64,000 nt of DNA from Candidatus Omnitrophota bacterium. Lineage in GTDB: Bacteria; Omnitrophota; Gorgyraeia; Duberdicusellales; 4484-171. The stretch covers positions 59,446 to 123,445 of the forward strand of contig PMCS01000030.1 of the NCBI GenBank assembly GCA_003154195.1, read 5' to 3'. The translations under genes and the position numbers were made by a program. The notes below the pieces were generated by a model. The model was not told where the DNA came from and ran no database searches. It was given only the letters and a program-made list of their open reading frames with translations. Numbering within the stretch: position 1 is the first letter of the stretch; the number at the start of each line of letters is the position of its first letter. This document shows, piece after piece, positions 1 to 64,000 of the stretch.

Positions 1-3
1 TCC

Positions 4-1383
4 ATGGGATTAGGGAAAGCATTCGGTATATCTTATCAATCGATACAGGTTTTAATCCAATTGCTGCTTCTTTTTTTGACTCAAATATTAATTTTGCAAA
101 TCATGCGGTTATTGAAAATTAATAAACTGATAACTGCTTTAACAATTCTTTATTTGGGAATTTCGCCGGCAATCGTAAATTCTGCTTTAAGTTTGTTTTC
201 GGAAATTATCACTTATCCTTTAATCCTGGCCGTCATGCTTCTAACTTATAAATCATGGATTTCTTTAACCGGCCGCAGGGGAAGGATTTTTTTGCTGGCT
301 ATACCGGCCGGTTTACTTTTTGCTGCGTTAACCTTAGCCAAAGGGATTTTTGAGGTGGTAACGCCGGTTTTTCTTTTTTTGTTTATCGTTTCGGCATTTT
401 TTACCCTTAATCGAAAAATTATTATCAATATTTTGCTGTACTCAATAGTTTTTTCCGCAGTTTTTTATCCGCTGGTTAATACTTATAAAGCGTTAAATAA
501 AAGATTTAACGGTCATTTTGTCGTTACCGATCGCGGGGAATGGGTAGTTTACGGTTATACGGTTCAGCGAACGGAGCCATTAACGACGGAACGTTTTTTG
601 GCCGGGTTAGCTTATGTGCCCGGCGAAGGCGTATGCAAATCTATATTCGGCGAACAAAAATGCAGCTTTTGGGATTTTCGAAAAGGCAGCCGGTTCGGCA
701 TGGAGAAAATGCAAGATCTTATAAATACAAAAACTATGTCGACGGCAGAAGTGCGCAATACCCTGATTTGGCTGGCCAAAGAAAGAATTCAACAGAACCC
801 GGCTCAATATATACTGCTTACTGCGATGGAAGGGGCAAAAATGTTTTTTTGGGAATCAAGCCAAATGGGTTTTGTCGAATATCCCCCCGGGTTAACAAAA
901 TTATTTTCCTGGGGGCCGTTTAAAAACGGGTTGCGGCTGGGGATATCGTTCTTGCTGTTGCTGGTTTTTGTTTGCGCGGGGACATTTTTTTGGAAAGAAA
1001 GGAAAACAGTGTTAAAAACAGAAAACCCGTCTTTATTCTCCTTCGCCGAATACCCTGCGGCTTGCCGTAGGGATGCCCTCCTTCGCCAAGGCTTCGGAGA
1101 GGTCTCTTCGAAGCTTGAAGAGCGAAGAAGGAAAGGCTCTGCTGCTTGGCTTCGGAGAAATGAAGCTGGATACCCCGCGGCTTGCCGCGGGGAGAACATT
1201 GGTGCTTCATTTATCTATTTTTGCCTGCTATTTATATTTGCTTTTGTAGGCTGTTATTCGTTGCTTCTTATCATCCCCCGATATATTTTACCGGTTGCGC
1301 CGCTGCATTTGGTTATTGCCGCCTATGTTTTTCAGAAAATATTATTAAACAAAAAGACGGTCTTCGAGGAAACATCCATATGA
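4..1383 (+). CDS. Polytopic membrane protein, possibly the C-terminal part of a GT-C (ArnT/PMT-like) glycosyltransferase. The 5' end may extend beyond the window. It carries an in-frame copy of repeat family B at ~1041-1215.
   Basis: Long open frame with many hydrophobic helices. The stop overlaps the next gene's start in an ATGA junction at 1380-1383. Codons ~345-405 are the translation of the family-B hairpin repeat. Confidence 0.45.
   Translation: MGLGKAFGISYQSIQVLIQLLLLFLTQILILQIMRLLKINKLITALTILYLGISPAIVNSALSLFSEIITYPLILAVMLLTYKSWISLTGRRGRIFLLAIPAGLLFAALTLAKGIFEVVTPVFLFLFIVSAFFTLNRKIIINILLYSIVFSAVFYPLVNTYKALNKRFNGHFVVTDRGEWVVYGYTVQRTEPLTTERFLAGLAYVPGEGVCKSIFGEQKCSFWDFRKGSRFGMEKMQDLINTKTMSTAEVRNTLIWLAKERIQQNPAQYILLTAMEGAKMFFWESSQMGFVEYPPGLTKLFSWGPFKNGLRLGISFLLLLVFVCAGTFFWKERKTVLKTENPSLFSFAEYPAACRRDALLRQGFGEVSSKLEERRRKGSAAWLRRNEAGYPAACRGENIGASFIYFCLLFIFAFVGCYSLLLIIPRYILPVAPLHLVIAAYVFQKILLNKKTVFEETSI
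1041..1215. repeat. Family-B repeat (copy 1), embedded in-frame in ORF 4-1383
   Basis: cttcgccgaataCCCTGCGGcttgCCGTAGGGatgccc ... gaagctggataCCCCGCGGcttgCCGCGGGGagaacattggtgcttcattt. Both hairpins keep the CTTG loop. Confidence 0.6.
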
Positions 1384-2840
1384 AAGTTTTGATTTATGTA
1401 GTTTGTTACAATGCCCGGGAGCATATCCATAACGTTTTAAAAAGGATACCCCTGCGGTATCGCGATAACCGCGATGTCGCGTTGCTGGTCAGCGATGACT
1501 GTTCATCCGACAATACCGCCGAAATAGCTTCGCAAAGCTGCAAGGAGTTGGGTTATACTAATTACGAGGTATTCCGGACAAAAGTAAACCAGGGTTACGG
1601 CGGCAACCAGAAGATCGGGTACAATTATGCCTGCAGCAACAATTTTGATTATGTTATTTTGTTGCATGGCGACGGCCAGTATGCGCCCGAAGAACTGGAT
1701 AACTTTTTTAAATTATTCGATGATCAACCGGACGTAATCCTTGGTTCCCGGATGCTGGTAAAAAAAGACGCGCTAAAAGGGAAAATGCCGGTTATAAGAT
1801 TCATTTCCAATATAATTTTAACCAGGATTCAAAATTTTTTAGCGCAAACCGACTTCGCGGAATTTCATACCGGATACCGGGCTTATTCCACGAAATTTCT
1901 TAAGGAAGTTCCCTTCGAATTAAATTCCAATGATTTTGATTTCGATACGGATATTTTGCTCCAGGCTAAATTTTTGGGGAAAAAAATAAAAGAATTTCCC
2001 ATATCAACTTTTTATGGCCAGGAAAAGTCTCGCGTCAAACTTATAAAATACGGCATTGATATTCTTAAAACAACCTTAAGATTTAAGCTGCAGCAAATGG
2101 GGATAGGGTGTTCGTTGAAGTTCAGGGGCAGCAAGCAATCGGTATATAAAGATAAGTTCGGTTATAAGTACACTTCGCATTACTATTTACTCGAAACAAT
2201 AAAAATTTTCAAACCGAAAAGAATACTGGAAATATCATCCGGAGCCGGATACCTGGGCGAAAAGCTGAAAGATGATAATATCTGGCTCGCCGGCATTGAC
2301 CTGTTTTGCCCCCAAAATGAATATTACAACCAATTTTTTTGCGAAAATATCGAACAATTCGACTGGAATAAATTGGACGGCGATCATTTCGATATGGTTT
2401 GCCTTATGGATATTCTGGAGCATTTGAAAGAACCGGAAAGCATTTTATTGGAGTTAAGACGCAACCCTAAATTCGAGAATGCGGTTTTTGTTATCAGTGT
2501 TCCCAACGTCGCGTTTTTTTCGATCAGGATCGGATTGCTTTTCGGTTCTTTTAATTATGCCGACAGGGGAATCCTCGATATCAGCCATAAACGTTTATTT
2601 ACCCACAGCTCTTTCAGCACGATGCTTAAAGAATGCGGGTTTAAAATCAGCAAAACTATACCGATTCCCCCGCCGTTTAAATTATTAAGCCAAGGTTTTA
2701 TTTCTTCTATCCTGGCGATAATTTTTAATTTATTAAATAAAGTTCTTCCCGGGTTATTTGCATTCCAGATTATAAAAATAGCTGTGCCTATCCCGGTCTC
2801 TACCAATATAATCAACAAACACCTGGAAAAATATAGTTAG
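1380..2840 (+). CDS. Bifunctional GT2 glycosyltransferase (N-terminal) plus class-I SAM methyltransferase (C-terminal)
   Basis: N-terminal VCYNAREHI...DDCSSDNT is a GT2 signature. The C-terminus has ILEISSGAGYLG (SAM-binding motif I) and DMVCLMDILEHL. The ATG at 1380 forms an ATGA overlap with the upstream stop. Confidence 0.7.
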   Translation: MKVLIYVVCYNAREHIHNVLKRIPLRYRDNRDVALLVSDDCSSDNTAEIASQSCKELGYTNYEVFRTKVNQGYGGNQKIGYNYACSNNFDYVILLHGDGQYAPEELDNFFKLFDDQPDVILGSRMLVKKDALKGKMPVIRFISNIILTRIQNFLAQTDFAEFHTGYRAYSTKFLKEVPFELNSNDFDFDTDILLQAKFLGKKIKEFPISTFYGQEKSRVKLIKYGIDILKTTLRFKLQQMGIGCSLKFRGSKQSVYKDKFGYKYTSHYYLLETIKIFKPKRILEISSGAGYLGEKLKDDNIWLAGIDLFCPQNEYYNQFFCENIEQFDWNKLDGDHFDMVCLMDILEHLKEPESILLELRRNPKFENAVFVISVPNVAFFSIRIGLLFGSFNYADRGILDISHKRLFTHSSFSTMLKECGFKISKTIPIPPPFKLLSQGFISSILAIIFNLLNKVLPGLFAFQIIKIAVPIPVSTNIINKHLEKYS

Positions 2841-2861
2841 GAAGAAATTTGAGGGGATGGA

Positions 2862-4781
2862 ATGAATTACTTGCAGTTCGGATTATTTTTTATCTATGTT
2901 TTTTCTACTCTTTTGTGCGGAGCGGGTATCTATAATTTTATCGATAAAGGCCGTAAATCCATTATAAATAGAAGTATTTATTTAGGCGAAGTGTTTTTGC
3001 TGGGCAGTATTCTTCTTGTAGGGGAAATGCTGTTTTTATCTTTAATCGGGTTATATAAAGCCCCTTATCTCTGGGCGGTGGTGTTGGCAAATTTTATCCT
3101 TCTTTTCAATAAGGATATCAGGGGAGGAATCAGTTATCTTTGGTCAAAAAAAATAGCCGATGTTTTTCCGACAAGTATTTTCATTATTCTACTTGTTATT
3201 TTCTTTTTTAGAAATTGCTATTTTTTGTTTGATACGGATTCCTGTTCCACTTATTTATTTGCTCAAAAACTTTGGCTTTCTGCCGGGTCAAGCCTTACCG
3301 GCGGCATTGGGAGCGACGTGAGGATATTTGCCCCACAGTTTAACGCTGTTCCTTACAGTTTAGGATTGTCTCTTTTCGGCAACGAAACTTTATTCCCTCA
3401 GCTGGTGAATTTATTTTGGCGCCTGATCGTCCTTTTTCTGGTTTTTGGATATACGCGCTATCGTTTTAATGGATATTATGGATTAGCTGCCGCGATGTTC
3501 GTTCTTTTGAATGAGCATTTCTTTTATTCGGGTATCAACAAGGCGGTGATAATAAATGGAGCCGTTATCGCTTTTATTTTTGCCGCGGCATATAATTTTT
3601 GGGAAAGTCGTACCCAAAAAAATGATTTTCGTTTTTTATTAGCCCTGGTTTTCTTGAGCCAGATTATCGCTAATAAATATCAGGCGGCCGGAGTTTTATT
3701 TTTTTTAACCGTAATGGGATTTTTTGCGCAATTTAATCCCGTGAAACAAATAAAAGAAATACTGTACAATAGAAAATGGCGGGGTATTTTATTGGGGGCT
3801 TTGTTTATCCTGTCTTTATGGTTTATTAAGAATTTTTTATTGACCGGGGATCCGCTATTTCCGGCTTTTGCCGGTAAGCTTGGGGTTTTTAATTGGAACC
3901 CCGAACTGGAAAAAGTAATATTAAAGACGAGTTCAAGTTTAACCGCCGCGAAGTTTTTTAAATATATGAACTTCTTTTTTATCTGGCCGGGGATTAATGC
4001 CGCGAAATATGTAATCCTGACTATTGCTTTTTTTCCTTTAATTATTTTCAGGTATAGTATGAAATCCGAAATAGACAAGAGCCTGATTTTTGAATTGTCT
4101 TTTTGGCTGGGGGTTTCTTTATTAACGGTCATGGGGATATGTTTTGTAGCCTGGCAGGATCCCCGAGCTTACCGTTATCTCATCGGAGTGCTATCTTTTA
4201 CGGCTGTTTTTTCTATCCACTTTATCTTAAGATATGTATTTAATATTAGAAAAAAAATATTGTTATGCAGTGTAATGTTGATTTTACCCTTAATGGCTGG
4301 GGCTAATGAGGGTTACAAAATTATTTATCAAGCAGGGGGAGGCCTTGAAGTACCTGCGCTAAGAGATAATATCGATGTTATTTTAAATATAGCCCACACT
4401 GATCTCGTTATTAAAAAGCACTATCCCAACGTAGCATCAATACTAAATGTAATAAATGAAAATGAAGGAAAAATGGCCAAGAGCGCCTGGGATATCAATT
4501 CTTTTGACCTGAATTTCCCAGCTTTCTTTTTACCGGTGAGGCCGGTGGTTTCATTATGGGCGAGTACGATTATCAAATGGGATTCGTATAGCAGTGACAG
4601 CTTGATCGTTAATGATTTAAGAAGTTTTGGTATTGAATGGATTATGGAAATGAGGGAGGGAAAACTGGTTTTTCTTCCCATTGAAGAGTATGCCCGGGAA
4701 GCGGCGCGGTATGAGCGTTATCCGAAAACAACTTCCTTTGATTATGGGTTTCCCGAAGAATTAACCAGGGTTGTTTATTGA
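2862..4781 (+). CDS. Polytopic membrane protein, GT-C-like, with a C-terminal soluble domain. Paralog of the 4970 gene through a shared GDPLFP motif.
   Basis: About 12 predicted TM helices followed by a ~180-aa hydrophilic tail. The motif LLTGDPLFPAF recurs in the 4970 protein as YSGTPLFPF. GAGGGGA RBS upstream. Confidence 0.5.
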   Translation: MNYLQFGLFFIYVFSTLLCGAGIYNFIDKGRKSIINRSIYLGEVFLLGSILLVGEMLFLSLIGLYKAPYLWAVVLANFILLFNKDIRGGISYLWSKKIADVFPTSIFIILLVIFFFRNCYFLFDTDSCSTYLFAQKLWLSAGSSLTGGIGSDVRIFAPQFNAVPYSLGLSLFGNETLFPQLVNLFWRLIVLFLVFGYTRYRFNGYYGLAAAMFVLLNEHFFYSGINKAVIINGAVIAFIFAAAYNFWESRTQKNDFRFLLALVFLSQIIANKYQAAGVLFFLTVMGFFAQFNPVKQIKEILYNRKWRGILLGALFILSLWFIKNFLLTGDPLFPAFAGKLGVFNWNPELEKVILKTSSSLTAAKFFKYMNFFFIWPGINAAKYVILTIAFFPLIIFRYSMKSEIDKSLIFELSFWLGVSLLTVMGICFVAWQDPRAYRYLIGVLSFTAVFSIHFILRYVFNIRKKILLCSVMLILPLMAGANEGYKIIYQAGGGLEVPALRDNIDVILNIAHTDLVIKKHYPNVASILNVINENEGKMAKSAWDINSFDLNFPAFFLPVRPVVSLWASTIIKWDSYSSDSLIVNDLRSFGIEWIMEMREGKLVFLPIEEYAREAARYERYPKTTSFDYGFPEELTRVVY

Positions 4782-4784
4782 TTT

Positions 4785-4835
4785 TTCCGGCTGGACTGCC
4801 GGCGAAATCGCCGGCGAGCCGGAAAAATTTCCCGC
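4785..4835 (+). terminator. Nested GC-rich hairpin downstream of the 2862 gene (candidate intrinsic terminator)
   Basis: tttttccggc...gccggcgaaatcgccggc...gccggaaaaa forms a perfect outer stem ttccggc/gccggaa around an inner stem gccggcg/cgccggc. Confidence 0.4.
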
Positions 4836-4969
4836 CTTTGGCGGTATCCCGCTTCCCTGATATAAATATTCAAGGAAGGCGGTTATCAGGGTTGAATTCC
4901 CTGCAGCTTGTTGCGGGGAGGCTAAAGAGATATGCCCGATTATAAAAGCTATTTTAAAAGACCGGCCGT

Positions 4970-6667
4970 TTGGGATGTTTATACCCTAGCGGTAACTATT
5001 TTGTATATGCTATGGAAAGTAAAAGTTATTTTGGCAAGATTTTTTTAAGAGTATCTCATTTACCTACTATTCTTTTGATTGCGGGGTACTTGAGCTATTG
5101 GATCGAATTATATTTTATAAGAAAAAAAGGAGGAGCGGCTTCTCCTTTTGCTTTTATTTTATTTGCGGCATTTTCGATTTTTGTATTGTTTCATCGAAGG
5201 CGGCATATCCGGCAATTTTTTTCGTGGTTTGTTCAAGAGTACAAAAAACAGGAAAAAATAAGCAAGTATTTTTTGATAATTTCCTTCGGGCTTATTATCC
5301 CCATAATTATCATTGCATTTTATGCTCATTTGCTGCCGCCCCATCTAATCCAGGAATCCGATGCTTTAAATTATCATTTCACCTTACCTCATCAGCATCT
5401 TATCTCCGGTTCTTTTAAACATATCCGCTGGTCTTCGGCAGATTTATTTCCCTTGCCGGTACAATTTGCCCTGGCGCCATATTGGTTTGTGACCGAGCTG
5501 CCTAATAAATTTCCTCAATTTTTCTTTTTGATCGGCCTGGTTTTGGTAGCGGTCAATCTAGTGAAACAACTCGGTAATAATAATGTTTTCACCATGTGCC
5601 TTATGGCGTTTTCTATTTTTGGTTCGCATTTTTTAGGCATCCAGATCGGTACGGCAATGCTGGATATCGTTTTATGCTATCTTCTTTTTGCCGCGCTGGA
5701 TAGTTTTTTACAAGGCGACATTCTGGCAAGCGCAGTTGAGTTTACTTTTTTCTTATGGTCGAAATCCTTCATGCCTTTCCAGGTTTTTTTTATCGCCCTT
5801 GCCATGCTGCTGCTTTTTTTTATTCTTAAAAGGGCAGGGTTTAAAGATATCGGCTGGGGATTTACCGAAATAAACAGCCAGGATAATAAGCGGCGCTATC
5901 TTGCCCTATTAAAAAAAATGCCGGTACTTCTTATTTTGTTTACCGTCTTGATCGGCGGGCCTTTTTTAATCAAGTCGGCTTATTATTCAGGAACACCGCT
6001 ATTTCCTTTTATGCCGGGGATTATCAAGATAAACAAAAATATTGATAAGAACTCCGATGCCTGGCGATCTATATTAGCATCGTCGGAGTCCTATGTGAGC
6101 AAGAAAGATATGTATGGGTATGGGAGGTCCCCGGTTGCTTTTATACGCCATTTATTCTTGATCGCTGTTCCGGAAGAGGGGGTTAATAACCGGTATGATT
6201 ATCCGGTAGGTTTGCCATATTTGCTTTTCGCAGGGCCATTTTTATATTTTTTATTTTTTTCGTTAAAGAAAAAACAATTCGTAATCCTGCCGTTGTTTAT
6301 AATATTTTATTGGATATCCTGGTGGTTTGGTTCGCACCAGACAAGATTTCTTTATATTCCTATTTTTCTTATTATTGCCGTGAGTTTACCGGCAATAAAA
6401 GTTAAATCTAAGATATTTATGGCGGCGATAGTGATTTCATTATTAACTACCGGGATGTCGGTATTCCGGGCTCACCGTAAAGATTTTGGATTATTAGGAA
6501 AAATCGATATTCTAAGAGAAAAAGACCGGCGAATAGTGGAAATGAATAAGAGATATTCGGGGATTGATAGAGGCAGTGCAATTTCTCTCGACTATTACGA
6601 TGTTGCCTACGCGAAGTTCCCGGTTAATGTAACAAAGGAAGAATTACCCTGGATTTTATCCCGTTAG
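4970..6667 (+). CDS. Polytopic membrane protein, paralog of the 2862 gene; candidate membrane glycosyltransferase or polymerase
   Basis: Many TM helices, the motif SGTPLFPFMPG and a hydrophilic C-terminal segment. The ORF-track start is TTG at 4970; the first ATG is at 5012. Confidence 0.5.
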   Translation: MGCLYPSGNYFVYAMESKSYFGKIFLRVSHLPTILLIAGYLSYWIELYFIRKKGGAASPFAFILFAAFSIFVLFHRRRHIRQFFSWFVQEYKKQEKISKYFLIISFGLIIPIIIIAFYAHLLPPHLIQESDALNYHFTLPHQHLISGSFKHIRWSSADLFPLPVQFALAPYWFVTELPNKFPQFFFLIGLVLVAVNLVKQLGNNNVFTMCLMAFSIFGSHFLGIQIGTAMLDIVLCYLLFAALDSFLQGDILASAVEFTFFLWSKSFMPFQVFFIALAMLLLFFILKRAGFKDIGWGFTEINSQDNKRRYLALLKKMPVLLILFTVLIGGPFLIKSAYYSGTPLFPFMPGIIKINKNIDKNSDAWRSILASSESYVSKKDMYGYGRSPVAFIRHLFLIAVPEEGVNNRYDYPVGLPYLLFAGPFLYFLFFSLKKKQFVILPLFIIFYWISWWFGSHQTRFLYIPIFLIIAVSLPAIKVKSKIFMAAIVISLLTTGMSVFRAHRKDFGLLGKIDILREKDRRIVEMNKRYSGIDRGSAISLDYYDVAYAKFPVNVTKEELPWILSR

Positions 6668-6800
6668 CAGGAATATCCCCGCCGTGAGGCGGGGGATGAT
6701 AGCAGGACGGGGCGTCGCCCCACGGGGCGTATTAGAGAGGTACCACGGGCGCTCGCCTCTCGGCGAAGCCGAAGGGTAAGCCCGTGGGGCTCCAGTACCG
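6668..6800. repeat. GC-rich structured repeat (family C, copy 1) with a GNRA-like hairpin
   Basis: ccccgccGTGAggcgggg is a 7-bp stem with a GTGA loop. It is followed by ggggcgtcgccccacggggcg and ctcgcctctcggcgaagcc. The inverse of that last core recurs at 12740-12770. Confidence 0.5.
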
Positions 6801-6920
6801 CGTCAACTTAATTTTTAATAGTGGTGCGCGGTACAAGTGCATGTAGAAATTAATTTTTCCTGAAGCGATACCGGTAAAAATTAATTTGACAGTGCACTAG
6901 TCGGTGCGAAGCCGCGAAGA

Positions 6921-8396
6921 TTGACAACAAACCCACCGACAAAGTCGGTGGCAAATTTTGCCGCGCCGGCGCGGTTACAAAAGAAGAAAGACGTGAAAAT
7001 ATATTTGATTAATCCCCCATGGTTTACCAAAGAAGATAATATCTGGTCTTATATCAGAGGAGTTAACCCGCCTTTGGGGCTGCTCAATTTAGCGGCTTAT
7101 CTTGAAAAAGCAAAAGTTGACGTTGATATTATCGATTTCCAGACTTCTTCCTGGAGTTGGGAAGGAATAGAGCGAAAAGTTCAATCGCTAAAATGTGATT
7201 TTTTTGGGATAACCGCTACTACTCCTATCGTAAATAATGCTTATCGTATTTGTGACATAATAAAATATTTACATCCTTCATCGAAAATCATCCTCGGTGG
7301 AGTCCACGCTACGGCATTGCCGGAGGAAGCTTTAGGCAAGCCGGCGATTGATTACGTGGTACGGGGCGAAGGGGAAGTCGCGTTGTTGAGTTTAATCCAG
7401 GGGGCGCCGCTTGACGGTATAGCGGGAATTTCTTATAGGGAAAATGGAAAATATAAGCATGTTAAGCCTGACGGCATCATACCCGACTTAGATGATTTAC
7501 CTTTTCCCGCTTACCATAAAATAAACTTATCCGATTATCATCCTACGGTAGGATCCTACAAAAGGCTGCCGGCAGTTAGTCTGCTTACCACGCGAGGGTG
7601 TATGGGAAAATGTACTTTTTGTAATTCGGCGAATATCCCCTTAAGGGTAAGGAATGCGGATAATATTTTTCAGGAAATAGAAATGCTTTCAAGGAAATAT
7701 GGCATAAAAGAAATATCTTTCTATGATGATACTTTTGTCGCCTATCGTAAAAATATAATGAGATTATGCGAATTGATTATCAAGAATAAACTCGATTTAA
7801 CATGGTCGTGTTTTGCCCGGACAGATTGCGTAAACACGGACATTTTGAAAATAATGAAACGAGCCGGTTGCCATCAGATCATGTATGGGATTGAATCGGC
7901 CCAAAAGGAAATTCTGGCAAATATCAAAAAACACTGCATTGATAGCCGCAGCATCAAGCAGGCGATAGAAATTACTAAAAAAGCCGGGATAACTGTGCGT
8001 TGCGCTTTTATGTTCGGTAGTCCGGGAGAAACAGAAGAAACGATAGACGATACTATCGAATATTCGATACGGCTCGATCCGGATATCGCGATATATAATA
8101 TAACTACTCCTTACCCCGGGACAGAAATGTTCAGGTGGGCAAAAGAGCGGGGATATTTAAGAACAGAGAATTGGGATGATTACGACTTAAGCAAGCCGAT
8201 TATGGATTTGCCTACTATCAACGGGAAGGTTTTGACGCAAAAATACCGACAGGCCTTTGTCCGGTTTTATTTCAGGCCCAAACTAATCTTTAAAAAAATG
8301 TTCAGCATAAGATTTTTGACGGATTTACCTATTTTAATCAAAGGTATGAAGAGTATCCTTAATTTTGCGTGCCGGATCCGTAATGAAGGGGTTTAA
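6921..8396 (+). CDS. Cobalamin (B12)-binding radical SAM enzyme (class B; candidate C-methyltransferase or rearrangement enzyme)
   Basis: N-terminal Rossmann-like B12-binding region (KIYLINPPW...LGLLNLAAYL...DIIDF). Radical-SAM cluster motif GCMGKCTFC (CX3CX2C). The start is uncertain (TTG at 6921 or GTG near 6993). Confidence 0.75.
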   Translation: MTTNPPTKSVANFAAPARLQKKKDVKIYLINPPWFTKEDNIWSYIRGVNPPLGLLNLAAYLEKAKVDVDIIDFQTSSWSWEGIERKVQSLKCDFFGITATTPIVNNAYRICDIIKYLHPSSKIILGGVHATALPEEALGKPAIDYVVRGEGEVALLSLIQGAPLDGIAGISYRENGKYKHVKPDGIIPDLDDLPFPAYHKINLSDYHPTVGSYKRLPAVSLLTTRGCMGKCTFCNSANIPLRVRNADNIFQEIEMLSRKYGIKEISFYDDTFVAYRKNIMRLCELIIKNKLDLTWSCFARTDCVNTDILKIMKRAGCHQIMYGIESAQKEILANIKKHCIDSRSIKQAIEITKKAGITVRCAFMFGSPGETEETIDDTIEYSIRLDPDIAIYNITTPYPGTEMFRWAKERGYLRTENWDDYDLSKPIMDLPTINGKVLTQKYRQAFVRFYFRPKLIFKKMFSIRFLTDLPILIKGMKSILNFACRIRNEGV

Positions 8397-8400
8397 AAAT

Positions 8401-9177
8401 ATGGCTGGAAAATATAATTATTTTAACATTCTGGGCGTAAAGGTTTCGGCGATAGCTATCGACGATGCCTGCAATTTTGTGAAAGGCGCGATAGCGGATA
8501 ATACAAAGACCTATGTCTGCGTGTGCCCGGTCAGCACGATTATGGAGTGCCAAAAAGATGAGAGAATGATGGCGGTAGTTAACTCGGCTGGTTTAGTTAC
8601 CCCTGACGGTATGCCGGTGGTATGGCTGGGAAAAATTAAAGGATATAAGAATATAAGCAGGGTTTATGGCCCGGATTTAATCTCTGAACTTTGTAAGATC
8701 TCCGAAGGGAAAGGATACAAAAATTATTTCTATGGCTGCACCCCTGATGTTTTAGATAAGCTTAAGCAAAGATTAAAAGATGTTTTTCCCGGTTTGTTGA
8801 TAGCAGGGATGTATTCTCCGCCGTTTCGTCAATTGGCCAAAGAAGAGGATGATGGGGTCGTTAAGGATATAAATAATGTTAATCCGGATATAATATGGGT
8901 AGGCCTGGGCTCGCCCAAGCAGGATATCTGGATGTATGAGCATAGGGATAGAATCAACGCGCCGGTGATGGTGGGTGTCGGCGCGGCGTTTGATTTTTTG
9001 GCCGGGACCAAGCCCCAGGCGCCAAAGTGGATGCGCGATAACGGCTTGGAATGGTTATTCCGCCTGGTTAGCGAGCCTAAGCGGTTATGGAAGAGATATC
9101 TTATCGGTAATACTTTGTTTATTTGGTATCTGCTTGGGGAGTTGACCCGGCAGCGGTTTCGACCGGGGCGAAAATAA
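8401..9177 (+). CDS. WecB/TagA/CpsF-family (GT26) glycosyltransferase
   Basis: YNYFNILGVKVSAI...LVTPDGMPVVW...SPPF...VGLGSPKQD matches the TagA/WecG N-acetylmannosaminyltransferase family. AAGGGG RBS 11 nt upstream of the ATG at 8401. Confidence 0.75.
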   Translation: MAGKYNYFNILGVKVSAIAIDDACNFVKGAIADNTKTYVCVCPVSTIMECQKDERMMAVVNSAGLVTPDGMPVVWLGKIKGYKNISRVYGPDLISELCKISEGKGYKNYFYGCTPDVLDKLKQRLKDVFPGLLIAGMYSPPFRQLAKEEDDGVVKDINNVNPDIIWVGLGSPKQDIWMYEHRDRINAPVMVGVGAAFDFLAGTKPQAPKWMRDNGLEWLFRLVSEPKRLWKRYLIGNTLFIWYLLGELTRQRFRPGRK

Positions 9178-9205
9178 CTGTACGAACAAATTTTTGAACA
9201 AATTT

Positions 9206-9247
9206 TGAATTGACGCTGTTTTAGCTTATGATATAGTAGACTACATT
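9206..9247 (+). promoter_or_regulatory. Conserved 42-bp promoter-like module (family F, copy 1)
   Basis: TTGAATTGACGctgttttagcttatgaTATAGTagactacat is ~85% identical to 12908-12949. It contains TTGACG and TATAGT separated by about 17 bp. Confidence 0.45.
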
Positions 9248-9383
9248 AGAAAGTCCATGCCTGAATGTGCCCGTTTTTTTTCGTGTAATCAAAATGCGCC
9301 CAACGATTTTTCTTGTTAGAATGATTCCTGTTTTTTGCGCGACAAAAAGTTAATTACCACTGACTGAAATTGGTGGTTTTATT

Positions 9384-9439
9384 GTTGAACTATCCCCTAC
9401 GGGGATAGTTCAACTACATCCCGCCGTATACGGCGGGAT
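9384..9439. repeat. Two consecutive perfect hairpins (14-bp and 8-bp stems)
   Basis: gttgaactatcccc-tac-ggggatagttcaac (9384-9414) and atcccgcc-gtatac-ggcgggat (9418-9439). Confidence 0.6.
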
Positions 9440-9515
9440 AAGTTTCGCTACCGTCTCACACTACGCCCCCGCCATCCCATAGATGGCGAGGTCTCGTCAA
9501 TTCGTTTAACGAATT
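9440..9515 (-). repeat. Family-D repeat, partial inverted copy (Z)
   Basis: The reverse complement matches 47345-47400: cgagacctcgccatctayggatggcggggRcgt plus an attcg hairpin. Confidence 0.55.
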
Positions 9516-9561
9516 GACGGACTTCAGGCTTGTGCCCGGCGAAGTCTCATTAATAAAAATA

Positions 9562-10980
9562 ATGTTTAATCCAAAAAGAATTCATTTTTTATATCTTTTG
9601 GTCGATTTGGTCTTAATTTTTTTAGCCCTCTTTACGCCCTATTTTTTAAGATACAATCAAACGCCGATTAAAGACCTTAATTTTAAAACCTTAGGGTTTC
9701 CCAATGTAAAAGAATATATTTTTGTTTTTATTCTTTGGGCTTTTTTGATTGTGAGCAACTTAAAGAGAAGGGGGCAATACGCCAGCGATCGGTCTCTGAC
9801 TATTCCCCGTGAAACATACATAATCGCCACTTCTTTGCTGTACGTTTCGACCGTAGTGGGAGCGTTAATATTTTTTGCTAATTTTATTTTTTTTTCCCGG
9901 TTAATTTTTATTACCTCTTTCGGTATTATCGTAATTTTGCTTACCGGATGGCGTATCGTAAAAAGATTGATCCTGCGTTCCCTCGTCGCCAAGGGATATC
10001 ATAATTTTAATATTTTAATCGTCGGCGCCAACAACACGACTGCTTTGATTATCGAAGAGATAAACGCCAGGCCGTTTTTAGGCTTTCGGGTAAAGGGAAT
10101 CATCGACGGACACAGCAGCAAACGTGACTTTGGCATACCCCTGTTGGGCGCCATCGATGATTTCGAACGAATTTGCCGGAATCACTTCATCGATGAAGTG
10201 ATGGTTACGGAATCTTCCAACGCTAAGTTGGTTTCCGAAATCGCCGCCCGGGCTAAGAATATGCATATCGGCTTAAGAGTTATTCCTTTTAATTTCGAAG
10301 AAGCGCCCTGCGCCATAACTATCAATTATTTGGGAATGCTGCCGTTGTTGACTTATAAAGAACGGACGATCTCTCCGGCGGAGCTTTTTATCAAGCGATT
10401 CATCGATATAACGGCATCATTCTTTTTGCTTATTATTTGTCTGCCGGTATTTTTATTGATCGCGGTTATTATAAAAATCGATAACCCCGGCCCGATTTTC
10501 TACATTCAAAAGCGTAAGGGGTACAAGGGCAATATTTTTGCTTTTTATAAATTCCGTTCGATGGTCAAGGAAGCCGATAGCCTGAAGGATGCGCTTAAAG
10601 ACAAAAATGAAGTCAGGGACGGCATAATCTTTAAAATCAGAAATGACCCCCGGATAACCCGAATCGGTAAATTTTTAAGAAAGTACAGCCTCGATGAACT
10701 GCCTCAATTGATCAATGTTCTAAAAGGAGATATGAGCCTGGTCGGCCCAAGGCCTTTTCCCGTTGATGAGAGTGAAAAATTTGACTATACTCATATGCCC
10801 CGGCTTAATATCCGGCCGGGGTTGACCGGCCTGGCGCAAATCAGGGGCCGTTCCAATTTATCGTTTTACCGTTGGGTAAAGTGGGATTTGTGGTATGTGA
10901 ATAATTGGTCGCTATGGCTGGATTTTATTATTCTGGTGCGCACCTTACCGGTAGTTTTTAAAGGCAAAGGCGCGTATTGA
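9562..10980 (+). CDS. Undecaprenyl-phosphate sugar phosphotransferase (bacterial sugar transferase, WbaP/CpsE-like)
   Basis: N-terminal TM helices, a central region, then the C-terminal catalytic domain: PGPIFYIQKRKG...FYKFRSM...DELPQLINVLKGDMSLVGPRP. Confidence 0.8.
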   Translation: MFNPKRIHFLYLLVDLVLIFLALFTPYFLRYNQTPIKDLNFKTLGFPNVKEYIFVFILWAFLIVSNLKRRGQYASDRSLTIPRETYIIATSLLYVSTVVGALIFFANFIFFSRLIFITSFGIIVILLTGWRIVKRLILRSLVAKGYHNFNILIVGANNTTALIIEEINARPFLGFRVKGIIDGHSSKRDFGIPLLGAIDDFERICRNHFIDEVMVTESSNAKLVSEIAARAKNMHIGLRVIPFNFEEAPCAITINYLGMLPLLTYKERTISPAELFIKRFIDITASFFLLIICLPVFLLIAVIIKIDNPGPIFYIQKRKGYKGNIFAFYKFRSMVKEADSLKDALKDKNEVRDGIIFKIRNDPRITRIGKFLRKYSLDELPQLINVLKGDMSLVGPRPFPVDESEKFDYTHMPRLNIRPGLTGLAQIRGRSNLSFYRWVKWDLWYVNNWSLWLDFIILVRTLPVVFKGKGAY

Positions 10981-11079
10981 TTTATTTTTTGCTGCGCAAA
11001 AAATAAATATAAGCCGAAAAAATGTCCCCTACCGGACAAACGAGAGGTATTTTTCGGGTTGACAGAGTTAATCATCATT

Positions 11080-12294
11080 ATGGACAAAAAAATAATATTT
11101 TGGCTTGACCGGATAATATTAGTTTTAATCGGCGCGGGAATATTTTTCGCCCCTTTTAAGGTCCATTGGGTAAAAATATTATTAATATCCGGAATGGTCT
11201 GCCTGGTCGTTAAAAAAGCCATAGGATTCAAGTTGGGAGTAAAGCCTTTATTTAAAAGCAATTTTCTTAATAAACCAATGTTGGTGTTTTTATTAAGCGT
11301 ATTCGCCGCGATTGTTTTTTCCGGCGATTTTCACTACAGCCAAAAAATATTTTTCAGCAAAACGTTTTTTTACGCGGGAATATTTTTTTTGATAAAAGAA
11401 ACGATTGATTCCCGGGAAAAAATAAGGATAATCTTCTCGGCGATCATTTTAAGCGCTTTTGCTGTTGGCATCGATTCGGTTATCCAGTTCTTTACCGGCG
11501 TTGATTTATTTAGCTATCTAAAAAGCAATCCCGGAACGGGCGGCTTGATAGCTTTGACCGGCCCTTTCGGCTACCATAATTCTTTTTCGGGGTATTTAGA
11601 AATAGTCTTGCCGTTGATCATTTTTCTTTGTTTTGTGCCTACCGATAAAATATTTCGCGTAATTTCCTTTTTTGTCGCCTTAATGCTTCTATTATGCTGG
11701 ATATATGTTTTTCAACGGACTACGTGGTTGAGCGTTACCCTGAGTATTTTTATGATTTCTTTTTTATTCAAGCGGAAAATAGCTTTATTATTTTTTGGAG
11801 CAGTTCTGATTACGACGGCTTTATTTTTTCCCGCGCCGGCCTGGCAGCGTATCTTTAAAGGAGAAGATTCTAATCGTTTCACGATGTGGAAGTCCGGTAT
11901 CCAATTAGTCGTAAAGAAGCCTGTTTTCGGCAATGGGCTGGGAGCTTATTCTCGTTATAACACGCAAACGAGAGATTTACACGCGCACAATACATATCTT
12001 GAGGTTTTTATCGATACCGGTATCGTGGGTTTATCGGGATTCCTTTATTTACTGGGGTTATTTTTGGTAAAAACATTTTCCGCGTTACGCGCTGTTAAAG
12101 AACGTGAGAAGAAAATAATACTCGCGGGGTTGTCCGCGTCCTGCCTGTCGACTTTTATTTCCGCGTTATTTTGCACGAATATGCTTGTCGGTATCGGCCA
12201 ATCCGCTTTATTCTGGATTATGTTTTCTTTGGCTTCGGTCGCGCCGTCGATAAAATTTGACGAAGTCGCGCCAAACGTGAATCCCAAGGTTTAA
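11080..12294 (+). CDS. O-antigen ligase / Wzy-like polymerase family membrane protein
   Basis: Polytopic membrane protein with the Wzy_C-type motif GNGLGAYSRYNTQTRDLHAHNTYLEVFIDTGIVGL. Confidence 0.7.
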   Translation: MDKKIIFWLDRIILVLIGAGIFFAPFKVHWVKILLISGMVCLVVKKAIGFKLGVKPLFKSNFLNKPMLVFLLSVFAAIVFSGDFHYSQKIFFSKTFFYAGIFFLIKETIDSREKIRIIFSAIILSAFAVGIDSVIQFFTGVDLFSYLKSNPGTGGLIALTGPFGYHNSFSGYLEIVLPLIIFLCFVPTDKIFRVISFFVALMLLLCWIYVFQRTTWLSVTLSIFMISFLFKRKIALLFFGAVLITTALFFPAPAWQRIFKGEDSNRFTMWKSGIQLVVKKPVFGNGLGAYSRYNTQTRDLHAHNTYLEVFIDTGIVGLSGFLYLLGLFLVKTFSALRAVKEREKKIILAGLSASCLSTFISALFCTNMLVGIGQSALFWIMFSLASVAPSIKFDEVAPNVNPKV

Positions 12295-12295
12295 C

Positions 12296-12345
12296 AAAAT
12301 CCGCCAGAATTTCCCGCTGCTTGCAGCGGGGATGAATGGCGTCTT
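12296..12345. repeat. Family-B hairpin unit (solo)
   Basis: gaatttCCCGCTGCttgCAGCGGGgatgaa keeps the same flanks and CTTG loop as 1054-1073, with a different but complementary stem. Confidence 0.5.
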
Positions 12346-12711
12346 TTGCCGCGGGAAATTGGAAGATCCAATTTCCCGTTTCGGAAACGAAAGGGAAAGT
12401 CTGCTCGCCAAAAGTTTCCATCTTTTGGCGAAGTCTCGCTTTGTAAGCGGAAAAACCGCAGCATAGGTTTTTCCGCCCAAGGCGGATCCGCCTGAATATT
12501 TATTATTTGTGGCGGGCAAAACAGATAAAAGAAATTCCGGTGGCGCAAAGCGCCACGCAGCCGGCGAAATACCCTGTCCTGTTACCCTAAAAATAATATA
12601 TTATGGTGCAGGACGCCCCGAACCTTAATGAGCGCATTATTTTTTCTGCGCGTATACGCTTGAAAAAATAATAGCGCGAATTACCCCTTTAGGGGTAATA
12701 AAATATCTAGG

Positions 12712-12880
12712 GAAACGGGGTTGTGGGCTTGCCCCAGGGATAGCCCACGGCTTCGCCGTGAGGCGAGTCGGCTGCAAGGAATTTATTTTATTTTGGTACT
12801 CCGCCGAGTGCAAGCTCGGAGAGCGCAGCGCAAGGCGGTAGTCGAATTAACCCCGCACCGAACTTTGTTCCGGCACGGGG
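12712..12880 (-). repeat. GC-rich structured repeat (family C, copy 2, inverted)
   Basis: The reverse complement of agcccacggcttcgccgtgaggcgag is ctcgcctcacggcgaagccgtgggct, which matches the 6745-6770 core. It also holds the hairpin ccccgcaccgaactttgttccggcacgggg. Confidence 0.45.
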
Positions 12881-12907
12881 TTAACTGGAAAAATGAGTTT
12901 ACGCATT

Positions 12908-12949
12908 TTGAATTGACGTTGTTTTGGCGTATGGTATAGTAAACTACAT
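12908..12949 (+). promoter_or_regulatory. Conserved promoter-like module (family F, copy 2) immediately upstream of the MNT-HEPN gene
   Basis: TTGAATTGACGttgttttggcgtatggTATAGTaaactacat, then the ATG at 12950. Nearly identical to 9206-9247. The short leader implies a near-leaderless mRNA. Confidence 0.5.
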
Positions 12950-13795
12950 ATGATTATTTCCCAAGAAAAAATTGGACTTTTAAGGAATTATTTTTCTAAA
13001 ATTGACAATGTGTCAATGGCGTTTGTTTTCGGTTCTTATGCCCAGGGCAGGGCAATCTCTGAATCGGATTTAGATATAGCCGTTTATTTTAAGCCGCGAG
13101 ATAAAGACATAGAGTGGGAAGGTAATTTATTTTATGATGTTGAAGATAAAGTCTGGTTGGATATCGAAGGAATCGTAAAAAAAGATGTCGATTTGGTTGT
13201 TTTGAACCGTGCGCCGTCTACCCTTGCTTTTCAGATTTTTAACACCGGTATGCCGATTATAATAAAGGACGAATTAGTATGTTTAAGATTTTTTTCGCGG
13301 GTAAGCGATGAGGCGATAGATTTTACGGAATTAGCCGGTGACTGGTGGAAGATAAAGCAGCGGTCGGCTTCCCTGAGCGAAATAGATAAAAAAAGGCTTA
13401 TCCAGTTAGCCGATTTTCTCGAGAATGAAATAGCCGATAAAAGTCATTTTTCAGGTCTTAGCTGGCAGGTTTATCAAAACGATTCCGACAAAAGGCGCAA
13501 TGTCGAGCGTTGGGTAGAAAATATTGTCAATTGTTCGATAGATATCGCTAAAATAGTTCTCGCCTCGGAAAAAAAGTCTTTTCCCGAGACTTATAAAGAG
13601 ATGCTGAAAGGATTGTCTTTATTGCCGGGATTCGAAGAGCAAGTTGCTTTAACTTTGGCCGGATTTGCCAAGCTGCGCAATATTTTAGCTCACGAATATC
13701 TTGACATTCGTTTCAGCCAAATAGAAAAATTTTTAAAAGAATTTGAACAACCCTACCTTAAACTTTTTCATTTTATTAAAAAAATACTGGCGTGA
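12950..13795 (+). CDS. Fused minimal nucleotidyltransferase (MNT) and HEPN-domain protein, toxin-antitoxin-like
   Basis: The N-terminal GSYAQGRAISESDLDIAV is the Pol-beta nucleotidyltransferase GS...DxD motif. The C-terminal RNILAHEY fits the HEPN Rx4-6H motif. Confidence 0.65.
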   Translation: MIISQEKIGLLRNYFSKIDNVSMAFVFGSYAQGRAISESDLDIAVYFKPRDKDIEWEGNLFYDVEDKVWLDIEGIVKKDVDLVVLNRAPSTLAFQIFNTGMPIIIKDELVCLRFFSRVSDEAIDFTELAGDWWKIKQRSASLSEIDKKRLIQLADFLENEIADKSHFSGLSWQVYQNDSDKRRNVERWVENIVNCSIDIAKIVLASEKKSFPETYKEMLKGLSLLPGFEEQVALTLAGFAKLRNILAHEYLDIRFSQIEKFLKEFEQPYLKLFHFIKKILA

Positions 13796-13874
13796 TAAAT
13801 TTAACCGCATACTTTCGGGCAATTCTGAAATATAAAAACAATGAAAAATAAAAGGGCTGCATTTTTCTCACAAC

Positions 13875-13920
13875 CGGTAAAATTACTCAATGGAATTTTA
13901 CCGGTTAATGGTTATTTTTT
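13875..13920 (+). terminator. Rho-independent terminator
   Basis: Perfect 11-bp stem ccggtaaaatt/aattttaccgg with a 9-nt loop, followed by gttatttttt. Confidence 0.7.
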
Positions 13921-13935
13921 GCGCCACAGAAAATA

Positions 13936-14745
13936 ATGGACGTCAGTATAATCGTAACGACAAAGAATGAAGAGAAGAATATCGGAATCTGCCTCGGTTC
14001 AATAAAGGGGCAGGATTATCCCGCGGAAAGAGTAGAAATTATTGTCGTTGATAATAATTCCCGCGATAAAACCAAAGAAATTGCCGCTCTTTATACGCAA
14101 AAAATTTATAACGCCGGCCCGGAACGCAGCAGCCAGCGTAATTTCGGAATGAAGCAGGCAAGCGGCAAATATATTTTGTATCTTGACGCCGACATGAAGC
14201 TTTCTCCGGGCGTTATCGGCGAATGCGTAGGAAAGTGCGAAAAAGAAAATTATACCGCCCTTTATATTCCCGAGATAATTATTGGCAATAATGGCTGGGT
14301 TAAGGTAAGGAATTTTGAACGCAGTTTCTATAACGCTACCTGTATCGATGCGGTGCGTTTTGTGCGAAAAGATAAGGTTCTTGAGACGGGCGGGTTTGAC
14401 GAGTCGCTTACCGGCCCGGAAGACTGGGATTTTGACCGCCGGATAAAGAAATCAGGCAAAATCGGGATTATCAACAGTCCGCTTTGCCACGATGAGAACG
14501 ATTTTAGCCTGAAAAAATATTTGGATAAGAAGAAATATTATTCTTTAAATTTCCAGCGTTATATTGATAAATGGGGTAATGGCGATATAATTATAAAGAA
14601 ACAATTAGGTTTTTGGTATAGGTATTTTGGCGTATTTATCGAAAATGGTAAATTTTTCAGGCTTGTAGCGCATCCGGTTTTGACATTAAAAATGTATTAT
14701 CTCCGGTTTCTGGTTGGCGTTTATTTTTTGCTACGCAAAAAATAA
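13936..14745 (+). CDS. GT2-family glycosyltransferase
   Basis: DVSIIVTTKNEEKNI...VVDNNSRD...YILYLDADM carries the DxD of GT-A fold GT2 enzymes. Confidence 0.75.
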   Translation: MDVSIIVTTKNEEKNIGICLGSIKGQDYPAERVEIIVVDNNSRDKTKEIAALYTQKIYNAGPERSSQRNFGMKQASGKYILYLDADMKLSPGVIGECVGKCEKENYTALYIPEIIIGNNGWVKVRNFERSFYNATCIDAVRFVRKDKVLETGGFDESLTGPEDWDFDRRIKKSGKIGIINSPLCHDENDFSLKKYLDKKKYYSLNFQRYIDKWGNGDIIIKKQLGFWYRYFGVFIENGKFFRLVAHPVLTLKMYYLRFLVGVYFLLRKK

Positions 14746-14909
14746 ACGGTGACCGCTGCGCGGATAGAAAAATAGCAAGTTTCACCGCAAATGTTTTTTG
14801 GAGAAGGAATTAGTTTTCAAAGTATATCAATTTCCGATACGCCTACGGCGTATCGGCGGATAAATCTGCCTGCCGGAGCGCAGACAGATTTATGGAGGCA
14901 GGCAGATTT

Positions 14910-15794
14910 ATGAAAGGAATAATTTTAGCCGGCGGAAAAGCCACGCGATTGTATCCGGTAACCAAGGGCGTTTGCAAACAAATGCTCCCCGTTTATGACA
15001 AGCCCCTTATTTATTACCCCTTATCGGTTTTGATGCTTGCCGGGATCAAAGATATTTTGATTATATCATCGCCTAAAGATATCGGGCGATTCCAGGATCT
15101 TTTGGGAGACGGCGGCGGCATCGGCGTAAAATTTTCTTACGCGGTTCAACCGGAGCCGCGCGGAATCGCCGAAAGCTTTATCGTCGGCCGGGATTTTATC
15201 GGTAAAGATAACGTTTCGTTGATTTTAGGCGATAATGTATTTTACGGCCATAATATTACCGAGATTTTAAAACAAGCGGTAAGCGTGCGCGAGGGCGCGG
15301 TTGTTTTCGGTTATTACGTCAAAGACCCCCAGCGGTATGGCGTTATCGATTTTGATGCCGGCCAAAAAGTTCTTTCAATCGAAGAGAAACCGGATGTCCC
15401 TAAAACGTCCTGGGCAGTGACCGGTCTATATTTCTACGATAATAAAGTCATCGATGTCGTAAAGAATTTAAAGCCTTCGCAGCGGGGAGAACTGGAGATA
15501 ACCGATGTCAACAAAGCTTATCTTGCCGCGGGTAAGCTTAAGGTAATATTGCTGGGTAGAGGGTACGCCTGGCTGGATACCGGAACTCATGATTCTTTGA
15601 TTGATGCTTCTGTTTTTATCAAGACAATCGAAGAGCGACAGGGGCTTAAAATAGGTTGTATCGAAGAGGTTGCTTTTCGCATGGGTTATATTGACGCCGT
15701 GCGGTTGGAGAGTTTAGCGGATAACGGTAATACGGGTTACGGCGATTATTTAAAAAGGATTTTGGATGAAAAAAAAGATTCTCATCTTTGGTAA
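14910..15794 (+). CDS. rfbA: Glucose-1-phosphate thymidylyltransferase
   Basis: MKGIILAGGKATRLYPVTKGVCKQMLPVYDKPLIYYPLSVLMLAGI is the canonical RmlA N-terminus, and the conservation continues along the whole length. Confidence 0.9.
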   Translation: MKGIILAGGKATRLYPVTKGVCKQMLPVYDKPLIYYPLSVLMLAGIKDILIISSPKDIGRFQDLLGDGGGIGVKFSYAVQPEPRGIAESFIVGRDFIGKDNVSLILGDNVFYGHNITEILKQAVSVREGAVVFGYYVKDPQRYGVIDFDAGQKVLSIEEKPDVPKTSWAVTGLYFYDNKVIDVVKNLKPSQRGELEITDVNKAYLAAGKLKVILLGRGYAWLDTGTHDSLIDASVFIKTIEERQGLKIGCIEEVAFRMGYIDAVRLESLADNGNTGYGDYLKRILDEKKDSHLW

Positions 15795-16590
15795 TGGTTT
15801 TATCGGTAACCGGCTGCGGGATGAACTTGGCTATGAACTTTCCGGCCGGATGGTCTATAAGCTCGACGATATCCAGGAGGAAATAGATAGGGTTAAGCCG
15901 GGGGTAATAATAAATTGTATCGGCTATACCGGTAAAAATAACGTCGATGATTGCGAGTCCGATAGGGACGGCACGCTTAGCGCCAATACTTTTGTTCCCT
16001 TGATGCTCGCTGAAGCGGCGTTACGCAATAACATCAAGCTGGTCCACATCAGCAGCGGCTGTATTTATCGTTATGATTACAAAAAACAGGCGCCGATAAC
16101 CGAAAAAGATATCCCTGATTTTTTCGGCCTTTTTTATTCCCGTACCAAAATATACGCGGAACGGGCATTGGATGTTTTGTCCGGCCGCTACGGCGGTTTA
16201 ATCGTCCGGATCAGGATACCGCTGGACAACCGGCCTTTGCCTAAAAATATCCTTACTAAATTGATTAATTATAAAACCGTTATCGATATTCCCAACTCTG
16301 TAACCTATATTCCGGATTTCATCGCGGCATTGCGGCATTTGATAAAGATCAACGCCAGGGGAATTTTTAATGTCGTTAACCGCACGCCCTTGCGTTATCC
16401 GCAGCTTTTAGATGTCTATAAAAAATATAATCCCGGATTTGAGTATACGATGATCAAACCGGGTAAGCTTCAATTGGTTCGGACTAATCTTATCCTGTCG
16501 ACAAAAAAGCTCGAACAATCCGGTTTTAAAATGCCGCGGATTGAAGATGTTTTGGAAGAATGCGTGCGTAATTATGTCGGCGTAAAATAA
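15766..16590 (+). CDS. rfbD: dTDP-4-dehydrorhamnose reductase
   Basis: MKKKILIFGNGFIGNRL is the Rossmann GxGxxG motif, with the RmlD-like layout. It overlaps the 3' end of rfbA. Confidence 0.75.
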   Translation: MKKKILIFGNGFIGNRLRDELGYELSGRMVYKLDDIQEEIDRVKPGVIINCIGYTGKNNVDDCESDRDGTLSANTFVPLMLAEAALRNNIKLVHISSGCIYRYDYKKQAPITEKDIPDFFGLFYSRTKIYAERALDVLSGRYGGLIVRIRIPLDNRPLPKNILTKLINYKTVIDIPNSVTYIPDFIAALRHLIKINARGIFNVVNRTPLRYPQLLDVYKKYNPGFEYTMIKPGKLQLVRTNLILSTKKLEQSGFKMPRIEDVLEECVRNYVGVK

Positions 16591-16594
16591 ATAT

Positions 16595-16660
16595 TGTAGG
16601 GGCGGGGTTTTCCCGCCCGTATCAAATAATCGGGCGCGGTAACCGCGCCCCTACAATTAA
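16595..16660. other. Compound cruciform: outer stem ttgtaggggcg/cgcccctacaa enclosing two GC hairpins (candidate terminator/attenuator between rfbD and rfbB)
   Basis: gggcggggttttcccgccc and gggcgcggtaaccgcgccc nested inside an 11-bp outer stem. Confidence 0.45.
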
Positions 16661-16669
16661 CGAGATGGT

Positions 16670-17722
16670 ATGAAATTCAAGAAATTATTAATCACCGGCG
16701 GGGCCGGCTTTATCGGCAGCGAAGTCGCGCGCCAGGCGGTAAAAAAAGGTTATGATGTTGTCGTTGTTGATAAGCTAACTTACGCCGGCGATTTAGCGCG
16801 GCTTAAAGATATCCGCGGCAAATATAAATTTTATAAAGCTGATATCTGCGACAAAAAGGCTATCGACTCGATTTTTAAACAGGAAAAACCCGGCACGGTT
16901 ATGCATTTGGCGGCGGAGAGCCATGTTGACCGCAGTATCGCCGACGCTTCTCCTTTTATCCGGACAAATTTTGAAGGCACGCAGGTTATCCTGGACGCGG
17001 CAAGAAAGCGCGGAACGAAACGCCTTATTCATATGTCCACTGATGAAATTTATGGCGAGATAGAAAAGGGAAAGTTTTCGGAAAAATCGCCGCCGGCGCC
17101 TAATTCGCCTTATTCGGCCAGTAAAGCCGCGGCGGATATGCTGGCCCAGGCTTATTATCGGACCTACGATTTGCCGGTGATAATCGCCCGGCCCTGTAAC
17201 AATTACGGGCCGTGGCAGTATCCGGAAAAACTTGTCCCCGTTGTTATAAAAAAAGCTATTCGTAATGAAAAAGTGCCGATTTACGCCCGGGGTTTAAACA
17301 TGCGCGAGTGGCTATACGTTTCCGACTGTGCCAGGGCATTGTTCTCGATCTTAGAAAAAGGGAAAGTCGGCGAAATCTATAATGTGGGCAGCGGCCAGGA
17401 AAGAAAGAATATCGATACTGCCGGGCTCATCCTTGATGTTTTAGGCAAAAGCCATGGGTTGATAGAATTCGTTAAAGACCGGCCCGGCCACGATTTACGT
17501 TATTCCCTGGATTCGAAAAAGATTAAACAACATACCGGTTGGTCGGCGAAAGTAAAATTTGAAACCGGCATCAAAGAAACCGTGGCGTGGTATACCGGAA
17601 ACAGTCGGTGGTTATTTGACGCAGATAGCGGGGAAAAGTTTAAAAGAAGGGGTATACTAAAACTAATGGGATCTAATTGTTGGCAGGGGAATTCGGCCCA
17701 AATGAGACGAGGTAGATTTTGA
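16670..17722 (+). CDS. rfbB: dTDP-glucose 4,6-dehydratase
   Basis: LLITGGAGFIGSEV, the SDR catalytic YSASKAA motif and an RmlB-like C-terminus. Confidence 0.9.
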   Translation: MKFKKLLITGGAGFIGSEVARQAVKKGYDVVVVDKLTYAGDLARLKDIRGKYKFYKADICDKKAIDSIFKQEKPGTVMHLAAESHVDRSIADASPFIRTNFEGTQVILDAARKRGTKRLIHMSTDEIYGEIEKGKFSEKSPPAPNSPYSASKAAADMLAQAYYRTYDLPVIIARPCNNYGPWQYPEKLVPVVIKKAIRNEKVPIYARGLNMREWLYVSDCARALFSILEKGKVGEIYNVGSGQERKNIDTAGLILDVLGKSHGLIEFVKDRPGHDLRYSLDSKKIKQHTGWSAKVKFETGIKETVAWYTGNSRWLFDADSGEKFKRRGILKLMGSNCWQGNSAQMRRGRF

Positions 17723-17770
17723 TTTTAGTGGATACTTCGATATGGATAGATTTTAAATAATTTTATTCTT

Positions 17771-17945
17771 CTTCGCCGAATACCCGTGGCTTGCCACGGG
17801 GATGAAGGCGTAAGAAGAACTGCTGCGAAGCCACGAGCGAAGCGAGGGCGAAGCAGAGTTATGCGCGTATTCGGCTTCGAAGAAATGAAGCTGGATACCC
17901 TGCGGCTTGCCGCAGGGAGAACTTTGGTGCTTCATTTTTTGCGCA
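17771..17945. repeat. Family-B repeat (copy 2): two CTTG-loop hairpins around a variable core
   Basis: cttcgccgaataCCCGTGGcttgCCACGGGgatgaagg ... gaagctggataCCCTGCGGcttgCCGCAGGGagaactttggtgcttcattt. The right ~60 bp are ~90% identical to 1161-1215. Confidence 0.6.
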
Positions 17946-17967
17946 GCAAAAAAATAAAGGAAAATAT

Positions 17968-18945
17968 ATGAAAAAAGCGCTGATTACCGGGATTACCGGC
18001 CAGGATGGTTCGTATTTAGCGGAGTTTCTCTTAGCAAAAGGTTACGAAGTCCATGGCATAGTGCGTCGTGTTGCTTTTGAGGACCCCGAGCATCGGCTTC
18101 ACCGAATAAAGCATATTGTCGGCCGGTTAAAGCTTCATTCTGCTTCTCTGGAAAGTTACGCCAGCATCTTTAACGTAATCGAGAAGGTTAAGCCGGATGA
18201 ATGCTACCATCTGGCTGCTCAGAGTTTTGTCAGCTATTCTTTTGAAGACGAATTTTCTACGATGGACACGAATATCGACGGTACGATTCATGTTCTTTCG
18301 GCAATCAGGAATAAAGCGCCGAAATGTAAGTTTTATTTTGCCGGCAGTTCCGAGATGTTTGGCAAGGTGGCAGAAAGCCCGCAAAATGAGAATACACCGT
18401 TTCATCCGCGCTCTCCTTATGGGATATCCAAGGTTACCGGTTTTTATATAACCCAGAATTACCGCGAGGCTTACGGTATCTTTGCCTGCAACGGCATCCT
18501 GTTTAATCACGAATCTCCCCGCCGGGGGTTTGAATTCGTCACGCGTAAAATCACCAGCGCCGCGGCGCGAATCAAGCTCGGCCTGGCTAAAGAGTTAAAG
18601 CTGGGCAATCTTAGCGCCAGGCGCGATTGGGGTTTTGCCGCCGATTACGTGGAAGCGATGTGGCTGATGCTGCAGCAGAAGATGCCCGATGATTACGTGA
18701 TTGCGACCGGTGAGATGCATACGGTTAAGGAATTCGCCGAGGCCGCCTTTAAGCACGCGGGTTTAAATTGGAAAGATCACGTGGTCGTTGATAAGACCTT
18801 TTACCGGTCGGCCGAGGTAGTAGAGCTAAAAGGGGATTATTCCAAAGCAAAAAAAGTTTTGGGGTGGAAACCCCGCGTAAAATTTAATGATTTAGTAAAG
18901 ATGATGGTAGAGGCCGACCTTGATTTTTTAAGCCACAAGAGATAA
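17968..18945 (+). CDS. gmd: GDP-mannose 4,6-dehydratase
   Basis: MKKALITGITGQDGSYLAEFLLAKGYEVHGIVRR is the hallmark Gmd N-terminus. Confidence 0.9.
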   Translation: MKKALITGITGQDGSYLAEFLLAKGYEVHGIVRRVAFEDPEHRLHRIKHIVGRLKLHSASLESYASIFNVIEKVKPDECYHLAAQSFVSYSFEDEFSTMDTNIDGTIHVLSAIRNKAPKCKFYFAGSSEMFGKVAESPQNENTPFHPRSPYGISKVTGFYITQNYREAYGIFACNGILFNHESPRRGFEFVTRKITSAAARIKLGLAKELKLGNLSARRDWGFAADYVEAMWLMLQQKMPDDYVIATGEMHTVKEFAEAAFKHAGLNWKDHVVVDKTFYRSAEVVELKGDYSKAKKVLGWKPRVKFNDLVKMMVEADLDFLSHKR

Positions 18946-18955
18946 GCGTGTCTTC

Positions 18956-19957
18956 ATGGAAGCTCTCAAATTCAGCATCCTGATGCCTGCCTACAACGGC
19001 GCCGATTTTATCGCTCAAACTTTAAACAGCATCCTGTCGCAGGGTTTTACCGATTACGAGATTGTCATCATCGATGACCATTCAAGTGACGGAACATCCG
19101 ATGTCGTCAATTCTTTTAAAGACGGCCGTATAAGATTTTATAAAAATTCAGCCAATCTGGGTTATCCCGCCAATCTGCGGGAATGCAGCCGGAGAGCGGA
19201 CGGGGATATAATTTATTTGATGGGCCAGGATGATATCTTAGGTAAAGACGCTCTCGCGGATACTTTTCGGGCATTTAATCTTTCTCCGGATATCGGCGCG
19301 GTGACCAGGCCTTATTATTGGTTTGACGCGGCGATTGATAAACCGGTAAGGGCGAAGAAACAGCTTAGTCCCGTTCGCGACGAGATTGTAAGCATCGACG
19401 ACGATGTGCAAAGAGTTATCGCGGTTTTTCATACCCTGGACCAGTTGTCCGGCCTTGCCTTGCGCAAGAAATATATTGATGCGGATTTTCATCAGGATAT
19501 TTTTCCCTGTCATGCTTATCCCTTCGCTTCGATTTTTAAAAAACATTCTGTTGTGTTTCTTAAGGATTATAATATCGCCGTCAGAATCAGGAGCAGCCAA
19601 TGCCGCAACCTGTCATCGATTTATGATAAATCTCCCCTGCAGAGCTGGGTCGATATGTTTAACAGCGTATTCTCTGAAGAGCGGTACAAAAATATAAAAA
19701 AATACTGCATCAAGAATTTTGCCGCCGTTAATTACGTGGGGTTGGTACAGATAAGAAATTATGCCCGGTATCGTTATCTGTGGCGGGAGATCATGCTTTT
19801 GATAAAATACCGTTGGCAGAATATATTCAGCCCGCAATTCTGGTTTTTCAGTTTAGGCACTATCATTATGCCTCCCGCTTTGTTGATACCGTTGGTTGAT
19901 TGGTTTAAAAACAGGGTTAACAGCAAACGTTTCGCTCATATTAAACTTAAGGTATAG
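18956..19957 (+). CDS. GT2-family glycosyltransferase
   Basis: FSILMPAYNGADFIAQTLNSILSQGFTDYEIVIIDDHSSDGT. Confidence 0.75.
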   Translation: MEALKFSILMPAYNGADFIAQTLNSILSQGFTDYEIVIIDDHSSDGTSDVVNSFKDGRIRFYKNSANLGYPANLRECSRRADGDIIYLMGQDDILGKDALADTFRAFNLSPDIGAVTRPYYWFDAAIDKPVRAKKQLSPVRDEIVSIDDDVQRVIAVFHTLDQLSGLALRKKYIDADFHQDIFPCHAYPFASIFKKHSVVFLKDYNIAVRIRSSQCRNLSSIYDKSPLQSWVDMFNSVFSEERYKNIKKYCIKNFAAVNYVGLVQIRNYARYRYLWREIMLLIKYRWQNIFSPQFWFFSLGTIIMPPALLIPLVDWFKNRVNSKRFAHIKLKV

Positions 19958-19964
19958 TAATTTC

Positions 19965-20125
19965 TTTTTAGGGTATCAGGGGATTAGGGTATCAGGATTT
20001 GGGAATTGGGAAATTGGGAGATTGGGGAAAATGCCGAAGAGGCGATAACCGATAACCAAATATCCCAATACCCTAATCTCCAAATCCTAATTTCCCGATA
20101 TCCCAATTTCCTTAATTTAAATGAG
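19965..20125. repeat. G-tract / C-tract pseudo-palindrome (~160 bp)
   Basis: The left arm is GGGtatcaGGGGattaGGGtatcaggatttGGGaattGGGaaattGGGagattGGGG. The right arm is its C-rich approximate complement, cccaataccctaatctccaaatcctaatttccc. Confidence 0.55.
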
Positions 20126-20139
20126 GCTTAGTCGAGCCT

Positions 20140-21036
20140 ATGAACATAAATAAACTGATTGATTTTCTTCGATGCCCGTATTGTCTTAGTGATGCCCTGT
20201 CGTTAGATAGTAACAAAATTATTTGCGTCGGCTGCGGCGCGAGCTTCGATGTGATCGAAGATGTCCCGATAATGATGAAAAAAGAAAATTTATGCCGCCA
20301 GGAAACAAGCCAGCGGGAGTGGTTTAATCGGCATTATTCCGAATTTTCTAAAGAAGAATATAAACTGGAAAATTGGCGGTTGAGCATGCTGGAACGTATT
20401 TTTGGCGTTTCTTTTAAAGCGAGCGTGAGCCGGTATTTAGATATCGGCTGCGGCGCTACCGGTTATACCGTTATCGAAGCGGCAAAAAGAAACGGCTGGT
20501 GTTCGTTCGGCGCGGATATATCGATTGAGGCGATGCGGCGCGCCCAACATCTGGCAAAGAAGCAGGGAGTCGGCGACCTGACGGGATTTGTTGTCTGCTC
20601 CGCCCAAAACCTGCCTTTTAAGCCGCAATCCCTGGATTATGTTTCGGCGATATCGGTGTTGGAGCATATCGAGGACGATCGGAAAGTCATACAGGGTCTT
20701 TATAATATAACCGCCGACAATGGCTACGCGTATATTTGCGTACCTAATACTTATCGACGCATTTGGCCTTTTTTGTGGCCGGTATATCTATATTTGGATC
20801 ACAAAATAGGGCATAAACGGCATTATTCTATTGAAGCGCTTAATGAAAAAATGGGGGCGAATAACTGCTTTGAGCTGGAAAAAGTTTTTTACAACGGCCA
20901 TCTTATCAAGCTATGGCAGTTAGTTTTAGACAAATTCAAACTAGTGGATAATGGCTGCTGGTGGAAAATGGAAAAAAAAGATATTAACCAATGCGCCCGG
21001 GGAGTCCAGTTGAATGCGATCTATCGAAGAAAATAA
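20140..21036 (+). CDS. Class-I SAM methyltransferase with an N-terminal zinc-ribbon (Trm112-like) motif
   Basis: CPYC...CVGCG zinc ribbon, then LDIGCGATGY (motif I) and DYVSAISVLEHI. Confidence 0.65.
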   Translation: MNINKLIDFLRCPYCLSDALSLDSNKIICVGCGASFDVIEDVPIMMKKENLCRQETSQREWFNRHYSEFSKEEYKLENWRLSMLERIFGVSFKASVSRYLDIGCGATGYTVIEAAKRNGWCSFGADISIEAMRRAQHLAKKQGVGDLTGFVVCSAQNLPFKPQSLDYVSAISVLEHIEDDRKVIQGLYNITADNGYAYICVPNTYRRIWPFLWPVYLYLDHKIGHKRHYSIEALNEKMGANNCFELEKVFYNGHLIKLWQLVLDKFKLVDNGCWWKMEKKDINQCARGVQLNAIYRRK

Positions 21037-22459
21037 TTCAAAAACCGAAACGGTTGTTTTTATCAGCCCGCCTATTTATTTTTCCGGCGGTTTGCCGGTG
21101 GCGTTAGATAGTTCCGTTCCGCCGTTAGGCATTATGTATCTTGCTTCTTATATTAAAAAATATTCCCTCCGGTTTACTCCGGTAGTAATCGATATGGCGG
21201 CGGAAAATATTTCTTTGCGGGACTTAGGCGTAAGGTTAAATAAATTAAAACCTTTTGTCGTGGGGATATCTTCTATGACCCCCCAACTGCAAGGATGCGT
21301 TGAGCTGGCCGGTTTTATTAAAAAAAACGTTTTCCATCGGCCAAAAATATTTTTAGGCGGGCCGCATGTCAGCGCTGACAGCGATTTTGTTAATCGATTT
21401 AGGGATATTTTTGATTACGCGATTACCGGTGAAGCGGAAAAAACATTTTTAGAATCGATCGAGAAGCTCGCGCGCGGCCAGGATGTCCCGGCGGTACAGG
21501 CGGGGGAGGTTATCGATGATTTAGATAAAATTCCCTTTCCCGATAAAAGCCTTATCGAGAGAAAAAAATACAGCGAATATGAGTCGATGATTTTTTCCCG
21601 AGGCTGCCCTTATAGTTGTTATTATTGCAGCCGGCCGGCGATTAGCAAAACTGTCCGCTACCGGTCGGCGGAAAATCTTATTCAGGAAATAAAATATGTC
21701 TATGATTTTTGCGCCGGAAAAATTGATTTTCAGGATGATACTTTTACGATTAATAAAAAAGCGGTTTTTGATTTTTGTGCCGCGGCCGCCCGCGAAAAAC
21801 TGCGGTTAACCTGGCGCTGCAACACCAGGATAGATTTAGTCGACGAGGAATTGCTGCGCGCGATGAAAGCCGGCGGCTGTGAGCTGATACATTTTGGCAT
21901 AGAATCCGCCAGTGAAAAATTGCGCCGGGGCGTTATACAAAAGGGTAATTTTACCAATGAGCAGATAATAAATGTTTTAGCGATGTGCCGGAAACTGAAA
22001 ATTAAAGCCGCCGGATATTTTATGATCGGCCATCCCGGAGAGACGAAAGAAGAAGTAAAAGAAACGAAAGATATGATTCTGCGCTCCGGTTTTGACCTGA
22101 TGGGTTTATCCATCCCTACACCTTTTCCCGGCTCAAACCTCTACGATATCGCCGAAGCGAAGGGAATAGTAAATAAGCAGGTTATCGACCGGTTCGCGCG
22201 AAAAGAGATGGGGGAGGGTTATACCGGTATTTATCCTGTCTATACCGGCGAGGGCATTACTAAAGATTATTTGTTTTCGTTGATGAAAGAGATTAACCGT
22301 AAATTTTACGTAAATTTGCGGATGTTTTTAAGGAAATTGGCGCAAGATTTATTTTCCTGGCATAAACTGGCGCAGGACGCGCGCGATTTATTTTCTCTTC
22401 TTGTCCGTGGAGTTTCGTCGCGCAAACCTTATGTCGCCGGCAGGAGAGGCTCTCAATAA
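21014..22459 (+). CDS. Cobalamin-binding radical SAM enzyme (class B)
   Basis: N-terminal B12-binding-like domain. Radical-SAM cluster motif SRGCPYSCYYCS (CX3CX2C). Confidence 0.75.
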   Translation: MRSIEENNSKTETVVFISPPIYFSGGLPVALDSSVPPLGIMYLASYIKKYSLRFTPVVIDMAAENISLRDLGVRLNKLKPFVVGISSMTPQLQGCVELAGFIKKNVFHRPKIFLGGPHVSADSDFVNRFRDIFDYAITGEAEKTFLESIEKLARGQDVPAVQAGEVIDDLDKIPFPDKSLIERKKYSEYESMIFSRGCPYSCYYCSRPAISKTVRYRSAENLIQEIKYVYDFCAGKIDFQDDTFTINKKAVFDFCAAAAREKLRLTWRCNTRIDLVDEELLRAMKAGGCELIHFGIESASEKLRRGVIQKGNFTNEQIINVLAMCRKLKIKAAGYFMIGHPGETKEEVKETKDMILRSGFDLMGLSIPTPFPGSNLYDIAEAKGIVNKQVIDRFARKEMGEGYTGIYPVYTGEGITKDYLFSLMKEINRKFYVNLRMFLRKLAQDLFSWHKLAQDARDLFSLLVRGVSSRKPYVAGRRGSQ

Positions 22460-22461
22460 CT

Positions 22462-23445
22462 ATGCCACCAAAAGTATCGATTATCACCGTAAGTTTTAAC
22501 GGCCGCGGCTTTCTCGATAGTTTTTTTAATTCGTTGGCCGGGCTTGATTATCGTAATACCGAATTGATTTTTGTCGATAATGCGTCATCAGATGGCAGCG
22601 TTGGCTATGTAAAACAAAATTGCCCTGCGGCGATTGTGGTCGAGAATAAGGACAATCTTGGTTTTTGCGTTGCCAATAACGAAGCGGTTGAACGCGCTTC
22701 CGGCGACTACTTATTTTTTCTCAATAATGATACTAAAATCGATCGGCAGGCGATCAATGTTTTGGTCGAAGCGATGGATGCGGATAAGAACATCGGCATC
22801 TGCGGCTGCCGGATGAATAGTTTCGACGGCAAAAAGTATTTTCATACCGGTATCGGCCTGGATATTTTCGGATACCCGGTGGCGTACGGCCCGGTATTTT
22901 ACGCCGAAGGTTCGGCGATGATGATGCGCAAAGAGTTTTTCCAAAGCCTGGGAGGTTTTGATTCGAAGTATTTTATGTTTCACGAAGATGTGGATATCGC
23001 CTGGCGGGCATGGCTTTATGGTTATAAAGTCGTTGCCTGTGATAAAGCGATAGTTTATCATATGCTCGGCGCCAGCGCCGGAGGCAATATTAAAGAAGGC
23101 AAGTATAGATCCACGCTATCCCGGCGGTACCTATCCGAGCGTAATAATATCCGGACTCTTTTAAAAAATTACAGCACGCGTTTTCTTGTTTTATTCCTGC
23201 CGTTCTACGTGATGATTAACGCGGCGGAAATGTTTTTATTTTTAATCATCGGCCAGGCCAAGGTTTGCGCCTGCTACCTAAGGGCTTATCTATGGAATAT
23301 CAGAAATATCGAAGATACCCTGAATGAACGCCGCCGTATTCAAGAGCAGAGAAAAGTTTCCGATGCATCGATTATAAGAAAAATGGCGATAACCGCGGGG
23401 AAATTTTTTGCTTTACGCCGGACCGGCGTCCCGTATTTTAAATGA
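22462..23445 (+). CDS. GT2-family glycosyltransferase
   Basis: VSIITVSFNGRGFLDSFFNSLAGLDYRNTELIFVDNASSDGS. Confidence 0.8.
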   Translation: MPPKVSIITVSFNGRGFLDSFFNSLAGLDYRNTELIFVDNASSDGSVGYVKQNCPAAIVVENKDNLGFCVANNEAVERASGDYLFFLNNDTKIDRQAINVLVEAMDADKNIGICGCRMNSFDGKKYFHTGIGLDIFGYPVAYGPVFYAEGSAMMMRKEFFQSLGGFDSKYFMFHEDVDIAWRAWLYGYKVVACDKAIVYHMLGASAGGNIKEGKYRSTLSRRYLSERNNIRTLLKNYSTRFLVLFLPFYVMINAAEMFLFLIIGQAKVCACYLRAYLWNIRNIEDTLNERRRIQEQRKVSDASIIRKMAITAGKFFALRRTGVPYFK

Positions 23446-23613
23446 TTCGCGCAGTACAAAAAATAACTCCAGCTAAAAAATCAGTATTTTAGGTATAAAT
23501 ATCAAACGTTTTTCTTTTGGTTTTATATTTCAATCCACAAAAAAAGAAGCTAATTATTTGGTATAGCATTTTGCGATACTATCAAAACGCGGCCTCGGCA
23601 GTTTAAATTATTA

Positions 23614-23642
23614 TTGACAAATAGTATATACTATGGTATATA
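23614..23642 (+). promoter_or_regulatory. vapBC promoter with an overlapping palindromic operator
   Basis: TTGACA, a 17-bp spacer, then TATATA. The spacer holds the perfect 12-bp palindrome TAGTATATACTA. A GGAGGG RBS precedes the ATG at 23660. Confidence 0.55.
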
Positions 23643-23659
23643 TTATTTGGAGGGAAAAT

Positions 23660-23887
23660 ATGACAACAGCTAAATTATTTGCCAACGGACGCAGTCAGGC
23701 GGTGCGCTTGCCCTATGAATGCCGTTTTAAAGGCAAGGAAGTGTACATCAACAGAATCGGGAATATGGTTATTCTTCTATCGAAAAACGACCCCTGGCAC
23801 GGTTTGATAAAGAGCCTGGGCGAGTTTAGCGCCGATTTTATGAAAAAACGCGTTCAACCGCGCCTGCAAAAACGAAAAATAACGTGA
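23660..23887 (+). CDS. vapB: VapB-type antitoxin (AbrB/SpoVT-like)
   Basis: MTTAKLFANGRSQAVRLPYECRFKGKEVYINRIGNMVILL is typical of SpoVT/AbrB antitoxins. It overlaps the downstream PIN gene by 4 bp. Confidence 0.7.
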   Translation: MTTAKLFANGRSQAVRLPYECRFKGKEVYINRIGNMVILLSKNDPWHGLIKSLGEFSADFMKKRVQPRLQKRKIT

Positions 23888-24282
23888 AGTATCTTTTAGA
23901 TACAAATATATGCGTTTATATTATCCGCAAACAACCGGCGGAAGCGCTTATGCGCATACAGCGCCTGCGTGTATCCGATATCGGTATATCCGTTATTACT
24001 TTAAGCGAACTTGAAGTCGGAGTCGAAAAAAGCGCCGCGCCTGAGCGTAACCGTATTGCCTTGCTTGAGTTTATTTCTCCTCTCAAGATATATTCTTTCG
24101 AGAGTACGGCCGCCCGCGAATACGGCCGTTTGCGAGCGTTGATGGAAAAAGAAGGTAAAACCATAGGTTCGTTTGATATGCTAATCGCGGCTCATGCGTT
24201 GGCGCTTAGCCTGACGCTCGTGACTAATAATCTGAAAGAGTTTAAAAAAGTTCCGGGTTTGGTTGTCGAAACTTGGATTTGA
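23884..24282 (+). CDS. vapC: VapC PIN-domain ribonuclease toxin
   Basis: MKYLLDTNICVYIIRKQP (PIN D-T-N motif) with the later conserved acidic residues. Confidence 0.85.
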   Translation: MKYLLDTNICVYIIRKQPAEALMRIQRLRVSDIGISVITLSELEVGVEKSAAPERNRIALLEFISPLKIYSFESTAAREYGRLRALMEKEGKTIGSFDMLIAAHALALSLTLVTNNLKEFKKVPGLVVETWI

Positions 24283-24419
24283 GTACATTGCTTCAACTAA
24301 TCCTGATTACCGTAACTAAAGAAAAGTTTAAATTTCTTCTTCGCGCCTACCGTTTTGTGACCCCTTATTTTTTCTGGAAAAAAAGATAGCCATATATTTA
24401 CTTAAACGGTATACTGGTT

Positions 24420-25043
24420 ATGCTTATGTCTGCATACGAAATTAACCGCAATCCTTATGGTACACATTGCCTGATTGCGCGGGAGATTGGCCGCGAAAGA
24501 ACGGTTCTGGACGCCGGGTGTAACAAGGGCTATTTAAAAACCCTTGCCGGGAACAATGTATTTTATGGGATTGACCACAATGATGAGGACCTGGCTGACG
24601 CCAAAAGTGCTGGTTACCGGGAAGTTTATAAATTGGATTTAAACCATTACGAGCAATTTAAAAGCGGCCAGAAGTTTGATGTGATTGTTTTTGCTGATAT
24701 CCTGGAACATTTAATCTATCCCGATAAGGCGTTAAGCTTTTTTACCAAAAATTATTTAAACGAAGGCGGAAAAGTAATAATTTCTTTGCCCAACGTAGCC
24801 CATTTTTCTACCCGCCTTAGTCTACTATTAGGAAATTTTGATTCCGCCGAAAGTGGGATACTGGACAAAACACACCTGCATTTGTATACTTTAAAAACCG
24901 CGCGGTTGTTTATCAAGCCATGCGGGTTGCGGATAATTAAAGAAAAATTTAGTTCCAATAATTTCGGTAAAATCATTGAGTTATTTCCTTTTTTGGGTTC
25001 CCTCCTTGGGTTTAACCTGATATTCGTATGCCAAAAACAATAA
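24420..25043 (+). CDS. Class-I SAM methyltransferase
   Basis: VLDAGCNKGYL (motif I) and DVIVFADILEHL. Confidence 0.65.
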   Translation: MLMSAYEINRNPYGTHCLIAREIGRERTVLDAGCNKGYLKTLAGNNVFYGIDHNDEDLADAKSAGYREVYKLDLNHYEQFKSGQKFDVIVFADILEHLIYPDKALSFFTKNYLNEGGKVIISLPNVAHFSTRLSLLLGNFDSAESGILDKTHLHLYTLKTARLFIKPCGLRIIKEKFSSNNFGKIIELFPFLGSLLGFNLIFVCQKQ

Positions 25044-26185
25044 TCGTAAACGCGGTCACCCTGGAAGGCGCCAACATTGTTCCTTTATTGACCAAGATGG
25101 AGTGGTATCGGAAAAACGGTTTTAGCGTTACCTTTTTCGGCAACCGCCGGCTTAAAGAACGCATCGACGAATTAAAGATCATCAGGGAATTTAATTTTAT
25201 CTTGTTGGAACGAACCGCGGAAATTAAAACCAAAGTAAATTTAATTTTCCAGGGGCTTAAAAGAAATTTTTCTGCTGTATCTTTTTTGAAAGATATTGCC
25301 GGAAAATATGATGTTGTTTATTCGGTTTCATCCGTCCTTGACCTGATTATTTTTCCCTATCTTTTAAAAAGAGCGGACCGGAAAATAATCTGGGTGACGG
25401 TATTTGACAATATTGTTCCTTTTTCTGACCCCGGCAATAGATTTATACGTTTTTTGTCGTGGCTGTTTTTTAAAATAAGCCTGATTTTGCTGAAGCGCGC
25501 CGATTGGGTTTTTGTTATTTCCCCAGAGTTGAAATATTTTTTAACCGGCCGGGGCTTTAAAGAAGAAAGTATTGTTGTCACCGGCAATGCCGTCGAGGGC
25601 GAATTGATCAGGCAGGCAAAAAAAGACGGCGCCCGCAATATTGATGCCTTATTTGTCGGCAGAATCAACGAAACAAAAGGAATCTTTGATATGTTGAAGG
25701 TTCTCGATATCGTAAAAACAAAATATCCAGATTTCCAATTGGCGGTTATGGGTGGCGGCGATGCGCGAACCGAGCAGCGGTTCAGGAATAAGATTAAAGC
25801 GTTGGCGCTGGAGAAGAATGTGCAATTTTTAGGCTATAAAAGCGGCATCGAGAAATTTAATATTATTAAAAGCAGTAAATGTTTCTGGTTTTTAAGCGTG
25901 AGTGCCAGCGAAAGCTTCGGCGTGGCGTTGCTTGAGGCGGTATGCTGCGGCCTGCCGGCGTTTGTTTATGACCTGTTGCCTTATCGGAATATTTATAAAA
26001 ATAACGAAGTATTTGTTTTTAAAAAAAATGATTATGAAGCGGTCGCCCAGGGAGTTATAAAATTATTCGCCGGCAGTGTATTTGAAAACAAGCGGGGGGC
26101 GTTGCTCGCGGATAAGTATAGTTGGGAACGGATTGCGGATATTGAATTTAATTCATTTAACACTAATTTGAACGGGCATTCATGA
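25028..26185 (+). CDS. GT4-family glycosyltransferase (glycosyl transferases group 1)
   Basis: The C-terminal SASESFGVALLEAVCCGLPAF is the E-x7-E GT4 motif. Confidence 0.8.
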   Translation: MPKTIIVNAVTLEGANIVPLLTKMEWYRKNGFSVTFFGNRRLKERIDELKIIREFNFILLERTAEIKTKVNLIFQGLKRNFSAVSFLKDIAGKYDVVYSVSSVLDLIIFPYLLKRADRKIIWVTVFDNIVPFSDPGNRFIRFLSWLFFKISLILLKRADWVFVISPELKYFLTGRGFKEESIVVTGNAVEGELIRQAKKDGARNIDALFVGRINETKGIFDMLKVLDIVKTKYPDFQLAVMGGGDARTEQRFRNKIKALALEKNVQFLGYKSGIEKFNIIKSSKCFWFLSVSASESFGVALLEAVCCGLPAFVYDLLPYRNIYKNNEVFVFKKNDYEAVAQGVIKLFAGSVFENKRGALLADKYSWERIADIEFNSFNTNLNGHS

Positions 26186-26868
26186 AGAAGAATATTTACG
26201 AAAATCTTTATAGCGCGCAGGACAGCCTTGATTTATCGCATTGCCAACGCCTGGCGATTATGCTGGATATGGTAAACTGCCGGGATTTCGCAAACAGGAA
26301 AATACTGGATATCGGTTGCCATGACGGGGCGTTTCTATCCCGGATAAAAAACAGGAATAACGAGTTTTACGGCATTGAAGCCGCTGATTTCGCGGTTGAT
26401 AAGGCCAGGGAGAAAGGGATAAAAGTAGAAAAATTCTTTTTTGACGATACAAGCGCGTTGCCTTTTGCCGACGGTTTTTTTGACCTGATTGTCGCGGGGG
26501 AAATAATCGAGCATATCTACGATACCGATTTTTTTCTTTCGGAAATAAAAAGGTTGTTAAAAATTGACGGATATTTGCTTATTTCTACCCCGAATATCGC
26601 TTCCCTGGGCCGGCGGCTGATGCTTCTTCTGGGGTTTAACCCGATTATTGAAGTATCGCCCAATGAAAAAGGTAGCTGCGGCCATATCCGCTATTTTACT
26701 TTTAAAACTCTGCGCGGTATTTTAGAAAAACATGGATTTATTCTTATCGCCGGCAGGTCCGATGTGGTTAATTTTTCCGGGGGAGGAAGGTTGAAGTCGT
26801 CGTTTCTGGCTGATATTTTTCCCGCTTTAGGGCAAAGCGTTATCTATTTTTGTCAAAGGAAAGCATAA
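26182..26868 (+). CDS. Class-I SAM methyltransferase
   Basis: ILDIGCHDGAF (motif I) and DLIVAGEIIEHIYD. Confidence 0.7.
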   Translation: MKKNIYENLYSAQDSLDLSHCQRLAIMLDMVNCRDFANRKILDIGCHDGAFLSRIKNRNNEFYGIEAADFAVDKAREKGIKVEKFFFDDTSALPFADGFFDLIVAGEIIEHIYDTDFFLSEIKRLLKIDGYLLISTPNIASLGRRLMLLLGFNPIIEVSPNEKGSCGHIRYFTFKTLRGILEKHGFILIAGRSDVVNFSGGGRLKSSFLADIFPALGQSVIYFCQRKA

Positions 26869-28715
26869 TGAAAAAACACCTGATTGCGGCAATAATCTTA
26901 ATCATTTTGATTGCGGCAATAACTTTCCCCCTGGTTTTTAAGGTTACGACGCATATCCCCGGATTTTTTTCCAGCGACGAGCCCTACGCGCCGCTCTGGG
27001 ATTCCTGGCGTATCCAGAATAGCTACCAGCATCATTCTTCGTTTGCCGACACCAATTTGATTCGTTATCCCCAGGGCGCCAAGCTTTACGAATCAGGGTA
27101 TTTGACTTATCTCTGGATAGGCTGGTTTTATTTCCTGAGTATTTTTACTACGCCGGTATTGGCTTACAATATACAAATTTTGTTTAATTTTTTTCTGGCG
27201 GGAATTTTTACTTATTTTTTGATTTTTTATTTAACCGCTCGGCGTCCCGCCGCCTTATTCGGCGCGATAATTTTCGCGTTCTGTCCGTATCAATTCAGCC
27301 GCGCCTGGCAGCACCTGAGCCTTACTTATAACCAATGGATTCCCATGGCTTTTCTGGCCGCGATTGCTTTAAAAGAAAACCCTTCCCGGAAAAATTTACT
27401 TTTTTTCGCCGCGGCGATATTCATGCTTTTTTCTTTTGACTATACGATAATGTTTTTGACCGGCATCGGCCTGCTGGCATGGTTCGGCTACGCTTTTATT
27501 TATTATTTCCGGCGTAAAGGCGGCCTCGGCGACGAAGTTTTTAAAAAATACCTAAGTTACTTTAAAAAATCATTTGTTGCCGGTGTTCTGGTATTAGCGA
27601 TACTTTCGCCGCAATTTTTCCCAATCATTAAAAATCGGCTTATGCTTTCGTCAAAAACCCAAGCCGGAGCTTATAATTCGCATCGGCGTTCTTTTAACGA
27701 TTTATTCGAACAATCGGCGCGGCCGTTAAGTTATTTTTTGCCGCCGGCGACACACCCGGTTTTGGGAAAATTTACCGAAAGCCTGGTCGGCTCAAATATT
27801 TATGGGTCAAGCTTTACCGAGCATGCGCTTTATCTGGGGTGGTTGCCGCTGGCCTTTGCGTTTTTAGCGTACCGGCGTTGGAGGAAGAACCAAAAGAGAA
27901 AAGGCGTGGTGAAGGATATGCGCGATGCTTTTGAGCGAATAACAGGCATTGAAAAGATAACGGCGCAAGAAGATATCTATCTTGGATTTTTTATTTGGCT
28001 TGCTGTTGTTGCCTGGTTATTTTCCCAGCCGCCCTGGTGGGAAATCGGCCCGCTTAAAATTTATATGCCTTCTTTTTTTATGTATAAGCTTTTACCGATG
28101 TTTCGGGCCTATTGCCGTTTTGGCATTGTTCTACAATTAGCCGTTGCTGTCCTCGCTGCCTTCGGTTTAAAATATATTATGGAAAAATACAGGGGCAAAA
28201 TAAAACAACGCATCATAGCCGGATTGTGTTGCGGCGTTGTTTTATTTGAGTTTTGGAGTTGGCCGCCCTATAAGGTTATAAACGTATCAAAAGCGCCGGA
28301 AGTTTACTCCTGGCTTAAGAATCAGCCGGGCAATTTTGTTATCGCCCAGTACCCTCTTGACGTTAAGGGGCCCAATGATGTCCGCAAGTTTTACCAGATT
28401 TTTCATCACCGGCCGATGATCAACGCTACTCTTCCTGATACTGAGTCTAATGAAATTGCAAAAAAGATGGTTAAACTTTCCGATTTTAAAACTGCCCGGC
28501 AGCTTGCCGCGATGAAAGTCAAATATGTTTTAGTCCATCGTCAGGAATATTTAGATACCGAGCTGGTCAGCGAGAGAGAAGAATTAGGCAGTATTGCCAA
28601 GAACCACGGTCTGCGATTTGTCCGTAACTTTTCTGCCGAAGGTTGTGATCCCGGTGAAATGTGCGTCCAGGTAACCGGCCCGGTGGATGTGTACGAAGTT
28701 GTTGCGAAACATTAA
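26868..28715 (+). CDS. Polytopic membrane protein with a C-terminal soluble domain; candidate GT-C glycosyltransferase or membrane acyl/sugar transferase
   Basis: About 10 TM helices in the first 400 aa, then a hydrophilic 200-aa tail. No motif I recognise. Confidence 0.45.
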   Translation: MKKHLIAAIILIILIAAITFPLVFKVTTHIPGFFSSDEPYAPLWDSWRIQNSYQHHSSFADTNLIRYPQGAKLYESGYLTYLWIGWFYFLSIFTTPVLAYNIQILFNFFLAGIFTYFLIFYLTARRPAALFGAIIFAFCPYQFSRAWQHLSLTYNQWIPMAFLAAIALKENPSRKNLLFFAAAIFMLFSFDYTIMFLTGIGLLAWFGYAFIYYFRRKGGLGDEVFKKYLSYFKKSFVAGVLVLAILSPQFFPIIKNRLMLSSKTQAGAYNSHRRSFNDLFEQSARPLSYFLPPATHPVLGKFTESLVGSNIYGSSFTEHALYLGWLPLAFAFLAYRRWRKNQKRKGVVKDMRDAFERITGIEKITAQEDIYLGFFIWLAVVAWLFSQPPWWEIGPLKIYMPSFFMYKLLPMFRAYCRFGIVLQLAVAVLAAFGLKYIMEKYRGKIKQRIIAGLCCGVVLFEFWSWPPYKVINVSKAPEVYSWLKNQPGNFVIAQYPLDVKGPNDVRKFYQIFHHRPMINATLPDTESNEIAKKMVKLSDFKTARQLAAMKVKYVLVHRQEYLDTELVSEREELGSIAKNHGLRFVRNFSAEGCDPGEMCVQVTGPVDVYEVVAKH

Positions 28716-28729
28716 GTTTCTAAAACTAA

Positions 28730-28835
28730 AAAATTTTGTCCACAGATTTCGCTGATTTGCGGGAACAATAAAAATTTGTTCTGATTCATAATCTGAAAAA
28801 TCTGAGCAATCAGTGGACAATATTTTTGGTTAAAT
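28730..28835. repeat. Repeat family H (copy 1), including the inverted pair TTGTCCAC ... GTGGACAA
   Basis: ttctgattcataatctgaaaaatctgagcaatcaGTGGACAATATTTTTGGTT resembles 52128-52185. Confidence 0.45.
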
Positions 28836-28838
28836 TAG

Positions 28839-29510
28839 ATGAAAAAGTTAAAATTTAAACCCCAGGCGGTTATTTTTGATATGGACGGCGTCATCGTTGA
28901 TTCGATGCCGTATCACTTTATAGCCTGGTATGAGGCGCTGCGGCCTTACGGGGTAAGAGTAACTTGCTTTGACGTATTTGCAAAAGAAGGGGAGCAATGG
29001 GAAAAATCATTGCGATATTTTTTGAGGCGCGCCGGGATAAAGCCTACGGCACAGCTTCTGGCGGAAATCTTCGCGCGGCGCCGGAAAATCTTTAAGAAAA
29101 ATTTTAAACGTTTTCTTTTTAAGGGCGCGGTTGAACTCTTGTTTCGTTTAAAAAATAACGGTTATTTGTTGGGTTTAGTGACGGGTACGCCGCTGGCCCA
29201 GGTAAAAAAGATTCTTCCTCCCCGGATCTTTAATTTGTTCGAGGCGGTTATCACCGGCGACAGGGTCAAAAAAGGCAAGCCCCATCCCCAGCCTTATTTA
29301 ACCGCGGCGTGCGCTCTTAAGCTTAAACCGAAGCGGTGCCTGGTGATTGAAAATGCTCCCTTTGGCATTGAGTCTGCCGGCAAAGCGGGGATGTATTGTG
29401 TGGCGGTAACTACCAGTTTACCCGCGCAATATCTGGGTATGGCCGATATGGTTGTCGACACGTTAGAAGATGTTTCCCTCCTTATCAAATCCTGCGCCTC
29501 AAATAATTAG
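28839..29510 (+). CDS. HAD-superfamily hydrolase (subfamily IA, beta-phosphoglucomutase-like; sugar phosphatase)
   Basis: AVIFDMDGVIVDS (motif I, DxD) and the later GxxTG / K ... D motifs. Confidence 0.8.
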   Translation: MKKLKFKPQAVIFDMDGVIVDSMPYHFIAWYEALRPYGVRVTCFDVFAKEGEQWEKSLRYFLRRAGIKPTAQLLAEIFARRRKIFKKNFKRFLFKGAVELLFRLKNNGYLLGLVTGTPLAQVKKILPPRIFNLFEAVITGDRVKKGKPHPQPYLTAACALKLKPKRCLVIENAPFGIESAGKAGMYCVAVTTSLPAQYLGMADMVVDTLEDVSLLIKSCASNN

Positions 29511-29582
29511 CTTTATTACCAACCCTTGTTTTAGTATAATAACTTAAGGATATACTAATTTACCCCGTTAGAGAAAGTTCAT

Positions 29583-29620
29583 CCCGTTAGAAGTACGCTT
29601 CTAACGGGGTTTACTTTTAG
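29583..29620 (+). terminator. Stem-loop with a U-rich tail between the HAD and aminotransferase genes
   Basis: cccgttagaag-tacg-cttctaacggg (11-bp stem), then gtttacttttag. Confidence 0.55.
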
Positions 29621-29632
29621 GAGACCAATCCC

Positions 29633-30769
29633 ATGAATAAAATCGGCCTTATGGATTTAAAAAGAGAGTACCCTCTCCTGAAGAAAGATATCGAGAAGCA
29701 GATAAGAGAGTGCGTGGGATCCCATCGGTGGATCCTGGGCGATGCCGTGACTGGACTGGAAAAGCAGGTTTCCCTGTACCTGGGGGCAAAATACGCGGTC
29801 GGCGTCGCTTCGGGAACCGACGCGCTTGTCCTGGCGCTCCGGGCCATGGCGATTGCGCGCCGGGATAAAAGTTGTTTCGATAAACACGATGAAATAATCA
29901 CTACGCCTTTTACTTTTATCGCTACCGCCGAGGCCATTGTCCATAGCGGGGCGACACCGGTGTTTGTCGACATCGATCCCGATACGTTTAATATAAACCC
30001 GCTGGCGATAGAAAAGGCGGTTACTAAGAATACCGTCGGTATTATACCGGTCCATCTTTACGGTTTAGGCTGCGATATGGGCCAAATCATAAAAATCTCC
30101 CGGGAAAATAATTTATTCGTCGTGGAGGATAACGCCCAATCGTTTGGCGGCATGTACCAAGATAAAAAACTCGGTTCAATCGGCGATTGCGGCTGCCATA
30201 GTTTTTTCCCTTCTAAAACACTGGGGGGATGGGGCGACGGCGGCCTGGTTGCCACCAGCGACCATAAAGTCTTGCCGTTACTGAAGGCGTTAAGAAATCA
30301 CGGCCAGACTGCGGCGTATGACGCAAGCTATATCGGTTATAACTCGCGCTTGGATTCTTTGCAGGCCGCGGTACTCCTGGCTAAATTGCGCCATTTCGAT
30401 AAGCTGGATAATCTACGGCGGACAGTTGCCGCTAAATACGCGAAAGCTTTTGACACGATGGCTATGGTCCAGCCGCAACCGGTGCGTAAAGGTTATCGCC
30501 ATGCCTACGGACTTTATACGATTAAGGTAAGCGCCGGTTCGCGCGATAAACTGCTGGCATATCTAAATGCCAACGATGTAGAGTCACGCGTCTATTATCC
30601 CGTGCCCCTGCATGAGATGAAGGCGTTTAAGGCCGCCAAAGTAAGCGGCGAGCTTAAAGCCGTCGAGGATGTGAAAAAAAGAGTGTTGAGCATCCCGATG
30701 CATCCGTTTCTCAAAGATAACGAGATTGATTATATCATCAAGACTATTCGCGCTTTTTTTAAAACATAA
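29633..30769 (+). CDS. DegT/DnrJ/EryC1/StrS-family PLP-dependent sugar aminotransferase
   Basis: Family-typical N-terminal motifs, the active-site lysine region SFFPSKTLGGWGDGG, and the usual length. Confidence 0.9.
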   Translation: MNKIGLMDLKREYPLLKKDIEKQIRECVGSHRWILGDAVTGLEKQVSLYLGAKYAVGVASGTDALVLALRAMAIARRDKSCFDKHDEIITTPFTFIATAEAIVHSGATPVFVDIDPDTFNINPLAIEKAVTKNTVGIIPVHLYGLGCDMGQIIKISRENNLFVVEDNAQSFGGMYQDKKLGSIGDCGCHSFFPSKTLGGWGDGGLVATSDHKVLPLLKALRNHGQTAAYDASYIGYNSRLDSLQAAVLLAKLRHFDKLDNLRRTVAAKYAKAFDTMAMVQPQPVRKGYRHAYGLYTIKVSAGSRDKLLAYLNANDVESRVYYPVPLHEMKAFKAAKVSGELKAVEDVKKRVLSIPMHPFLKDNEIDYIIKTIRAFFKT

Positions 30770-30852
30770 AAAGATAACCTGAGCTGGTTTTACCTAGGTT
30801 TTTCGTCCGCGAAGCGGACGGCGGTTATTTTTTTGCGAAGTAAAAAAATAAT

Positions 30853-31644
30853 ATGAAACACGTAAAAGAGAAATTTTCTATAGTTATCCCGGTGTATAAT
30901 GAGGCGGAAAGGATACGCAACAATCTTCTGGAGGTTAAAAAGACTTTTGACGATTTTGGCTGCAGTTATGAAATTGTCGCGATTGATGACGGTTCAACCG
31001 ACGATTCACGCGCTGTTTTAGAGAGCCTTTGCAAGGAAATCCCCAATCTTCTCGTGCAAAAGAATTCGCATAATTTCGGGAAGGGGCGCGCCTTAAAAAA
31101 AGCTTTCAAATATATAAGCGGCGATTTGATAGTTTGGTTGGACGCGGATTTAGAGTTGCACCCTTTCCAGGTAAAAACGCTTTACGATATCATGGTCCTC
31201 GACGGCGCGGATATCGTTATTGGTTCTAAGATGCATCCCAATTCCCAGGTTGCCTACCCGGCACATCGGCGGATTATGAGCTGGGGTTATTATTTTTTCA
31301 TCAGGTTATTTTTTCATTTGCCGTGCCAGGATACGCAAACCGGTTTGAAAATTTTCAAGCGTAAGGTTTTGGAGGAAGTTTTGCCGCGGATTCTGGTGAA
31401 GAAATTTGCTTTTGACCTGGAAGTATTGGCGAACGCCAATTACCTGGGGTTTAAAATAATCGACGCGCCGATTGTCCTGGATACAAAAAGAGAATATTCC
31501 CGCTTAGGTTTAAGCGCGGTATTTATCACTTTTTGGGATACACTCGCCGTGTGGTACAGGATGTACATCCTGAAATATTATGACCGTATCGATCATTATC
31601 GCCGTAAAGGGTTACTGCGGGAATTTAAAAGAGTGCGTAAATAA
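30853..31644 (+). CDS. GT2-family glycosyltransferase (dolichyl/polyprenyl-phosphate sugar synthase-like)
   Basis: FSIVIPVYNEAERI...VAIDDGSTDDS...WLDADLE. Confidence 0.8.
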   Translation: MKHVKEKFSIVIPVYNEAERIRNNLLEVKKTFDDFGCSYEIVAIDDGSTDDSRAVLESLCKEIPNLLVQKNSHNFGKGRALKKAFKYISGDLIVWLDADLELHPFQVKTLYDIMVLDGADIVIGSKMHPNSQVAYPAHRRIMSWGYYFFIRLFFHLPCQDTQTGLKIFKRKVLEEVLPRILVKKFAFDLEVLANANYLGFKIIDAPIVLDTKREYSRLGLSAVFITFWDTLAVWYRMYILKYYDRIDHYRRKGLLREFKRVRK

Positions 31645-32575
31645 TTCTTTCAAAATTTTCCCGGTAAATTTTGAAATAATTATTTTGCCCGATGAAATAT
31701 TTGAAAACGGGTGGCGGGATCAAAGAGTAAAAATTATACCTACGGGGAATGTTGCGCCGCCCGTTAAGCGGGACATCGGAGTAAGAGAGGCAAAGGGAGA
31801 GATAATTGCTTTTCTGGATGATGATACCTATCCGGCGCCGTGTTGGTTGGACGCCGCTTTAAAGTTGTTTGAAGGCAAAGATATCGCTTGCGTTTGCGGC
31901 CCGGCAGTCACGCCGGATGACGATTCCTTATTGCAGAAGGCAAGCGGCATCGTTTATGAGTCGTACCTGGTCAGCGGCGGCCATAATTTTCGCTATATTC
32001 CTAAGCCCGCCCGGTTTGTCGATGATTTTCCCAGTTGTAATTTTTTAATCCGGAGAGATATCTTTGAAAAAGTCGGCGGTTTTGACACGAAGTTTTGGCC
32101 GGGCGAAGATACTTTCCTTTGCCTTAAGGTTAAGCAAGCAGGAAAAAAAATGCTTTACCATCCCGCGGTTTTGGTCTATCACCATCGGCGCGGCCTTTTC
32201 GCCAAACATTTAAAACAGATCATCAACTACGGTTTACACCGGGGATATTTTGCCCGCAAATTTCCGGAAACTTCCCTGAGGATTACCTATTTTATCCCGT
32301 CGCTATTGCTTTTATGGTTGATTTCGGGTATTTTTTCCGGGCTTTCCGCGAAATTCGCGGCAATCTATTTTCTATCGGTATTATTTTATCTTGGCTGTGT
32401 GATGGCGGGGACGATTTTGGTTTTGGCGGGCAAAAAAGAAAAGATGGAAAATAAAATAAAATTGATTTTTTTAGTTTTTAGCGGAATAATCGCCACCCAT
32501 CTCGCTTATGGGATTTATTTTATCAAGGGGCTAATGGCTTCAAGCATGCCGGAGGAAACAGCAGATGATCGCTGA
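31580..32575 (+). CDS. GT2-family glycosyltransferase with C-terminal TM helices
   Basis: VSIIIAVKG...AFLDDDT (DxD) and hydrophobic C-terminal helices. The TGA stop lies inside the left TIR of the GxxExxY element remnant. Confidence 0.65.
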   Translation: MTVSIIIAVKGYCGNLKECVNNSFKIFPVNFEIIILPDEIFENGWRDQRVKIIPTGNVAPPVKRDIGVREAKGEIIAFLDDDTYPAPCWLDAALKLFEGKDIACVCGPAVTPDDDSLLQKASGIVYESYLVSGGHNFRYIPKPARFVDDFPSCNFLIRRDIFEKVGGFDTKFWPGEDTFLCLKVKQAGKKMLYHPAVLVYHHRRGLFAKHLKQIINYGLHRGYFARKFPETSLRITYFIPSLLLLWLISGIFSGLSAKFAAIYFLSVLFYLGCVMAGTILVLAGKKEKMENKIKLIFLVFSGIIATHLAYGIYFIKGLMASSMPEETADDR

Positions 32576-32790
32576 TTGGAAGATGCAGACGATCGCTGAG
32601 GATACGTATATTTATAGTGATTTAACCTATAGGTTTATTATTATGCCAAGGGCTCAAAATATAAATTGGTCTTATTAATTAATTTTGGTTCTCCTAAAGT
32701 TACCATAAAAAGATTAATATATACTAAAGGCGCAGGATGATATTTTATCTGTGATCATCTGCTTCTTCTAATCAGTGATCATCCGTGACT
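32561..32790 (+). mobile_element. Internally deleted (MITE-like) copy of the TIR-bounded GxxExxY element
   Basis: gcagatgatcgctga...tatagtgatttaacctata is the 5' ~70 bp of the element. It then jumps to ttatgccaagggctcaaaatataaattggtcttatt...tatctgtgatcatctgcttcttctaatcagtgatcatccgtgac, the 3' ~150 bp plus right TIR. Both parts are ~90% identical to 37678-38147. Confidence 0.7.
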
Positions 32791-34302
32791 ATGAAAATCA
32801 TAATTTGTTTTCCTCCCTTAAGCAACGAAAAAGGCTATCCGACCTTAGGCCAGAACCGGCAATTCCAATATTTTAAAGAACCGACATATATTTATCCGGT
32901 GGTTCCGGCAACCGCCGCCACGATGTTGGCCAAACGCGGTTTCGATGTAGTCTGGCTTGATTGTATCTCCCAGAATTTATCTTCCGATAAATTCCGGGAT
33001 ATAATCAGAAAAGAGAAACCGGATTTGGTTGCTTTAGAAACAAAAACCCCGGTAATAAAACAGGAGTGGCGTGTCGTCGATGATCTCAAGCGATTGGCGC
33101 GGGAAGAGGGTTGGAATTTAAACGTTGTATTGTTCGGCGACCATGTTACGGCCTTGCCGCAGGAGTCATTTGACAATTGCGGCGTCGATTTTATTTTAAC
33201 CGGCGGCGACTACGACTTTTTACTGCTTAATCTTTGTAATTTTCTTAAAGAATTTCCTTCGCTTCCCGCGCGCGATTTTAACGGGCCGGTCATGACCGGC
33301 CCCTACAGGTTAGAGCCGGGAATCTGGTACCGGGCGGGTAACGAAATAAAGAATACCGGTACTTTTAAGCTCGACCATGATTTGAATAGCCTTCCTTTTA
33401 TCGATCGAGACCTTACCCGATGGCCGCTTTACGCTTATAAAAATGGAAACTACCGGCGTACCCCGGGGACTTATATCATGTCGGCCCGGGATTGCTGGTG
33501 GGGAAAGTGTACTTTTTGCGGGTGGACGACAATCTATCCGCATTATCGAGCGAGAGGAGTTAAAAATGTTTTAAACGAAATAGAATATTTAGTTAATAAT
33601 TATAAGATTAAAGAGATTATGGACGATTCCGGGACTTTTCCCGTTGGAGAGTGGCTGAATAATTTTTGCCGGGGCATGATTGAACGCGGTTTGAATAAAA
33701 AAGTTACCCTTGATTGCAATATGCGTTTTGGCGCGGTTGACCGGCCGGGTTATGAATTAATGCGAAAGGCGGGGTTCCGGTTTTTACTTTTCGGTTTAGA
33801 GTCGGCCAGCCAGCAGACTTTAGACCGAATTAATAAAAATTTGAAGGCCGAAACGATTGTCTCATCCTGCCGCGCCGCCCGCGCCGCCGGCCTTTATCCG
33901 CACATAACCCTGATGTTTGGCTACCCCTGGGAAAGTTATGAGGATGCCGAAAAAACTCTCCAATTAGGAAAGTACCTGCTTAAAAAAGATTATGCTTATA
34001 CGATGCAGGCGACGGTGGTCATCCCTTATCCCGGCACTCCTTTGTTCGACGAATGCAAAAAGAACGGGTTATTATATACTCTCGATTGGCAGGAGTATGA
34101 TATGAAAAAACCGGTGATGAAATTATCGTTCGCTCCGGATAAATTAATGAGCCTCGTCCAGAGCATGTACGCGGTAACTTTTTCTCCCGAATTTATTTTT
34201 CGTAAATTATTAAGCATAAGGGATATCAACGATATAAAATATTTTGGCAGGGGATTTTTAAAAGTGCTGGGGCATCTGCTTGATTTTCGGAAAAGAAGTT
34301 AG
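32791..34302 (+). CDS. Cobalamin-binding radical SAM enzyme (class B)
   Basis: N-terminal B12-binding-like domain. Cluster motif DCWWGKCTFCGW. The ATG lies 2 nt after the right TIR. Confidence 0.7.
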   Translation: MKIIICFPPLSNEKGYPTLGQNRQFQYFKEPTYIYPVVPATAATMLAKRGFDVVWLDCISQNLSSDKFRDIIRKEKPDLVALETKTPVIKQEWRVVDDLKRLAREEGWNLNVVLFGDHVTALPQESFDNCGVDFILTGGDYDFLLLNLCNFLKEFPSLPARDFNGPVMTGPYRLEPGIWYRAGNEIKNTGTFKLDHDLNSLPFIDRDLTRWPLYAYKNGNYRRTPGTYIMSARDCWWGKCTFCGWTTIYPHYRARGVKNVLNEIEYLVNNYKIKEIMDDSGTFPVGEWLNNFCRGMIERGLNKKVTLDCNMRFGAVDRPGYELMRKAGFRFLLFGLESASQQTLDRINKNLKAETIVSSCRAARAAGLYPHITLMFGYPWESYEDAEKTLQLGKYLLKKDYAYTMQATVVIPYPGTPLFDECKKNGLLYTLDWQEYDMKKPVMKLSFAPDKLMSLVQSMYAVTFSPEFIFRKLLSIRDINDIKYFGRGFLKVLGHLLDFRKRS

Positions 34303-34335
34303 ATTGCAGAGTACGAACTAAAGAATTGGAAGAAT

Positions 34336-34452
34336 GGTTAGGGTAAGGGTAAAGATGCCCGTATGGGCCAGGGTTAGGGTTAAGGCTGTGAATTCGTATC
34401 AGCCCTAACCGTTACCATAGCCCAAACCGGCTTCCTAACCCTAGCCTTAGCC
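34336..34452 (+). repeat. Telomere-like G-tract palindromic repeat (family A, copy 1)
   Basis: GGTTAGGGTAAGGGtaaagatgcccgtatGGGccaGGGTTAGGGTTAAGGctgtgaattcgtatcagCCCTAACCgttaccatagCCCaaaccggcttcCTAACCCTAgcc. The left arm is G-tract rich and the right arm is its C-rich partner. Confidence 0.7.
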
Positions 34453-34484
34453 ATTCTTCTAAACTTAATTATACTCAGGTAGCC

Positions 34485-35768
34485 ATGCGCATTAAACACA
34501 AAATACAATCTCTGCTCAAGGACAGTCTTTTCTTCGATATGGTCGTGATTTTGCTGGGCGCCGCCGGAGGAGGATTTCTAAACTTCATTTACCGTCTTGT
34601 CTGCATAAGGTTTCTGCCGGCGGCGGACTACGGCACCTTAAACGCGTTGATTGCGCTGGTGATGCTCGGCAGTGTGGGGTTGTCACCGCTGGGGACGACT
34701 TTTACGCGATTTTTTACCGAATACGCCGCGCGCAATGATTTCGCTTTATTGGTGCGCGCGTTTAAGGCAATCGCGAAAAAAATAGTTTTTAGCAGTCTGC
34801 TTATTTTTTTACTGTTTGCTGTCGCTTCGCCGTTGACGGCTAAATTTCTCAATACGCGTATTCTGTATGTGAATATTGCCGGCGTTTTGATCGCGGTGGC
34901 GGTTATCTCGCCCTTGTTTATGTCGGTATTACAGAGCTTACAGCGGTTTAAATTATTTTCCTCCGTCGGTATTGTTTCTGCATTTTTTAAGATTGTCGTC
35001 GGCGCTTTTTTGATGTGGCGGGGCTTTGGTGTTTTAGGGGGCATTTTAGGCTATTTTACCGCGTCGGCGGTGGCGCTGGTGATGCCGTTATATTTTATAC
35101 CCCGTATCTTCAGGCGTTTACGCGATGAGCATAAAAATTGCCCCGCCGGTGAATTAGACCCCAAGCCTTTTTACCGGTATTTTTTTCCGGTGTCGCTGGC
35201 GATGTTCGCCTTTTCTTCCTTTACCAATATCGACAGTATCATCGTTAAGCATTTTTTTTCTTCCGTGGATACAGGATATTATTCGATTGCCCAGAATATC
35301 GCCAGTATCGCTTTATTCTTACCGTCGGCATTGGCCATCGTAATTTTTCCCAAAAGCACAAAAGCGTTTGTTGAAGGGAGGGATTCCCCCCGTATTTTGC
35401 GTAAATCGCTGTTGTTGGCCGCGGCTTTTTGTTTTCTTTTTGTCGCCGGAGTTTTTATCGTTCCCAATACCGTCCTTATTCTTTTTACCGGAAAGACTAA
35501 CCCGGCCAGCGCCGGCTTGCTTGGGCTTCTGTCGGCAGCGCTGAGTTTCTACGCGCTCACGTGGATAATGATAAATTTCCTCCTGGCGGTGCACAACCTG
35601 GATTTTATCGTTCCCTTTGCTGTTTTGGCGGGGCTGGAAGCGATTTGTGTTTATAATTGTCACCAAAGCCTGATGATGGTAGGATATACGGTAACTATTT
35701 TTGCCGTCCTTGCTTTTACGATGTTGCTTTGGTCGGCGCGGAATAAAGTCCATATTAGACAGGGTTAA
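34485..35768 (+). CDS. Polysaccharide biosynthesis / Wzx-like flippase (MOP superfamily)
   Basis: About 12 TM helices, ~425 aa, and a glycan-cluster context. Confidence 0.55.
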   Translation: MRIKHKIQSLLKDSLFFDMVVILLGAAGGGFLNFIYRLVCIRFLPAADYGTLNALIALVMLGSVGLSPLGTTFTRFFTEYAARNDFALLVRAFKAIAKKIVFSSLLIFLLFAVASPLTAKFLNTRILYVNIAGVLIAVAVISPLFMSVLQSLQRFKLFSSVGIVSAFFKIVVGAFLMWRGFGVLGGILGYFTASAVALVMPLYFIPRIFRRLRDEHKNCPAGELDPKPFYRYFFPVSLAMFAFSSFTNIDSIIVKHFFSSVDTGYYSIAQNIASIALFLPSALAIVIFPKSTKAFVEGRDSPRILRKSLLLAAAFCFLFVAGVFIVPNTVLILFTGKTNPASAGLLGLLSAALSFYALTWIMINFLLAVHNLDFIVPFAVLAGLEAICVYNCHQSLMMVGYTVTIFAVLAFTMLLWSARNKVHIRQG

Positions 35769-35773
35769 GGCTA

Positions 35774-35870
35774 AGGCTAGGCTCTCCTTCGCTCTTCGAG
35801 CTTCGGAGAAGTCTCGCCGAAGTTCTCCTTCGCTCTTCGAGCTTCGGAGAAATCTCGCCGAAGGCCTTGG
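35774..35870 (+). repeat. Tandem duplication of a 43-bp unit (family G) fused to family-A copy 2
   Basis: ctccttcgctcttcgagcttcggagaaRtctcgccgaag occurs twice, then gccttggcgaaggcggactttagcgaaggcggaaagccggtttggg. The reverse complement recurs at 38955-39050. Confidence 0.6.
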
Positions 35871-35930
35871 CGAAGGCGGACTTTAGCGAAGGCGGAAAGC
35901 CGGTTTGGGTTAAAAAACTTGGTTAGGGTA

Positions 35931-36085
35931 AGGGTAAAGATGCCCGTATGGGCCATGGTTATGGTTAAGGCTGTAAATTCGTATTAGCCCTAACCGTTAC
36001 CATAGCCCAAACCGGCTTCATAACCTTAACCCTAGCCGATTAACTACCGGCATCGTTGCCTTTACCCTAACCATGTCATAACCTT
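35931..36085 (+). repeat. Family-A repeat (copy 2)
   Basis: ggttagggtaagggtaaagatgcccgtatgggccatggttatggttaaggctgtaaattcgtattagccctaaccgttaccatagcccaaaccggcttcataaccttaaccctagcc, ~90% identical to copy 1, with an extra ctttaccctaacc arm. Confidence 0.7.
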
Positions 36086-36095
36086 AATAAATATT

Positions 36096-37034
36096 ATGTA
36101 TTTCTACGGACCGGTTCCTTCCCGCAGGCTCGGGTTTTCTTTAGGGGTCGATTTAATACCCAAAAAGGTATGTTCTTTCGATTGCGTCTATTGCCATGTC
36201 GCTCGGACTACCCAAAAAACCGCCGGACAATTTTCTTATGTTAAGTTACCGCAGTTTACGAAAGAACTTAAGGCGACCATAGCAAAGAAGCCCCAGCTTG
36301 ATTATATAACCATCTCCGGTTCCGGCGAGCCGACCTTGCACAAAAACCTCGATAAAATAATCGGCATCATCAAGCAAACAACCAAAAACAGATATCCGGT
36401 TTGCGTAATCACTAACTCTTCGCTTTTATACCGTAAGTCCGTGCGTCGAGCTTTGCGCCGCGCCGACTTGATTATTCCTTCGCTCGATGCCGCTACCCCG
36501 CGGGTTTTTGAAAAAATTAACCGGCCGCTTAAGGGGATAACCATCGATAAAATAATCAACGGCCTTATCCGGTTGAGAAAAGAATTCAAGGGTAAAATCT
36601 GGTTGGAAATAATGGTGGTGCGCGGCATTAACGATACACTTGACGAAGCGTTTCGGCTGCGAGAGGCTGTTGCTAAAATAAAACCCGATAAAGTCCAACT
36701 GAATATACCGGTGCGGCCGGCCTGGGCAGATATAGCCCTACCCGATAAAGAGCGCGTCCGGGAAATAGCGAAAATCATCGGCGGCAATATCGAAATTATC
36801 GCCCGATTTAACAAGAAACCGAGAAAGCAATCCGGCGGCGACGCCGCGAATGTAATCATCGAATTTTTGAAACGCCGTCCGGCAAACCTAAGCGATTTGG
36901 AAAAGACGCTGGGCATCAGCCGTCTTCGGTTGAACCGCTCTCTACGCGATCTAATATCGCGCGGGAAGATAAAAGAGAAAATGGCGCATGGCGAAAAATA
37001 TTTTATTTTTTGCGGCGCAAAAAATAAAATATGA
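36096..37034 (+). CDS. Radical SAM domain protein (small, non-B12)
   Basis: The N-terminal CSFDCVYCHV is a CX3CX2C motif 25 aa from the start. Confidence 0.65.
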   Translation: MYFYGPVPSRRLGFSLGVDLIPKKVCSFDCVYCHVARTTQKTAGQFSYVKLPQFTKELKATIAKKPQLDYITISGSGEPTLHKNLDKIIGIIKQTTKNRYPVCVITNSSLLYRKSVRRALRRADLIIPSLDAATPRVFEKINRPLKGITIDKIINGLIRLRKEFKGKIWLEIMVVRGINDTLDEAFRLREAVAKIKPDKVQLNIPVRPAWADIALPDKERVREIAKIIGGNIEIIARFNKKPRKQSGGDAANVIIEFLKRRPANLSDLEKTLGISRLRLNRSLRDLISRGKIKEKMAHGEKYFIFCGAKNKI

Positions 37035-37684
37035 TTAAAGAGAATATCGAAAAGATTTTGAAGGAATTGCCGCCGGGGGTGGAGCTGGCCGCGGCGGTCA
37101 AAGGGCGTAGTATTGCCGAAGTAAAAGAAGCGGCGGCGGCGGGGGTGACGATTTTGGCCGACAATTATCTCCAGGAAGCCGCCGAAAAAATCGAAGCTTT
37201 AGGAAGGGTTGCCCGGTGGCATTTTATCGGCCATTTACAAAAAAATAAAGTCCAAAAAGCGGCGGCGCTCTTCGATATGCTGGAGACTATTGATTCTTTT
37301 GAACTCGCTCAGGTTTTGGATAAAGAATGCGGCAGGCTGGGCAAGGTAATGCCGGTATTGCTTGAGGTAAACTCCGCGGACGAACCGCAGAAAGCGGGAT
37401 TAGAACCGGCCGAGGTGGAAAGTTTTGTCGGCCGGGCCGGCTCGTTGGCGCATCTGAAGATATCCGGGCTGATGACGATGGGGCCGCTGGTGGATAATCC
37501 GGAAGCGATTAGGCCGTTTTTCCGGAAAGTGAAGGAAATTTTTGATTTGATAAAGAGCAAAGCGTATGATAATTTAGATTGGAGATATTTATCGATGGGC
37601 ATGAGCGATACTTACAAGATCGCGATTGAAGAGGGGGCTAATATCGTTCGCATTGGAACAGCTATTTTCGGTATACGCAGATGA
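37031..37684 (+). CDS. yggS: YggS-family pyridoxal-phosphate homeostasis protein (PLPHP)
   Basis: LAAAVKGRSIAEVKEAAAAGVTILADNYLQEA...HFIGHLQKNKV. The stop codon lies within the left TIR of the downstream element. Confidence 0.85.
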   Translation: MIKENIEKILKELPPGVELAAAVKGRSIAEVKEAAAAGVTILADNYLQEAAEKIEALGRVARWHFIGHLQKNKVQKAAALFDMLETIDSFELAQVLDKECGRLGKVMPVLLEVNSADEPQKAGLEPAEVESFVGRAGSLAHLKISGLMTMGPLVDNPEAIRPFFRKVKEIFDLIKSKAYDNLDWRYLSMGMSDTYKIAIEEGANIVRIGTAIFGIRR

Positions 37685-38147
37685 TCACAGATGAGAAGAT
37701 GCAGATGATCGCTGATGATACGTATATTTATAGTGATTTAACCTATAAAATTATCGGGGCGGCTTACGATGTCCATAAGGAACTGGGTTCCGTCCATAAA
37801 GAAATTGTCTACCACAGAGCGTTGGCTATTGAATTCGGTAACAGGAACATCCCTTTTGTCGAAGAAAAGCCGATTGATGTAAAATTTAAAGAAAACAAAA
37901 TAGGAACATACAGGCCAGATTTTATTGTAGACGACAAAGTCGTGGTGGAGATAAAAGCCGTTCCTGCTATAGCCAAAGCAATGTATGATAAGGTTTATTA
38001 TTATGCCAAGGGCTCAAAATATAAATTGGTCTTATTGATTAATTTTGGTTCTCCTAAAGTTACTATAAAAAGATTAATATATACTAAGGATGCGGGATGA
38101 TATTTTATCTGCGATCATCAGCATCTTTTAATCAGCGATCATCTGCA
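37678..38147 (+). mobile_element. TIR-bounded mini-element carrying one GxxExxY-family (PD-(D/E)xK nuclease-like) gene
   Basis: Left end gcagatgatcacagatgagaagatgcagatgatcgctgatgatacg. Right end tatctgcgatcatcagcatcttttaatcagcgatcatctgcac. The reverse complement of the right end aligns to the left end, giving ~43-bp imperfect TIRs. The element sits exactly between the yggS stop and the MBL gene ATG. Confidence 0.65.
37681..38100 (+). CDS. GxxExxY-family protein (predicted PD-(D/E)xK nuclease fold)
   Basis: IIGAAYDVHKELGSVHKEIVYHRAL...PDFIVDDKVVVEIKAV. The E-x-K with preceding D matches PD-(D/E)xK. A homolog at 53759-54076 carries GCGFLEYVYQEAL. Confidence 0.7.
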   Translation: MITDEKMQMIADDTYIYSDLTYKIIGAAYDVHKELGSVHKEIVYHRALAIEFGNRNIPFVEEKPIDVKFKENKIGTYRPDFIVDDKVVVEIKAVPAIAKAMYDKVYYYAKGSKYKLVLLINFGSPKVTIKRLIYTKDAG

Positions 38148-38149
38148 CT

Positions 38150-38857
38150 ATGCGACTAAAAATTCTATTTGAAAAAGAAAAAATCGACGAAAGATTCTCC
38201 GGCGGATGGGGATTGTCTTATCTGGTGGGGGAGAATGTCCTTTTTGATACCGGCGAGAAGTTCGAATTTCTGGAAAACAACGCCCGGTTGATGAACGTTG
38301 ATTTAAACAAAATCAATAAAGTCGTGATTTCTCATACCCATTGGGACCATGTTTCTGGTTTGTGGGAGCTCTTAAAGCGTAACCGGGGGATTACGGTATA
38401 TGGCTGTCCGCGTTTCGAGGAAGATTTTAAGAATAAAGTGACCGCCGCTTGCAGCCGGTTTGTGGAAGTAAAAGAGATGGTGGAATTGGAAAAAGGGGTC
38501 TATGCTTCCGGCGAGATGATGGCTAATTATAAGGGTGAAGTAGTGGCGGAGCACGCTATGGCCCTCGATTCAGGGAACAATATCGCGATTCTTTGCGGTT
38601 GCTGTCATCCGGGAGTGCTGAACATGCTGCAGAAGATTACCGGTTTTTTCGGCCGGCATGTTGATATGCTCATCGGCGGTTTGCACCTGATGGATAAGGA
38701 GAAGAGATTTACCGAATATATTATCCAGGAAATGCCGGTTCGGGTCAAAAAAGCCGCGCCGGGGCATTGCACCGGCAGTGAAGCCGCCGCTCGCCTGAGA
38801 GCTATTTATAAGGAAAATTTCATCGAGCTGAAAGCGGGGATGGAGCTTGAGATATAA
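38150..38857 (+). CDS. MBL-fold metallo-hydrolase
   Basis: HTHWDHVSGL (HxHxDH zinc motif) and later H/D ligands. Confidence 0.6.
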   Translation: MRLKILFEKEKIDERFSGGWGLSYLVGENVLFDTGEKFEFLENNARLMNVDLNKINKVVISHTHWDHVSGLWELLKRNRGITVYGCPRFEEDFKNKVTAACSRFVEVKEMVELEKGVYASGEMMANYKGEVVAEHAMALDSGNNIAILCGCCHPGVLNMLQKITGFFGRHVDMLIGGLHLMDKEKRFTEYIIQEMPVRVKKAAPGHCTGSEAAARLRAIYKENFIELKAGMELEI

Positions 38858-39060
38858 AATCGGTTAAGGCTAGGGTAAAGAAGCCGGTTTGGGCTATGGC
38901 AATGGTTAGGGCTGATACGAATTTACAGCCGTTACCTTAACCTTGCCCCATACCGGCATTCCGCCTCCGCTAAAGTCCGCCTTCGCCAAGGCCTTCGGCG
39001 AGACTTCTCCGAAGCTCTAAGGGCGAAGGAGAGCGTAATCTTCGCCATAGCCGTTTTTAA
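38858..39060 (-). repeat. Family-A (copy 3) plus family-G composite repeat, inverted orientation
   Basis: The reverse complement of 38858-38950 aligns to 35960-36037. The reverse complement of 38955-39050 aligns to 35780-35900. Confidence 0.65.
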
Positions 39061-39077
39061 CTAAGGGTATTTATTAT

Positions 39078-39419
39078 ATGAAATTCTTTAATTTTTTTGC
39101 TCGGTGGTCGGTGGTTTTTTGTCTATGGTCTGTTTTTTTATCCGGATGCGTTGGAATGCGCGATTGCACCGGCGCCCGGCGCGGCGCCTTTTGCCTGCTG
39201 CGCGATAATAAATTCGGCGAAGGCGGCGAAGGCAAAGATTACCATATTATCTCCGATGAGATTTATCTTAGCCGGGGCGATACCCAAAATGAAATTATCG
39301 CTAAAATCGGCCTGCCGGACAGTCAGGAGGCTACTAAAGACGGCTATGAAATCTGGCGCTACAAAAGCCATTCTTTGGAGTTGTATTTCGAAAGCGGCCG
39401 GTTGAAGTTCTGGCGCTGA
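39078..39419 (+). CDS. Small predicted lipoprotein
   Basis: Signal peptide with lipobox-like LSGC; 113 aa; GGGTA RBS upstream. Confidence 0.45.
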   Translation: MKFFNFFARWSVVFCLWSVFLSGCVGMRDCTGARRGAFCLLRDNKFGEGGEGKDYHIISDEIYLSRGDTQNEIIAKIGLPDSQEATKDGYEIWRYKSHSLELYFESGRLKFWR

Positions 39420-39439
39420 CCCGAAAAATGATATAAATT

Positions 39440-39625
39440 TTTCCCTTTTTTTCACCTTCCCTTCCCTTCCCTTCCGTTTCCATATTTCTCCTTTCTTAGT
39501 TTCAATCTAGGGATTATCAACTAGGGACGATAGACTTTTTCATCCCTCGTCCTTCAGCATTCACACACGTCCCACGTTTCTGCGGTTACTGCCGCGAACG
39601 TCCCACGGTATTACGGTTTTCTCTG
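39440..39625 (-). repeat. Family-D repeat (copy X), inverted relative to copy Y at 47345-47525
   Basis: The reverse complement reads gggacgttcgcggcagtaaccgcagaaacgtgggacgtgtgtgaa...ctagattgaaactaagaaaggagaaatatggaaacggaagggaagg. Copy Y reads gggacgtctgcggcagcagccgctgggacgtgggtgaag...gatagattgaaactgaaaaacgggaaatacgagaaacggaaaggcag. Confidence 0.65.
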
Positions 39626-39691
39626 AAATAGGTCGCTGCCCCTATTAAAGAATTATTCTGTAAATGGTTTCAGTAAGGCTTCTTTCCCCCC

Positions 39692-40010
39692 TTGTTTTTT
39701 AAACTTCCGCGTGTTATATCTTAATACTCCTAAAAGAAAATATTGCGTTACCCTTGTTTTTTCCAGGGGAATATGTTATATCTTCCTTCAACCTCAATAT
39801 ATGAGGGGAAAAATCCAAGGATGCCGGTTAGCCGACAAGCGGCGGAACTTGACGCTTTTGCGTGGCCGGAGAATCGCCGCCGGCAAGGCATTTTTCAGGG
39901 AATAATTTTAAGGCGTCAAGGAGTATTCCCTCAAGCGGGATAAGCCTTGTAACCGTTTTCCTTTATCCATAGCTCTGCCCTTGTTTTTTGGGGTTAAGCG
40001 TGTTATATAT
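39692..40010 (+). promoter_or_regulatory. Three tandem copies of a sigma-70-like promoter module upstream of giant gene 1
   Basis: R1 39692-39720, R2 39755-39782, R3 39981-40009. Each is CCCTTGTTTtttNNN...(T)GTGTTATAT(C/A), that is TTGTTT, a 16-17-bp spacer with extended TG, then TATATC or TATATA. Confidence 0.5.
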
Positions 40011-40193
40011 TGGGCAGATGCGGAGAGCCATATTGTGTATTTTTATACAGCCGAAAAGCAAACGGAGTTTACGCGGGCTTGCGCGTAAAACTTTATATAG
40101 GTATAAATATATTAACTTAACAACAATAATGTTTTTCTAATGGCAATTTATTTTCGCGGGAACCGCGAAGATAAATCAGGAGGGTTCAAACCC

Positions 40194-43100
40194 ATGCTTA
40201 ACCTACTTAACCACAAAAAAGTCAACGGTTTAACTAAAGTCTTAATTTCTACCCTGGCGTTTTTATTTTTCTTTTCCAGCCTGGGTATCTCGCGTGCCTT
40301 GCCGCAAGCTGGGCCCGGCGCCATTATGGCGAGCCTGCCGGTTCCGGGGCAGATGGTAAATATTACCCCGCCGTTCACTCCGGTGTTGATTAAAGGCCTT
40401 AAGCTCGACGTCAATGACCCGTTTAAATTCAACTTTATTGTCGAGCCGGGCGACAGCCGATTGAAAGACGCTCAATTAAAAGAAGAAATCTCCGATTTAG
40501 TGCGCTACTTCTTAACCGCCTTAACCGTTCCCGAATCTGACCTTTGGGTCAACCTTTCGCCGTTTGAGAACAGCCGTGTTATCACCGATGAATTGTCGTC
40601 GACCGATTTAGGCCGCGATTTGTTGGCTTCCGATTACATTCTCAAGCAATTAGTTTCTTCCCTGACCTATCCGGAATCGCCTTTAGGCAAAAAATTCTGG
40701 GATAAAGTATACAAGCGCGCCGGCGAATTATACGGCACCACCAAAATCCCGGTCAATACGTTTAATAAAATCTGGATTATGCCCGAATCGGCTTCGATTT
40801 ACGAGAACGGCAACCAGGTGATTATCTCCGATATTAAACTCAAAGTGATGCTGGAAGCGGATTATCTGGCGATGAAGAATACCAAGGGGCAGGGGGCAGG
40901 AGTCAAGGGCCAAAGCGAAAATACAAAAAAGGATATCAATGATTTAAGCGGGCAGATCATGAAGGAAGTGATCCTGCCGGTCATCGAGCAGGAAGTCAAC
41001 CAGGGAAAGAATTTTGCCAAAGTGCGTCAGATCACCTATTCGATTATCCTGGCCAGCTGGTTTAAACTGAAACTCAAAGACAGCCTGGTGGCTAAAGCCT
41101 ATGCCAATAAAAAGACGATGAAGGGCGTCGATACCAGCGACCCGGCGTTACGCGAACGCATTTATCAGCAATATGTCTCCGCCTATAAAAAGGGCGTCTA
41201 TGACTATATCAAAAAAGAATTCGAAGGTAATTCTTCGCGCCAGGTAAGGCGCAGGTATTATTCCGGCGGGTATACCATCAGTAATGCTGTAGAGTTGGTC
41301 AGCGGCGGGGTGGAGGTCACCACCCCCCAGTTTGCTCAAGCCGCGGCTCGTAAAGAAACAGTAATCGCCACGGCTTTAGTAAACGAGGGGGGCGTCACCG
41401 CTTCGCCGGTTGGAATCATGTCGTCCCCGTTGGCTAGAGTCACTGAACTAAAAGGTAAGATAATTCCTTCTCTTGAAAGGGATCTTGCGGCAAAAATGGC
41501 TGTGCATCGAAAACAACAGGCGAATATCAAGGACGAACATCAGCGACAGGTGGGCATATATGCGAGAACTTGGGCTACGCAGGCACTTCTCAAATATGAC
41601 ACTGAAATCAGTAAGAGAGCCAACTACGATGGTGACAGGGTAGCCGCCGCTTGGGCAGATCTACAACAGGCTAAAGCTGCGTGGAATGTAGAAAAAGAAC
41701 TTGATCAACGTCGTTTGGAACTAGCGAGCCTAGAACTAGAAATAAGAATAAAAAAAAGAGGGTCTTCGGCGGTAGCCGCTTCGCCGGTAACACCTGTGGA
41801 GGATGGATTTACCTCGGCAATAGCCGGTTTTTACGCTATGGCGGGCCAAGCTAAACCTGATTGGCGAACGATGCGAGCTGAAGTTGAAGGAAAATATAAT
41901 ACGCTCAAGGCAGAATTAGATAGAGCCCACGAGGAAGCCGACAGACAATATAAGGAAAGGATGACTCAGAACAATGAATTACTTCAAGCATGGTCTGACT
42001 TGGAAGAGGCTGTAGGAAAAGTAGCGAAAGAATTAAGGCAAGTAGAAACAGAAATGGCAAATGTTGCTGGCCAGGAAGGTAGTCAAGATAAAGTATCTGC
42101 TTTGCGACAGCGATTAGATGAAATAAAGGCAAGATATTCATCGATTCTTGCTAAAAAAGACGAAGCTGATGCCCGTATGGTAGCAGATTTCAATGAAAGA
42201 GTGAACCCCTTAAGACTTTCCTTGGAGACTATCGAAATCAAACTCCTTGCTGCTGAATTAGAGTTTAGGATGGTTATGGCGGGATATCCTAACGTTGGAA
42301 TTATGAATGGTATTATCCAGGAATATGAGACAGGAGCAAGAACGCATTCGACTTTGGCAGACTATAGAGAGATGATTGGTCACGAATCGATTACTGAAGA
42401 GATGCTTAAACCTTTGGCGGAAGCGATAGAAAGAGCCAAGGCACGCGTTGCTGATCTTAAGGCTAAAGAAGGTAAGGCTTCGGATGCGGCTCAAGAAGCG
42501 CCGACCGCGCCGACCGCGCCGGCCGCGCCGGCCGCGCCGACCCACGAAGCTGAGTCAACGGCCAGAGCTTTAGAGACCCCGGAGGTAACGCCAACGCAAG
42601 TCACTATGCAGTCGACGGAAATGTTGGCTGCAGCGGTTAATGATTTGGCAGACCAACATCGGGTGCGCTCTGAAGCAATGGTAAGGGCGCAGGCAAAACG
42701 TGAGACGCTGAAAACAGAGCTTGAGGCGGCGAGGCAGGCGGCCGATTCAGCTCTCGGCCAATCAGACTATGATACGCTTCGAGAAGCCTGGGCGCAAAAA
42801 AGCAGAGAATGGGATGAATTTATCACGCAGACATTTAACCCTCAAGTTGATCCATATAATGCCGGTTTAGCCCGGTTGCAAGCGGCCAGGATAGCGGCTG
42901 ATGTGGTGGCGTATAGAGGCGAAGGCCGGAGCATCGGGGATACTGATGTTAAGATGTGGCAGGCCCTGGGCGATAAGATTAGGGCGACAATTGAGTACTT
43001 AGAAGATACGGGAGAACGGTTCGCGGAGCCGCACAATAATGCCCCGACGGTTGAGCAGCTCAAGAATCTTGACGCGGAATTGGCATTAGCTAAAAGTCAT

Positions 43101-46100
43101 CTTAGCGTGGCGTACTATGCGCAAGGGTTAACGGAAACGCCGGCTTTTTTAAACGAGCTTTCCCAGGCCAGCGCGGAAAATCAAGATAGAGCGATTAAAG
43201 AAATTGTTAAGATTGCCCAAGGTAAAGGAAAAGTCTTGGCGGAAATAATCAGGCTCATTAATAGAACATCCGGTCTGCCGGAAAACCTTCGGCCGGTTAC
43301 CACTAAGCTTCTTGCCGCGATACATAAAGAACCGGGTTCGACGAAGGATTTGCTCGGGCGTCCCAGGGCGCCTAAGATCCGGGCCGCCGTGATTGATGCG
43401 CTCGATAAAATTCCCGGAAGCGACAGTGATGCAGCGCTTGAGCTTATTGGGGTTGGGCCTGGGGGTGAAGCCGTGCCTGGGGGTGAAGCCGCGATGGATG
43501 TTTTAGCGACACGAAAACAGTTAGGGGGTAGAATCGGCAGTGGAGAGCCGGAAAGAGGGGATAGCGGTATGCGGAGACTTTTAGAAGAATTCCCCCCTGA
43601 TCCGGATAAGCCGACACCATCAGACTCGGCTAAGGACGCAGCGGCCAAGCTTGCCGCCGCGGCTAAAGCTGGTGACGCCAGTGCGGCGACAGCCGCGGTG
43701 CTGGATGCATCCATGGGAGTGGACCGCGTAGCTCAAGCCAGCAAGACCGGAACCGACTCGGAGCGTATTACCGCTCTTGATCTTCTTTTTTCGATTGCTA
43801 CTACCGGCCAGGGGTCGCGCCGCGCCCGCTGGGCGATTACTGATGCCGCGGTTAACGCCGATAGTTCAGCTGCCGTGCGGATTGCCGCGCTTAAATATCT
43901 TGGCGCGCTCAACAATCACGCCGCGCTTCCGGCGCTTAACCATGTAATTAACGATATCGCTGGTAGGTCTCAGGCGGATAGGGATAAAGCCGGCCTTGCT
44001 GCGGTCAGCGAGGCGGCGCGCCAGGCTATCAAAGATATCAATGAAACCAATGCCAAGCCCAATGCGCTTGTCAGATTAACCAACGCTTTTAAGGCAATTT
44101 ACTATAGGTTGATAACCAATAGCGCCCAAAGCGCGCCTGCGGGTGCATCTACGACTACGTCAACTGCCAAGGGCGGTGGTAATGTCGTCGGCGGGGGAAA
44201 TGACGATGCTGCCGCTAAAGCTCTTGCTCAAGCAAAAGAAGCCGCGGCTCAAGCCCTTACTGAAGCAAAGGCAAAAGTCGAACCCGTTACTGCTGATTTG
44301 AGAGATAAACAACATCAAGCCGAAATCGAAGCTACAATTGCGGCACGTACGCAAAGAGAGTTTGTGGAATTGGGTAAACAACGGGCCGCCAAAGAAAAAG
44401 AATTGGCCGATGCCCAGGCGGCAAAAACTGCCGCCGACCAGGCTGTTGCCACTCTTGAGGCGCCGCCGGTTAAAGTGCCGGGGAAAAGAGCGCCCTCGGC
44501 TGCTAAGAGGAAAAAAGACCTTGCCCAAGCCAGGAAAAATGCCGGGTACGCCACGGCTGAAGTCGAGAATCGTACGCGGGGATTGAATGATTTGGTATCG
44601 CTTGCGGTGAATCCGGCTGAAGCCAGGGCTGCAGCGGCTAAGACTGCGGCTGATGAGGCCGCGAAGCTTGCGGCAGAGGCCGAAACACAGGCAAAAGCGG
44701 CGCAAACCGCAGTTGACGAGGCGCAAGCTAAGGTGGAGCAATTGAATGCGCCGCCTAGCCAGTCCACCGGAACGGCGGCCGGCAATAAGCCGAATTTAGC
44801 TGTCGACGCCGCCAAGAAATTAGCCGATATCCCGCCGGATGAGCCTGTGTCGGTAGAGGAGAGTTTAGCTGAAGCCGCCGCCCGGATATTGGGCCACGGC
44901 GCTTCCGAAATAATCAATAGTGATCCGGAGGTAGCTGCCGTCCGGCTTTTAGATATTTTAAAAGACCCTGATCAATCTGCCGACCGCATCTCTGTTTTGA
45001 GATTGCTGGGGGAGATAGCCATGACTGAAATAATTGCTAAATATCGGCCGCAAGAAGCTGTGCCTGCGTCGGAAGGAGGGCCGGCCGTGTCGTCCGCGGT
45101 AAAAGTGATGAACGTCGAGTTGTCTTCTCATGTTGGGGCTATTTTGAATGCTATACTTGCTACTTTTAGGCAGGAAGGGGATGCCGGTATCCGTATCGCC
45201 GCGCTTGAGCAATTAGTCGAGTTAGGTTTATCTTTCCCCCCTGAAAGTGGGGGACGGGTTCCGATAATAAATGCAATCCAGTCAGTTGCCAAGAGCGGGA
45301 AAGGAGAAGATAAAGCAGTAATAAAAGCCGCTAAACAGGCTTTGATCGATATGGGGGTTCGTAGCAAATTGGGAAGGATAGGGCTACTTGCGGGGTTGGC
45401 GGTGGCGGTGGCTTTTGGCGGCTACGCGTTGCAACATGCCATGCAGGCTCCCGTCCCCGGCCTTGTTCCGGGCGTCGGCCATCTACCCGGAGGCCCCGAC
45501 GGAGGCCTCGATGTCGGACATCACGGCGCAAATCTGCCCCAGTTGATTATGCCTTCCCAAATGCCCCCGGATGATTATAAGTGGAGCCTGGAGCAGAACA
45601 GCGCGGGAAAATTGTTTTGGGTTGCCGTACCCGATTATTCTAAGCATCCCGATATTATGACCAGAGACCAAATTAATACACTTTATAATCCTCCGCCCGG
45701 TTTTTATCGGGACGGGAGTGATGCAGGCAGGTTGAATGCTTGGCTGGTGCCGATGTTTCCTATACCGGTACAGTCTACAGCGCCGGCCGGAACCGATACC
45801 GGTGTTCAAACTGCTACCGGCGTCATGGCCATCGATGCCGCAGTCCAGAAAGTCGCCGTTTCCGCGGCTCGTGAGGCGTTAGCCAATAGAGATACCGGCA
45901 AATCCGCGCTGGATTCCCAAGCGGTAACGCCCGACGCCGGAAAAAGCGACAAAACTGCCGTCGATGGCGGTACTACAGTAGATGTTCCCGGAGCGTATAC
46001 TACTACTCCGGTGGAAAAGGAAAAGATTCCCGCGACATCCCCTCCGGCTGATAATGGGAGCAATCCGACCGGAACAGGAGCAGCAGCAACCACAGGCGAT

Positions 46101-47315
46101 GCGGGAAAGACTGTGACTCAAGCTCCCGCGGCAACAGGCAACGCGAATGTTAAAAAACAAGCAGGAAAAAACGACGATAAAGTAATGAAAAAACTCCACG
46201 ATGAAGAAATGGCCAAACGAGCGAATGCGAAATTACTTTTGGAAACGGCCATCCATGACTATCTGTTGGATCATGGAATGCCCACGGATGATGGAGCAAT
46301 CCAGAAAATAAGGGCAGACAATAAGCTTGAGGGCGATCACAAAATCCCATTTCACAATCCGTACTATATTCGTATTAATGGAACATCAGTTAAGGTACCC
46401 GGAGCAGATTCATTACCTCTATCTCTGGCCACGAAAGCCCCGGCGGCGAAAGCTGCGAGACTTAGTTTTGACCAAGCGATAGAGGGGGATTTGGCTTCCC
46501 CCTCCGGCCCCACCCATGTTGATCGCGGCGTTCGTAAGGCTACTGAAAAGGTTAAAAATGATATAGCCAGCATCAATGGCTACAAGCGGACTCCTGACGG
46601 CCTTTTGACAGATGATGGTAAGCCGGTTCCGCCGGGGAAAAAGCTATTAATGGTACCGCCTTCACTGGGTGACCCTTATTATGAGTCAGCGCTTAAGGAT
46701 TTCCAGGCAAAGGCATACGCTTATCTGCAGCAACATCCTGACGCTTCGATGGACGAAGCGATAGATTATGTCGACCGTACCACCCCGCCTTATCAGGAGA
46801 CTAAGTGGGCATACGCTGGTTCAGAACAGGGGGGTAAAGAAGGACGTAGAGTTCCGCTTGGTAAGCCGGTAACTTTTAGGGATTTAGTAGAGCACAATGG
46901 TATTGTTTGGGATGGCCCGTCGGATAACAACGCCCCCTCCGGTACCGCGACTGGTGATAGCGGTACTCCCGGGGTTGGGCACGGTAACACGCCGGGTGAT
47001 GCGACCGGCATTGGTGGGGGAGTAAAGGCGAAGGTACTAGATTTTCTTCACGAGGCGGGGTTCGGCCGCCAGCTTCCGACAACGCAACAGGTTTTTACTG
47101 GACTTAAGGGAATGAGCAGCAGTTCGCCGGACACTAAAGGCGGTATCGATATGAACACCGCCAAGACGGCGATGAATATCAAAGGCGACGGGAAATTCGC
47201 TTTTGCTTCCTCGGCGCTTAAGGCCGACGGCCAGTCTTGGAAGGGGATTACGTTTACCATCGTGAAGGTAGAAAGGATCACTAACCCCGCGTTATTTTTC
47301 GCCGCGTCGCGATAG
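40194..47315 (+). CDS. Giant secreted/membrane protein 1 (2373 aa). It has a signal peptide, a conserved ~330-aa N-terminal domain of unknown function, coiled-coil and HEAT/PBS-lyase-like repeat regions, one internal TM helix, a Thr/Pro/Gly-rich region and a conserved ~55-aa C-terminal module.
   Basis: AGGAGG RBS 9 nt before the ATG at 40194. Signal peptide KVLISTLAFLFFFSSLGIS. The N-domain is ~80% identical to that of the 47582 gene. HEAT-like repeats include VRIAALKYLGALNNHAALPALNHV and IRIAALEQLVELG. The TM helix is RIGLLAGLAVAVAFGGYAL. The C-terminal module is IDMNTAKTAMNIKGDGKFAFASSALKADGQSWKGITFTIVKVERITNPALFFAASR. Confidence 0.8.
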   Translation: MLNLLNHKKVNGLTKVLISTLAFLFFFSSLGISRALPQAGPGAIMASLPVPGQMVNITPPFTPVLIKGLKLDVNDPFKFNFIVEPGDSRLKDAQLKEEISDLVRYFLTALTVPESDLWVNLSPFENSRVITDELSSTDLGRDLLASDYILKQLVSSLTYPESPLGKKFWDKVYKRAGELYGTTKIPVNTFNKIWIMPESASIYENGNQVIISDIKLKVMLEADYLAMKNTKGQGAGVKGQSENTKKDINDLSGQIMKEVILPVIEQEVNQGKNFAKVRQITYSIILASWFKLKLKDSLVAKAYANKKTMKGVDTSDPALRERIYQQYVSAYKKGVYDYIKKEFEGNSSRQVRRRYYSGGYTISNAVELVSGGVEVTTPQFAQAAARKETVIATALVNEGGVTASPVGIMSSPLARVTELKGKIIPSLERDLAAKMAVHRKQQANIKDEHQRQVGIYARTWATQALLKYDTEISKRANYDGDRVAAAWADLQQAKAAWNVEKELDQRRLELASLELEIRIKKRGSSAVAASPVTPVEDGFTSAIAGFYAMAGQAKPDWRTMRAEVEGKYNTLKAELDRAHEEADRQYKERMTQNNELLQAWSDLEEAVGKVAKELRQVETEMANVAGQEGSQDKVSALRQRLDEIKARYSSILAKKDEADARMVADFNERVNPLRLSLETIEIKLLAAELEFRMVMAGYPNVGIMNGIIQEYETGARTHSTLADYREMIGHESITEEMLKPLAEAIERAKARVADLKAKEGKASDAAQEAPTAPTAPAAPAAPTHEAESTARALETPEVTPTQVTMQSTEMLAAAVNDLADQHRVRSEAMVRAQAKRETLKTELEAARQAADSALGQSDYDTLREAWAQKSREWDEFITQTFNPQVDPYNAGLARLQAARIAADVVAYRGEGRSIGDTDVKMWQALGDKIRATIEYLEDTGERFAEPHNNAPTVEQLKNLDAELALAKSHLSVAYYAQGLTETPAFLNELSQASAENQDRAIKEIVKIAQGKGKVLAEIIRLINRTSGLPENLRPVTTKLLAAIHKEPGSTKDLLGRPRAPKIRAAVIDALDKIPGSDSDAALELIGVGPGGEAVPGGEAAMDVLATRKQLGGRIGSGEPERGDSGMRRLLEEFPPDPDKPTPSDSAKDAAAKLAAAAKAGDASAATAAVLDASMGVDRVAQASKTGTDSERITALDLLFSIATTGQGSRRARWAITDAAVNADSSAAVRIAALKYLGALNNHAALPALNHVINDIAGRSQADRDKAGLAAVSEAARQAIKDINETNAKPNALVRLTNAFKAIYYRLITNSAQSAPAGASTTTSTAKGGGNVVGGGNDDAAAKALAQAKEAAAQALTEAKAKVEPVTADLRDKQHQAEIEATIAARTQREFVELGKQRAAKEKELADAQAAKTAADQAVATLEAPPVKVPGKRAPSAAKRKKDLAQARKNAGYATAEVENRTRGLNDLVSLAVNPAEARAAAAKTAADEAAKLAAEAETQAKAAQTAVDEAQAKVEQLNAPPSQSTGTAAGNKPNLAVDAAKKLADIPPDEPVSVEESLAEAAARILGHGASEIINSDPEVAAVRLLDILKDPDQSADRISVLRLLGEIAMTEIIAKYRPQEAVPASEGGPAVSSAVKVMNVELSSHVGAILNAILATFRQEGDAGIRIAALEQLVELGLSFPPESGGRVPIINAIQSVAKSGKGEDKAVIKAAKQALIDMGVRSKLGRIGLLAGLAVAVAFGGYALQHAMQAPVPGLVPGVGHLPGGPDGGLDVGHHGANLPQLIMPSQMPPDDYKWSLEQNSAGKLFWVAVPDYSKHPDIMTRDQINTLYNPPPGFYRDGSDAGRLNAWLVPMFPIPVQSTAPAGTDTGVQTATGVMAIDAAVQKVAVSAAREALANRDTGKSALDSQAVTPDAGKSDKTAVDGGTTVDVPGAYTTTPVEKEKIPATSPPADNGSNPTGTGAAATTGDAGKTVTQAPAATGNANVKKQAGKNDDKVMKKLHDEEMAKRANAKLLLETAIHDYLLDHGMPTDDGAIQKIRADNKLEGDHKIPFHNPYYIRINGTSVKVPGADSLPLSLATKAPAAKAARLSFDQAIEGDLASPSGPTHVDRGVRKATEKVKNDIASINGYKRTPDGLLTDDGKPVPPGKKLLMVPPSLGDPYYESALKDFQAKAYAYLQQHPDASMDEAIDYVDRTTPPYQETKWAYAGSEQGGKEGRRVPLGKPVTFRDLVEHNGIVWDGPSDNNAPSGTATGDSGTPGVGHGNTPGDATGIGGGVKAKVLDFLHEAGFGRQLPTTQQVFTGLKGMSSSSPDTKGGIDMNTAKTAMNIKGDGKFAFASSALKADGQSWKGITFTIVKVERITNPALFFAASR
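42498..42542 (+). repeat. In-frame 9-bp tandem repeat (x5) encoding APTAPTAPAAPAAPT within giant gene 1
   Basis: gcgccgacc gcgccgacc gcgccggcc gcgccggcc gcgccgacc. Confidence 0.8.
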
Positions 47316-47344
47316 AAAGACCGTAAGGCCGTAGGACGTGGTCC

Positions 47345-47525
47345 GCCAATTCGTGATACGAATCGGCGAGACCTCGCCATCTACGGGATGGCGGGGACGT
47401 CTGCGGCAGCAGCCGCTGGGACGTGGGTGAAGAAAGTCCATAGTCGATAGATTGAAACTGAAAAACGGGAAATACGAGAAACGGAAAGGCAGAAAAAGCG
47501 AAAAAGAAGGAAAAATCTGTATCTT
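47345..47525 (+). repeat. Family-D repeat (copy Y) immediately downstream of giant gene 1
   Basis: See 39440-39625. Its 5' part also matches the reverse complement of 9462-9515. Confidence 0.65.
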
Positions 47526-47535
47526 TTTTACATTG

Positions 47536-47549
47536 CTATAGCAATATTT
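47536..47549 (+). promoter_or_regulatory. Perfect 14-bp palindrome ATTGCTATAGCAAT in the putative promoter of giant gene 2
   Basis: ttttacATTGCTATAGCAATatttttttt lies 33 bp upstream of the ATG at 47582. A GAAGGA RBS sits at 47565-47570. Confidence 0.4.
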
Positions 47550-47581
47550 TTTTTATACATTTTCGAAGGATATTCAAAACT

Positions 47582-50500
47582 ATGCTTACTTTTAATCCAA
47601 AAAAATCAAATGCCGGTAAAGTTTTTTCGTCTTTTATGGCGTTTGTTTTTTTCTTTACCAGCTTAGGCACGGGTAAGGCCTTTTCGGATAACGGGCAATT
47701 AAGCCTTGCGTCTCTGCCTTTACCGGGCCAGATGGTCAATCTCACTCCGGTGTTTACTCCCGCCCTGCTCAAAGGCCTGAAACTTGACGCGAACAATCCG
47801 TTAAGATTCAATTTCATCGTCGAACCGGGCGATACGAAATTCGGCGAAGCGAAACTAAAAGAAGAAGTCTCCGATATGGTCCGCTATTTCCTGGCCGCGC
47901 TGACCATACCCGAATCTGACCTCTGGGTAAACCTTTCTCCGTTCGAAGGCGGCAGGGTAATCACCGATGAATTGTCGTCAACCGATCTGGGCCGCGACAT
48001 GCTGGCTTCCGATTATTTATTGAAACAATTAGTCTCTTCCCTGACCTATCCCGAATCAGCCTTAGGCAAAAAATTCTGGGAAAAAGTGTACAGAAGAGCC
48101 AATGAAGTTTATGGGACGGCTAAGATACCGGTCAACACTTTTAACAAAATATGGATTATGCCGGAGTCGGCATCGATTTTTGAGAACGGGGATAAAGTGG
48201 TAATCTCCGATATCAAACTGAAGGTGATGCTGGAAGCTGATTATTTTGCTATGCAAAATAATCAGGCCAAAGACCAAAAAACTGGAAAACCGAAAAACGA
48301 AAAAACTTTTACCACGGGTAATCAATCTGACGGTAAAGCGGTTAATGATTTATCCGGGCAGATCATGAAAGAAATCATCCTGCCGGTCATCGAGCAGGAA
48401 GTAAACCACGGCCAGAGTTTTGCCAAATTGCGCCAGATCATCTACTCCGTCATTCTGGCCGGTTGGTTTAAATTAAAATTAAAAGACAGTATTGTCAACC
48501 AGACTTACAGCGATAAAAAGAAGATGAAGGGCGTAGATACTTCTGACCCGGCGTTAAAAGAAAAGATATATCAACAATACGTGCAGGCTTATAAGAAAGG
48601 CGTCTATGATTATATCAAGAAAGAATTCGAGGCTAATTCCCATAGACAAGTCCGGCGCCGTTATTTCTCCGGCGGCGTAGAGCTTCTCTACGGGAAGCTT
48701 GTCGGTGATACCCAGCGAGTTCCCCCTGAAGCGTTTGCCGGAAAATTAAGCAGTCCGCTCGAAGCCGAGGCGGCCACGGTTGAGTTAGCGCCGGCTTCGC
48801 TGCCTAATAGTTTCCTGGGCGAGGTGCCTCCGGGCTATGTCAGCCCATGGGTTGACCGGAAAGGTAAAGATGGCCCAATCGATCAGCATTTGCCTACATT
48901 GGCTCAATACGATAATGTCCTAATCGCTATAACGACGGGGCCTGAGGCCGTAGAGGAGATTGTCACGAGAGAAGGCCCGCTTGCGGCGCCCAATTTTGTC
49001 AGGGCGCTCGAGGATAATGCTATGGGAGAATTTAGGAAAGAAATTATTAACGTTCTTGGTAGAATAGGAGATGCGAGCGCAATTGGCAATATCGTCAGGT
49101 TCGGCATTGATTACATTGGTAGAAAAACCCCGGCTGGAGAAGTGCGCGCAGTGCATTTAGCCGCAATCGAGGCGATTAAGAATATAGGTATGCGCTATAT
49201 TTGGAATATTGATCATGCTTTTTGGATGCTTAGCCTTGCGGTGGAGGGAATAGGGGACGCGGAGCTTCACGCAAAAGCGATTGACGCTCTCAGGGAAATG
49301 GCGGCCTTGATGGTTAAGACTAACCCGATAGATGATGAAAAAGCCGTATACGCTTCCAGGCTCGCTTATTACAGGCAATTTTTCCAGAGGCTTCTGAGCA
49401 TGGCTAGGACTAAACCTAATAAAAGAGGTGTAGTCGATTATGGAGTTGTAGACAAGGATGTCCGTATCGTCGCTATTTCTGCTCTCGCGCCTGTAACTGC
49501 AGCCGCTAAAGATAATAGATTTGTTTCTGATCCCGAATATGATGGCTTTCTTTCGGGTGTTCGTTCGGAACTTACGGGTGTGGCTACTGATGAAAAAGAC
49601 AATCCGGAGGTGCGCGCCGCCGCAGTTCGTGCTCTTGGGGTGATGGCTGCTAATAAGCGGTTCCCGATCATGATTTATCATACACTTGAAGATATGTTTA
49701 CAAGAGACAGTCCGGATATGCCGGATATTGTTAGGGCTGCTCTTCGCGAGGTTCTTCCGGCGGTAAGCAAAGACGCCGGTACTGTCGCGGCTTCTCCGGT
49801 TACCGCCCTGAAGCCCGCGGCCGCGGATGAGGCCAGGCCGGGAGAGACAGGGCGAAAGCGGGGAGATGTTTTAAGAGCACTTAGGGCTTCTGAAAGAGAC
49901 CTGGCAACTTTAGAAGCCGCCTTAGAAGCTAAAAGTTGGGCATATCAATTATATACGGCGGGCTTTGATGAAGCCGCCGCAGGAGAGTTAACCGACGCTG
50001 TCAGGGTTAAGAAGCTTCCGCTTACAGGCAGGTATCGGCCCACTGATGATGGGGTCATGTTGATTGTTCATGCCGAGATTGGGGCGATTTCACGCACCGA
50101 AACGGAGCGTCTTGGTAGTTTAGAAAGACAAAGAGAAATCAGGGAGCTTGATGATAAGGTTAAAGCTAAAAGAGCGCAGGTTATTGAGCTCGGATGGGCG
50201 GCGCGTGAGCTTGAGGCAGCTCAGCAGGAGCGCCATGCTGTCGCCCTGAGAAGATTAGAAGAATTAAAGGCTAAATTTCAAAAGGCGGTGTCTGGTTTTA
50301 CAAGCGCTTTAGAAGAAGCTCAAGGGAATGGCCCAGAGGCTGTTGCTGCCGCCAGGGGTGATCTTGATAAGTTGTTGGGAGAAATCCAACTCGCCGGCGA
50401 CGCGATTACGCAAGCGTTGGCTCGTTATAGAGAAGAGGGGATCGATCTTGGCGATGAGGCTCTGGTTGCCGGGACGCGTACTATCGGGGGAAAACCGGCA

Positions 50501-52084
50501 GAGGATACAATCTTGGAAGTGCAAACTATCATCGCTCGGTTGAGAGTAGATATGAGGGAATTATCCGATGCCCACAATCAGGCAGTGCAAGAAACCATCG
50601 AGCGATTAAGAGGGGATACAAGGGAGTTAGCTTTAGTATCGCTCGGGGAGTTTCTGTCCGACCGCGATACGGGACTTATAAGGTCGGGGGCTTCAAAGAA
50701 TTCCAGCGTCGGGCGAGGTAATTGGTTATGGAATTTGTTGAGGAGCAGGTTTACATACGCGGTTCTGATAGGAGGCGTGTTGGGTGGCCTTGCCGCGTTT
50801 CCTGTAGCCAGGTCTACTAATGCGGTCAAGCTCGATGTTTCTCTTAAGATTAAAGGAGGATTGACGGAGGCCGTGGCGCCGGCGTCGAAGCCGGAGCCAG
50901 GGTACGTAGGCTTTTTTCAGCTTCCAGAGCAGCCTAGCCCGTGGACGAGGACGATAGTAGTAAAAGCAAAGAAAGGCGATACTGTAGATGGACTATTAGG
51001 TAAGTATAACCCGGAATGGCCTGAACTTTCTCATGAAATGAGGATGGGCGGGCGAGAAGCTTTACGTGATTTTAATCCAGGAGTAGGGCCGGCATATCTT
51101 ATAATAGAAGGCAAGCGTTATAGAATACCTGCATATGTCAGTTCCGCGGTAGCCGAAGCGGCACAGGCGCGCGATAGAGATGGTTTGCAGGGGGAACTTA
51201 AAAGGGTTCAGGCAGAGCTTGAGCTTGCCTTACTGAAGCAGCGCGGCCTTAGAGGGGAAGCTGTCAAAACAAATCAGAGGCATGTCGCGGCGCTTGAGCG
51301 GAGGAGGGAAGCTATTGAGGCATCGTTAGTGGAGATAACGCTGGATGAGGCATTTAAGGGATTGCTTGATTTAGAACAATACGAGTCTAACTTAGCTAAA
51401 GGAAACGAGCAAGTCGGGGTGTCTTCAAAAGACCTCGCCGGTTCATTACCGGATTTAGGTAAGCAATATGATATCTTTGTCAGATGGCTTGTGTCTGAGT
51501 ACGATAGGATAGGGGGGGTAAAGATATTTCCAATACCAGCTTCAAAGGTGGAGCACTTAACTGCTATACTCAGCAGTCTTAATGATGGGCTGGAATCTGC
51601 CCAAGTATGGCAGAAAGAGATCTCTGGAATTTTGTCAAGATACGAGAGATTGCTCGGCGAGCCGCTTTTTACAGTAGATTATGAATTAGACAGATTACGG
51701 CCGGTTGTGGAATCAGCGCCAAAAACCAATGAACTTTATACTAAATTGATTGCGGATATTAATGAGTTGATAGCAAGGGCCAGCAGGGATCTTGCAGTAG
51801 CGAGAGAAGAAGCAAGGGCCGCGTCGCATCATCAAACAGTAACCGGTAGAGTTGTTGAGAAGCGTGCCAGCGCGAGTCCTGTCGGCGCGAGTTCTAACGC
51901 ACCCGTCGGCGGTATTGATTTAAACACTGCGAAAACAGCGATAAAGATCAAAGGCGACGGCAATTTCGCTTTTGCTTCCTCGGCGCTTAAGGCCGATGCG
52001 TCGGGGTTATTGGGATATACGTTTACCATCGTGAAACTGGAAAAGATCGCTGATCCCACCGCGTTCTTCGCCTCCGCCAAATAA
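47582..52084 (+). CDS. Giant secreted/membrane protein 2 (1500 aa), paralog of 40194-47315. It has a signal peptide, the conserved N-domain, HEAT-like repeats, coiled coil, an internal TM helix, a LysM-like segment and the conserved C-terminal module.
   Basis: Signal peptide FSSFMAFVFFFTSLGTG. N-domain SLPLPGQMVNLTP...YFSGG. HEAT-like repeats include PEVRAAAVRALGVMAANK. TM helix FTYAVLIGGVLGGLAAFPV. LysM-like KKGDTVDGLLGKY...AYLIIEGKRYRIP. C-terminal module IDLNTAKTAIKIKGDGNFAFASSALKADASGLLGYTFTIVKLEKIADPTAFFASAK. Confidence 0.8.
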   Translation: MLTFNPKKSNAGKVFSSFMAFVFFFTSLGTGKAFSDNGQLSLASLPLPGQMVNLTPVFTPALLKGLKLDANNPLRFNFIVEPGDTKFGEAKLKEEVSDMVRYFLAALTIPESDLWVNLSPFEGGRVITDELSSTDLGRDMLASDYLLKQLVSSLTYPESALGKKFWEKVYRRANEVYGTAKIPVNTFNKIWIMPESASIFENGDKVVISDIKLKVMLEADYFAMQNNQAKDQKTGKPKNEKTFTTGNQSDGKAVNDLSGQIMKEIILPVIEQEVNHGQSFAKLRQIIYSVILAGWFKLKLKDSIVNQTYSDKKKMKGVDTSDPALKEKIYQQYVQAYKKGVYDYIKKEFEANSHRQVRRRYFSGGVELLYGKLVGDTQRVPPEAFAGKLSSPLEAEAATVELAPASLPNSFLGEVPPGYVSPWVDRKGKDGPIDQHLPTLAQYDNVLIAITTGPEAVEEIVTREGPLAAPNFVRALEDNAMGEFRKEIINVLGRIGDASAIGNIVRFGIDYIGRKTPAGEVRAVHLAAIEAIKNIGMRYIWNIDHAFWMLSLAVEGIGDAELHAKAIDALREMAALMVKTNPIDDEKAVYASRLAYYRQFFQRLLSMARTKPNKRGVVDYGVVDKDVRIVAISALAPVTAAAKDNRFVSDPEYDGFLSGVRSELTGVATDEKDNPEVRAAAVRALGVMAANKRFPIMIYHTLEDMFTRDSPDMPDIVRAALREVLPAVSKDAGTVAASPVTALKPAAADEARPGETGRKRGDVLRALRASERDLATLEAALEAKSWAYQLYTAGFDEAAAGELTDAVRVKKLPLTGRYRPTDDGVMLIVHAEIGAISRTETERLGSLERQREIRELDDKVKAKRAQVIELGWAARELEAAQQERHAVALRRLEELKAKFQKAVSGFTSALEEAQGNGPEAVAAARGDLDKLLGEIQLAGDAITQALARYREEGIDLGDEALVAGTRTIGGKPAEDTILEVQTIIARLRVDMRELSDAHNQAVQETIERLRGDTRELALVSLGEFLSDRDTGLIRSGASKNSSVGRGNWLWNLLRSRFTYAVLIGGVLGGLAAFPVARSTNAVKLDVSLKIKGGLTEAVAPASKPEPGYVGFFQLPEQPSPWTRTIVVKAKKGDTVDGLLGKYNPEWPELSHEMRMGGREALRDFNPGVGPAYLIIEGKRYRIPAYVSSAVAEAAQARDRDGLQGELKRVQAELELALLKQRGLRGEAVKTNQRHVAALERRREAIEASLVEITLDEAFKGLLDLEQYESNLAKGNEQVGVSSKDLAGSLPDLGKQYDIFVRWLVSEYDRIGGVKIFPIPASKVEHLTAILSSLNDGLESAQVWQKEISGILSRYERLLGEPLFTVDYELDRLRPVVESAPKTNELYTKLIADINELIARASRDLAVAREEARAASHHQTVTGRVVEKRASASPVGASSNAPVGGIDLNTAKTAIKIKGDGNFAFASSALKADASGLLGYTFTIVKLEKIADPTAFFASAK

Positions 52085-52127
52085 ATTTTTTACGGCGTAA
52101 AAAATTTATTTGATATACAATCCACAT

Positions 52128-52185
52128 AGAATACCAATCTTATTCTGGTTTTTTCAATCTGATTAATCTGTGGACAGTATTTTTT
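52128..52185. repeat. Repeat family H (copy 2)
   Basis: ttctggttttttcaatctgattaatctGTGGACAGTATTTTTTTTGGTT resembles 28775-28835. Confidence 0.4.
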
Positions 52186-53521
52186 TTGGTTTTATTTTAA
52201 TCCTTTTTTCTTCATTCTCTCCCTCAAATCTTCTATTCAGTTCCCGCAAATAATTTTTTATCTCCCAAAATTCCCGTAGTCTGTTTTCGCTGAACGCCCC
52301 GAATACCGAATTGTTCTGTAAGAGCGGTTCGCTGAATTTATCGCGATAGGCTTCGAACATTCGCGTGCCGGGAGTGGGCGAAAATTCGGCAAAGGAAGCT
52401 TTAGCGCCCAGGCGATGGAGGAAATCTACGTCGGTTTTCAGGGTTTCCAGATTTTGTCCCGGATAACCCAGAAGCAGATAGGCGCTGAATTCTCCGGGCT
52501 CAAACCCGCCTTTTTTTAACAGTTCAGCGCCGTGGATAACATCCTGGCGGTTGACTTTATCGCCCCATTGTTTTTCTAAATCAGGGTCAAGGGTTTCCAA
52601 CCCGAAATGGGGATTGATAAAACCGGTTGCTTTAAGCAGGGCGGCTAGTTCCTCGTCTAAATAACGCAGGTGCAGGGCATTGGGGGTGTGGAAGCGCAGG
52701 CCAAGATTCAAGGCGGCGATCTCTCTTAAAAAGTTTTTCGCGTATTCCGGCTCGCAAAGGAAAGCATCATCATACAGGACGAAGTCTTTTATGTTTTTCC
52801 CGGCGTATTTTTTTATGAACTCGATTATTTTTCCCGGCGCCAGCCGGAAAAAATAGGGGGATAACTTTTTTACGGCGCAATAACTGCAGTCAAAGGGGCA
52901 GCCCCAGGAGGTACGAAAAACCGCGTAATCCAGCCGGGGGTAAAAGTTTTCGTAATCAGGCAGGGCCGCGTATAATTCGCCATAGTCAACTTTAATCCCC
53001 AGCAGTTTAAAAAAATCATCCAATTGCCCATTGGCAAAAATGTAATCGGCGGGGATATTTTTTTTGGCGTGTTCATAGCATAGTGTCGCGTAGGTACCGC
53101 CTACGATTATCGGAGTTTCAGGAAAATGCTTTTTTAGTATTTTTATCGCTTCGATTATTCCCGGATACCAGTAGGTCATCGAAGAAGTTATCAGGATGTA
53201 GTCGAGGTTTTTATTAAAAAAAAGGTGTCTGTCCCCTTTATTAGAGGGAAGTTTTGCTTCGAATTCATCGGGGGTAAGGCCGTAGCGTTTGTAATAGCGG
53301 GGGATATTGGCGAAAATCTCAGGTTTTTTGATGATTTCCGAATGGTATTTCCCCCGGCCGAAATCGGCGTACGTTTCTTTTTTTTCCAGGCAGTCGAGAT
53401 AATGGATATCCGCGCCTTGGCTTTTAAGGTATTCCAGGATCACCAGGAACCCGTAGGGTTTCAGCCAGAAATCATAAGCGGCGAAATCGTAAATCCAGGG
53501 GTTTATGGCCAGAACGTGCAT
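52163..53521 (-). CDS. Cobalamin-binding radical SAM enzyme (class B)
   Basis: N-terminal B12-binding-like domain (VLAINPW...LVILEYLKSQGADIHYLD). Cluster motif GCPFDCSYCAV (CX3CX2C). Confidence 0.75.
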   Translation of the reverse strand: MHVLAINPWIYDFAAYDFWLKPYGFLVILEYLKSQGADIHYLDCLEKKETYADFGRGKYHSEIIKKPEIFANIPRYYKRYGLTPDEFEAKLPSNKGDRHLFFNKNLDYILITSSMTYWYPGIIEAIKILKKHFPETPIIVGGTYATLCYEHAKKNIPADYIFANGQLDDFFKLLGIKVDYGELYAALPDYENFYPRLDYAVFRTSWGCPFDCSYCAVKKLSPYFFRLAPGKIIEFIKKYAGKNIKDFVLYDDAFLCEPEYAKNFLREIAALNLGLRFHTPNALHLRYLDEELAALLKATGFINPHFGLETLDPDLEKQWGDKVNRQDVIHGAELLKKGGFEPGEFSAYLLLGYPGQNLETLKTDVDFLHRLGAKASFAEFSPTPGTRMFEAYRDKFSEPLLQNNSVFGAFSENRLREFWEIKNYLRELNRRFEGENEEKRIKIKPKKILSTD

Positions 53522-53559
53522 ATGGTCAGACCACAGATATCGGGCTAAAAACAGAAATT

Positions 53560-53758
53560 AATAAAACTAAAAAATAAAACAATTTTTAACCACGAGATTT
53601 AATTCAATAAAAACTTACACTGTATTCGAATAAAAAAAATTTTCAACCACAAGATTGCACTGATTACACTGAAAAATACAAATTCCGATAATGTAAAATA
53701 ATTACAAAATTAATCTGGAAATCAGTGAAATCTGTGTAATCATGTGGTTACAGTTTTA
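53560..53758. promoter_or_regulatory. AT-rich upstream region of the minus-strand radical-SAM gene, with direct and inverted AACCACRAGATT repeats
   Basis: tttttAACCACGAGATTtaa (53584), ttttcAACCACAAGATTgca (53645), and the inverted copy atcATGTGGTTa (53740). Confidence 0.35.
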
Positions 53759-54076
53759 CTATAAGATTCTTCTTTTTATTTCTAAACTTTCGGTACCAAA
53801 ATTCAGCAATAGCCCTACTTTATTTTTAGTAGCTTTCAAATAATTTATCAACTGCGCTTGGTCGTTATTGGTTAAACCGGAGGCGGCCTTTATCTCTACG
53901 ATTACGCAATCTTCAACAAAAAAGTCAGAGCTGTATTTTTTTGGTATAAGTAAGTCTTTATACCATATATCCAATTCTTTCTGCGGTATAAAAGGTATCT
54001 TGCGTAGTTTAAACTCGTAAGATAAAGCTTCCTGGTAAACGTATTCCAGAAAACCGCACCCTAAAATTTTATGCAC
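53759..54076 (-). pseudogene. N-terminally truncated GxxExxY-family gene (second copy; degenerate, possibly inactive)
   Basis: GCGFLEYVYQEALSYEF matches the GxxExxY motif. The upstream in-frame sequence still encodes SDITEKAIGAAIEVH, homologous to the N-terminus of the 37681 protein, but it has no start codon and is closed by a stop. Confidence 0.5.
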
Positions 54077-54249
54077 TTCGATAGCGGCTCCGATAGCCTT
54101 TTCGGTTATATCGCTATACAGCCACTTTTTGCTTTAGATGATTCCGTTGGTTTCATATTATGATATAATAAGACATAATAACATAAACTCCGGTTGCTGT
54201 AATGTTATTTGTTTTTAATTCCATTTTCTCATTTGTTTTCTGAGGTTTT

Positions 54250-55236
54250 ATGTTATACCAAGCCTTCAAAGATACAATCGAAAAATTATCCCTGTTGGAA
54301 AAAAAGGATAAAGTAATCCTCGGCGTTTCCGGCGGGCCGGATTCGCTGGCCCTGCTTTATCTTTTCCACAAATTACGTCAAGAGCGAAAGGTGGAATTAG
54401 TTTGCGCTCATTTTAACCATCAGCTGCGACCGGAGGCGGACAGCGAAGAGAAGTTTGTCGCCGAAACCTGCAAGGAGTTGGATATCCGGTTTATTGCCGA
54501 GAGAAAAGACGTCGCCAAATTTTTTAAAGGCGATTCGATGGAGCAGACGGCGAGGAACCTGCGCTTCGATTTTTTCTTAAAATGCGGCCGCCATTGCAAG
54601 ATAAAAAAAATCGCCCTGGCTCACCATAAGGATGATTTAGTGGAAACTGTGTTGATGCGTTTTATCCGCGGTTCCGGGTTAAAGGGTTTGCAGGGATTTT
54701 TACCTCGTTCCAAATACCGGGGGATGTCGGTTATCCGGCCGTTGATCGAAACGTCCAAGGAAGATATCCTGGACTGGCTCAAAGATAACAAAATAGATTA
54801 TTGTACCGATAAGACCAATTTTGAAGATAAGTTTTTGCGTAATAAAATACGCCTTAAATTGCTGCCGTTTTTAAAAGAGTTGAATCCCGACATCGTAAAC
54901 AATATTTATGAGTTTGCCGGGATGGTCGCCTGGGATTATGATTTTATCGATGCCGCGGCGCGCCGGGCTTTTGCTTCGCTTAAGATGGGCGAAACGCGCC
55001 GCCACGTTAAGCTCGACCTCGCCGGCCTTAAAAGATTAGCGCCGGCTCTTTTTGCCGCGGTTCTGCGTTACGCCATCGAGGAATTAAAGGGAGATACCCG
55101 CCGGATCGAAGCCCGGCATATCGAGGAGCTGCGCGATTTGGTATTTAAACGGCCCGGTGGCAGCATTGTGGATCTGCCGGCCCTGGCGGTTAAAAAAGAA
55201 GAAGCGTTTCTGGTAATTGAATCCTTGATTTTGTAA
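54250..55236 (+). CDS. tilS: tRNA(Ile)-lysidine synthetase
   Basis: The PP-loop VILGVSGGPDSLALLYLF matches SGGxDS. Length and C-terminal region fit TilS. Confidence 0.85.
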   Translation: MLYQAFKDTIEKLSLLEKKDKVILGVSGGPDSLALLYLFHKLRQERKVELVCAHFNHQLRPEADSEEKFVAETCKELDIRFIAERKDVAKFFKGDSMEQTARNLRFDFFLKCGRHCKIKKIALAHHKDDLVETVLMRFIRGSGLKGLQGFLPRSKYRGMSVIRPLIETSKEDILDWLKDNKIDYCTDKTNFEDKFLRNKIRLKLLPFLKELNPDIVNNIYEFAGMVAWDYDFIDAAARRAFASLKMGETRRHVKLDLAGLKRLAPALFAAVLRYAIEELKGDTRRIEARHIEELRDLVFKRPGGSIVDLPALAVKKEEAFLVIESLIL

Positions 55237-55279
55237 ACGTATGCAAGTATAATAAATAATCTGGTACCGCCAAAAATAA

Positions 55280-55455
55280 CATAAAAAAGCTTCAGCCACC
55301 AAGGCACTAAAACACAAAGAAAAAGACCATAGACCGAAGACCAAAGACTTGTTTTTCAAGATTTTCTGAAATAATTTTGACCTTTGATCTTTGGTGTGTT
55401 GTCCTGGGCCCAATTTTTAATCTTAGTGCCTTGGTGTCTTTGTGGCTAAAAAATA
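55280..55455 (+). promoter_or_regulatory. Long imperfect palindrome in the ftsH 5' leader
   Basis: The 5' arm agccaccaaggcactaa...gaccaaagac pairs with the 3' arm gatctttggtg...ttagtgccttggtgtctttgtggct. It ends 15 nt before the ftsH RBS AAGGGAG. Confidence 0.45.
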
Positions 55456-55468
55456 ATAAGGGAGAAAT

Positions 55469-57415
55469 ATGGCGAAAAAAGAACAAAAAAATTCCGATTT
55501 TAATTTTTTACGAACCGGTTTTTTCTGGATTTTAATCCTTCTGGGCCTGGTTTGGGTTTCCAATACACTGCACGCAAGTTATACTGCCAGTGTAAAAAAG
55601 CTGGCCTATAGCGAATTTTATTACTTGCTTACCAACAACCTGGATAATCCCGTGATTGAGTCGGTCAAAAAGACCGATAACCTTCTGGAGGGCGAGTTTG
55701 TCAAGGGCGCTTATCAACCGCCGCCAGAGGGGCTTGCGAATAATAATCAGGATGAGCGGCACACCAAGGTGGTTGTCGATACCGAGCAAAAACCGGCGGC
55801 GCCGCCGACGAAATTTTATCTTTATATCCCCGAAGATGATAAAGAACTTCTCGCTCTTTTGCGTACGAATGTGAAGAAATTCGAAGTGGACGTCCCGAAA
55901 ACATTTTTGGCGAATTTGTTTTATTCGTTGGGGCCGGTAGTTCTTTTTGTGGTGCTTTTGTGGTATATCTCCTATAAAGGCAATCAGATGGGTTCGCGGG
56001 TATGGAGTTTCGGCCGTGCCCGGACGCAAACCATTGAAAAAGAAAAGGCAATCAAGATAACGTTTAAGGATGTTGCCGGCATTGACGAGGCAAAAGAAGA
56101 GTTAAAAGAAGTCATCGAATTTTTAAAAGAACCGAAGCGATTTCAGAAACTGGGTGGAAGAATTCCCAAGGGCGTAATCCTGGTCGGCCCTCCGGGGTGC
56201 GGAAAAACGCTCCTGGCTAAAGCAGTCGCGGGTGAGGCTGAGGTCCCTTTTTTCAGTATCAGCGGCTCCGACTTTGTCGAGATGTTTGTCGGCGTGGGGG
56301 CCAGCCGCGTGCGCGACCTTTTCGACCAGGCCAAGCGCGCTTCCAAAACCAGCGGCAAGGGGTGTATTGTTTTTATCGATGAGATCGACGCGGTCGGCCG
56401 GCAGCGTTTTGCCGGGATCGGCGGCGGCCATGACGAAAGGGAACAGACTTTGAACCAGCTGCTGGTCGAGATGGACGGTTTTCACAGCGACGAGGCGGTG
56501 ATTGTGATAGCGGCGACCAACCGGCCCGACGTGCTGGATCCGGCGTTAATGCGGCCCGGCCGGTTTGACCGCCATATCGTGATTTATCCGCCGGATATCA
56601 AGGGTCGAAAAGAGATTTTAGATGTGCATACCAAAAAACTTAAATTGTCCGCCAACTGTAATATGGAAGGGATTGCCCGGCAGACCCCGGGTTTTTCCGG
56701 AGCGGATTTGGCTAACCTTTGCAATGAAGCCGCGCTTCTGGCGGCCCGGTATAACAAAGAATCGGTCGAGCAGAACGATTTGCTGGTATCAATCGAGCGG
56801 GTGATGATGGGGCCGGAAAAAAAGAGCCGGGTAATGCTCAAGCGGGAAAAAGAATTGACCGCTTATCATGAATCGGGCCACGCTCTTCTGTCGCTGTTTT
56901 TACCGGAAGTCAATTCTATGACCAAGGTCTCGATCATCCCCCGCGGGCTTGCCGGCGGTTATACCTTTACCCCGCCTACAGAAGACCGGCACTATAAATC
57001 TAAAAAAGAACTTTTCGGCGAAATTGTCGTGGCATTGGGCGGGAGGGCTTCAGAGGAGATCGTTTTCGGGGATGTGACTACCGGCGCGATGCGCGACTTG
57101 GAAGAAGTGACCGCTTCCGCCAAACGTATTGTTTGCGATTATGGGATGAGCGAGCGGATCGGCAATCTTACTCTCGGCCGGTCCCGCGGCCCGATCTTTT
57201 TAGGCCGGGACCTTGTGGAAGAGAAAGATTACAGTGAAGATACCGCTAAAATCATCGACCAGGAAGTGAAGCGTATCGTCGATACCTGTTACGAGCGGTC
57301 CCGGAAGATTCTTGCCGATAATCTTGATAAATTAAAGCTGTTGGCCGCCGTACTTTTGGAAAAAGAAGTTTTAGACGTCGCTGAAGTCAGGGCGATCACC
57401 GGGATTAAGGAATAG
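55469..57415 (+). CDS. ftsH: ATP-dependent zinc metalloprotease FtsH
   Basis: Walker A GPPGCGKT, Walker [10 protein letters not shown], the second region of homology, and the zinc motif HESGHAL. Confidence 0.95.
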
Positions 57416-57504
57416 AAATTTTAAATTTAGCATTTATCAATTAGCATTTTAAAATGAAAGAAGCTGATTCGGGGAGATAGGTTCTTTTCAACGATAATTG
57501 CTAA

Positions 57505-58746
57505 ATGATCAATGTTCAATTTAAAATGGTTCGAATAGTTCCTCTAAAGATCGAGTCCCTGAGGCAAGCCGGGCAGTTGTTGGCCGGGGCCGGCGTAAGC
57601 CCCGCCGGTATCGCGATAATTTCTCCTAAGAGCGTAAACCTCGCTTTTAAAATTTCCGGAATAAAATCCTGGGAAGCCAATATTCTTAAACAATCCCTTC
57701 TTTCGTTGGGTTCCGACGCCGGTATTGAGCGCGCCGCGCTGGTTAAAGACAAAAAAACCGACGTAATTATTCTGGGAAGCCTGAGCCAGTTAAATAAATT
57801 ATGCAAAAGATTAAAGGAGCAGCCTTCCGGGCTGAAGGAGCTTAGCCTTAAGCTTTCGTTATCTTTGCGGGATTTCTTTAAAGAGGAATTTAAGTTTTGC
57901 GCCCGCGGCAAAACGTTGAAGATAAAGAAACCGATAATTTGCGGAATAATCAATGTGACGGACGATTCATTTTCCGGCGATGGCCTGCTTAACCCGATAC
58001 CAGATCGAAGATCACAGACTACAGACTTGGCGTTGAAGAAAGCCGGGGGGATGGTAAAGGCGGGAGCGCGAATCTTGGACGTGGGAGGAGAATCGAGCCG
58101 GCCGGGCGCTTCGCCCATAGATGAAAAAGAAGAAATAAAGAGAGTCGTCCCTGTTTTGAGGATGCTGCGAAAAGAATTTCCCGGTATTTTTATTTCTGTG
58201 GATACATATAAATATAAGGTCGCGCGAGCCGCGGCTGGCGCCGGAGCCGATATTATTAATGATATCACCGCGCTGCGCCATTCGCCGCGCATAATTTCTT
58301 TGCTCAAAAAATATAAAATGGGCTGTGTCCTTATGCACATGAAAGGCAGCCCTCGTAATATGCAGGTTAACCCCGTCTACCGCGACGTGATGGAGAGTAT
58401 CGTCGATTTTTTTAACGAGAGGCTTAACTTTGCTTATGCCGGGGGGTTGGCCCCGGAGCAAATCATCATTGATCCCGGTATCGGGTTTGGTAAGACTTTA
58501 GAACATAACCTTAAAATTATAAAAGAATTATATAAGTTAAAGATTTTCGGATTGCCGATCTTGCTCGGGGCTTCGCGCAAGAGTTTTATCGGCAGAGTCA
58601 TAGGGGCCGGAGAAGATAAGCGTTTGACCGGTACGCTTGCTGCTAATGTTGTTTCCTTAACCCGGGGCGCCGGTATTTTCAGGGTTCATGATGTTAAGGA
58701 AGCCAAAGACGCGCTGGCAGTGGCGTATGAGATCATGGGTTCATAA
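57505..58746 (+). CDS. folP: Dihydropteroate synthase with an ~130-aa N-terminal extension
   Basis: The pterin-binding domain ICGIINVTDDSFSGDG...ILDVGGESSRPGA starts at about residue 145. I do not recognise the N-terminal 130 aa. Confidence 0.85.
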   Translation: MINVQFKMVRIVPLKIESLRQAGQLLAGAGVSPAGIAIISPKSVNLAFKISGIKSWEANILKQSLLSLGSDAGIERAALVKDKKTDVIILGSLSQLNKLCKRLKEQPSGLKELSLKLSLSLRDFFKEEFKFCARGKTLKIKKPIICGIINVTDDSFSGDGLLNPIPDRRSQTTDLALKKAGGMVKAGARILDVGGESSRPGASPIDEKEEIKRVVPVLRMLRKEFPGIFISVDTYKYKVARAAAGAGADIINDITALRHSPRIISLLKKYKMGCVLMHMKGSPRNMQVNPVYRDVMESIVDFFNERLNFAYAGGLAPEQIIIDPGIGFGKTLEHNLKIIKELYKLKIFGLPILLGASRKSFIGRVIGAGEDKRLTGTLAANVVSLTRGAGIFRVHDVKEAKDALAVAYEIMGS

Positions 58747-59513
58747 TGGAATTCACATATAAATTATTAGACTGGAAGGCGATCACGGAAATAATAATCC
58801 TGTGGATTATTCTTTACAGGATTTTTCTTTTTTTGCAGGGCACCAAAGCCGAGTATCTTTTGAGAGGCTTGATTATTCTGGTCGCGGCTTTTTTTATTTT
58901 TCAATGGACGGGTTTTTCCGTGATGAGCTGGTTGTTTACCAGATTTTTTGCCTTTTTTTTAGTATTGGTCGTAGTTATTTTTCAGCCGGAATTACGCGAG
59001 GGGTTGATGCGCCTGGGGCAAAGGCATTTTTTTTATGCCGAACCGAAAAGGGAAGAAATCGAAAATACGCTTAAAGAAATTGTCGCCGCCAGTTTCTCCT
59101 TGACGCAGAAAAAACGCGGCGCGCTCATTGCCATAAAAAGAAAAATAAGTTTGCGCGATTATATCGAAAGCGGCGTTATTTTAAATGCCGATGTCAGCAA
59201 TGAGCTGTTGCAGACAATATTTTTTCCTCTTACGCTGCTTCATGACGGCGGAGTTATTATCGAAGGCACCAGGATCGTCGCCGCGGCATGCCTTTTTCCG
59301 CATACGACCGATCACGCTCTCGAGCGTACCCTGGGGATGCGCCATCGGGCGGCGATAGGGTTATCGGAGAATTCCGACGCGGTGGTCATTGTTGTTTCCG
59401 AAGAAAACGGCACGATGTCGCTGGCGATAAACGGGCAATTAACGCAAAATTTAACCAGCGATGATTTATTGACGATTCTCAGGGGGCAGCTCGGTAAATC
59501 TAATTGGGGATAA
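58746..59513 (+). CDS. cdaA: Diadenylate cyclase (c-di-AMP synthase, CdaA/DacA type)
   Basis: N-terminal TM helices, then the DAC domain: LHDGGVIIEG...RTLGMRHRAAIGLSENSDAVVIVVSEENG. Confidence 0.8.
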   Translation: MEFTYKLLDWKAITEIIILWIILYRIFLFLQGTKAEYLLRGLIILVAAFFIFQWTGFSVMSWLFTRFFAFFLVLVVVIFQPELREGLMRLGQRHFFYAEPKREEIENTLKEIVAASFSLTQKKRGALIAIKRKISLRDYIESGVILNADVSNELLQTIFFPLTLLHDGGVIIEGTRIVAAACLFPHTTDHALERTLGMRHRAAIGLSENSDAVVIVVSEENGTMSLAINGQLTQNLTSDDLLTILRGQLGKSNWG

Positions 59514-59659
59514 GATGAAAATATTTAAAAAAATAAAAATCAAAGAAGCGATTACCGGCCATTTCTGGCTTAAGTTATGGGCGTTACTGGGGGCGGTCGG
59601 CATATGGGTTTATATCAGCAGCGAGATTACCAAGGGCACTAAGATTTGATAATAGGGCT

Positions 59660-60394
59660 ATGGCTAAAACCGTAATCAAACTAGGGGTTAACGTCGACCA
59701 TACGGCGACATTGCGCCGGGCCAGGGGCACGGATTATCCCGACCCGGTAGTCGCGGCGATGATTTGCGAGTATGCGGGGTGTGCTTCGATTGTGGCTCAT
59801 TTACGCGAAGACCGGCGCCACATCCAGGAGCGGGACGCCATCCTTATCCGGGATAATATAAAGATACCCTTTAATCTGGAAATGGCCGCGAATAAAGAAA
59901 TAGCCGCTTTCGCTTTAAAAATGCGGCCGGCTCAGGCGACGTTGGTGCCGGAAAAACGGAAAGAACTTACCACCGAAGGCGGGCTGGATCTCGGCAAATA
60001 TTATAAAAAAATAGAAGGAACGGTAAAAAAACTTCAGGACAAAGGGGTTATCGTGAGTTTATTCGTCGATGCGGATAAGCGTAGCATTGAATCAGCGAAG
60101 AAAATAGGCTGCGACTTGATCGAGATAAATACGGGAAGATTTTCTGAAGCTAAAACAACCAGGGAGATCAATCGGGAGTTATCCCGGATAAAAGAAGCGG
60201 CGCAGTTGGCCAGGTCCTTAGGTTTCGCCGTGGCCGCGGGGCACGGCATTAATTATGCCAATGTCCGGGACATCGTAAAGATGCCCGAGATAGAAGAATT
60301 AAATATCGGCCATGCGATAATATCCCGCGCGGTTTACGTGGGGTTAGTCTGCGCGGTGGAAGAGATGATTGGGCTGATGAATAATAGAAAGTAA
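59660..60394 (+). CDS. pdxJ: Pyridoxine 5'-phosphate synthase
   Basis: LGVNVDHTATLRRARGTDYPDP...AHLREDRRHI is highly characteristic of PdxJ. Confidence 0.9.
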   Translation: MAKTVIKLGVNVDHTATLRRARGTDYPDPVVAAMICEYAGCASIVAHLREDRRHIQERDAILIRDNIKIPFNLEMAANKEIAAFALKMRPAQATLVPEKRKELTTEGGLDLGKYYKKIEGTVKKLQDKGVIVSLFVDADKRSIESAKKIGCDLIEINTGRFSEAKTTREINRELSRIKEAAQLARSLGFAVAAGHGINYANVRDIVKMPEIEELNIGHAIISRAVYVGLVCAVEEMIGLMNNRK

Positions 60395-60408
60395 GGAGAA
60401 AAGCGTTA

Positions 60409-60529
60409 ATCGGTTAAGGCTATGGTTAGGAAGCCGGTTTGGGTTACGGTAATGGTTAGGGGCTAATACGAGTTTACAGCCTTAACCCTGACCATGGCCC
60501 ATACGGGCATCATTACCCTCGCCCTAACC
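60409..60529 (-). repeat. Family-A repeat (copy 4, inverted orientation)
   Basis: cggttaaggctatggttaggaagccggtttgggttacggtaatggttaggggctaatacgagtttacagccttaaccctgaccatggcccatacgggcatcattaccctcgccctaacc. Confidence 0.65.
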
Positions 60530-60561
60530 ATTTTACATTATATCTCTACTCTATATAAGAT

Positions 60562-60915
60562 ATGGTCATAGGCATAGGTATCGATATCGTAAAAATAGAA
60601 AAAATGAGAGAAGCCGTCGATAAATGGCGGGGCGCTTTTTTGTCGCGAATCTTTAATCCGCAGGAATTGAAAAATATTCAAAAGGGTAAGATTTACTACC
60701 AGCGTCTGGCTGCCCGTTTTGCCGCCAAGGAAGCGGTGATCAAGGCGACATCAAAAAAATATTCGCTCAGTTTTAAGGATATTTTTATTTTAAATAAAAA
60801 AAACGGCGCACCTTATTGTGAGTTGAAAAAAAAACTGGATATCGAAATACTGCTTTCGATCTCTCATATCGAGGACTATGCGGTTGCCACGGCGATTGCT
60901 CAAAAGAAATCCTGA
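60562..60915 (+). CDS. acpS: Holo-[acyl-carrier-protein] synthase
   Basis: MVIGIGIDIVKIEKM...RFAAKEAVIKA. Confidence 0.85.
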   Translation: MVIGIGIDIVKIEKMREAVDKWRGAFLSRIFNPQELKNIQKGKIYYQRLAARFAAKEAVIKATSKKYSLSFKDIFILNKKNGAPYCELKKKLDIEILLSISHIEDYAVATAIAQKKS

Positions 60916-61735
60916 TACGCATAAAGGCGATTATGGCCATGTTTTGGTGGTGGGCGGTTCCCCCGGCCTGACAGGAGCGGTTTGCCTGTGCTGCCGGGCA
61001 GCCTTACGGTCCGGTTGCGGCTTGGTTACCGCGGGTGTCGCCGGATCATTGAACACGATTTTTGAAATTAAGCTTACGGAAGCGATGAGCCTGCCATTAA
61101 GCGAGGAAGACGGTTTTCTTTCTATCGGAGCGTTTAAGGCCGTAGATGATTTTTCTAAAAAAGCGGATGTTTTAGCGATTGGCTGCGGCGCCGGCCGTAA
61201 GCCGGCTGCCGGAAAATTGATTTTAAAGGTGATTAAAGAAATCGATAAACCTTTAGTCGTTGATGCCGACGCTCTTTACGCTGTTTCGTTTGATTTAAAT
61301 GCGCTTAAGCGGAGAGCGGGTACCGGAATAGTCTTGACGCCGCACGCGGGAGAATTCTCTCGCCTGGCCAATAAATCGCCCAGCGCGATAGTGAAACAAA
61401 GAAAAAAACTTGCCAAGGAGTTTGCCGCTGAGTATAATTTAGTCCTTGTGTTGAAGGGGCGTCGGACGATTGTAACCGATGGAGCCGGTCTTTATGAAAA
61501 TAATACCGGCAATCCCGGGATGGCTACTGCCGGCTCCGGCGATGTGTTGGCGGGGATGATTGCCGCGTTTATCGCGCAAGGCCTCGATATTTTTGAGGCA
61601 GCAAAATTCGGCGTTTACCTCCACGGCTTGGCCGGCGATTTGGCGGCCAGAGATAAAACGCAAAACTGTTTGATTGCTTCGGATATTATTGAATATTTGC
61701 CGGAAGCCTTTAAAAGAGAAGAAAGTAGAAGGTAG
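60878..61735 (+). CDS. nnrD: ADP-dependent NAD(P)H-hydrate dehydratase (Nnr / YjeF C-terminal domain)
   Basis: HKGDYGHVLVVGGSPGLTGAVCLCCRAALRSGCGLVT...GSGDVLAGMIAAF. Confidence 0.8.
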   Translation: MRLPRRLLKRNPDTHKGDYGHVLVVGGSPGLTGAVCLCCRAALRSGCGLVTAGVAGSLNTIFEIKLTEAMSLPLSEEDGFLSIGAFKAVDDFSKKADVLAIGCGAGRKPAAGKLILKVIKEIDKPLVVDADALYAVSFDLNALKRRAGTGIVLTPHAGEFSRLANKSPSAIVKQRKKLAKEFAAEYNLVLVLKGRRTIVTDGAGLYENNTGNPGMATAGSGDVLAGMIAAFIAQGLDIFEAAKFGVYLHGLAGDLAARDKTQNCLIASDIIEYLPEAFKREESRR

Positions 61736-61935
61736 AAAGTAGAAGGAAAAACAAAATAGTTTTTCGTTGAAGGGTTGCGTAACTGGAAACGGGTTGCGTT
61801 ATGCGGTATTCGTCAAAAAACGATAAACGCATTACGATAGACGATTCGAGCTACGCAACCGTTAACCAATCGGCGTATTTTTTTGGTTGTTGCTTCGCTA
61901 TTCTTGAACTAATCGACGGTTGTCAGTTTTATAGC

Positions 61936-62008
61936 GCCGACGTAGCTCAGTTGGTAGAGCAGTGGTTTTGTAAACCACAGGCCGGGGGTTCGAGTCCCTT
62001 CGTCGGCT
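61936..62008 (+). tRNA. tRNA-Thr (anticodon TGT)
   Basis: Cloverleaf read by hand: acceptor GCCGACG, D arm GCTCAGTTGGTAGAGC, anticodon arm GTGGT-TTTGTAA-ACCAC, T arm with TTCGAGT, 3' CGTCGGC. Confidence 0.85.
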
Positions 62009-62048
62009 TTATGTATAAACCAAAGATAACAAGCGGGATGGGGTTTTA

Positions 62049-62753
62049 ATGAAAAGTAATCTTTTGAACTCCGAACATATTAAGAGTCTTTATTGGGAAA
62101 AAGATTATAATGTTTCTGAAATTGCCCGTAAGGTAGGTATTTCTGCGCGCGCTTTGCACGATTTCATGAATAGGAACAACATACCAAGGCGTTTACCTTC
62201 AGAAGCTGGATATATTGCTAATAAAAATAAACCTCAATTTAGAATCGTAGGTAATCTCGATAATTTTAAACAACAATTAAAAACAGCCGGTCTTATGTTA
62301 TATTGGGCCGAAGGGACATTCAGCGGTAATACTGTTGATTTTGCCAATAGCAATTCTTCCATGATTAAAATATTTCTAAGATTTTTAAGAGAAATTTGTG
62401 GCGTTAAAGAGGAGAGACTGCGAGTTTATCTTTACGCGTATTCATATCAAAATATAGATAATTTAAAGTTATATTGGCATAAGGCAACAGGTATTTCTTT
62501 GAAACAATTTACTAAGCCTTATGTGCGTAGAGGTAATGCTAATTTAAGCAAAAGAAAACTTCTTTATGGGCTCGTTCATATCAGATATAATGATAAACGG
62601 TTATTAAAAATTATTGAAAAGTGGCTCTTTGAATATAGTAATTCGTGGACAGGTACCCAAGTGGTCAACGGGGACAGACTGTGGTTAACGCAGCATTCTG
62701 TTGAAAGGCAGAATGAAAAAGCGGGTGAATTCAGGGAAGCCCTTCTGGGGTAA
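62049..62753 (+). CDS. HTH-containing protein with a degenerate single LAGLIDADG-like motif (putative homing-endonuclease-like). Its 3' end overlaps the tRNA-Tyr 5' exon and the first 70 nt of the intron.
   Basis: N-terminal HTH (VSEIARKVGISARALHDF). TAGLMLYWAEGTFSGNTVDF resembles LAGLIDADG blocks with Glu in place of Asp. The last 35 codons are the translation of the tRNA exon and intron P1-P2. Confidence 0.35.
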   Translation: MKSNLLNSEHIKSLYWEKDYNVSEIARKVGISARALHDFMNRNNIPRRLPSEAGYIANKNKPQFRIVGNLDNFKQQLKTAGLMLYWAEGTFSGNTVDFANSNSSMIKIFLRFLREICGVKEERLRVYLYAYSYQNIDNLKLYWHKATGISLKQFTKPYVRRGNANLSKRKLLYGLVHIRYNDKRLLKIIEKWLFEYSNSWTGTQVVNGDRLWLTQHSVERQNEKAGEFREALLG

Positions 62754-62960
62754 TCCTGAGCCAAGCCCTTGACGTTATCTGCGTTAAGGGAAGGTGCAGA
62801 GACTAGACTGAAAAGTCGTAGGCCTTTCAGCAGGCCGAAGCGCCCGCCGCCTAAGGTTAAAAAAGCTATGGCGATGAGATAGTCCAAGCCTCGAGGTAAC
62901 TTGAGGGCACTTGAAATCTGTTGCGCTTGCGCTTCGAAGGTTCGAATCCTTCCCTGTCCA
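62647..62960 (+). tRNA. tRNA-Tyr (anticodon GTA) split by a 231-nt group I intron in the anticodon loop. Exon 1 is 62647-62682 and exon 2 is 62914-62960.
   Basis: Exon 1 is GGACAGG-TA-CCCAAGTGGTCAACGGG-G-ACAGA-CTGT. Exon 2 is AAA-TCTGT-tgcgcttgcgc-TTCGAAGGTTCGAATCCTTC-CCTGTCC-A. The joined loop is CTGTAAA, as in bacterial tRNA-Tyr. The acceptor stem GGACAGG/CCTGTCC is perfect. The long variable arm and T arm resemble E. coli tyrT. Confidence 0.75.
62683..62913 (+). ncRNA. Group I (IC3-like) self-splicing intron
   Basis: The 5' exon ends in U and the intron ends in G. P1 pairs cugu with gcag and has a U.G wobble at the splice site. The P2 hairpin is cattctg-ttgaaagg-cagaatg. The R-like element gcAGAGACTAGa and the S-like element gatgAGATAGTCC together form P7 (GACUA/UAGUC). 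Confidence 0.7.
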
Positions 62961-63077
62961 CTGTTTTCATAATTCCACTGGTGTGGGGATATTGAGTCAG
63001 GCTATCGTGAGGCAAGGCCTAATACATTTTCGGAACAAACAGCCGCTTCGCGGCGCTTTGACTTCGTCAAAGGTTTG

Positions 63078-63100
63078 TTGCGAATCCTTCCCTGTCCATA
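63078..63100 (+). repeat. Duplicated fragment of the tRNA-Tyr 3' end (CGAATCCTTCCCTGTCCA)
   Basis: 18 of 18 matches to 62943-62960, located 120 bp downstream of the tRNA. Confidence 0.6.
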
Positions 63101-63182
63101 TTTTTGCTTCGCAAAAATATCCGTTTTGATTTCCGCCAAAGGCGGAAATCAAATTAGATAAAATTTGCGAAGCAAATTTTAT

Positions 63183-63256
63183 GCGGGCGTAGTTCAATGG
63201 TAGAACACTAGCCTTCCAAGCTGGATACGTCGGTTCGATCCCGATCGCCCGCTCCA
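63183..63256 (+). tRNA. tRNA-Gly (anticodon TCC), 3' CCA encoded
   Basis: Acceptor GCGGGCG/CGCCCGC, D arm GTTCAATGGTAGAAC, anticodon arm CTAGC-CTTCCAA-GCTGG, T loop TTCGATC. Confidence 0.85.
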
Positions 63257-63295
63257 ATGAGGCTTACGTTTTTTCGAGCCGAAGGCGAAGCCGTC

Positions 63296-63352
63296 TGTGA
63301 ATGATATTGGTGGTTATCAGCGATCATCCGCATCTTCTTATCGGCGATTATC
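63296..63352 (+). repeat. Solo TIR of the GxxExxY element family
   Basis: tatcagcgatcatccgcatcttcttatcggcgattatctgtgc matches the right TIR tatctgcgatcatcagcatcttttaatcagcgatcatctgcac. It lies 16 nt upstream of the gpsA ATG. Confidence 0.55.
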
Positions 63353-63367
63353 TGTGCTTAATTTAAT

Positions 63368-64000
63368 ATGAAAAAAATATCAATTTTCGGAGCCGGCGGC
63401 TGGGGCACGACATTAGCGGTAATTCTTGCTAATAAACCGGATTTAACCGTAACCCTCTGGTCGCCTTTTAAAAATGAAGTTGCGGCTATAGTCAAAGATG
63501 CGGAAAACCGAAATTTTCTTGCCGGTATAAAAATTCCCGCTTCTTTAACGGTTACCTCCGATACGGCGCAAGCTTTATCCTCGGAATTATTAATTTTTGC
63601 CATACCTTCGGAATATCTTCGTCAAACCTTGAGAACGATCAAAAAGGTAAATAGCGATTTAGAGCAAAAAATCATTCTTAGCGTTGTTAAGGGCATTGAA
63701 ATAAAAAGCCTTAAGCGGCCGAGTGAAATTATTCGGGAAGAATTAGGTTTAAAGCCATCGAATATTGTTGTTCTTTGCGGCCCGAATATCGCCAGGGAAA
63801 TAGCTAAGGGGTTGCCGGCAGTCTCAACCGCTGCGTCATCGGATATCAAAAGCGCCGCCTACGTGCAGAAAATCTTTGAGCATACGCCGCTGCGTGTTTA
63901 TGCCAATACCGATGTTGTCGGCGTAGAAATCGCCGCCTCGCTTAAAAACATCATCGCGATTGCTTGCGGAATTTCCGACGGCCTGGGGTTCGGCACAAAT
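63368..64000 (+). CDS. gpsA: NAD(P)H-dependent glycerol-3-phosphate dehydrogenase (3' end beyond the window)
   Basis: MKKISIFGAGGWGTTLAVILA (GxGxxG) and NIVVLCGPNIAREIA. The frame stays open to the window end. It is absent from the ORF track because there is no stop in the window. Confidence 0.85.
   Translation, partial: MKKISIFGAGGWGTTLAVILANKPDLTVTLWSPFKNEVAAIVKDAENRNFLAGIKIPASLTVTSDTAQALSSELLIFAIPSEYLRQTLRTIKKVNSDLEQKIILSVVKGIEIKSLKRPSEIIREELGLKPSNIVVLCGPNIAREIAKGLPAVSTAASSDIKSAAYVQKIFEHTPLRVYANTDVVGVEIAASLKNIIAIACGISDGLGFGTN

Follow-up and report, generated by a model that had tools for sequence, protein, structure and literature searches.

A tandem gene pair from a large Omnitrophota-specific protein family with conserved end modules, variable middles and predicted Sec export

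Described systems closest to the gene pair

Several known secretion and surface systems resemble the tandem gene pair described here, which lies in a window of 64,000 nucleotides (the whole stretch of DNA analysed) from a Candidatus Omnitrophota genome, and the protein family to which the pair belongs. As in this family, the Sec signal of TpsA exoproteins (FHA, HMW1, CdiA) and autotransporter passengers (type V) is followed by a conserved N-terminal domain of approx. 250–330 aa, the polypeptide is very long, variable and Cys-poor, and there are many paralogues with swapped distal parts. TPS domains are marked by NPNL/NPNGI motifs. However, TpsA proteins form a beta-helix and have a cognate TpsB gene, while the N-domain of our family is predicted to have an alpha/beta fold and no TpsB-like gene is adjacent; the conserved module at the extreme C-terminus has no TpsA counterpart, and metabolic enzymes make up the cargo. 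No Pfam TPS/Haemagg_act or autotransporter match was obtained in the window ORFs at E ≤ 1. T9SS cargo with a CTD similarly combines an N-terminal Sec signal with a short conserved C-terminal module on unrelated cargo; each genome has tens of such paralogues, and the machinery genes lie elsewhere. However, T9SS is of Bacteroidota type, its cargo has no shared N-domain, and Por_Secre_tail (TIGR04183 / PF18962) was not matched at E ≤ 1 in Pfam/NCBIfam. The SLH proteins of Bacillus anthracis and CWB2 proteins of Clostridioides difficile, which are also Cys-poor and exported, carry one module of approx. 170–300 aa on many paralogues with diverse domains. Unlike these, the family belongs to diderm-type PVC bacteria, has a second conserved module at the other end and carries cytoplasm-type cargo, and there is no SLH or CWB2 Pfam match in the window ORFs.

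In MARTX and polymorphic toxins, conserved terminal regions also surround an exchangeable array whose modules are swapped by recombination, and the effector domains act in the cytoplasm of another cell. The family differs from MARTX in having no RTX repeats or CPD, in using a Sec signal peptide where MARTX toxins rely on type I secretion, and in conserved arms that are far smaller. An RTX adhesin or other type I secretion substrate was rejected likewise (no RTX Pfam match, Sec signal peptide present), as was a polymorphic toxin, which would end in a variable toxin domain with a small immunity gene behind it, since here the C-terminus is the conserved part and the gene downstream of the second ORF, on the opposite strand, encodes a B12-radical SAM protein and no immunity protein.

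Within the phylum, 'Archaeovorin' and other long Omnitrophota proteins carry HEAT, sugar-metabolism, kinase and methyltransferase domains together with a signal peptide and/or TM segments in a single polypeptide that looks exported, and the same localisation paradox was noted in the available portions of both reports (West-Roberts 2023, bioRxiv 10.1101/2023.11.21.568195; bioRxiv 10.64898/2026.06.07.730766). Those proteins reach at least 10–30 kaa and their N-terminal regions are described as having no identifiable domains; in the same portions of the two texts, no mention was found of a conserved N-domain/C-module bracket or of Cys exclusion. The giant Omnitrophota class (Archaeovorin / Dockerin type), defined by a length of 30,000 aa or more and by domains of SecA-like, glycosyl-hydrolase/transferase or dockerin/TSP3 kind, does not apply to the window proteins, which have 1.5–2.4 kaa and no such Pfam domains.

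Organisation of the pair

The two ORFs were verified in tandem on the + strand, as the first-pass annotation had them. ORF1 (40194..47315) encodes 2373 aa, the length also called in other assemblies, or 2391 aa from an alternative ATG at 40140; ORF2 (47582..52084) encodes 1500 aa and is likewise called elsewhere. Both are Cys-free family members with coiled-coil/HEAT-like middles, and both start with a signal-peptide-like sequence. From the translations and the family-wide pattern, Sec signal peptides are predicted at aa 1–35 of ORF1 (40194..40298; K-rich n-region, hydrophobic core, predicted cleavage ..SRA↓LPQ) and aa 1–33 of ORF2 (47582..47680; predicted cleavage ..GKA↓FS).

BLASTP aligned only the two ends. 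The N-terminal regions share 70% identity over 377 aa (E 2e-168), and over the strict core (SLP..SGG) 242 of 312 positions are identical, i.e., 78%, close to the 80% first estimated. This core spans aa 47–359 of ORF1 (40332..41270; SLPVPGQMVN..RRRYYSGG) and aa 44–365 of ORF2 (47711..48676). The C-terminal regions share 63% identity over 68 aa (E 3e-20). The C-module has 58 aa in each ORF (GGIDxN, aa 2316–2373, 47139..47312 in ORF1; GGIDLN, aa 1443–1500, 51908..52081 in ORF2); it is indeed shared, although "near-identical" overstated the 65% identity (43/66).

The remaining parts gave no significant alignment, so the central regions are unrelated, as was proposed. The variable middle of ORF1 (41271..47138) combines an Ala/Glu-rich coiled coil with HEAT-like repeats and with linkers rich in Thr, Ala and Pro, and aa 1770–2300 form an orphan region. 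The ORF2 middle (48677..51907) has HEAT-like repeats and coiled coil. The PBS-lyase/HEAT-like assignment holds only below threshold (HEAT_2 in ORF2, 22.5 bits with a Pfam cut-off of 27.7; HEAT_PBS in ORF1, 12.3 bits with a cut-off of 20.9), and the LysM-like segment suggested for ORF2 was not recovered, with no Pfam match to LysM (PF01476) even at E ≤ 1. One strongly hydrophobic internal helix is present in each protein, in agreement with the proposed TM helices, at aa 1729–1747 of ORF1 (45378..45434; Kyte-Doolittle 1.76) and aa 1057–1075 of ORF2 (50750..50806; 1.81).

Family size, architecture and cargo

The pair belongs to a very large family and not to the two-member one first considered. 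The N-domain is present in at least 8,413 protein clusters (50% identity), essentially all from Omnitrophota MAGs, with the domain match beginning at residue ~1–20 of the 8,413 representatives, whose lengths are 420–5,312 aa; Omnitrophota genomes hold at least 579 family loci. The window ORFs match the N-domain HMM with E ~1e-165, starting at residue 7 (ORF2) and 16 (2391-aa ORF1), and the domain motif reads WVNLSP.E .. GRDLL..DY.LKQ .. NK.WI .. EK.VN.G..FA.LRQ .. YFSGG. With the C-module taken as a GGIDxN module of ~60 aa ending 0–48 residues from the stop codon, most complete N-domain ORFs at 79 loci end in it (60 in all), as do 107 of 136 additional N-domain representatives. The window C-modules (E 5e-23 and 2e-21, tails of 1 and 0 residues before the stop) are a divergent subtype lacking the Pro-rich PVIINITP motif of the family pattern GGIDLN..PVIINITP..LLG, which has a hydrophobic Pro-rich end.

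The layout of a member is a cleavable Sec signal peptide, directly followed by the N-domain (~330 aa), a middle of 100 to >4,500 aa and the C-module (~60 aa). Tandem paralogues are common, with N-domains ~64% identical within tandems compared with 51.5% between loci. The conserved-ends, variable-middle arrangement recognised in the pair is family-wide: the identities of the two ends co-vary between members, and middles are completely unrelated between members whose N- and C-ends are 60–80% identical, which means that the middle has been replaced in a conserved frame many times. No conserved neighbour gene was found among the 79 loci compared, and no export or attachment machinery gene was identified beside family members.

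Neither module has a match in Pfam or NCBIfam at E ≤ 1, and AlphaFold modelled ORF2 aa 36–400 as a mixed alpha/beta fold (pLDDT 83.6, pTM 0.81) with no structural relatives in PDB or BFVD, so that the domain is as unrecognised as first reported and its fold is, on this model, apparently new. The full-length model is weak (pLDDT 65) and the role of the C-module cannot be read from it. Judged by these searches, the family is previously undescribed and unnamed, specific to Omnitrophota, and both of its modules are new to Pfam/NCBIfam.

A Pfam census of 77 members found complete PGK, PGI, hexokinase, enolase, PEPCK, PPDK, DnaJ, ankyrin, HEAT and receiver domains in the middles of relatives, as well as methyltransferases; HEAT cargo is strong in some (E 7e-26 and 9e-35). 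Complete PGK, hexokinase and PGI (PGI E 7.8e-195) without a single Cys lie between the two modules. Across the family, Cys makes up 0.07% of the middles, 0.18% of the N-domain and 0.09% of the C-module. Non-family ORFs in the neighbourhood have 1.23%, and further ORFs with signal-peptide-like starts have 0.74%. ORF1 and ORF2 together contain no Cys among 3,873 residues, whereas the remaining ORFs of the window have ~1.3%. Coiled-coil and low-complexity sequences are naturally Cys-poor; the embedded enzyme domains are nonetheless Cys-free. A strongly hydrophobic internal segment, one per protein, occurs in 14 of 60 members, both window proteins included. It could be a stop-transfer anchor leaving the C-terminal part in the cytoplasm; the only enzyme cargo retaining Cys (an enolase, 4 Cys) is located after such a segment.

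Export, cargo and competing readings

We lean towards a reading in which the family consists of modular proteins exported through Sec, the two end modules providing the handles by which exchangeable cargo is exported or attached. The signal-peptide heuristic was passed by 180 of 193 members, with a recurrent cleavage site [FY]AQ↓, which supports the export proposed for the pair. The entire polypeptide would leave the cytoplasm and would have to remain disulfide-free, a constraint known for surface-layer proteins and for substrates crossing the outer membrane unfolded. The constant N-domain and C-module would be recognised by machinery for export or attachment whose genes lie elsewhere, would anchor the protein to the envelope, or both, and the middle would be the cargo, which in the window pair is probably coiled-coil and HEAT-like scaffolding.

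We regard as unlikely a self-assembling coat or S-layer-like matrix, where the N-domain binds the C-module of another molecule head-to-tail (cohesin/dockerin-style) and builds an extracellular 'velamen', possibly glycosylated by the adjacent island, with middles as spacers and displayed activities. Many paralogues per genome agree with it, and so does the Cys-free, Ala/Thr-rich composition, which is typical of S-layer proteins. The tight co-variation of N- and C-end identities (15,753 pairs) fits interacting partners, but co-inheritance explains it too. The glycan-biosynthesis island upstream, which would also agree with this reading, is real (sugar transferase, Wzy-like, RmlA-like, dehydratase, GT2, GT4, flippase); however, unrelated genes occupy the ~4.4 kb between it and ORF1, and the association is not family-wide, as glycosyltransferase genes adjoin members at only 4 of 79 loci. 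Additionally, no SLH or other known anchoring domain was found in Pfam or NCBIfam, and ATP-requiring enzymes are hard to square with a purely structural coat. The adhesin/S-layer-like character first suggested for the pair is a poor fit, the relatives' cargo being cytoplasm-type enzymes and repeat scaffolds and not adhesin folds.

It is also unlikely that the proteins are cytoplasmic scaffolds tethered to the inner membrane, with either the hydrophobic stretch at the N-terminus or the internal helix as the anchor, a reading retained for TM-only long proteins in bioRxiv 10.64898/2026.06.07.730766. ATP-/GTP-dependent enzymes and DnaJ are hard to reconcile with a periplasmic or open-medium location, and the cargo content alone (PGK, hexokinase, PEPCK, PPDK, DnaJ, receiver, methyltransferases) argues for a cytoplasmic location, as do the internal helices of some members. 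However, the N-terminal charge pattern and small-x-small↓Q site point to a cleaved signal peptide, which would place the N-domain outside, the 46 of 60 members without an internal hydrophobic segment have nothing to hold the rest inside, and the ~18-fold Cys depletion relative to neighbouring genes covers the whole protein, embedded enzymes included.

At the DNA level, the ORFs are 73% identical over 966 bp at the 5' ends and 81% over 152 bp at the 3' ends. The perfect 32-bp block noted earlier was confirmed within the C-modules (47196..47227 in ORF1, encoding FAFASSALKAD, and 51965..51996 in ORF2; both + strand), and the next longest exact blocks have 26, 20 and 20 bp. Third codon positions of the 5' DNA match at 54%, and 58% of identical residues use identical codons compared with 39% expected, which points to copies that duplicated long ago and have been held under purifying selection. 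A two-copy cassette, with the conserved 5' and 3' DNA letting the tandem genes swap middles and so diversify a surface antigen within the population, is very improbable: conserved ends around unrelated middles, the 32-bp block and the frequent replacement of middles over evolutionary time speak for it, but 73% identity and exact 5' blocks of at most 26 bp are far below the needs of efficient homologous recombination, synonymous sites have mostly diverged, and the same two genes occur, 99.995–100% identical, in four other assemblies and likewise in all cluster members. Middles have been replaced repeatedly across the family, while ongoing exchange between these copies is not supported by the sequences compared; by the same comparison, the pair is a diverged tandem duplicate within a large Omnitrophota-specific family.

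If, as we prefer, the proteins are exported with their cargo, the cargo may have its site of action in a host or prey cell and not in the open medium, because most of it needs ATP or cytoplasmic partners; this is the least secure step. To extend this tentatively, the N-domain and GGIDLN module might be the signal pair of an undescribed Omnitrophota-specific export or delivery route that carries disulfide-free, cytoplasm-type proteins, among them entire glycolytic enzymes, kinases, DnaJ and ankyrin/HEAT scaffolds, from these ultra-small cells into attached host or prey cells, which we consider possible but doubtful. If such a route is true, the family would be the main effector repertoire of the Omnitrophota phylum.

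The tandem pair and its surroundings

ORF1 (40194..47315, + strand; 2373 aa, or 2391 aa if the upstream ATG at 40140 is used) and ORF2 (47582..52084, + strand; 1500 aa) are giant paralogous genes separated by 266 bp, each with a signal-peptide-like N-terminus and a single strongly hydrophobic internal segment. The first-pass annotation had described them as a tandem pair with shared ends, and this observation was confirmed by BLASTP and by identity counts above 60% at both ends. The N-terminal regions are 70% identical over 377 residues (E 2e-168) and the C-terminal ends 63% identical across the last 68 residues (E 3e-20); BLASTP pairs these two ends only, and the middles are without alignment. 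In the strict core (SLP.PGQMVN .. RRRY[YF]SGG) of the N-domain, the module directly following the signal peptide, 242 of 312 residues (78%) are identical, and in the C-terminal module (C-module) 43 of 66 (65%). Neither module has a Pfam or NCBIfam match, and scans of the whole proteins against Pfam, NCBIfam and PADLOC gave no match above the cut-off. The middles, i.e., the stretches between the two modules, consist of coiled-coil and HEAT-like material, with the HEAT-like Pfam matches being sub-threshold. They have no detectable relatives, also none inside the family: there was no match to PDB sequences (phmmer), to 355 fetched proteins or to all ORFs of related loci (BLASTP), and a homologue search with residues 1770-2300 of ORF1 returned none. 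A LysM-like segment had been proposed in ORF2; no LysM match was found in Pfam or NCBIfam even at E<=1.

At the DNA level, identity between the two genes is 73% across 966 bp at the 5' end and 81% across 152 bp at the 3' end. The perfect 32-bp block noted earlier is present (47196-47227 = 51965-51996), and the longest exact matches after it are of 26, 20 and 20 bp. Ongoing cassette exchange between the two copies, which had been suggested, does not fit these data, as third codon positions match at only 54% in the 5' homology, and no conversion tracts were found between ORF1 and ORF2 beyond the one 32-bp run. Where the two N-domains have the same residue, the codon is also shared 58% of the time, where codon usage would predict 39%; for the C-module the two values are 67% and 37%. 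The window is also represented by contig PMEA01000083.1 of GCA_003154645.1 and by scaffolds of assemblies named WOOD18; in the cross-assembly comparison, ORF1 and ORF2 were 99.995-100% identical in four other assemblies, and all 90%-cluster members compared were identical fragments or alternative start calls. Judged from codon usage and alignment, the pair is an old duplication kept under purifying selection.

The upstream glycan-biosynthesis island is real, and is separated from ORF1 by about 4.4 kb of unrelated genes (YggS-like, PD-(D/E)XK and metallo-beta-lactamase-fold). Radical SAM genes are unusually numerous in the window, with four B12-binding (6921-8396, 21014-22459, 32785-34302 (+) and 52163-53521 (-)) and one plain gene (36096-37034 (+)) in and around the island, flanking ORF1/ORF2; B12-radical SAM genes also lie near family members in at least four further loci. 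A 3' segment of about 164 bp of the PD-(D/E)XK (PDDEXK_3) gene, at 37991-38152, recurs with 91% identity at 32631-32793, just upstream of the B12-radical SAM gene at 32785 (a secondary BLASTN match), and a second PDDEXK_3 ORF is located at 53759-54076 (-). Additionally, an apparent tRNA-Tyr(GUA) at 62593-62960 (+) has its anticodon loop split by a group I intron (Rfam RF00028, 86.8 bits), and is flanked by tRNA-Thr(UGU) at 61936-62008 and tRNA-Gly(UCC) at 63183-63256. The two halves of its acceptor stem, GTGGACAGG (starting at 62644) and CCTGTCCAC (ending at 62960), complement each other, and it has a long variable arm; this candidate received no ARAGORN call, and its exon borders were set by eye. 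A 234-aa ORF (62049-62753, +) starts just past the tRNA-Thr and reaches into the intron match; it may be spurious, or it may belong to the intron or the tRNA, for instance as a homing endonuclease gene. Another member of the Omnitrophota carries a group I intron in its 23S rRNA gene (PMC13153191).

An Omnitrophota family with conserved ends

The reading of ORF1 and ORF2 as a two-member family was far too narrow. In an exhaustive HMMER search, an N-domain profile built from 114 sequences matched 8,413 cluster representatives at 50% identity, 6,849 of them with E<=1e-30. The N-domain begins near the first residues of the protein in all 150 of the matches listed, whose lengths range from 420 to 5,312 aa. 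A word-indexed search with the N-domain of ORF2 gave 648 proteins, all unnamed, with identities up to about 51% and almost without exception from Candidatus Omnitrophota MAGs; match lengths in such searches are apparently limited to about 1.75 times the query and give no measure of true protein sizes. When one genome per species was scanned, at least 579 family loci were confirmed, all in Omnitrophota MAGs (some carrying the label "uncultured Planctomycetales"). The family is ubiquitous in a single phylum. A large fraction of the homologues in public databases are annotated as "partial" and sit on short contigs, or continue beyond the contig end, which may be because the repeated N-domain (and C-module) breaks short-read Omnitrophota assemblies.

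The architecture was followed in 79 fetched loci (L0nn), where ORFs were called and HMMs built for both modules. The N-domain is present in 100 ORFs, and most complete ones close with the C-module (60 in total, 0-48 residues from the stop); the few complete-looking ORFs without it include what look like split genes in L002 and L020. The C-module is also present in 107 of 136 additional representatives, and the other 29 may be fragments. Complete members extend from 533 aa, an almost empty frame, to 5,312 aa, and tandem arrangement is common, in pairs and in one triple (L003, L014, L023, L025, L031, L032, L058, L066, L070, L077 and L079). The consensus of the C-module is GGIDLNP..L.LQIKRDG.GVPLP...QQP...M.I.GF.PVIINITPV.NLP.LLG followed by a short acidic tail, with ORF1 and ORF2 carrying a divergent subtype (...G[YI]TFTIVK.E.I..P..FFA). 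In the family alignment, both module borders show an invariant Gly-Gly, as YFSGG ends the N-domain and GGIDLN opens the C-module. Passages of earlier work report C39 (double-glycine) peptidase domains on Omnitrophota giant proteins, and it is conceivable from these motifs that a C39-type cleavage at both borders frees the cargo.

Comparison of 15,753 pairs from 178 full-length members shows that the two ends co-vary: median C-module identity climbs with N-domain identity, from 33% at 40-50% to 51% at 60-70%, 61% at 70-80% and 92% above 90%. The middles turn over as modules, with 100 or more alignable residues shared by just 2 of the 43 pairs at 70-80% N-domain identity and by about 1% of pairs below that range. 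For example, the first copies in L003 (867 aa) and L014 (2184 aa) have N-domains 81% and C-ends 62% identical, with unrelated middles. Therefore, the conserved-ends, variable-middle layout recognised in the first-pass annotation is a genuine property of the whole family on evolutionary time scales. N-domains of tandem neighbours are about 64% identical (ORF1/ORF2 72%), as against a median of 51.5% between unrelated loci.

The confident AlphaFold2 model of the N-domain, made from the 114-sequence alignment (pLDDT 83.6, pTM 0.81, with 211 residues at pLDDT >=90), places three beta-hairpins against about eight helices. Foldseek found no structural relative among all PDB chains (best E 0.7) or in BFVD (best E 0.37), and the sequence profile had no match to PDB sequences. 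By comparison with PDB and BFVD, the predicted fold thus appears to be new. In all 114 sequences, twelve polar residues never vary (N82, E87, T99, D109, Y110, K113, K154, D185, E238, R249, Q250 and Y298 in query-segment numbering), which suggests a defined binding or catalytic site and not a mere spacer. A full-length AlphaFold model of a 602-aa member, meant for docking of the N-domain and C-module, was weak (pLDDT 65).

Cargo, cysteine content and export signals

Pfam scans of 77 full-length members revealed cytoplasm-type enzymes and repeats in the middles and no adhesin-type folds above the threshold used, at variance with the adhesin-like role proposed for the pair. Complete enzymes include phosphoglycerate kinase (PGK; two members, E 2.7e-107), GTP-PEPCK, enolase, hexokinase, glutamate and alanine dehydrogenases, PPDK, UDP-glucose pyrophosphorylase, ROK kinase, aldose epimerase, peptidase M3, cytidine deaminase, PP2C and methyltransferases, together with further domains (DnaJ, receiver domains, HEAT/ARM and ankyrin repeats). 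The second copy in L003 contains a full PGK (profile positions 3-379 of 379), and PGI is carried by the proteins P0089 and P0326, in full in the latter (E 7.8e-195). P0329 (908 aa) consists, in order, of signal peptide, N-domain, hexokinase (403-808) and C-module.

Cysteine is almost excluded from these proteins: it makes up 0.07% of the middles (216,316 residues), 0.09% of C-modules and 0.18% of N-domain segments, compared with 1.23% in non-family ORFs of the same loci, 0.89% in those of at least 800 aa and 0.74% in other signal-peptide-like ORFs. Altogether, 115 of 178 middles lack cysteine entirely, and there is none in the PGK (414 aa), the hexokinase (406 aa) or the PGI (492 aa) that are embedded in family members. 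Some of the few family cysteines belong to signal peptides (L003 copy 2, position 21; P0329, position 16). Not one of the 3,873 residues of ORF1 and ORF2 is a cysteine, and the other ORFs of the window have a median of 13 per 1,000. A lack of cysteine is well established for proteins that must cross the envelope unfolded or live outside without disulfide machinery; examples are autotransporter passengers, TpsA, RTX and S-layer proteins, and exported proteins in certain Gram-positives. That the members build a coat by head-to-tail self-assembly is unlikely, given middles that hold complete metabolic enzymes.

In 193 members anchored on the LNLP.PG motif at the start of the N-domain, 180 combine a basic n-region with a strongly hydrophobic core and a small-x-small site (usually ..[FY]AQ|[ST]), with predicted cleavage 3-8 residues upstream of the N-domain. 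This pattern of a cleaved Sec signal peptide would place the N-domain outside the cytoplasm. A prepilin (class III) signal was rejected (no G|FTLIE-type motif), as were a lipoprotein (the lipobox Cys is absent) and a PEP-CTERM or GlyGly-CTERM sorting signal (the post-hydrophobic tail is acidic, not basic, and the hydrophobic stretch is Pro-rich). Tethering in the inner membrane with the protein on the cytoplasmic face is quite improbable; an additional strongly hydrophobic segment occurs in only 14 of 60 complete members. One member (L032:9881-14569, +) has an enolase that retains 4 cysteines and comes after a strong hydrophobic helix (aa 829, Kyte-Doolittle 2.05), and it is possibly an exception with the cargo kept in the cytoplasm. 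Its Enolase_N stretch follows Enolase_C (Pfam), which suggests a rearranged or duplicated enolase.

Proposed mechanism and significance

We propose that the whole polypeptide would be exported, with the middle as cargo, and that the N-domain and C-module would serve as recognition marks, either for a machinery of export or attachment or for the envelope. No such machinery is encoded near family genes in the 79 loci, ORF clustering of these gave no conserved partner gene, and recurring neighbours are generic only (histidine kinases, ABC-F, GT4 and B12-radical SAM). As working analogies, the nearest systems are TpsA and autotransporter passengers, T9SS cargo, which has a C-terminal domain, and families of the SLH/CWB2 type. 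ORF1 and ORF2 tested negative for membership in each of these systems. To speculate, the exported cargo might act in the cytoplasm of host or prey cells to which the producer is attached, because most of it needs ATP, GTP, SAM or Hsp70. Such a step would agree with the parasitic or predatory lifestyle proposed for Omnitrophota in passages of PMC10066038 and with predator RNA reported inside prey cells (PMC13153191).

The interpretation first given to ORF1 and ORF2 was partly right, and these two genes are ordinary representatives of a family that is itself extraordinary and undescribed. Omnitrophota are uncultured, ultra-small and widespread bacteria. The passages searched of the literature on their giant and long proteins describe signal peptide/TM topologies, HEAT repeats and metabolic domains, state that N-terminal regions "generally lack identifiable domains" (West-Roberts 2023, bioRxiv 10.1101/2023.11.21.568195) and already discuss the localisation paradox; these passages make no mention of a conserved N-domain/C-module bracket or of cysteine depletion. 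It is an acknowledged puzzle that these proteins put cytoplasm-type enzyme domains behind signal peptides. A handle on it is now given by one domain of apparently new fold and one C-terminal module, which mark thousands of almost cysteine-free proteins. Two new domain families are thereby supplied for annotation, and the destination and carrier of Omnitrophota long proteins become testable questions.

Follow-up and report, generated by a model that had tools for sequence, protein, structure and literature searches.

Omnitrophota are widespread, uncultured and ultra-small bacteria that are thought to be predators or parasites, and their large multi-domain proteins belong to their least understood traits. 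Proposals of a predatory or parasitic lifestyle have been accompanied by reports of giant multi-domain proteins (PMC10066038; 10.1101/2023.11.21.568195). The giant 'multi-enzyme' and Archaeovorin proteins of this phylum combine a signal peptide and/or TM segments with enzyme domains of the cytoplasmic type, and phosphoglucomutase, NUDIX, HEAT, response regulator and methyltransferase domains were described in the giants (10.1101/2023.11.21.568195; 10.64898/2026.06.07.730766). The proteins analysed here come from the same phylum and carry a conserved N-terminal domain (N-domain) and a C-terminal module with a GGIDLN box (C-module). A text search of both reports on the giants found neither a shared N-terminal domain nor a GGIDLN C-module, and the giants span 10-147 kaa, whereas the members of the present family that were encountered here span 0.6-3.6 kaa. 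No published description of the N-domain/C-module family was found in the literature.

Among described C-terminal signals the T9SS CTD of Bacteroidota resembles the Omnitrophota module in being strictly C-terminal, some 60-100 residues long, phylum-restricted and preceded by a linker, and in its occurrence on numerous paralogues that are exported by Sec and carry unrelated cargo. Yet, the T9SS CTD is an autonomous beta-sandwich, while the Omnitrophota module did not fold alone in AlphaFold, and T9SS cargo has no common N-terminal domain, whereas the complete ORFs retrieved here share an N-domain of ~340 aa. Tripartite sortase-type signals, too, place a short invariant motif at the C-terminus of exported paralogues with a hydrophobic stretch downstream. 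Unlike in these signals, 35-45 polar residues separate motif and stretch in Omnitrophota, the stretch is rich in prolines without being a TM helix, and no basic tail is present. Gram-positive pilins with their pilin-motif lysine and C-terminal sorting signal likewise have obligatory conserved N- and C-elements, as head-to-tail assembly requires. However, the two are not homologous, a sortase was not detected, the middles of the Omnitrophota proteins are huge and unrelated, and a linkage of subunits, covalent or non-covalent, would be purely conjectural. In TpsA a conserved domain directly follows the signal peptide as it does here, and LapA and MARTX are very large secreted proteins with conserved N- and C-ends around a long variable region. 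T1SS substrates lack the Sec signal peptides that the Omnitrophota family has.

Comparison with known signals and domains

A sequence-only reading of the locus had likened the C-module to PEP-CTERM, LPXTG, T9SS-CTD and GlyGly-CTERM signals and added that it matches none of their motifs. The second statement was borne out by NCBIfam, Pfam, PDB and PADLOC, all of which were blank. At E<=10 the modules of the gene pair A and B had no match in NCBIfam, sorting-signal models included, and none in Pfam; Pfam was equally silent on the module of five full-length relatives and on the N-domain. Sequence-profile searches of the PDB with both ends gave nothing significant, and there was no match in PADLOC.

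The proposed likeness to sortase-type signals failed on layout. There was no LPXTG motif, and neither a TM helix nor an Arg/Lys cluster as in LPXTG/sortase signals was present in the 68 C-terminal residues of A and B. The PEP motif of PEP-CTERM/exosortase signals (TIGR02595-type) was absent from both modules, without a model match. With regard to GlyGly-CTERM/rhombosortase (TIGR03501-type), IDLN and a run of 35-45 polar residues come after the invariant GG; a basic tail and a model match were lacking. The A and B modules did not match the T9SS CTD models (TIGR04183 / Por_Secre_tail), and none of 20 neighbouring genes scanned in the window, i.e. the whole 64-kb stretch of DNA that was analysed, encoded a T9SS component. 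Pfam and NCBIfam recognised neither a dockerin nor a known CTD, with no Dockerin_1 match in A, B or their modules, and domain searches of A and B found no protease domain or CPD. As for RTX/T1SS, no HemolysinCabind match, conserved neighbours or glycine-rich repeats were seen; as for TpsA, there was no Haemagg_act/TPS domain and no adjacent TpsB in 80 loci. A search for a co-occurring protease or transpeptidase had been suggested: no conserved one adjoins the module in these 80 loci, where the only clustered neighbours were generic response-regulator/PAS proteins.

The tandem genes A and B

The features of both genes are compiled in the table. M19 (nt 40194) is probably the true start of A, aligning with the start of B. 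The N-termini of both proteins resemble signal peptides and are directly followed by the N-domain, which the family N-domain HMM recognised at E 1e-149 (A) and 2e-150 (B). The module HMM matched A at E 1.5e-19 and B at E 5.8e-18, both matches ending 2 residues before the stop, and a six-frame HMM scan detected no module copies in the window other than those of A and B. In each protein the GGID(L/M)N box and the strand box thus share an ORF with the N-domain and end less than 60 residues before the stop. Linker motifs of the type (A/S)SP(V/L) occur three times in the middle of A (residues 421, 428 and 547). A promoter/terminator scan around A and B was no better than shuffles.

Features of the tandem genes A and B in the window
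Feature	Position (nt)	Strand	Remarks
Gene A, N-domain/C-module family member	40140..47315	+	longest ORF 2391 aa
A Sec-type signal peptide	40194..40310	+	basic n-region, hydrophobic LISTLAFLFFFSSLGI, small-x-small SRA/PQA
A conserved N-terminal domain (~330 aa)	40329..41306	+	runs from 'LPVPGQMVNITP' to 'RRRYYSGG'; uncharacterised and, judged by sequence, Omnitrophota-specific
A variable middle	41307..47108	+	Ala-rich; coiled-coil and HEAT-like stretches
A internal TM-like hydrophobic segment	45378..45434	+	IGLLAGLAVAVAFGGYALQ; residues 1747-1765
A C-terminal module	47109..47312	+	residues 2324-2391
A GGIDMN box	47139-47156	+	inside A C-module
A amphipathic strand box	47244-47279	+	GITFTIVKVERI; inside A C-module
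Gene B, tandem paralogue of A	47582..52084	+	1500 aa
B Sec-type signal peptide	47582..47680	+	KK...VFSSFMAFVFFFTSLG...GKA|F
B conserved N-terminal domain	47711..48694	+	78% identity to A N-domain over 318 aligned residues
B internal TM-like segment	50750..50806	+	FTYAVLIGGVLGGLAAFPV; residues 1057-1075
B C-terminal module	51878..52081	+	residues 1433-1500; preceded by linker motif SASPV (residue 1431)
B GGIDLN box	51908-51925	+	inside B C-module

The C-terminal module that the sequence-only reading had noticed on both proteins is real, with 43 of 68 residues (63%) identical at E 3e-20 (BLASTP; A 2324-2391 versus B 1435-1500), and the module starts given there, 47146 and 51907, agree with the GGID(M/L)N boxes at nt 47139 and 51908. 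The regions just upstream were described correctly as unrelated, since BLASTP gave no significant alignment over the ~1,000-1,950 residues that precede the module. The view that the proteins are otherwise divergent held for these middles but not for the first ~375 residues, which are 70% identical (BLASTP, E 2e-168).

The C-modules of A and B are 68% identical at the nucleotide level with different codons at 11 of 41 conserved residues, and 101 of 249 conserved residues of the N-domain are underlain by synonymous differences. Because synonymous differences are this frequent in both ends, it is the protein that is under selection and not homology of the DNA. The idea that the ends are kept for DNA-level recombination was discarded on the same grounds.

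Distribution, conservation and predicted structure of the two ends

A profile built from 13 module sequences was run against a library of 1.84 billion proteins; 6,395 clusters matched at E<=1e-3, 3,014 of them at E<=1e-10. Thus the shared module is not due to chance, and it is not confined to A and B. In the best 150 of these matches the module ends 0-59 residues before the C-terminus of proteins of 77-3,551 aa; its position is strictly C-terminal, in agreement with the earlier description of a C-terminal module on otherwise divergent exported proteins. All named matches are Omnitrophota MAGs, several copies occur per genome, and by its sequence matches the module is restricted to this one phylum. 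The subtype found in the window is rare: a word-indexed search with the window module alone returned only its own 67-aa fragment, a metagenome scan contained no relative of it, and P0055, which comes closest to it, shares 44% identity.

The C-module (~65 aa) consists of two boxes, the invariant GGID(L/M)N and, 35-45 residues further on, a second, beta-strand-like box. The latter reads either G-F-x-P-V-I-I-N-I-x-P...LLGL or, in the window subtype, G-x-T-F-x-I-x-x-x-E-R, and its conservation ranks second within the module. The hydrophobic stretch of ~18 residues (PVIINITPxxxLPxLLGL) scores TM-like in some members; P0037, P0060 and P0064 reach 1.65-1.72 on the Kyte-Doolittle scale over 19 residues. 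It contains 3-4 prolines, the window subtype has K, E and R at this place, and the variable tail beyond it is often acidic.

At 159 related loci, which were fetched via the N-domain and are therefore biased toward co-occurrence of the two ends, 104 complete ORFs (57 + 47 stop-to-stop) comprised a Sec signal peptide, the ~340-aa N-domain, a variable middle and the C-module; none of the complete ORFs at these loci had the C-module without the N-domain. The N-domain directly follows the signal peptide, is recognisable by the pattern WVNLSP.E ... NTFNK.W ... YFSGG and has a K-x-x-G-(I/V)-D-h-x-D motif near residue 295. Sec-type signal peptides were predicted in 118 of 126 members and indicate that the N-terminus is exported. 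This is a very large, undescribed family of exported Omnitrophota proteins. A mixed MAFFT alignment of full-length sequences and C-terminal fragments was excluded from the analysis because the fragments were misplaced onto the N-domain motif.

Apparent exceptions to the two-ended architecture came in several forms. Of 25 'N-only' ORFs 13 have a diverged tail of the GGIDL...GFTFxI type at their end, which is that of the window subtype, and almost every internal C-only piece is preceded by N-domain fragments in an assembly with frameshifts. Small stand-alone proteins consisting of the module only were rejected, since all four examined turned out to be pieces of long genes broken by frameshifts. 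The profile search, which is not biased toward co-occurrence, gave 66 matches of at least 450 aa, and 25 of these had no N-domain. Judged by their sequences these 25 look N-terminally truncated, i.e. they have no signal peptide and one starts with 'MPRKYFSGG'.

Nine tandem pairs, A/B among them, share 44-73% identity in the N-domain and 29-65% in the C-module; the two identities correlate (r = 0.54), and the middles have nothing in common. The middles range from 100 to more than 3,000 residues, and most are without a recognisable domain. In the relatives they include phosphoglycerate kinase, aldolase, malate synthase, isocitrate lyase, ankyrins, NUDIX and SMODS-NUDIX domains, methyltransferases and P-loop domains as well as coiled coils and HEAT repeats. 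D-x-A-M or (A/S)SP(V/L/I) linker motifs recur on both sides of the cargo and are enriched at its boundaries. An internal TM-like segment is present in 30 of 113 members, including A and B.

AlphaFold modelled a member of 600 aa with confidence only in the N-domain (pLDDT 80-97) and in residues 536-572, which are the front half of the module (pLDDT 73-91); ~200 disordered residues lie between them, and the hydrophobic stretch was unstructured in the monomer (pLDDT <50). The N-domain was predicted to be alpha/beta with long helices and not a beta-helix. The module of A alone, modelled from 55 sequences, reached pLDDT 66 and pTM 0.26 without strands, which does not support the suggested T9SS-CTD likeness, although a poor model does not equal an absent fold. 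The two runs used different sequences of different module subtypes at different alignment depths. We infer a contact between N-domain and C-module from the AlphaFold confidence values only.

Readings of the two-ended frame

We favor the view, with a probability of roughly 40%, that the C-module is the partner of the N-domain and that both ends together would form a localisation or assembly device. The frame would consist of the Sec signal peptide, the N-domain, an exchangeable middle and the C-module, the latter not acting alone but pairing with the N-domain. It may bind back to its own N-domain in cis and close the polypeptide, or it may bind the N-domain of another member in trans and create head-to-tail chains; either way, the paired ends would hold varied cargo outside the cytoplasm. 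The partnership is supported because both ends co-occur in the 104 complete ORFs, because the ends but not the middles are conserved in the nine tandem pairs, because only the N-domain and the front half of the module are confident in the AlphaFold model, because the many synonymous differences under conserved residues point to selection on the protein, because signal peptides are present family-wide and because the neighbours at 80 loci include no conserved gene for a processing enzyme. On the other hand, an invariant GGID across thousands of sequences looks more like a recognition or cleavage motif of an enzyme than a packing surface, and in members with an internal TM-like segment a membrane could separate N-domain and C-module. 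Phosphoglycerate kinase and aldolase as cargo are hard to reconcile with an extracytoplasmic place. Moreover, the co-occurrence was seen in an N-domain-biased sample, and more than a third of the long unbiased matches have no N-domain.

The module may instead be a stand-alone sorting signal for a dedicated enzyme or secretion machine, probably cut at or near GG, with a separate role of the N-domain; we regard this as a serious though less likely rival. Cargo would be set free, fixed to the envelope or carried over the outer membrane, as by T9SS CTD/PorU, GlyGly-CTERM/rhombosortase or PEP-CTERM/exosortase. The likeness to a sorting signal noted earlier stands insofar as the module is C-terminal (always <60 residues before the stop), widespread in thousands of clusters of one phylum and multi-copy. 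An invariant four-residue motif, a spacer and a hydrophobic stretch that is TM-like in some members fit as well, as do the flexible linker upstream, the highly diverse cargo and the linker motifs around it, which could be processing sites. It falls short in that the module did not behave as an independent tag: the N-domain is in the same ORFs retrieved, and no complete ORF had the module and a signal peptide only, which is the norm for true sorting tags. The prolines and charged residues of the stretch, the missing TM helix and basic tail, the blank NCBIfam/Pfam searches, the missing neighbouring protease or transpeptidase and the failure of the module to fold as an autonomous CTD in AlphaFold also argue against it.

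An envelope or membrane anchor that tethers the C-terminal end of the cargo is quite improbable. The hydrophobic stretch or the strand GxTFxIxxxER would lie in or on the membrane, or be added as a strand to an outer-membrane or surface-layer protein. The hydropathy and conservation of the stretch are consistent with this, and its disorder in the monomer would be expected if a partner or membrane were needed. However, prolines and polar or charged residues are too numerous in the stretch for a TM helix, hydrophobicity is missing from the window subtype, the module has no terminal aromatic beta-signal, the tail is often acidic, and an anchor leaves the invariance of GGIDLN and the obligatory N-domain unexplained. 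We consider it very unlikely that the two ends are a MARTX- or two-partner-secretion-like frame for delivery of effectors to a host or prey cell, in which N-domain and C-module would mediate secretion or translocation and the middles be freed at the linker motifs. Middles that are exchanged between conserved ends, an enrichment of linker motifs where cargo begins and stops, effector-like cargo (ankyrin, SMODS-NUDIX, methyltransferase and P-loop domains) and the proposed predatory or parasitic lifestyle with giant proteins (references above) would suit such a frame. Yet, protease domains, RTX or glycine-rich repeats, a TPS domain and adjacent TpsB or T1SS genes are all absent, enzymes of glycolysis and the glyoxylate shunt would be odd effectors, and most middles contain no recognisable domain.

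Returning to the partnership of N-domain and C-module, the data point to one conserved two-ended frame in thousands of Omnitrophota proteins, and both of its ends are absent from Pfam, NCBIfam and PDB. Should localisation or assembly be directed by the frame, it would represent a new phylum-specific sorting system. The two HMMs provide a handle for cataloguing exported cargo, including the puzzling enzymes of central metabolism, and make the place and mode of action of the frame proteins accessible to proteomics and structure prediction. A bolder and rather unlikely version is that N-domain and GGIDLN module are two halves of a new head-to-tail assembly or ligation system, which would provide these ultra-small, host-dependent bacteria with a heteropolymeric coat or scaffold of extracytoplasmic location. 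In each cell dozens of paralogues with different cargo, complete enzymes of glycolysis and the glyoxylate shunt among it, would be joined N-domain to C-module, either non-covalently by strand donation or covalently after cleavage at GG. If so, it would be a new Omnitrophota-specific principle of protein sorting and assembly.

Finally, homology between C-module and N-domain was rejected (hhalign E 0.2). The sole local resemblance was that of the C tail 'PVIINITPxxxLxxLLGL' to the N-domain start 'MVxLSPxFxPxLLKG'. A PWM scan for this resemblance scored no better than shuffled sequences (median -12.3 versus -13.1), though the best matches, with shuffle-like scores, lay near the N-domain start in 36 of 113 members.

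Conserved ends of genes A and B

The tandem giant-protein genes A and B are adjacent, and no other long genes were found in their region. A probably starts at nt 40194 (M19), because MLNLLNHKK... aligns there with the start of B (MLTFNPKK...); the longest ORF opens 18 codons earlier, at 40140. BLASTP of A against B yielded two significant segments, one at each end. At the C-terminus, 68 residues (A 2324-2391, B 1435-1500) showed 63% identity with an E-value of 3e-20, confirming the C-terminal module of the sequence-only reading, whose coordinates hit the GGID(M/L)N box. That reading was also right that the regions upstream of this C-module are unrelated, as nothing between the conserved ends could be aligned. 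Yet its description of the proteins as otherwise divergent applies to the middles only, since the N-terminal ~375 residues were 70% identical (E 2e-168). The C-modules shared 68% DNA identity, with differing codons at 11 of 41 conserved residues; in the N-terminal domain (N-domain, ~340 aa) codons differed at 101 of 249. Thus conservation acts on the protein, and recent gene conversion of the shared ends is ruled out. A six-frame HMM scan detected no third copy of the C-module within the 64-kb window.

The ~65-aa C-module starts with GGIDLN, of which GGID is invariant, followed by about 10 variable residues and (K/R)DG-x-G. A short helix, DPAM(I/L)xx(L/I), is often present. The second box is G-F-x-P-V-I-I-N-I-x-P-x-x-x-L-P-x-L-L-G-L, and the consensus closes with a variable tail of 0-40 residues that is often acidic. 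A and B carry a rarer subtype with G-x-T-F-x-I-x-x-x-E-R as second box; its nearest relative was the protein P0055 (44% identity), and six related loci outside the window (L013, L017, L020, L132, L134, L141) had similar endings. As the earlier reading had stated, no known sorting motif was matched: Pfam and NCBIfam, the latter including PEP-CTERM, LPXTG, GlyGly-CTERM and T9SS-CTD models, gave no match even at E<=10, and neither did PADLOC or a profile search of the PDB yield anything. When a profile of 13 sequences was searched against 1.84 billion representative proteins, the number of matching clusters was 6,395 with a cutoff of E<=1e-3 and 3,014 with one of E<=1e-10, so the module is not limited to A and B. 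In the best 150 matches it ended 1-59 residues (median about 8) from the C-terminus of proteins of 77 to 3,551 aa.

The N-domain, with the motifs WVNLSP.E, NTFNK.W, LKVMLE.DY and YFSGG, had no match in Pfam, NCBIfam or, also as a profile, the PDB. A search returned 698 relatives of 45-51% identity, the named ones being almost all Candidatus Omnitrophota MAGs; 15 among the 120 matches listed had a C-terminus recognisably related to the window module. The N-domain defines an uncharacterised Omnitrophota-specific domain. A GGIDL-like motif, K-x-x-G-(I/V)-D-h-x-D, occurs at its position ~295-300 (e.g. NKVGGIDIEDK at the related loci L047 and L057, MKGVDTSDP in A), and C-terminal fragments were drawn onto this motif in a MAFFT alignment. 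Profile comparison gave no significant homology between C-module and N-domain.

A family with paired ends and exchangeable cargo

Scanning one genome per GTDB species with the N-domain gave >595 matching stretches, 576 of them confirmed. The best 80 of these were all from Omnitrophota MAGs, some labelled 'uncultured Planctomycetales'. The top identity to the window N-domain was 51% among the matches listed, hence the window's own genome is absent from them. A metagenome scan added 79 loci, and the total of 159 was scanned with HMMs in six frames. Both ends lay on one complete stop-to-stop ORF of 614-3,361 aa in 57 + 47 cases. Fifty N-only ORFs left the fetched DNA, as did 11 C-only ORFs at the 5' end. 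There were 25 complete N-only ORFs, 13 of which ended in a divergent module of the window type; most of the remainder look truncated or frameshifted. Five of the seven internal C-only pieces followed N-domain ORFs that lie in a different frame and are frameshift splits, and the other two (L031, L150) are short remnants. An unbiased profile search with the C-module found the N-domain in 41 of 66 matches of at least 450 aa. The other 25 lacked a signal peptide and, from their sequences, look N-truncated; one starts with MPRKYFSGG, the residues that close the N-domain. A classical Sec signal peptide with basic n-region and hydrophobic core directly preceded the N-domain in 118 of 126 members, with a small-x-small site, typically AQA, in 115 of the 118. 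As in the window, the family was represented by a same-strand tandem, of two or three genes, at 24 of the first 80 loci, and several MAGs had at least three loci within the top 80 alone. Taken together the data show that the C-module occupies a strictly C-terminal place in a Sec-exported protein family that is multi-copy and phylum-specific, that it always comes with one N-terminal domain, brackets exchangeable cargo and has no known homologue.

Stand-alone short module proteins were considered and rejected: all four examined, on long contigs of error-prone long-read assemblies, sit downstream of N-domain fragments. Many database 'proteins' of 60-170 aa with the module alone come from long-read assemblies (L160, L161, L162, L001, L150, L051), in which frameshifts break the long genes, and housekeeping genes too, into rows of small ORFs.

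None of the nine tandem pairs compared had detectable similarity between its two middles, with identities of 44-73% for the N-domain and 29-65% for the C-module; divergence of the two ends was correlated (r = 0.54). Most middles had no Pfam match, and those of A and B gave weak HEAT-like and coiled-coil signals only. The A middle is Ala-rich by eye, and G+C is 50-55% in the middles (window 42000-46000, 50000-52000) versus 41-46% in flanking genes. Some relatives contain complete cytoplasm-type enzymes (see table). How whole central-metabolism enzymes come to lie behind a Sec signal peptide, flanked by the conserved ends, is a topological puzzle. Very long Omnitrophota proteins fusing such domains, with signal peptides or TM segments, have been described (10.1101/2023.11.21.568195; 10.64898/2026.06.07.730766); text searches of these papers and of PMC10066038 turned up neither a shared N-domain nor a C-terminal module.

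At cargo boundaries the linker motifs D-x-A-M or (A/S)-S-P-(V/L/I) recur, 15-fold and 8-fold, respectively, above composition expectation in the middles. A linker motif followed the N-domain within 60 aa in 49% of members and lay within 30 aa ahead of GGIDLN in 35%, compared with 8% per 60-aa window elsewhere. These motifs could be processing or boundary sites.

Features of the window and of related loci (coordinates of L012 and L067 refer to those loci)
Feature	Position	Strand	Remarks
Gene A	40140-47315	+	longest ORF, 2391 aa
Gene B	47582-52084	+	1500 aa
N-domain of A; B	40329-41306; 47711-48694	+	A vs B 70-78% identity
GGID(M/L)N box in A; B	nt 47139; nt 51908	+	invariant
TM-like segment in A; B	45378-45434; 50750-50806	+	one each; basic residues N-terminal of segment
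SSP-type linker motifs	A residues 421, 428, 547; B residues 390, 737, 1431		1431: e.g. window 51872-51886
Glycan-biosynthesis cluster	25-36 kb		upstream of A; GT1, GT2, GT4 glycosyltransferases, DegT aminotransferase, methyltransferase, HAD hydrolase, flippase-like Polysacc_synt protein, B12-binding radical SAM enzymes
B12-binding radical SAM gene	32785-34302	+	end of glycan cluster, about 6 kb upstream of A
Genes after glycan cluster			radical SAM, YggS-like, PD-(D/E)XK, MBL
Third radical SAM gene near A/B	36096-37034		
B12-binding radical SAM gene	52163-53521	-	directly downstream of B
Genes beyond it			TilS, FtsH, FolP, DAC-domain protein, PdxJ
Relative at L012	726-8915		2,730 aa; phosphoglycerate kinase (E 3e-102), HMGL-like domain
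Relative at L067	9971-19063		3,031 aa; malate synthase, class-I fructose-bisphosphate aldolase (2e-78), isocitrate lyase (2e-79)
Other relatives, cargo domains			CofD, phosphoglucomutase, UDP-glucose pyrophosphorylase, PPDK, methyltransferases
Other relatives, cargo domains (continued)			response regulator, ankyrin repeats, SMODS-associated NUDIX

Possible roles of the two ends

AlphaFold modelled P0079, a 600-aa family member, from 77 sequences with a mean pLDDT of 62. The N-domain was confident (pLDDT 80-97) and mixed alpha/beta, and the middle was disordered. Two short strands and a helix made up the module's front half (residues 536-572) with pLDDT 73-91, while the strongly conserved GFVPVIINIQPL stretch remained below 50. 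A Foldseek search of the PDB with the full model gave no similar structure. Modelled alone from 55 sequences, the module of A was unfolded (pLDDT 66, pTM 0.26). From this confidence pattern alone we infer that the module may contact the N-domain.

We tentatively favor the view, at a probability of about 0.4, that both ends act jointly as a single device for localisation or assembly. The partner bound by the C-module would be the N-domain of its own chain (in cis) or that of another (in trans), the latter giving rise to head-to-tail chains. Such a device would account for the obligatory pairing and correlated divergence of the ends, for the AlphaFold pattern and for the fact that no conserved protease or transpeptidase gene adjoins the family genes in 80 loci. 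Among the neighbours of A and B, no sortase, exosortase, rhombosortase, T9SS, T1SS or TpsB component could be recognised. The main rival builds on the sorting-signal idea of the sequence-only reading: an enzyme encoded at an unlinked site would recognise the module and might cut it at the invariant GG. Four invariant residues, the hydrophobic stretch downstream and the enriched linker motifs are in line with it, but the C-module has neither a TM helix nor a basic tail and no cargo was found without the N-domain; we consider it rather unlikely. An envelope-anchor role of the C-module appears improbable, and an effector-delivery frame of the MARTX or TpsA kind slightly more so.

In its working the C-module is most like a T9SS CTD or sortase-type signal, being C-terminal, phylum-restricted and present on many paralogues. 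Its pairing with an N-terminal domain resembles a pilin motif plus sorting signal and the frames of LapA, MARTX and TpsA. Membership tests of its motifs, domain matches and gene neighbours placed it outside the known systems. We rate it among the C-terminal localisation modules, with a small minority chance of it pointing to an assembly system that is categorically new.

Further features and surroundings

ATP-dependent glycolytic enzymes behind a Sec signal peptide are a poor fit to the proposed readings, and so are the internal TM-like segments. The latter occurred in only 30 of 113 family members, A and B included; if real, the segment would separate the conserved ends by a membrane. Right after it, B residues ~1100-1170 (window about 50880-51100; 'VVKAKKGDTVDGLLGKYNPEW...') appear LysM-like by eye, with no LysM reported by Pfam at E<=1.

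No association with T2SS/T4P-type genes or TatC recurred across the 80 loci. At single loci, T2SS/T4P-type genes (T2SSK, PilM/PilN) lie a few kb upstream of family genes (L160, 1-2562) and a TatC gene follows them (L161).

Follow-up and report, generated by a model that had tools for sequence, protein, structure and literature searches.

The locus examined here raises two questions: what separates the two halves of a tRNA-Tyr gene in an Omnitrophota genome, and what kind of gene lies directly in front of it. The window, by which we mean the whole stretch of DNA that was analysed (64,000 nucleotides of contig PMCS01000030.1), contains a tRNA-Tyr(GUA) gene within a Thr-Tyr-Gly cluster, and our reading, to which we give a probability of about 0.9, is that this gene is split between U35 and A36 by a group I intron of 231 nt.

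The interrupted tRNA-Tyr gene

The initial annotation had assembled the two exons by hand, and ARAGORN, when introns were allowed, returned the same exon and intron boundaries to the base (Table 1), placing a 231-nt intron after base 36 of the gene, which is the claimed position between anticodon nucleotides 35 and 36. When the exons (36 + 47 nt) were joined, ARAGORN recognised a clean tRNA-Tyr with the 7-bp acceptor stem, the loop CUGUAAA and the long variable arm that had been described, and the likeness to E. coli tRNA-Tyr was borne out by an identity of 80.6% over 72 nt to the annotated tRNA-Tyr genes of that species (all 5426 genomes). The GUA anticodon, the long variable arm and the similarity to known tRNA-Tyr genes together identify the product as a bacterial tRNA-Tyr. 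The splice sites are unique, since any other pair of 5' and 3' sites fails to restore a 7-nt anticodon loop. Four independent assemblies of this organism (loci L001, L002, L004 and L006) carry the identical 231-nt intron, which is therefore not an artefact of assembly. The tRNA-Tyr locus is missed by ARAGORN under default settings and by the Rfam tRNA model, and because standard tRNA finders miss the gene, Omnitrophota genomes will seem to be without tRNA-Tyr. Within the 64-kb window no second tRNA-Tyr, intron-less or other, was found.

The gene order tRNA-Thr, tRNA-Tyr, tRNA-Gly, which the initial annotation had offered in support of its call, holds, since both the flanking tRNA-Thr(UGU) and tRNA-Gly(UCC) are recognised by ARAGORN and Rfam; the tRNA-Thr neighbour is kept in nearly all Omnitrophota loci. 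A scan for promoters and terminators around the cluster gave sites that were no more frequent than in shuffled sequence.

Table 1. Features of the tRNA cluster, the intron and the adjoining open reading frame (positions in the window)
Feature	Position	Strand	Description and basis
tRNA-Thr(UGU), first gene of the Thr-Tyr-Gly cluster	61936-62008	+	ARAGORN; Rfam tRNA, 73 bits
AT-rich open reading frame, 199 conserved codons	62049-62645	+	N-terminal helix-turn-helix, C-terminal LAGLIDADG-like domain (predicted fold)
tRNA-Tyr(GUA) exon 1	62647-62682	+	Acceptor 5' strand, D arm, anticodon stem 5' strand, C32-U35
P1	62679-62693	+	Exon CUGU 62679-62682 pairs with internal guide GCAG 62690-62693
Group I intron, 231 nt, between U35 and A36	62683-62913	+	RF00028; ARAGORN i(37,231); covariation; ends in omega-G 62913
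P2 hairpin, 9 bp	62694-62715	+	GAAA tetraloop 62703-62706; compensatory changes in 7/9 pairs
P3 5' strand, GCGGGUG	62721-62727	+	Partner 62841-62847; 100% of cells paired
P4-P5-P6/P6a domain	62731-62794	+	P4/P5 nearly invariant; P6/P6a compensatory
P4	62731-62736 with 62754-62759	+	Part of P4-P6a domain
P5	62740-62742 with 62748-62750	+	Part of P4-P6a domain
P6	62761-62762 with 62793-62794	+	Part of P4-P6a domain
P6a	62766-62774 with 62782-62790	+	Part of P4-P6a domain
P7 5' strand (G, bulged A, GACUA)	62799-62805	+	Partner 62880-62885; pseudoknot with P3; invariant in 25/25
Two-hairpin insert, 33 nt, P7.1/P7.2-like, between P7 and P3 3' strand	62806-62838	+	GACU-GAAA-AGUC; GGCC-loop-GGCC
P3 3' strand, CGCCCGC	62841-62847	+	Alignment
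P8 with 11-nt-type GAAA tetraloop receptor	62848-62873	+	CCUAAG ... UAUGG; sequence
P7 3' strand, UAGUCC	62880-62885	+	Alignment
P9 hairpin, 7 bp, GUAA loop	62889-62906	+	5/7 pairs compensatory
tRNA-Tyr exon 2	62914-62960	+	A36-A38, anticodon stem 3' strand, long variable arm, T arm, acceptor 3' strand, discriminator A; CCA not encoded
Decayed duplicate ('ghost') of tRNA-Tyr 3' part	63053-63099	+	Local alignment
tRNA-Gly(UCC), third cluster gene	63183-63256	+	ARAGORN; Rfam

Structure and conservation of the intron

The covariance-model check that had been proposed for the intervening 231 nt gave a match to the Rfam group I model (RF00028, Intron_gpI) at 62593-62906 with 86.8 bits, above the gathering score of 50 (E 9e-21); the 5' end of this match is misplaced upstream, and the true 5' boundary of the intron was taken from the exons. 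Together with the tRNA that results from joining the exons and with the covariation described below, this match sustains the group I reading. The hallmarks that had been pointed out from the letters alone (P1 formed by CUGU and GCAG with a U.G pair, the terminal G, the P2 hairpin and P7) are all present in the sequence. The wobble between U35 (U62682) and G62690 sits at the 5' splice site, P1 is extended by one further pair (G62683-C62689), P3 contains two compensatory pairs (U-A/C-G and A-U/G-C), and the heart of P7 is the pairing of GACUA 62801-62805 with UAGUC 62880-62884.

The intron recurs, at an identical position, in 50 distinct relatives, mostly Omnitrophota (37 from genomes and 13 from metagenomes). 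The junctions in all 37 + 13 introns read GACTGT/...CTTG/AAATCTG or a near variant, the slashes marking the splice sites, and in 37/37 genome-derived introns the terminal G stands directly before AAA(U/C)CUG. In a 25-sequence alignment, standard pairs occupy 99.2% of the 1275 pair cells, and 21 of the 51 pairs have changed on both sides, that is, in a compensatory manner. Shuffled alignments reached the observed values in 0/500 cases on four of five measures and in 1/500 on the fifth, a control that overstates significance because the relatives share ancestry; the fairer control, in which the pairing partners were slid by 1-3 columns, left 35-48% paired. The CUGU/GCAG pairing of P1 is invariant in 25/25 sequences, and P1, P4 and P7, which never vary, are thus uninformative on pairing, for or against. 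In 45 of the 50 introns the first intron base pairs with the nucleotide just 5' of GCAG, and six types of pair occur at this position. Overall, the helices P3-P9 and the P3/P7 pseudoknot of a group I core are present and are supported by covariation.

A tertiary contact can be followed in the same way, as the 11-nt receptor in P8 occurs in 31/37 introns with a GAAA loop on P2 and in 0/7 introns in which this loop is GUAA. The core appears to be held together by docking of the L2 GAAA loop in the P8 receptor. The covariation and the joint change of L2 and P8 point to a ribozyme under selection and not to a relic.

The core, P3-P9 with its P3/P7 pseudoknot, is of the small bacterial tRNA-intron type and looks like IC3. 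The IC3-type features seen are its compactness, with neither P5abc nor P2.1, the L2 tetraloop with its P8 receptor, the sequences of J6/7-P7 and J8/7, and an 18-nt core in common with the tRNA-Ile2 introns at 36/37; this 18-mer, GATGAGATAGTCCAAGCC (J8/7-P7 core), is shared by tRNA-Asn 35/36 and tRNA-Ile2(CAU) 36/37 introns from metagenomes. The P7.1/P7.2-like insert of the window's intron, on the other hand, is an IA trait. It is confined to the window and loci L012, L013, L019 and L023, its first hairpin shows compensatory changes, and the window's lineage has thus gained a pair of small hairpins on the P3 side of P7.

We infer that the intron splices itself in the cell by the mechanism of the characterised tRNA group I introns. 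By this analogy, the last four exon bases (C32-U35) would pair in the folded precursor with the guide GCAG to form P1, with the U.G pair at the splice site; a free guanosine bound in P7 would cut there; the last intron base, G62913, would then occupy the same site, and the exons would be joined to give a normal tRNA-Tyr with its loop CUGUAAA.

The adjoining open reading frame

The open reading frame (ORF) upstream of the tRNA has a much higher AT content than the surrounding DNA. It lacks its own stop codon, and the frame continues through tRNA exon 1 and into the intron as far as a TAA at 62751-62753. Its family, as yet without a name, numbers hundreds of members and occupies the tRNA clusters of large phages as well as those of Omnitrophota and Patescibacteria. 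Among 80 related genome loci the ORF adjoins tRNA-Tyr in 70, the other 10 having another tRNA or a contig end at this place, and in most of the 80 a gap of 1-25 nt separates its conserved part from tRNA-Tyr. Ten distant relatives lie inside the tRNA arrays of large phage contigs, where various tRNAs adjoin them; no group I introns were found in these arrays.

The fold predicted for the C-terminal domain resembles the LAGLIDADG alpha/beta fold of homing endonucleases. Searches of Pfam, NCBIfam, PHROGs and PDB profiles gave no LAGLIDADG match, the matches being confined to the N-terminal helix-turn-helix, and hhalign of the ORF family against I-CreI gave a non-significant probability of 0.1. The residues E88-G89 in the motif AGxMLYWAEG, at the end of helix 72-88, are invariant in 81/81 sequences, and we infer that E88 is equivalent to the catalytic Asp/Glu of the LAGLIDADG motif helix. 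The ORF is most likely a free-standing gene of the homing-endonuclease type that resides in tRNA clusters. Indirect signs of homing are the occupied and empty sites in synteny, a decayed copy at locus L144 and the AT-rich composition. Since intron-bearing loci without the ORF exist (7 metagenome loci), the ORF is not needed for the intron.

Whether such a gene and the intron could form one mobile unit, with the putative nuclease cutting intron-less tRNA-Tyr (collaborative, or trans, homing), seems to us doubtful. The target would be the palindromic anticodon arm CAGA-CUGUAAA-UCUG (CAGACTGTAAATCTG), where an intron at the centre would protect the carrier, and repair would copy both ORF and intron into the cut allele. 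In favour of this idea, only some 40 bp separate the ORF from the point of intron insertion, and its predicted product combines the LAGLIDADG-like C-terminal fold and the invariant glutamate in a single-domain protein; single-domain enzymes of the I-CreI type are usually homodimers that act on near-palindromic sites. Using only unbiased extractions anchored by ARAGORN, we found the identical 15-nt arm in 51/52 intron-bearing tRNA-Tyr genes, which differ from one another in the D, T and acceptor arms, and in 0/41 intron-less tRNA-Tyr genes adjoining the ORF, a comparison that lacks an unbiased set of loci with neither ORF nor intron. The association of stem and intron could also reflect shared ancestry, the intron-less loci being more distant lineages. 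Since tRNA-Asn genes with introns of the same family have 19 different stems, it is unlikely that the ribozyme itself demands a fixed stem such as CAGA/UCUG. [quoted passage not shown] Against a single unit stands the independent occurrence of its parts, the ORF without the intron in most Patescibacteria loci and the intron without the ORF in the metagenome loci mentioned above, and the distant relatives beside many tRNAs in phage arrays lacking group I introns fit better with a general life in tRNA clusters.

Still less likely, in our estimate, is that the ORF encodes no nuclease but a protein domesticated for DNA or RNA binding, a WhiA-like or maturase-like helper that regulates or assists the tRNA operon. 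Such a role is difficult to reconcile with the presence or absence of the ORF among loci whose gene order is otherwise the same (L146 and L163 versus L166), with the decayed copy at L144, or with the AT-rich composition, the lack of an own stop codon in a frame that abuts the tRNA and the relatives in phage tRNA arrays. In every sequence of the family the LAGLIDADG-like helix ends in the same acidic residue, unlike in WhiA, where the catalytic residues have been lost. A general role as splicing helper is impossible, as most Patescibacteria copies stand beside an intron-less tRNA-Tyr. A free-standing gene of the homing-endonuclease type remains the reading that we prefer.

Downstream of the tRNA lies the ghost of its 3' part, the final 18 nt of which (63082-63099) are identical to 62943-62960; comparable ghosts occur in 7 of 47 tRNA-Tyr loci. 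As the trace of an integrase-type island at the tRNA 3' end it would be a remnant at most, with just 120 gene-free nt between the copies. The initial annotation mentions neither this decayed copy nor the reading of the ORF into exon 1. A defunct relic of an intron in a tRNA-Tyr pseudogene, with the functional tRNA-Tyr encoded elsewhere, is very improbable: our inspection covered 64 kb of the genome, the 3' CCA is not encoded and the ghost indicates that the locus was rearranged, but the exons give a flawless tRNA, helices and tertiary contact partners co-vary across 50 relatives, which requires selection for folding, the conserved Thr-Tyr-Gly order is retained, and the window holds no further tRNA-Tyr.

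Significance and comparison with known systems

How ORF-less bacterial tRNA introns pass from one genome to another has been a matter of debate since the 1990s. The class of group I introns at 35/36, found in tRNAs with GUN anticodons, here gains the new phylum Omnitrophota and tRNA-Tyr, and within Omnitrophota tRNA-Tyr the 35/36 intron seems to be the normal state, not an exception. The adjacent ORF family outweighs the intron in importance, as a resident of tRNA clusters with a predicted fold like that of homing endonucleases. A nuclease-like neighbour gene of this kind might help such introns to spread. As a tentative and rather unlikely proposal, the endonuclease of LAGLIDADG type flush with the tRNA 5' end and the intron would be a two-part mobile system of a kind undescribed for bacterial tRNA genes; if true, it would explain the spread of ORF-less tRNA introns and revise the recent view that tRNA introns are largely immobile for want of internal endonuclease genes.

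The rarity that the initial annotation ascribed to an insertion at 35/36 in tRNA-Tyr was overstated. Insertion at this site in tRNAs with GUN anticodons was catalogued in 2020 by the tFind survey (bioRxiv 10.1101/2020.01.27.920355), which counts 21 types, and Table 1 of Nakagawa et al. 2026 (PMC13011429) contains one Tyr(GUA) 35/36 intron, from a Patescibacteria genome. The same authors demonstrated self-splicing in vitro at 35/36 for tRNA-Asn and tRNA-Asp. The window's intron has the insertion at 35/36 and the exon CUGU as P1 partner by which that class is defined (PMC13011429). With the Patescibacteria 35/36 introns (Asn, Asp and one Tyr) it shares the U35/N36 site, the CUGU target, the U at -1, the omega G, a length in the range of about 180-290 nt and the lack of an internal ORF. 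It differs from them in its host, an Omnitrophota, and in its tRNA, for which there is the one earlier listing; for Omnitrophota, the accessible portion of the complete-genome survey in PMC13011429 gives only an fMet 33/34 intron. It may also differ in subgroup, 25 of 28 introns at 35/36 having been classed IA in that study, in contrast to the IC3-like core in the window. The LAGLIDADG-like gene of the window lies just outside the tRNA, whereas PMC13011429 counted only intron-internal endonuclease genes.

The IC3 introns of Azoarcus tRNA-Ile(CAU) and cyanobacterial tRNA-Leu(UAA) are like the window's intron in being small, in having P2, no P5abc and a GNRA L9, and in combining an L2 GAAA loop with an 11-nt receptor in P8. 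Long blocks in J3/4-P4, J6/7-P7 and P8-P7 are presumably identical to those of the Azoarcus intron. The insertion site is different (35/36 in the window as opposed to 36/37 or 34/35), as is the two-hairpin insert between P7 and P3 in the window's lineage, located where IA introns have P7.1/P7.2.

For the ORF, the known cases of collaborative homing are F-CphI with the psbA intron of cyanophage S-PM2 and mobE with I-TevIII of T4 (PMC3984707, PMC6083498, PMC2790892). These concern phage protein-coding genes and non-LAGLIDADG enzymes with measured cleavage, whereas the present locus is a bacterial tRNA operon with a LAGLIDADG-like protein, known here from its sequence and predicted fold. A closer likeness in arrangement is found in the T4 SegB and T5 F-Tfl enzymes, where a nuclease-type gene is likewise wedged between tRNA genes. 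SegB is of the GIY-YIG type and the F-Tfl enzymes belong to the HNH class; in contrast, the ORF family described here is LAGLIDADG-like and is common in the bacterial chromosomes of two phyla.

The interrupted tRNA-Tyr gene and its intron

With default settings, ARAGORN called only a tRNA-Thr(UGU) (61936-62008) and a tRNA-Gly(UCC) (63183-63256) in the region of the tRNA-Tyr gene, and the Rfam tRNA model found the same two genes and missed tRNA-Tyr. Once introns were allowed, ARAGORN placed a tRNA-Tyr(gta) at 62647-62961 and an intron of 231 nt following base 36, that is, between anticodon nucleotides 35 and 36. Our reading of 62300-63400 confirmed the bases used in the initial annotation, which had assembled this gene by hand. 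Its two exons (62647-62682 and 62914-62960), when joined, are also seen by ARAGORN as a tRNA-Tyr with a 7-bp acceptor stem, a CUGUAAA loop, a long variable arm and a standard T arm, and they show 80.6% identity over 72 nt to the annotated tRNA-Tyr in 5426 of 5426 E. coli genomes. The Rfam group I intron model (RF00028), which had been proposed as a check, scores 86.8 bits on 62593-62906 (gathering score 50); because the 5' end of this match is misplaced into the upstream ORF, the exact intron boundaries were taken from the exons. The U that ends the 5' exon (U62682) pairs with G62690 and the last base of the intron is G62913, both as claimed, and no alternative pair of splice sites restores the 7-nt anticodon loop. 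Four independent assemblies of this organism contain the identical 231-nt intron, which rules out an assembly error. Our verdict is that the group I intron in tRNA-Tyr(GUA) is real and had been interpreted correctly.

The helices P1 to P9 were assigned on the sequence of the window, and pairs were counted on a MAFFT alignment of 25 introns with P7 treated as a pseudoknot. Standard pairs fill 99.2% of the 1275 cells of this alignment, and 21 of its 51 pairs have changed on both sides. The observed values were reached by 0 of 500 shuffled controls on four of five measures and by 1 of 500 on the fifth, while sliding the 3' partners by 1-3 columns lowers the pairing to 35-48%. The compensatory changes are located in P2, P3, P6, P6a, P8 and P9; P1, P4 and P7 are invariant across the 25 introns and are thus uninformative on pairing. 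Beyond the alignment, 45 of 50 introns pair their first base with the one that immediately precedes the GCAG strand of P1, as G-C, A-U, C-G, U-A or wobble. The tertiary contact between L2 and P8 co-varies across introns: those with a GUAA loop have a plain P8 helix (7/7), and those with a GAAA loop carry the 11-nt receptor CCUAA(A/G)...UA(U/A)GG in 31 of 37 cases. These sequence comparisons suggest that secondary and tertiary structure are under selection in many lineages, which would be hard to explain other than by RNA folding and splicing.

Features at the tRNA-Tyr locus, in window coordinates
Feature	Position	Remark
ORF between tRNA-Thr and tRNA-Tyr	start 62049, conserved part to 62645	ends one base before the tRNA
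Palindromic anticodon arm	62674-62688 joined to 62914-62920	
GAAA loop of L2	62703-62706	partner is P8, 62848-62873
Decayed duplicate (ghost) of the tRNA-Tyr variable arm, T arm and acceptor 3' strand	63053-63099	120 nt downstream of the gene

Relatives of the intron and earlier reports

The window is placed in Candidatus Omnitrophota by its neighbouring proteins and by the homologues of the ORF. The upstream ORF served as query for a genome scan that gave 80 loci, and ARAGORN was run on every one. The Omnitrophota-like loci have the gene order tRNA-Thr(UGU), ORF, tRNA-Tyr, tRNA-Gly(UCC), and in about 35 of 40 the tRNA-Tyr is interrupted at this same position by an intron 181-290 nt long. A few of these were miscalled Ser or Phe by ARAGORN with a shifted splice site; the intron-bearing tRNA-Tyr sequences, miscalled ones included, all have GACTGT before the intron, CTTG at its end and AAATCTG after it. 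Scanning metagenomes for the invariant 18-mer GATGAGATAGTCCAAGCC of the intron core yielded further tRNA-Tyr introns, and the 18-mer also occurs exactly in about 65 tRNA-Asn(GUU) introns at 35/36 and about 9 tRNA-Ile2/Met(CAU) introns at 36/37 (metagenome loci L087-L205). Several of these tRNA-Asn introns have a length of about 550 nt and perhaps contain an internal ORF. At one genome locus (L068, 1810-2071), the ARAGORN call directly after tRNA-Tyr is a tRNA-Arg(gcg) interrupted by a 188-nt intron; comparison with published introns makes it probable that this gene is a tRNA-Thr(GGU) carrying the 'divergent' group I intron of Patescibacteria.

The classical sites of bacterial tRNA introns are 34/35 in Leu, 33/34 in fMet and 36/37 in Arg and Ile2. 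The tFind preprint (bioRxiv 10.1101/2020.01.27.920355) raises the settings of tRNA introns to 21, among them the 35/36 site cited as Asn.4Ug by Nakagawa et al. 2026 (PMC13011429). [quoted passage not shown] A full-text literature search for an Omnitrophota tRNA-Tyr intron found no paper. The initial annotation had called the site unusual, which overstates its rarity: the kind of intron is already known, and the novelty lies in the phylum and in the occurrence of the intron in nearly all of its tRNA-Tyr genes at the retrieved loci. In practice, standard tRNA finders miss tRNA-Tyr in Omnitrophota, and the main scientific interest lies in the adjoining family of endonuclease-like genes and in the possibility, open to experiment, that it mobilises the intron.

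The ORF family and other probable insertions at tRNA genes

The ORF has a GC content of 30-35%, against about 46% nearby, and no stop codon of its own; its reading frame crosses exon 1 and ends within the intron, at 62753. The C-terminal tails of its homologues (WAGTQVAKGDRL...) are their own tRNA-Tyr exon 1 in translation, and beside an intron-less tRNA, anticodon bases U35, A36 and A37 supply the UAA that ends the frame. The family is unnamed and has more than 500 members (322 genome loci). Sequence searches detect only the N-terminal helix-turn-helix; in the predicted structure, the ORF product has, besides this domain, a C-terminal domain with a LAGLIDADG-like fold, where the motif AGxMLYWAEG forms the end of the first long helix. 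The glutamate and glycine of this motif are invariant in 81/81 copies from Omnitrophota and Patescibacteria, and only one copy has an internal stop.

Among the 80 genome loci, the conserved part of the ORF ends 1-81 nt, mostly 1-25 nt, from a tRNA gene if the contig holds one, and this tRNA is tRNA-Tyr in 67 loci. At seven Patescibacteria loci the ORF is beside tRNA-Thr(GGU), and tRNA-Tyr lies on its upstream side at a distance of about 200 nt. The family is found beside tRNA-Tyr in Omnitrophota and Patescibacteria, with or without an intron, the Patescibacteria copies being mostly beside an intron-less gene. Where sufficient upstream DNA was available at a metagenome tRNA-Tyr intron locus, the ORF was present in nine cases (one copy decayed) and absent in seven. 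L146 and L163, which lack it, have spacers of 76 and 44 nt; L166 shares their synteny and has a pre-tRNA 90% identical to theirs but carries the ORF, a contrast of empty and occupied sites. The intron does not depend on the ORF. The decayed copy (L144, 6225-6578) has a large internal deletion (residues ~73-150) beside an intact intron-bearing tRNA-Tyr, which fits the decay of a selfish gene.

Weak homologues (30-33% identity) are located 25-40 nt upstream of intron-bearing tRNA-Asn (L107, 3995-4468; L127, 1280-1672). In ten of ten viral contigs (L206-L215), from large phage genomes, distant homologues (28-37% identity) lie within or directly beside tRNA genes, one of them (L207) ending 8 nt before tRNA-Cys. 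The simplest reading is that the family consists of free-standing genes of the homing-endonuclease type with tRNA clusters as their habitat, like SegB in T4. Metagenome locus L105 has a second copy of the LAGLIDADG-like ORF, 32% identical, further along (5345-5899).

The last 18 nt of the ghost are identical to the true tRNA-Tyr gene. Seven of 47 loci have a similar ghost downstream of tRNA-Tyr, at a distance of 105-370 nt, and the DNA between gene and ghost is mostly unrelated from locus to locus. At L105 (2880-2930) there is a complete second tRNA-Tyr exon 2 with a different acceptor strand, 150 nt downstream, and at L033 (~3960-4270) a small GIY-YIG-like ORF (MWYVYILRCKDGSFYTGSSNN...) lies between tRNA-Tyr and the ghost of its 3' end, a putative second kind of nuclease gene inserted at tRNA-Tyr. 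The ghosts look like footprints of insertions at the tRNA 3' end; mobile DNA is attracted to both ends of the tRNA-Tyr gene. Elsewhere, the window holds two very long + strand ORFs, 40140-47315 (2391 aa) and 47582-52084 (1500 aa).

The 15-nt anticodon arm CAGA-CUGUAAA-UCUG is palindromic, and the intron sits in the middle of it. It is present in 51 of 52 intron-bearing tRNA-Tyr genes (L007-L086 and L087-L205), while the acceptor, D and T arms vary, and its CAGA/UCUG stem is found in 0 of 41 intron-less tRNA-Tyr genes adjoining the ORF, five Omnitrophota-like ones included; these counts cover only intron-bearing and ORF-linked loci. The tRNA-Asn introns of the same family are located in 19 different stems, so the ribozyme seems not to require a particular one. 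A single-domain LAGLIDADG enzyme would be expected to act as a dimer on such a palindromic site. The arm pattern fits collaborative homing by the putative enzyme of the ORF, with the intron protecting its carrier, for which there is a precedent (PMC3984707). Shared ancestry could yield the same association of stem and intron, and we regard such homing as rather unlikely.

Comparison with known group I subgroups

The intron of the window has long core blocks identical to the Azoarcus tRNA-Ile IC3 intron and has its exact 18-mer in common with the metagenome tRNA-Ile2 36/37 introns. Like IC3 introns, it possesses P2 and an L2-P8 contact and lacks P5abc. Nakagawa et al. 2026 (PMC13011429) assigned 25 of the 28 introns at 35/36 to IA by subgroup models. 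Only the window (62806-62838), L012, L013, L019 and L023 have a two-hairpin insert of 33-36 nt that separates P7 from the 3' strand of P3, most Omnitrophota tRNA-Tyr introns being without it; its first hairpin has a 4-bp stem with compensatory changes and a GNRA loop, and the insert occupies the position where IA introns have P7.1/P7.2.
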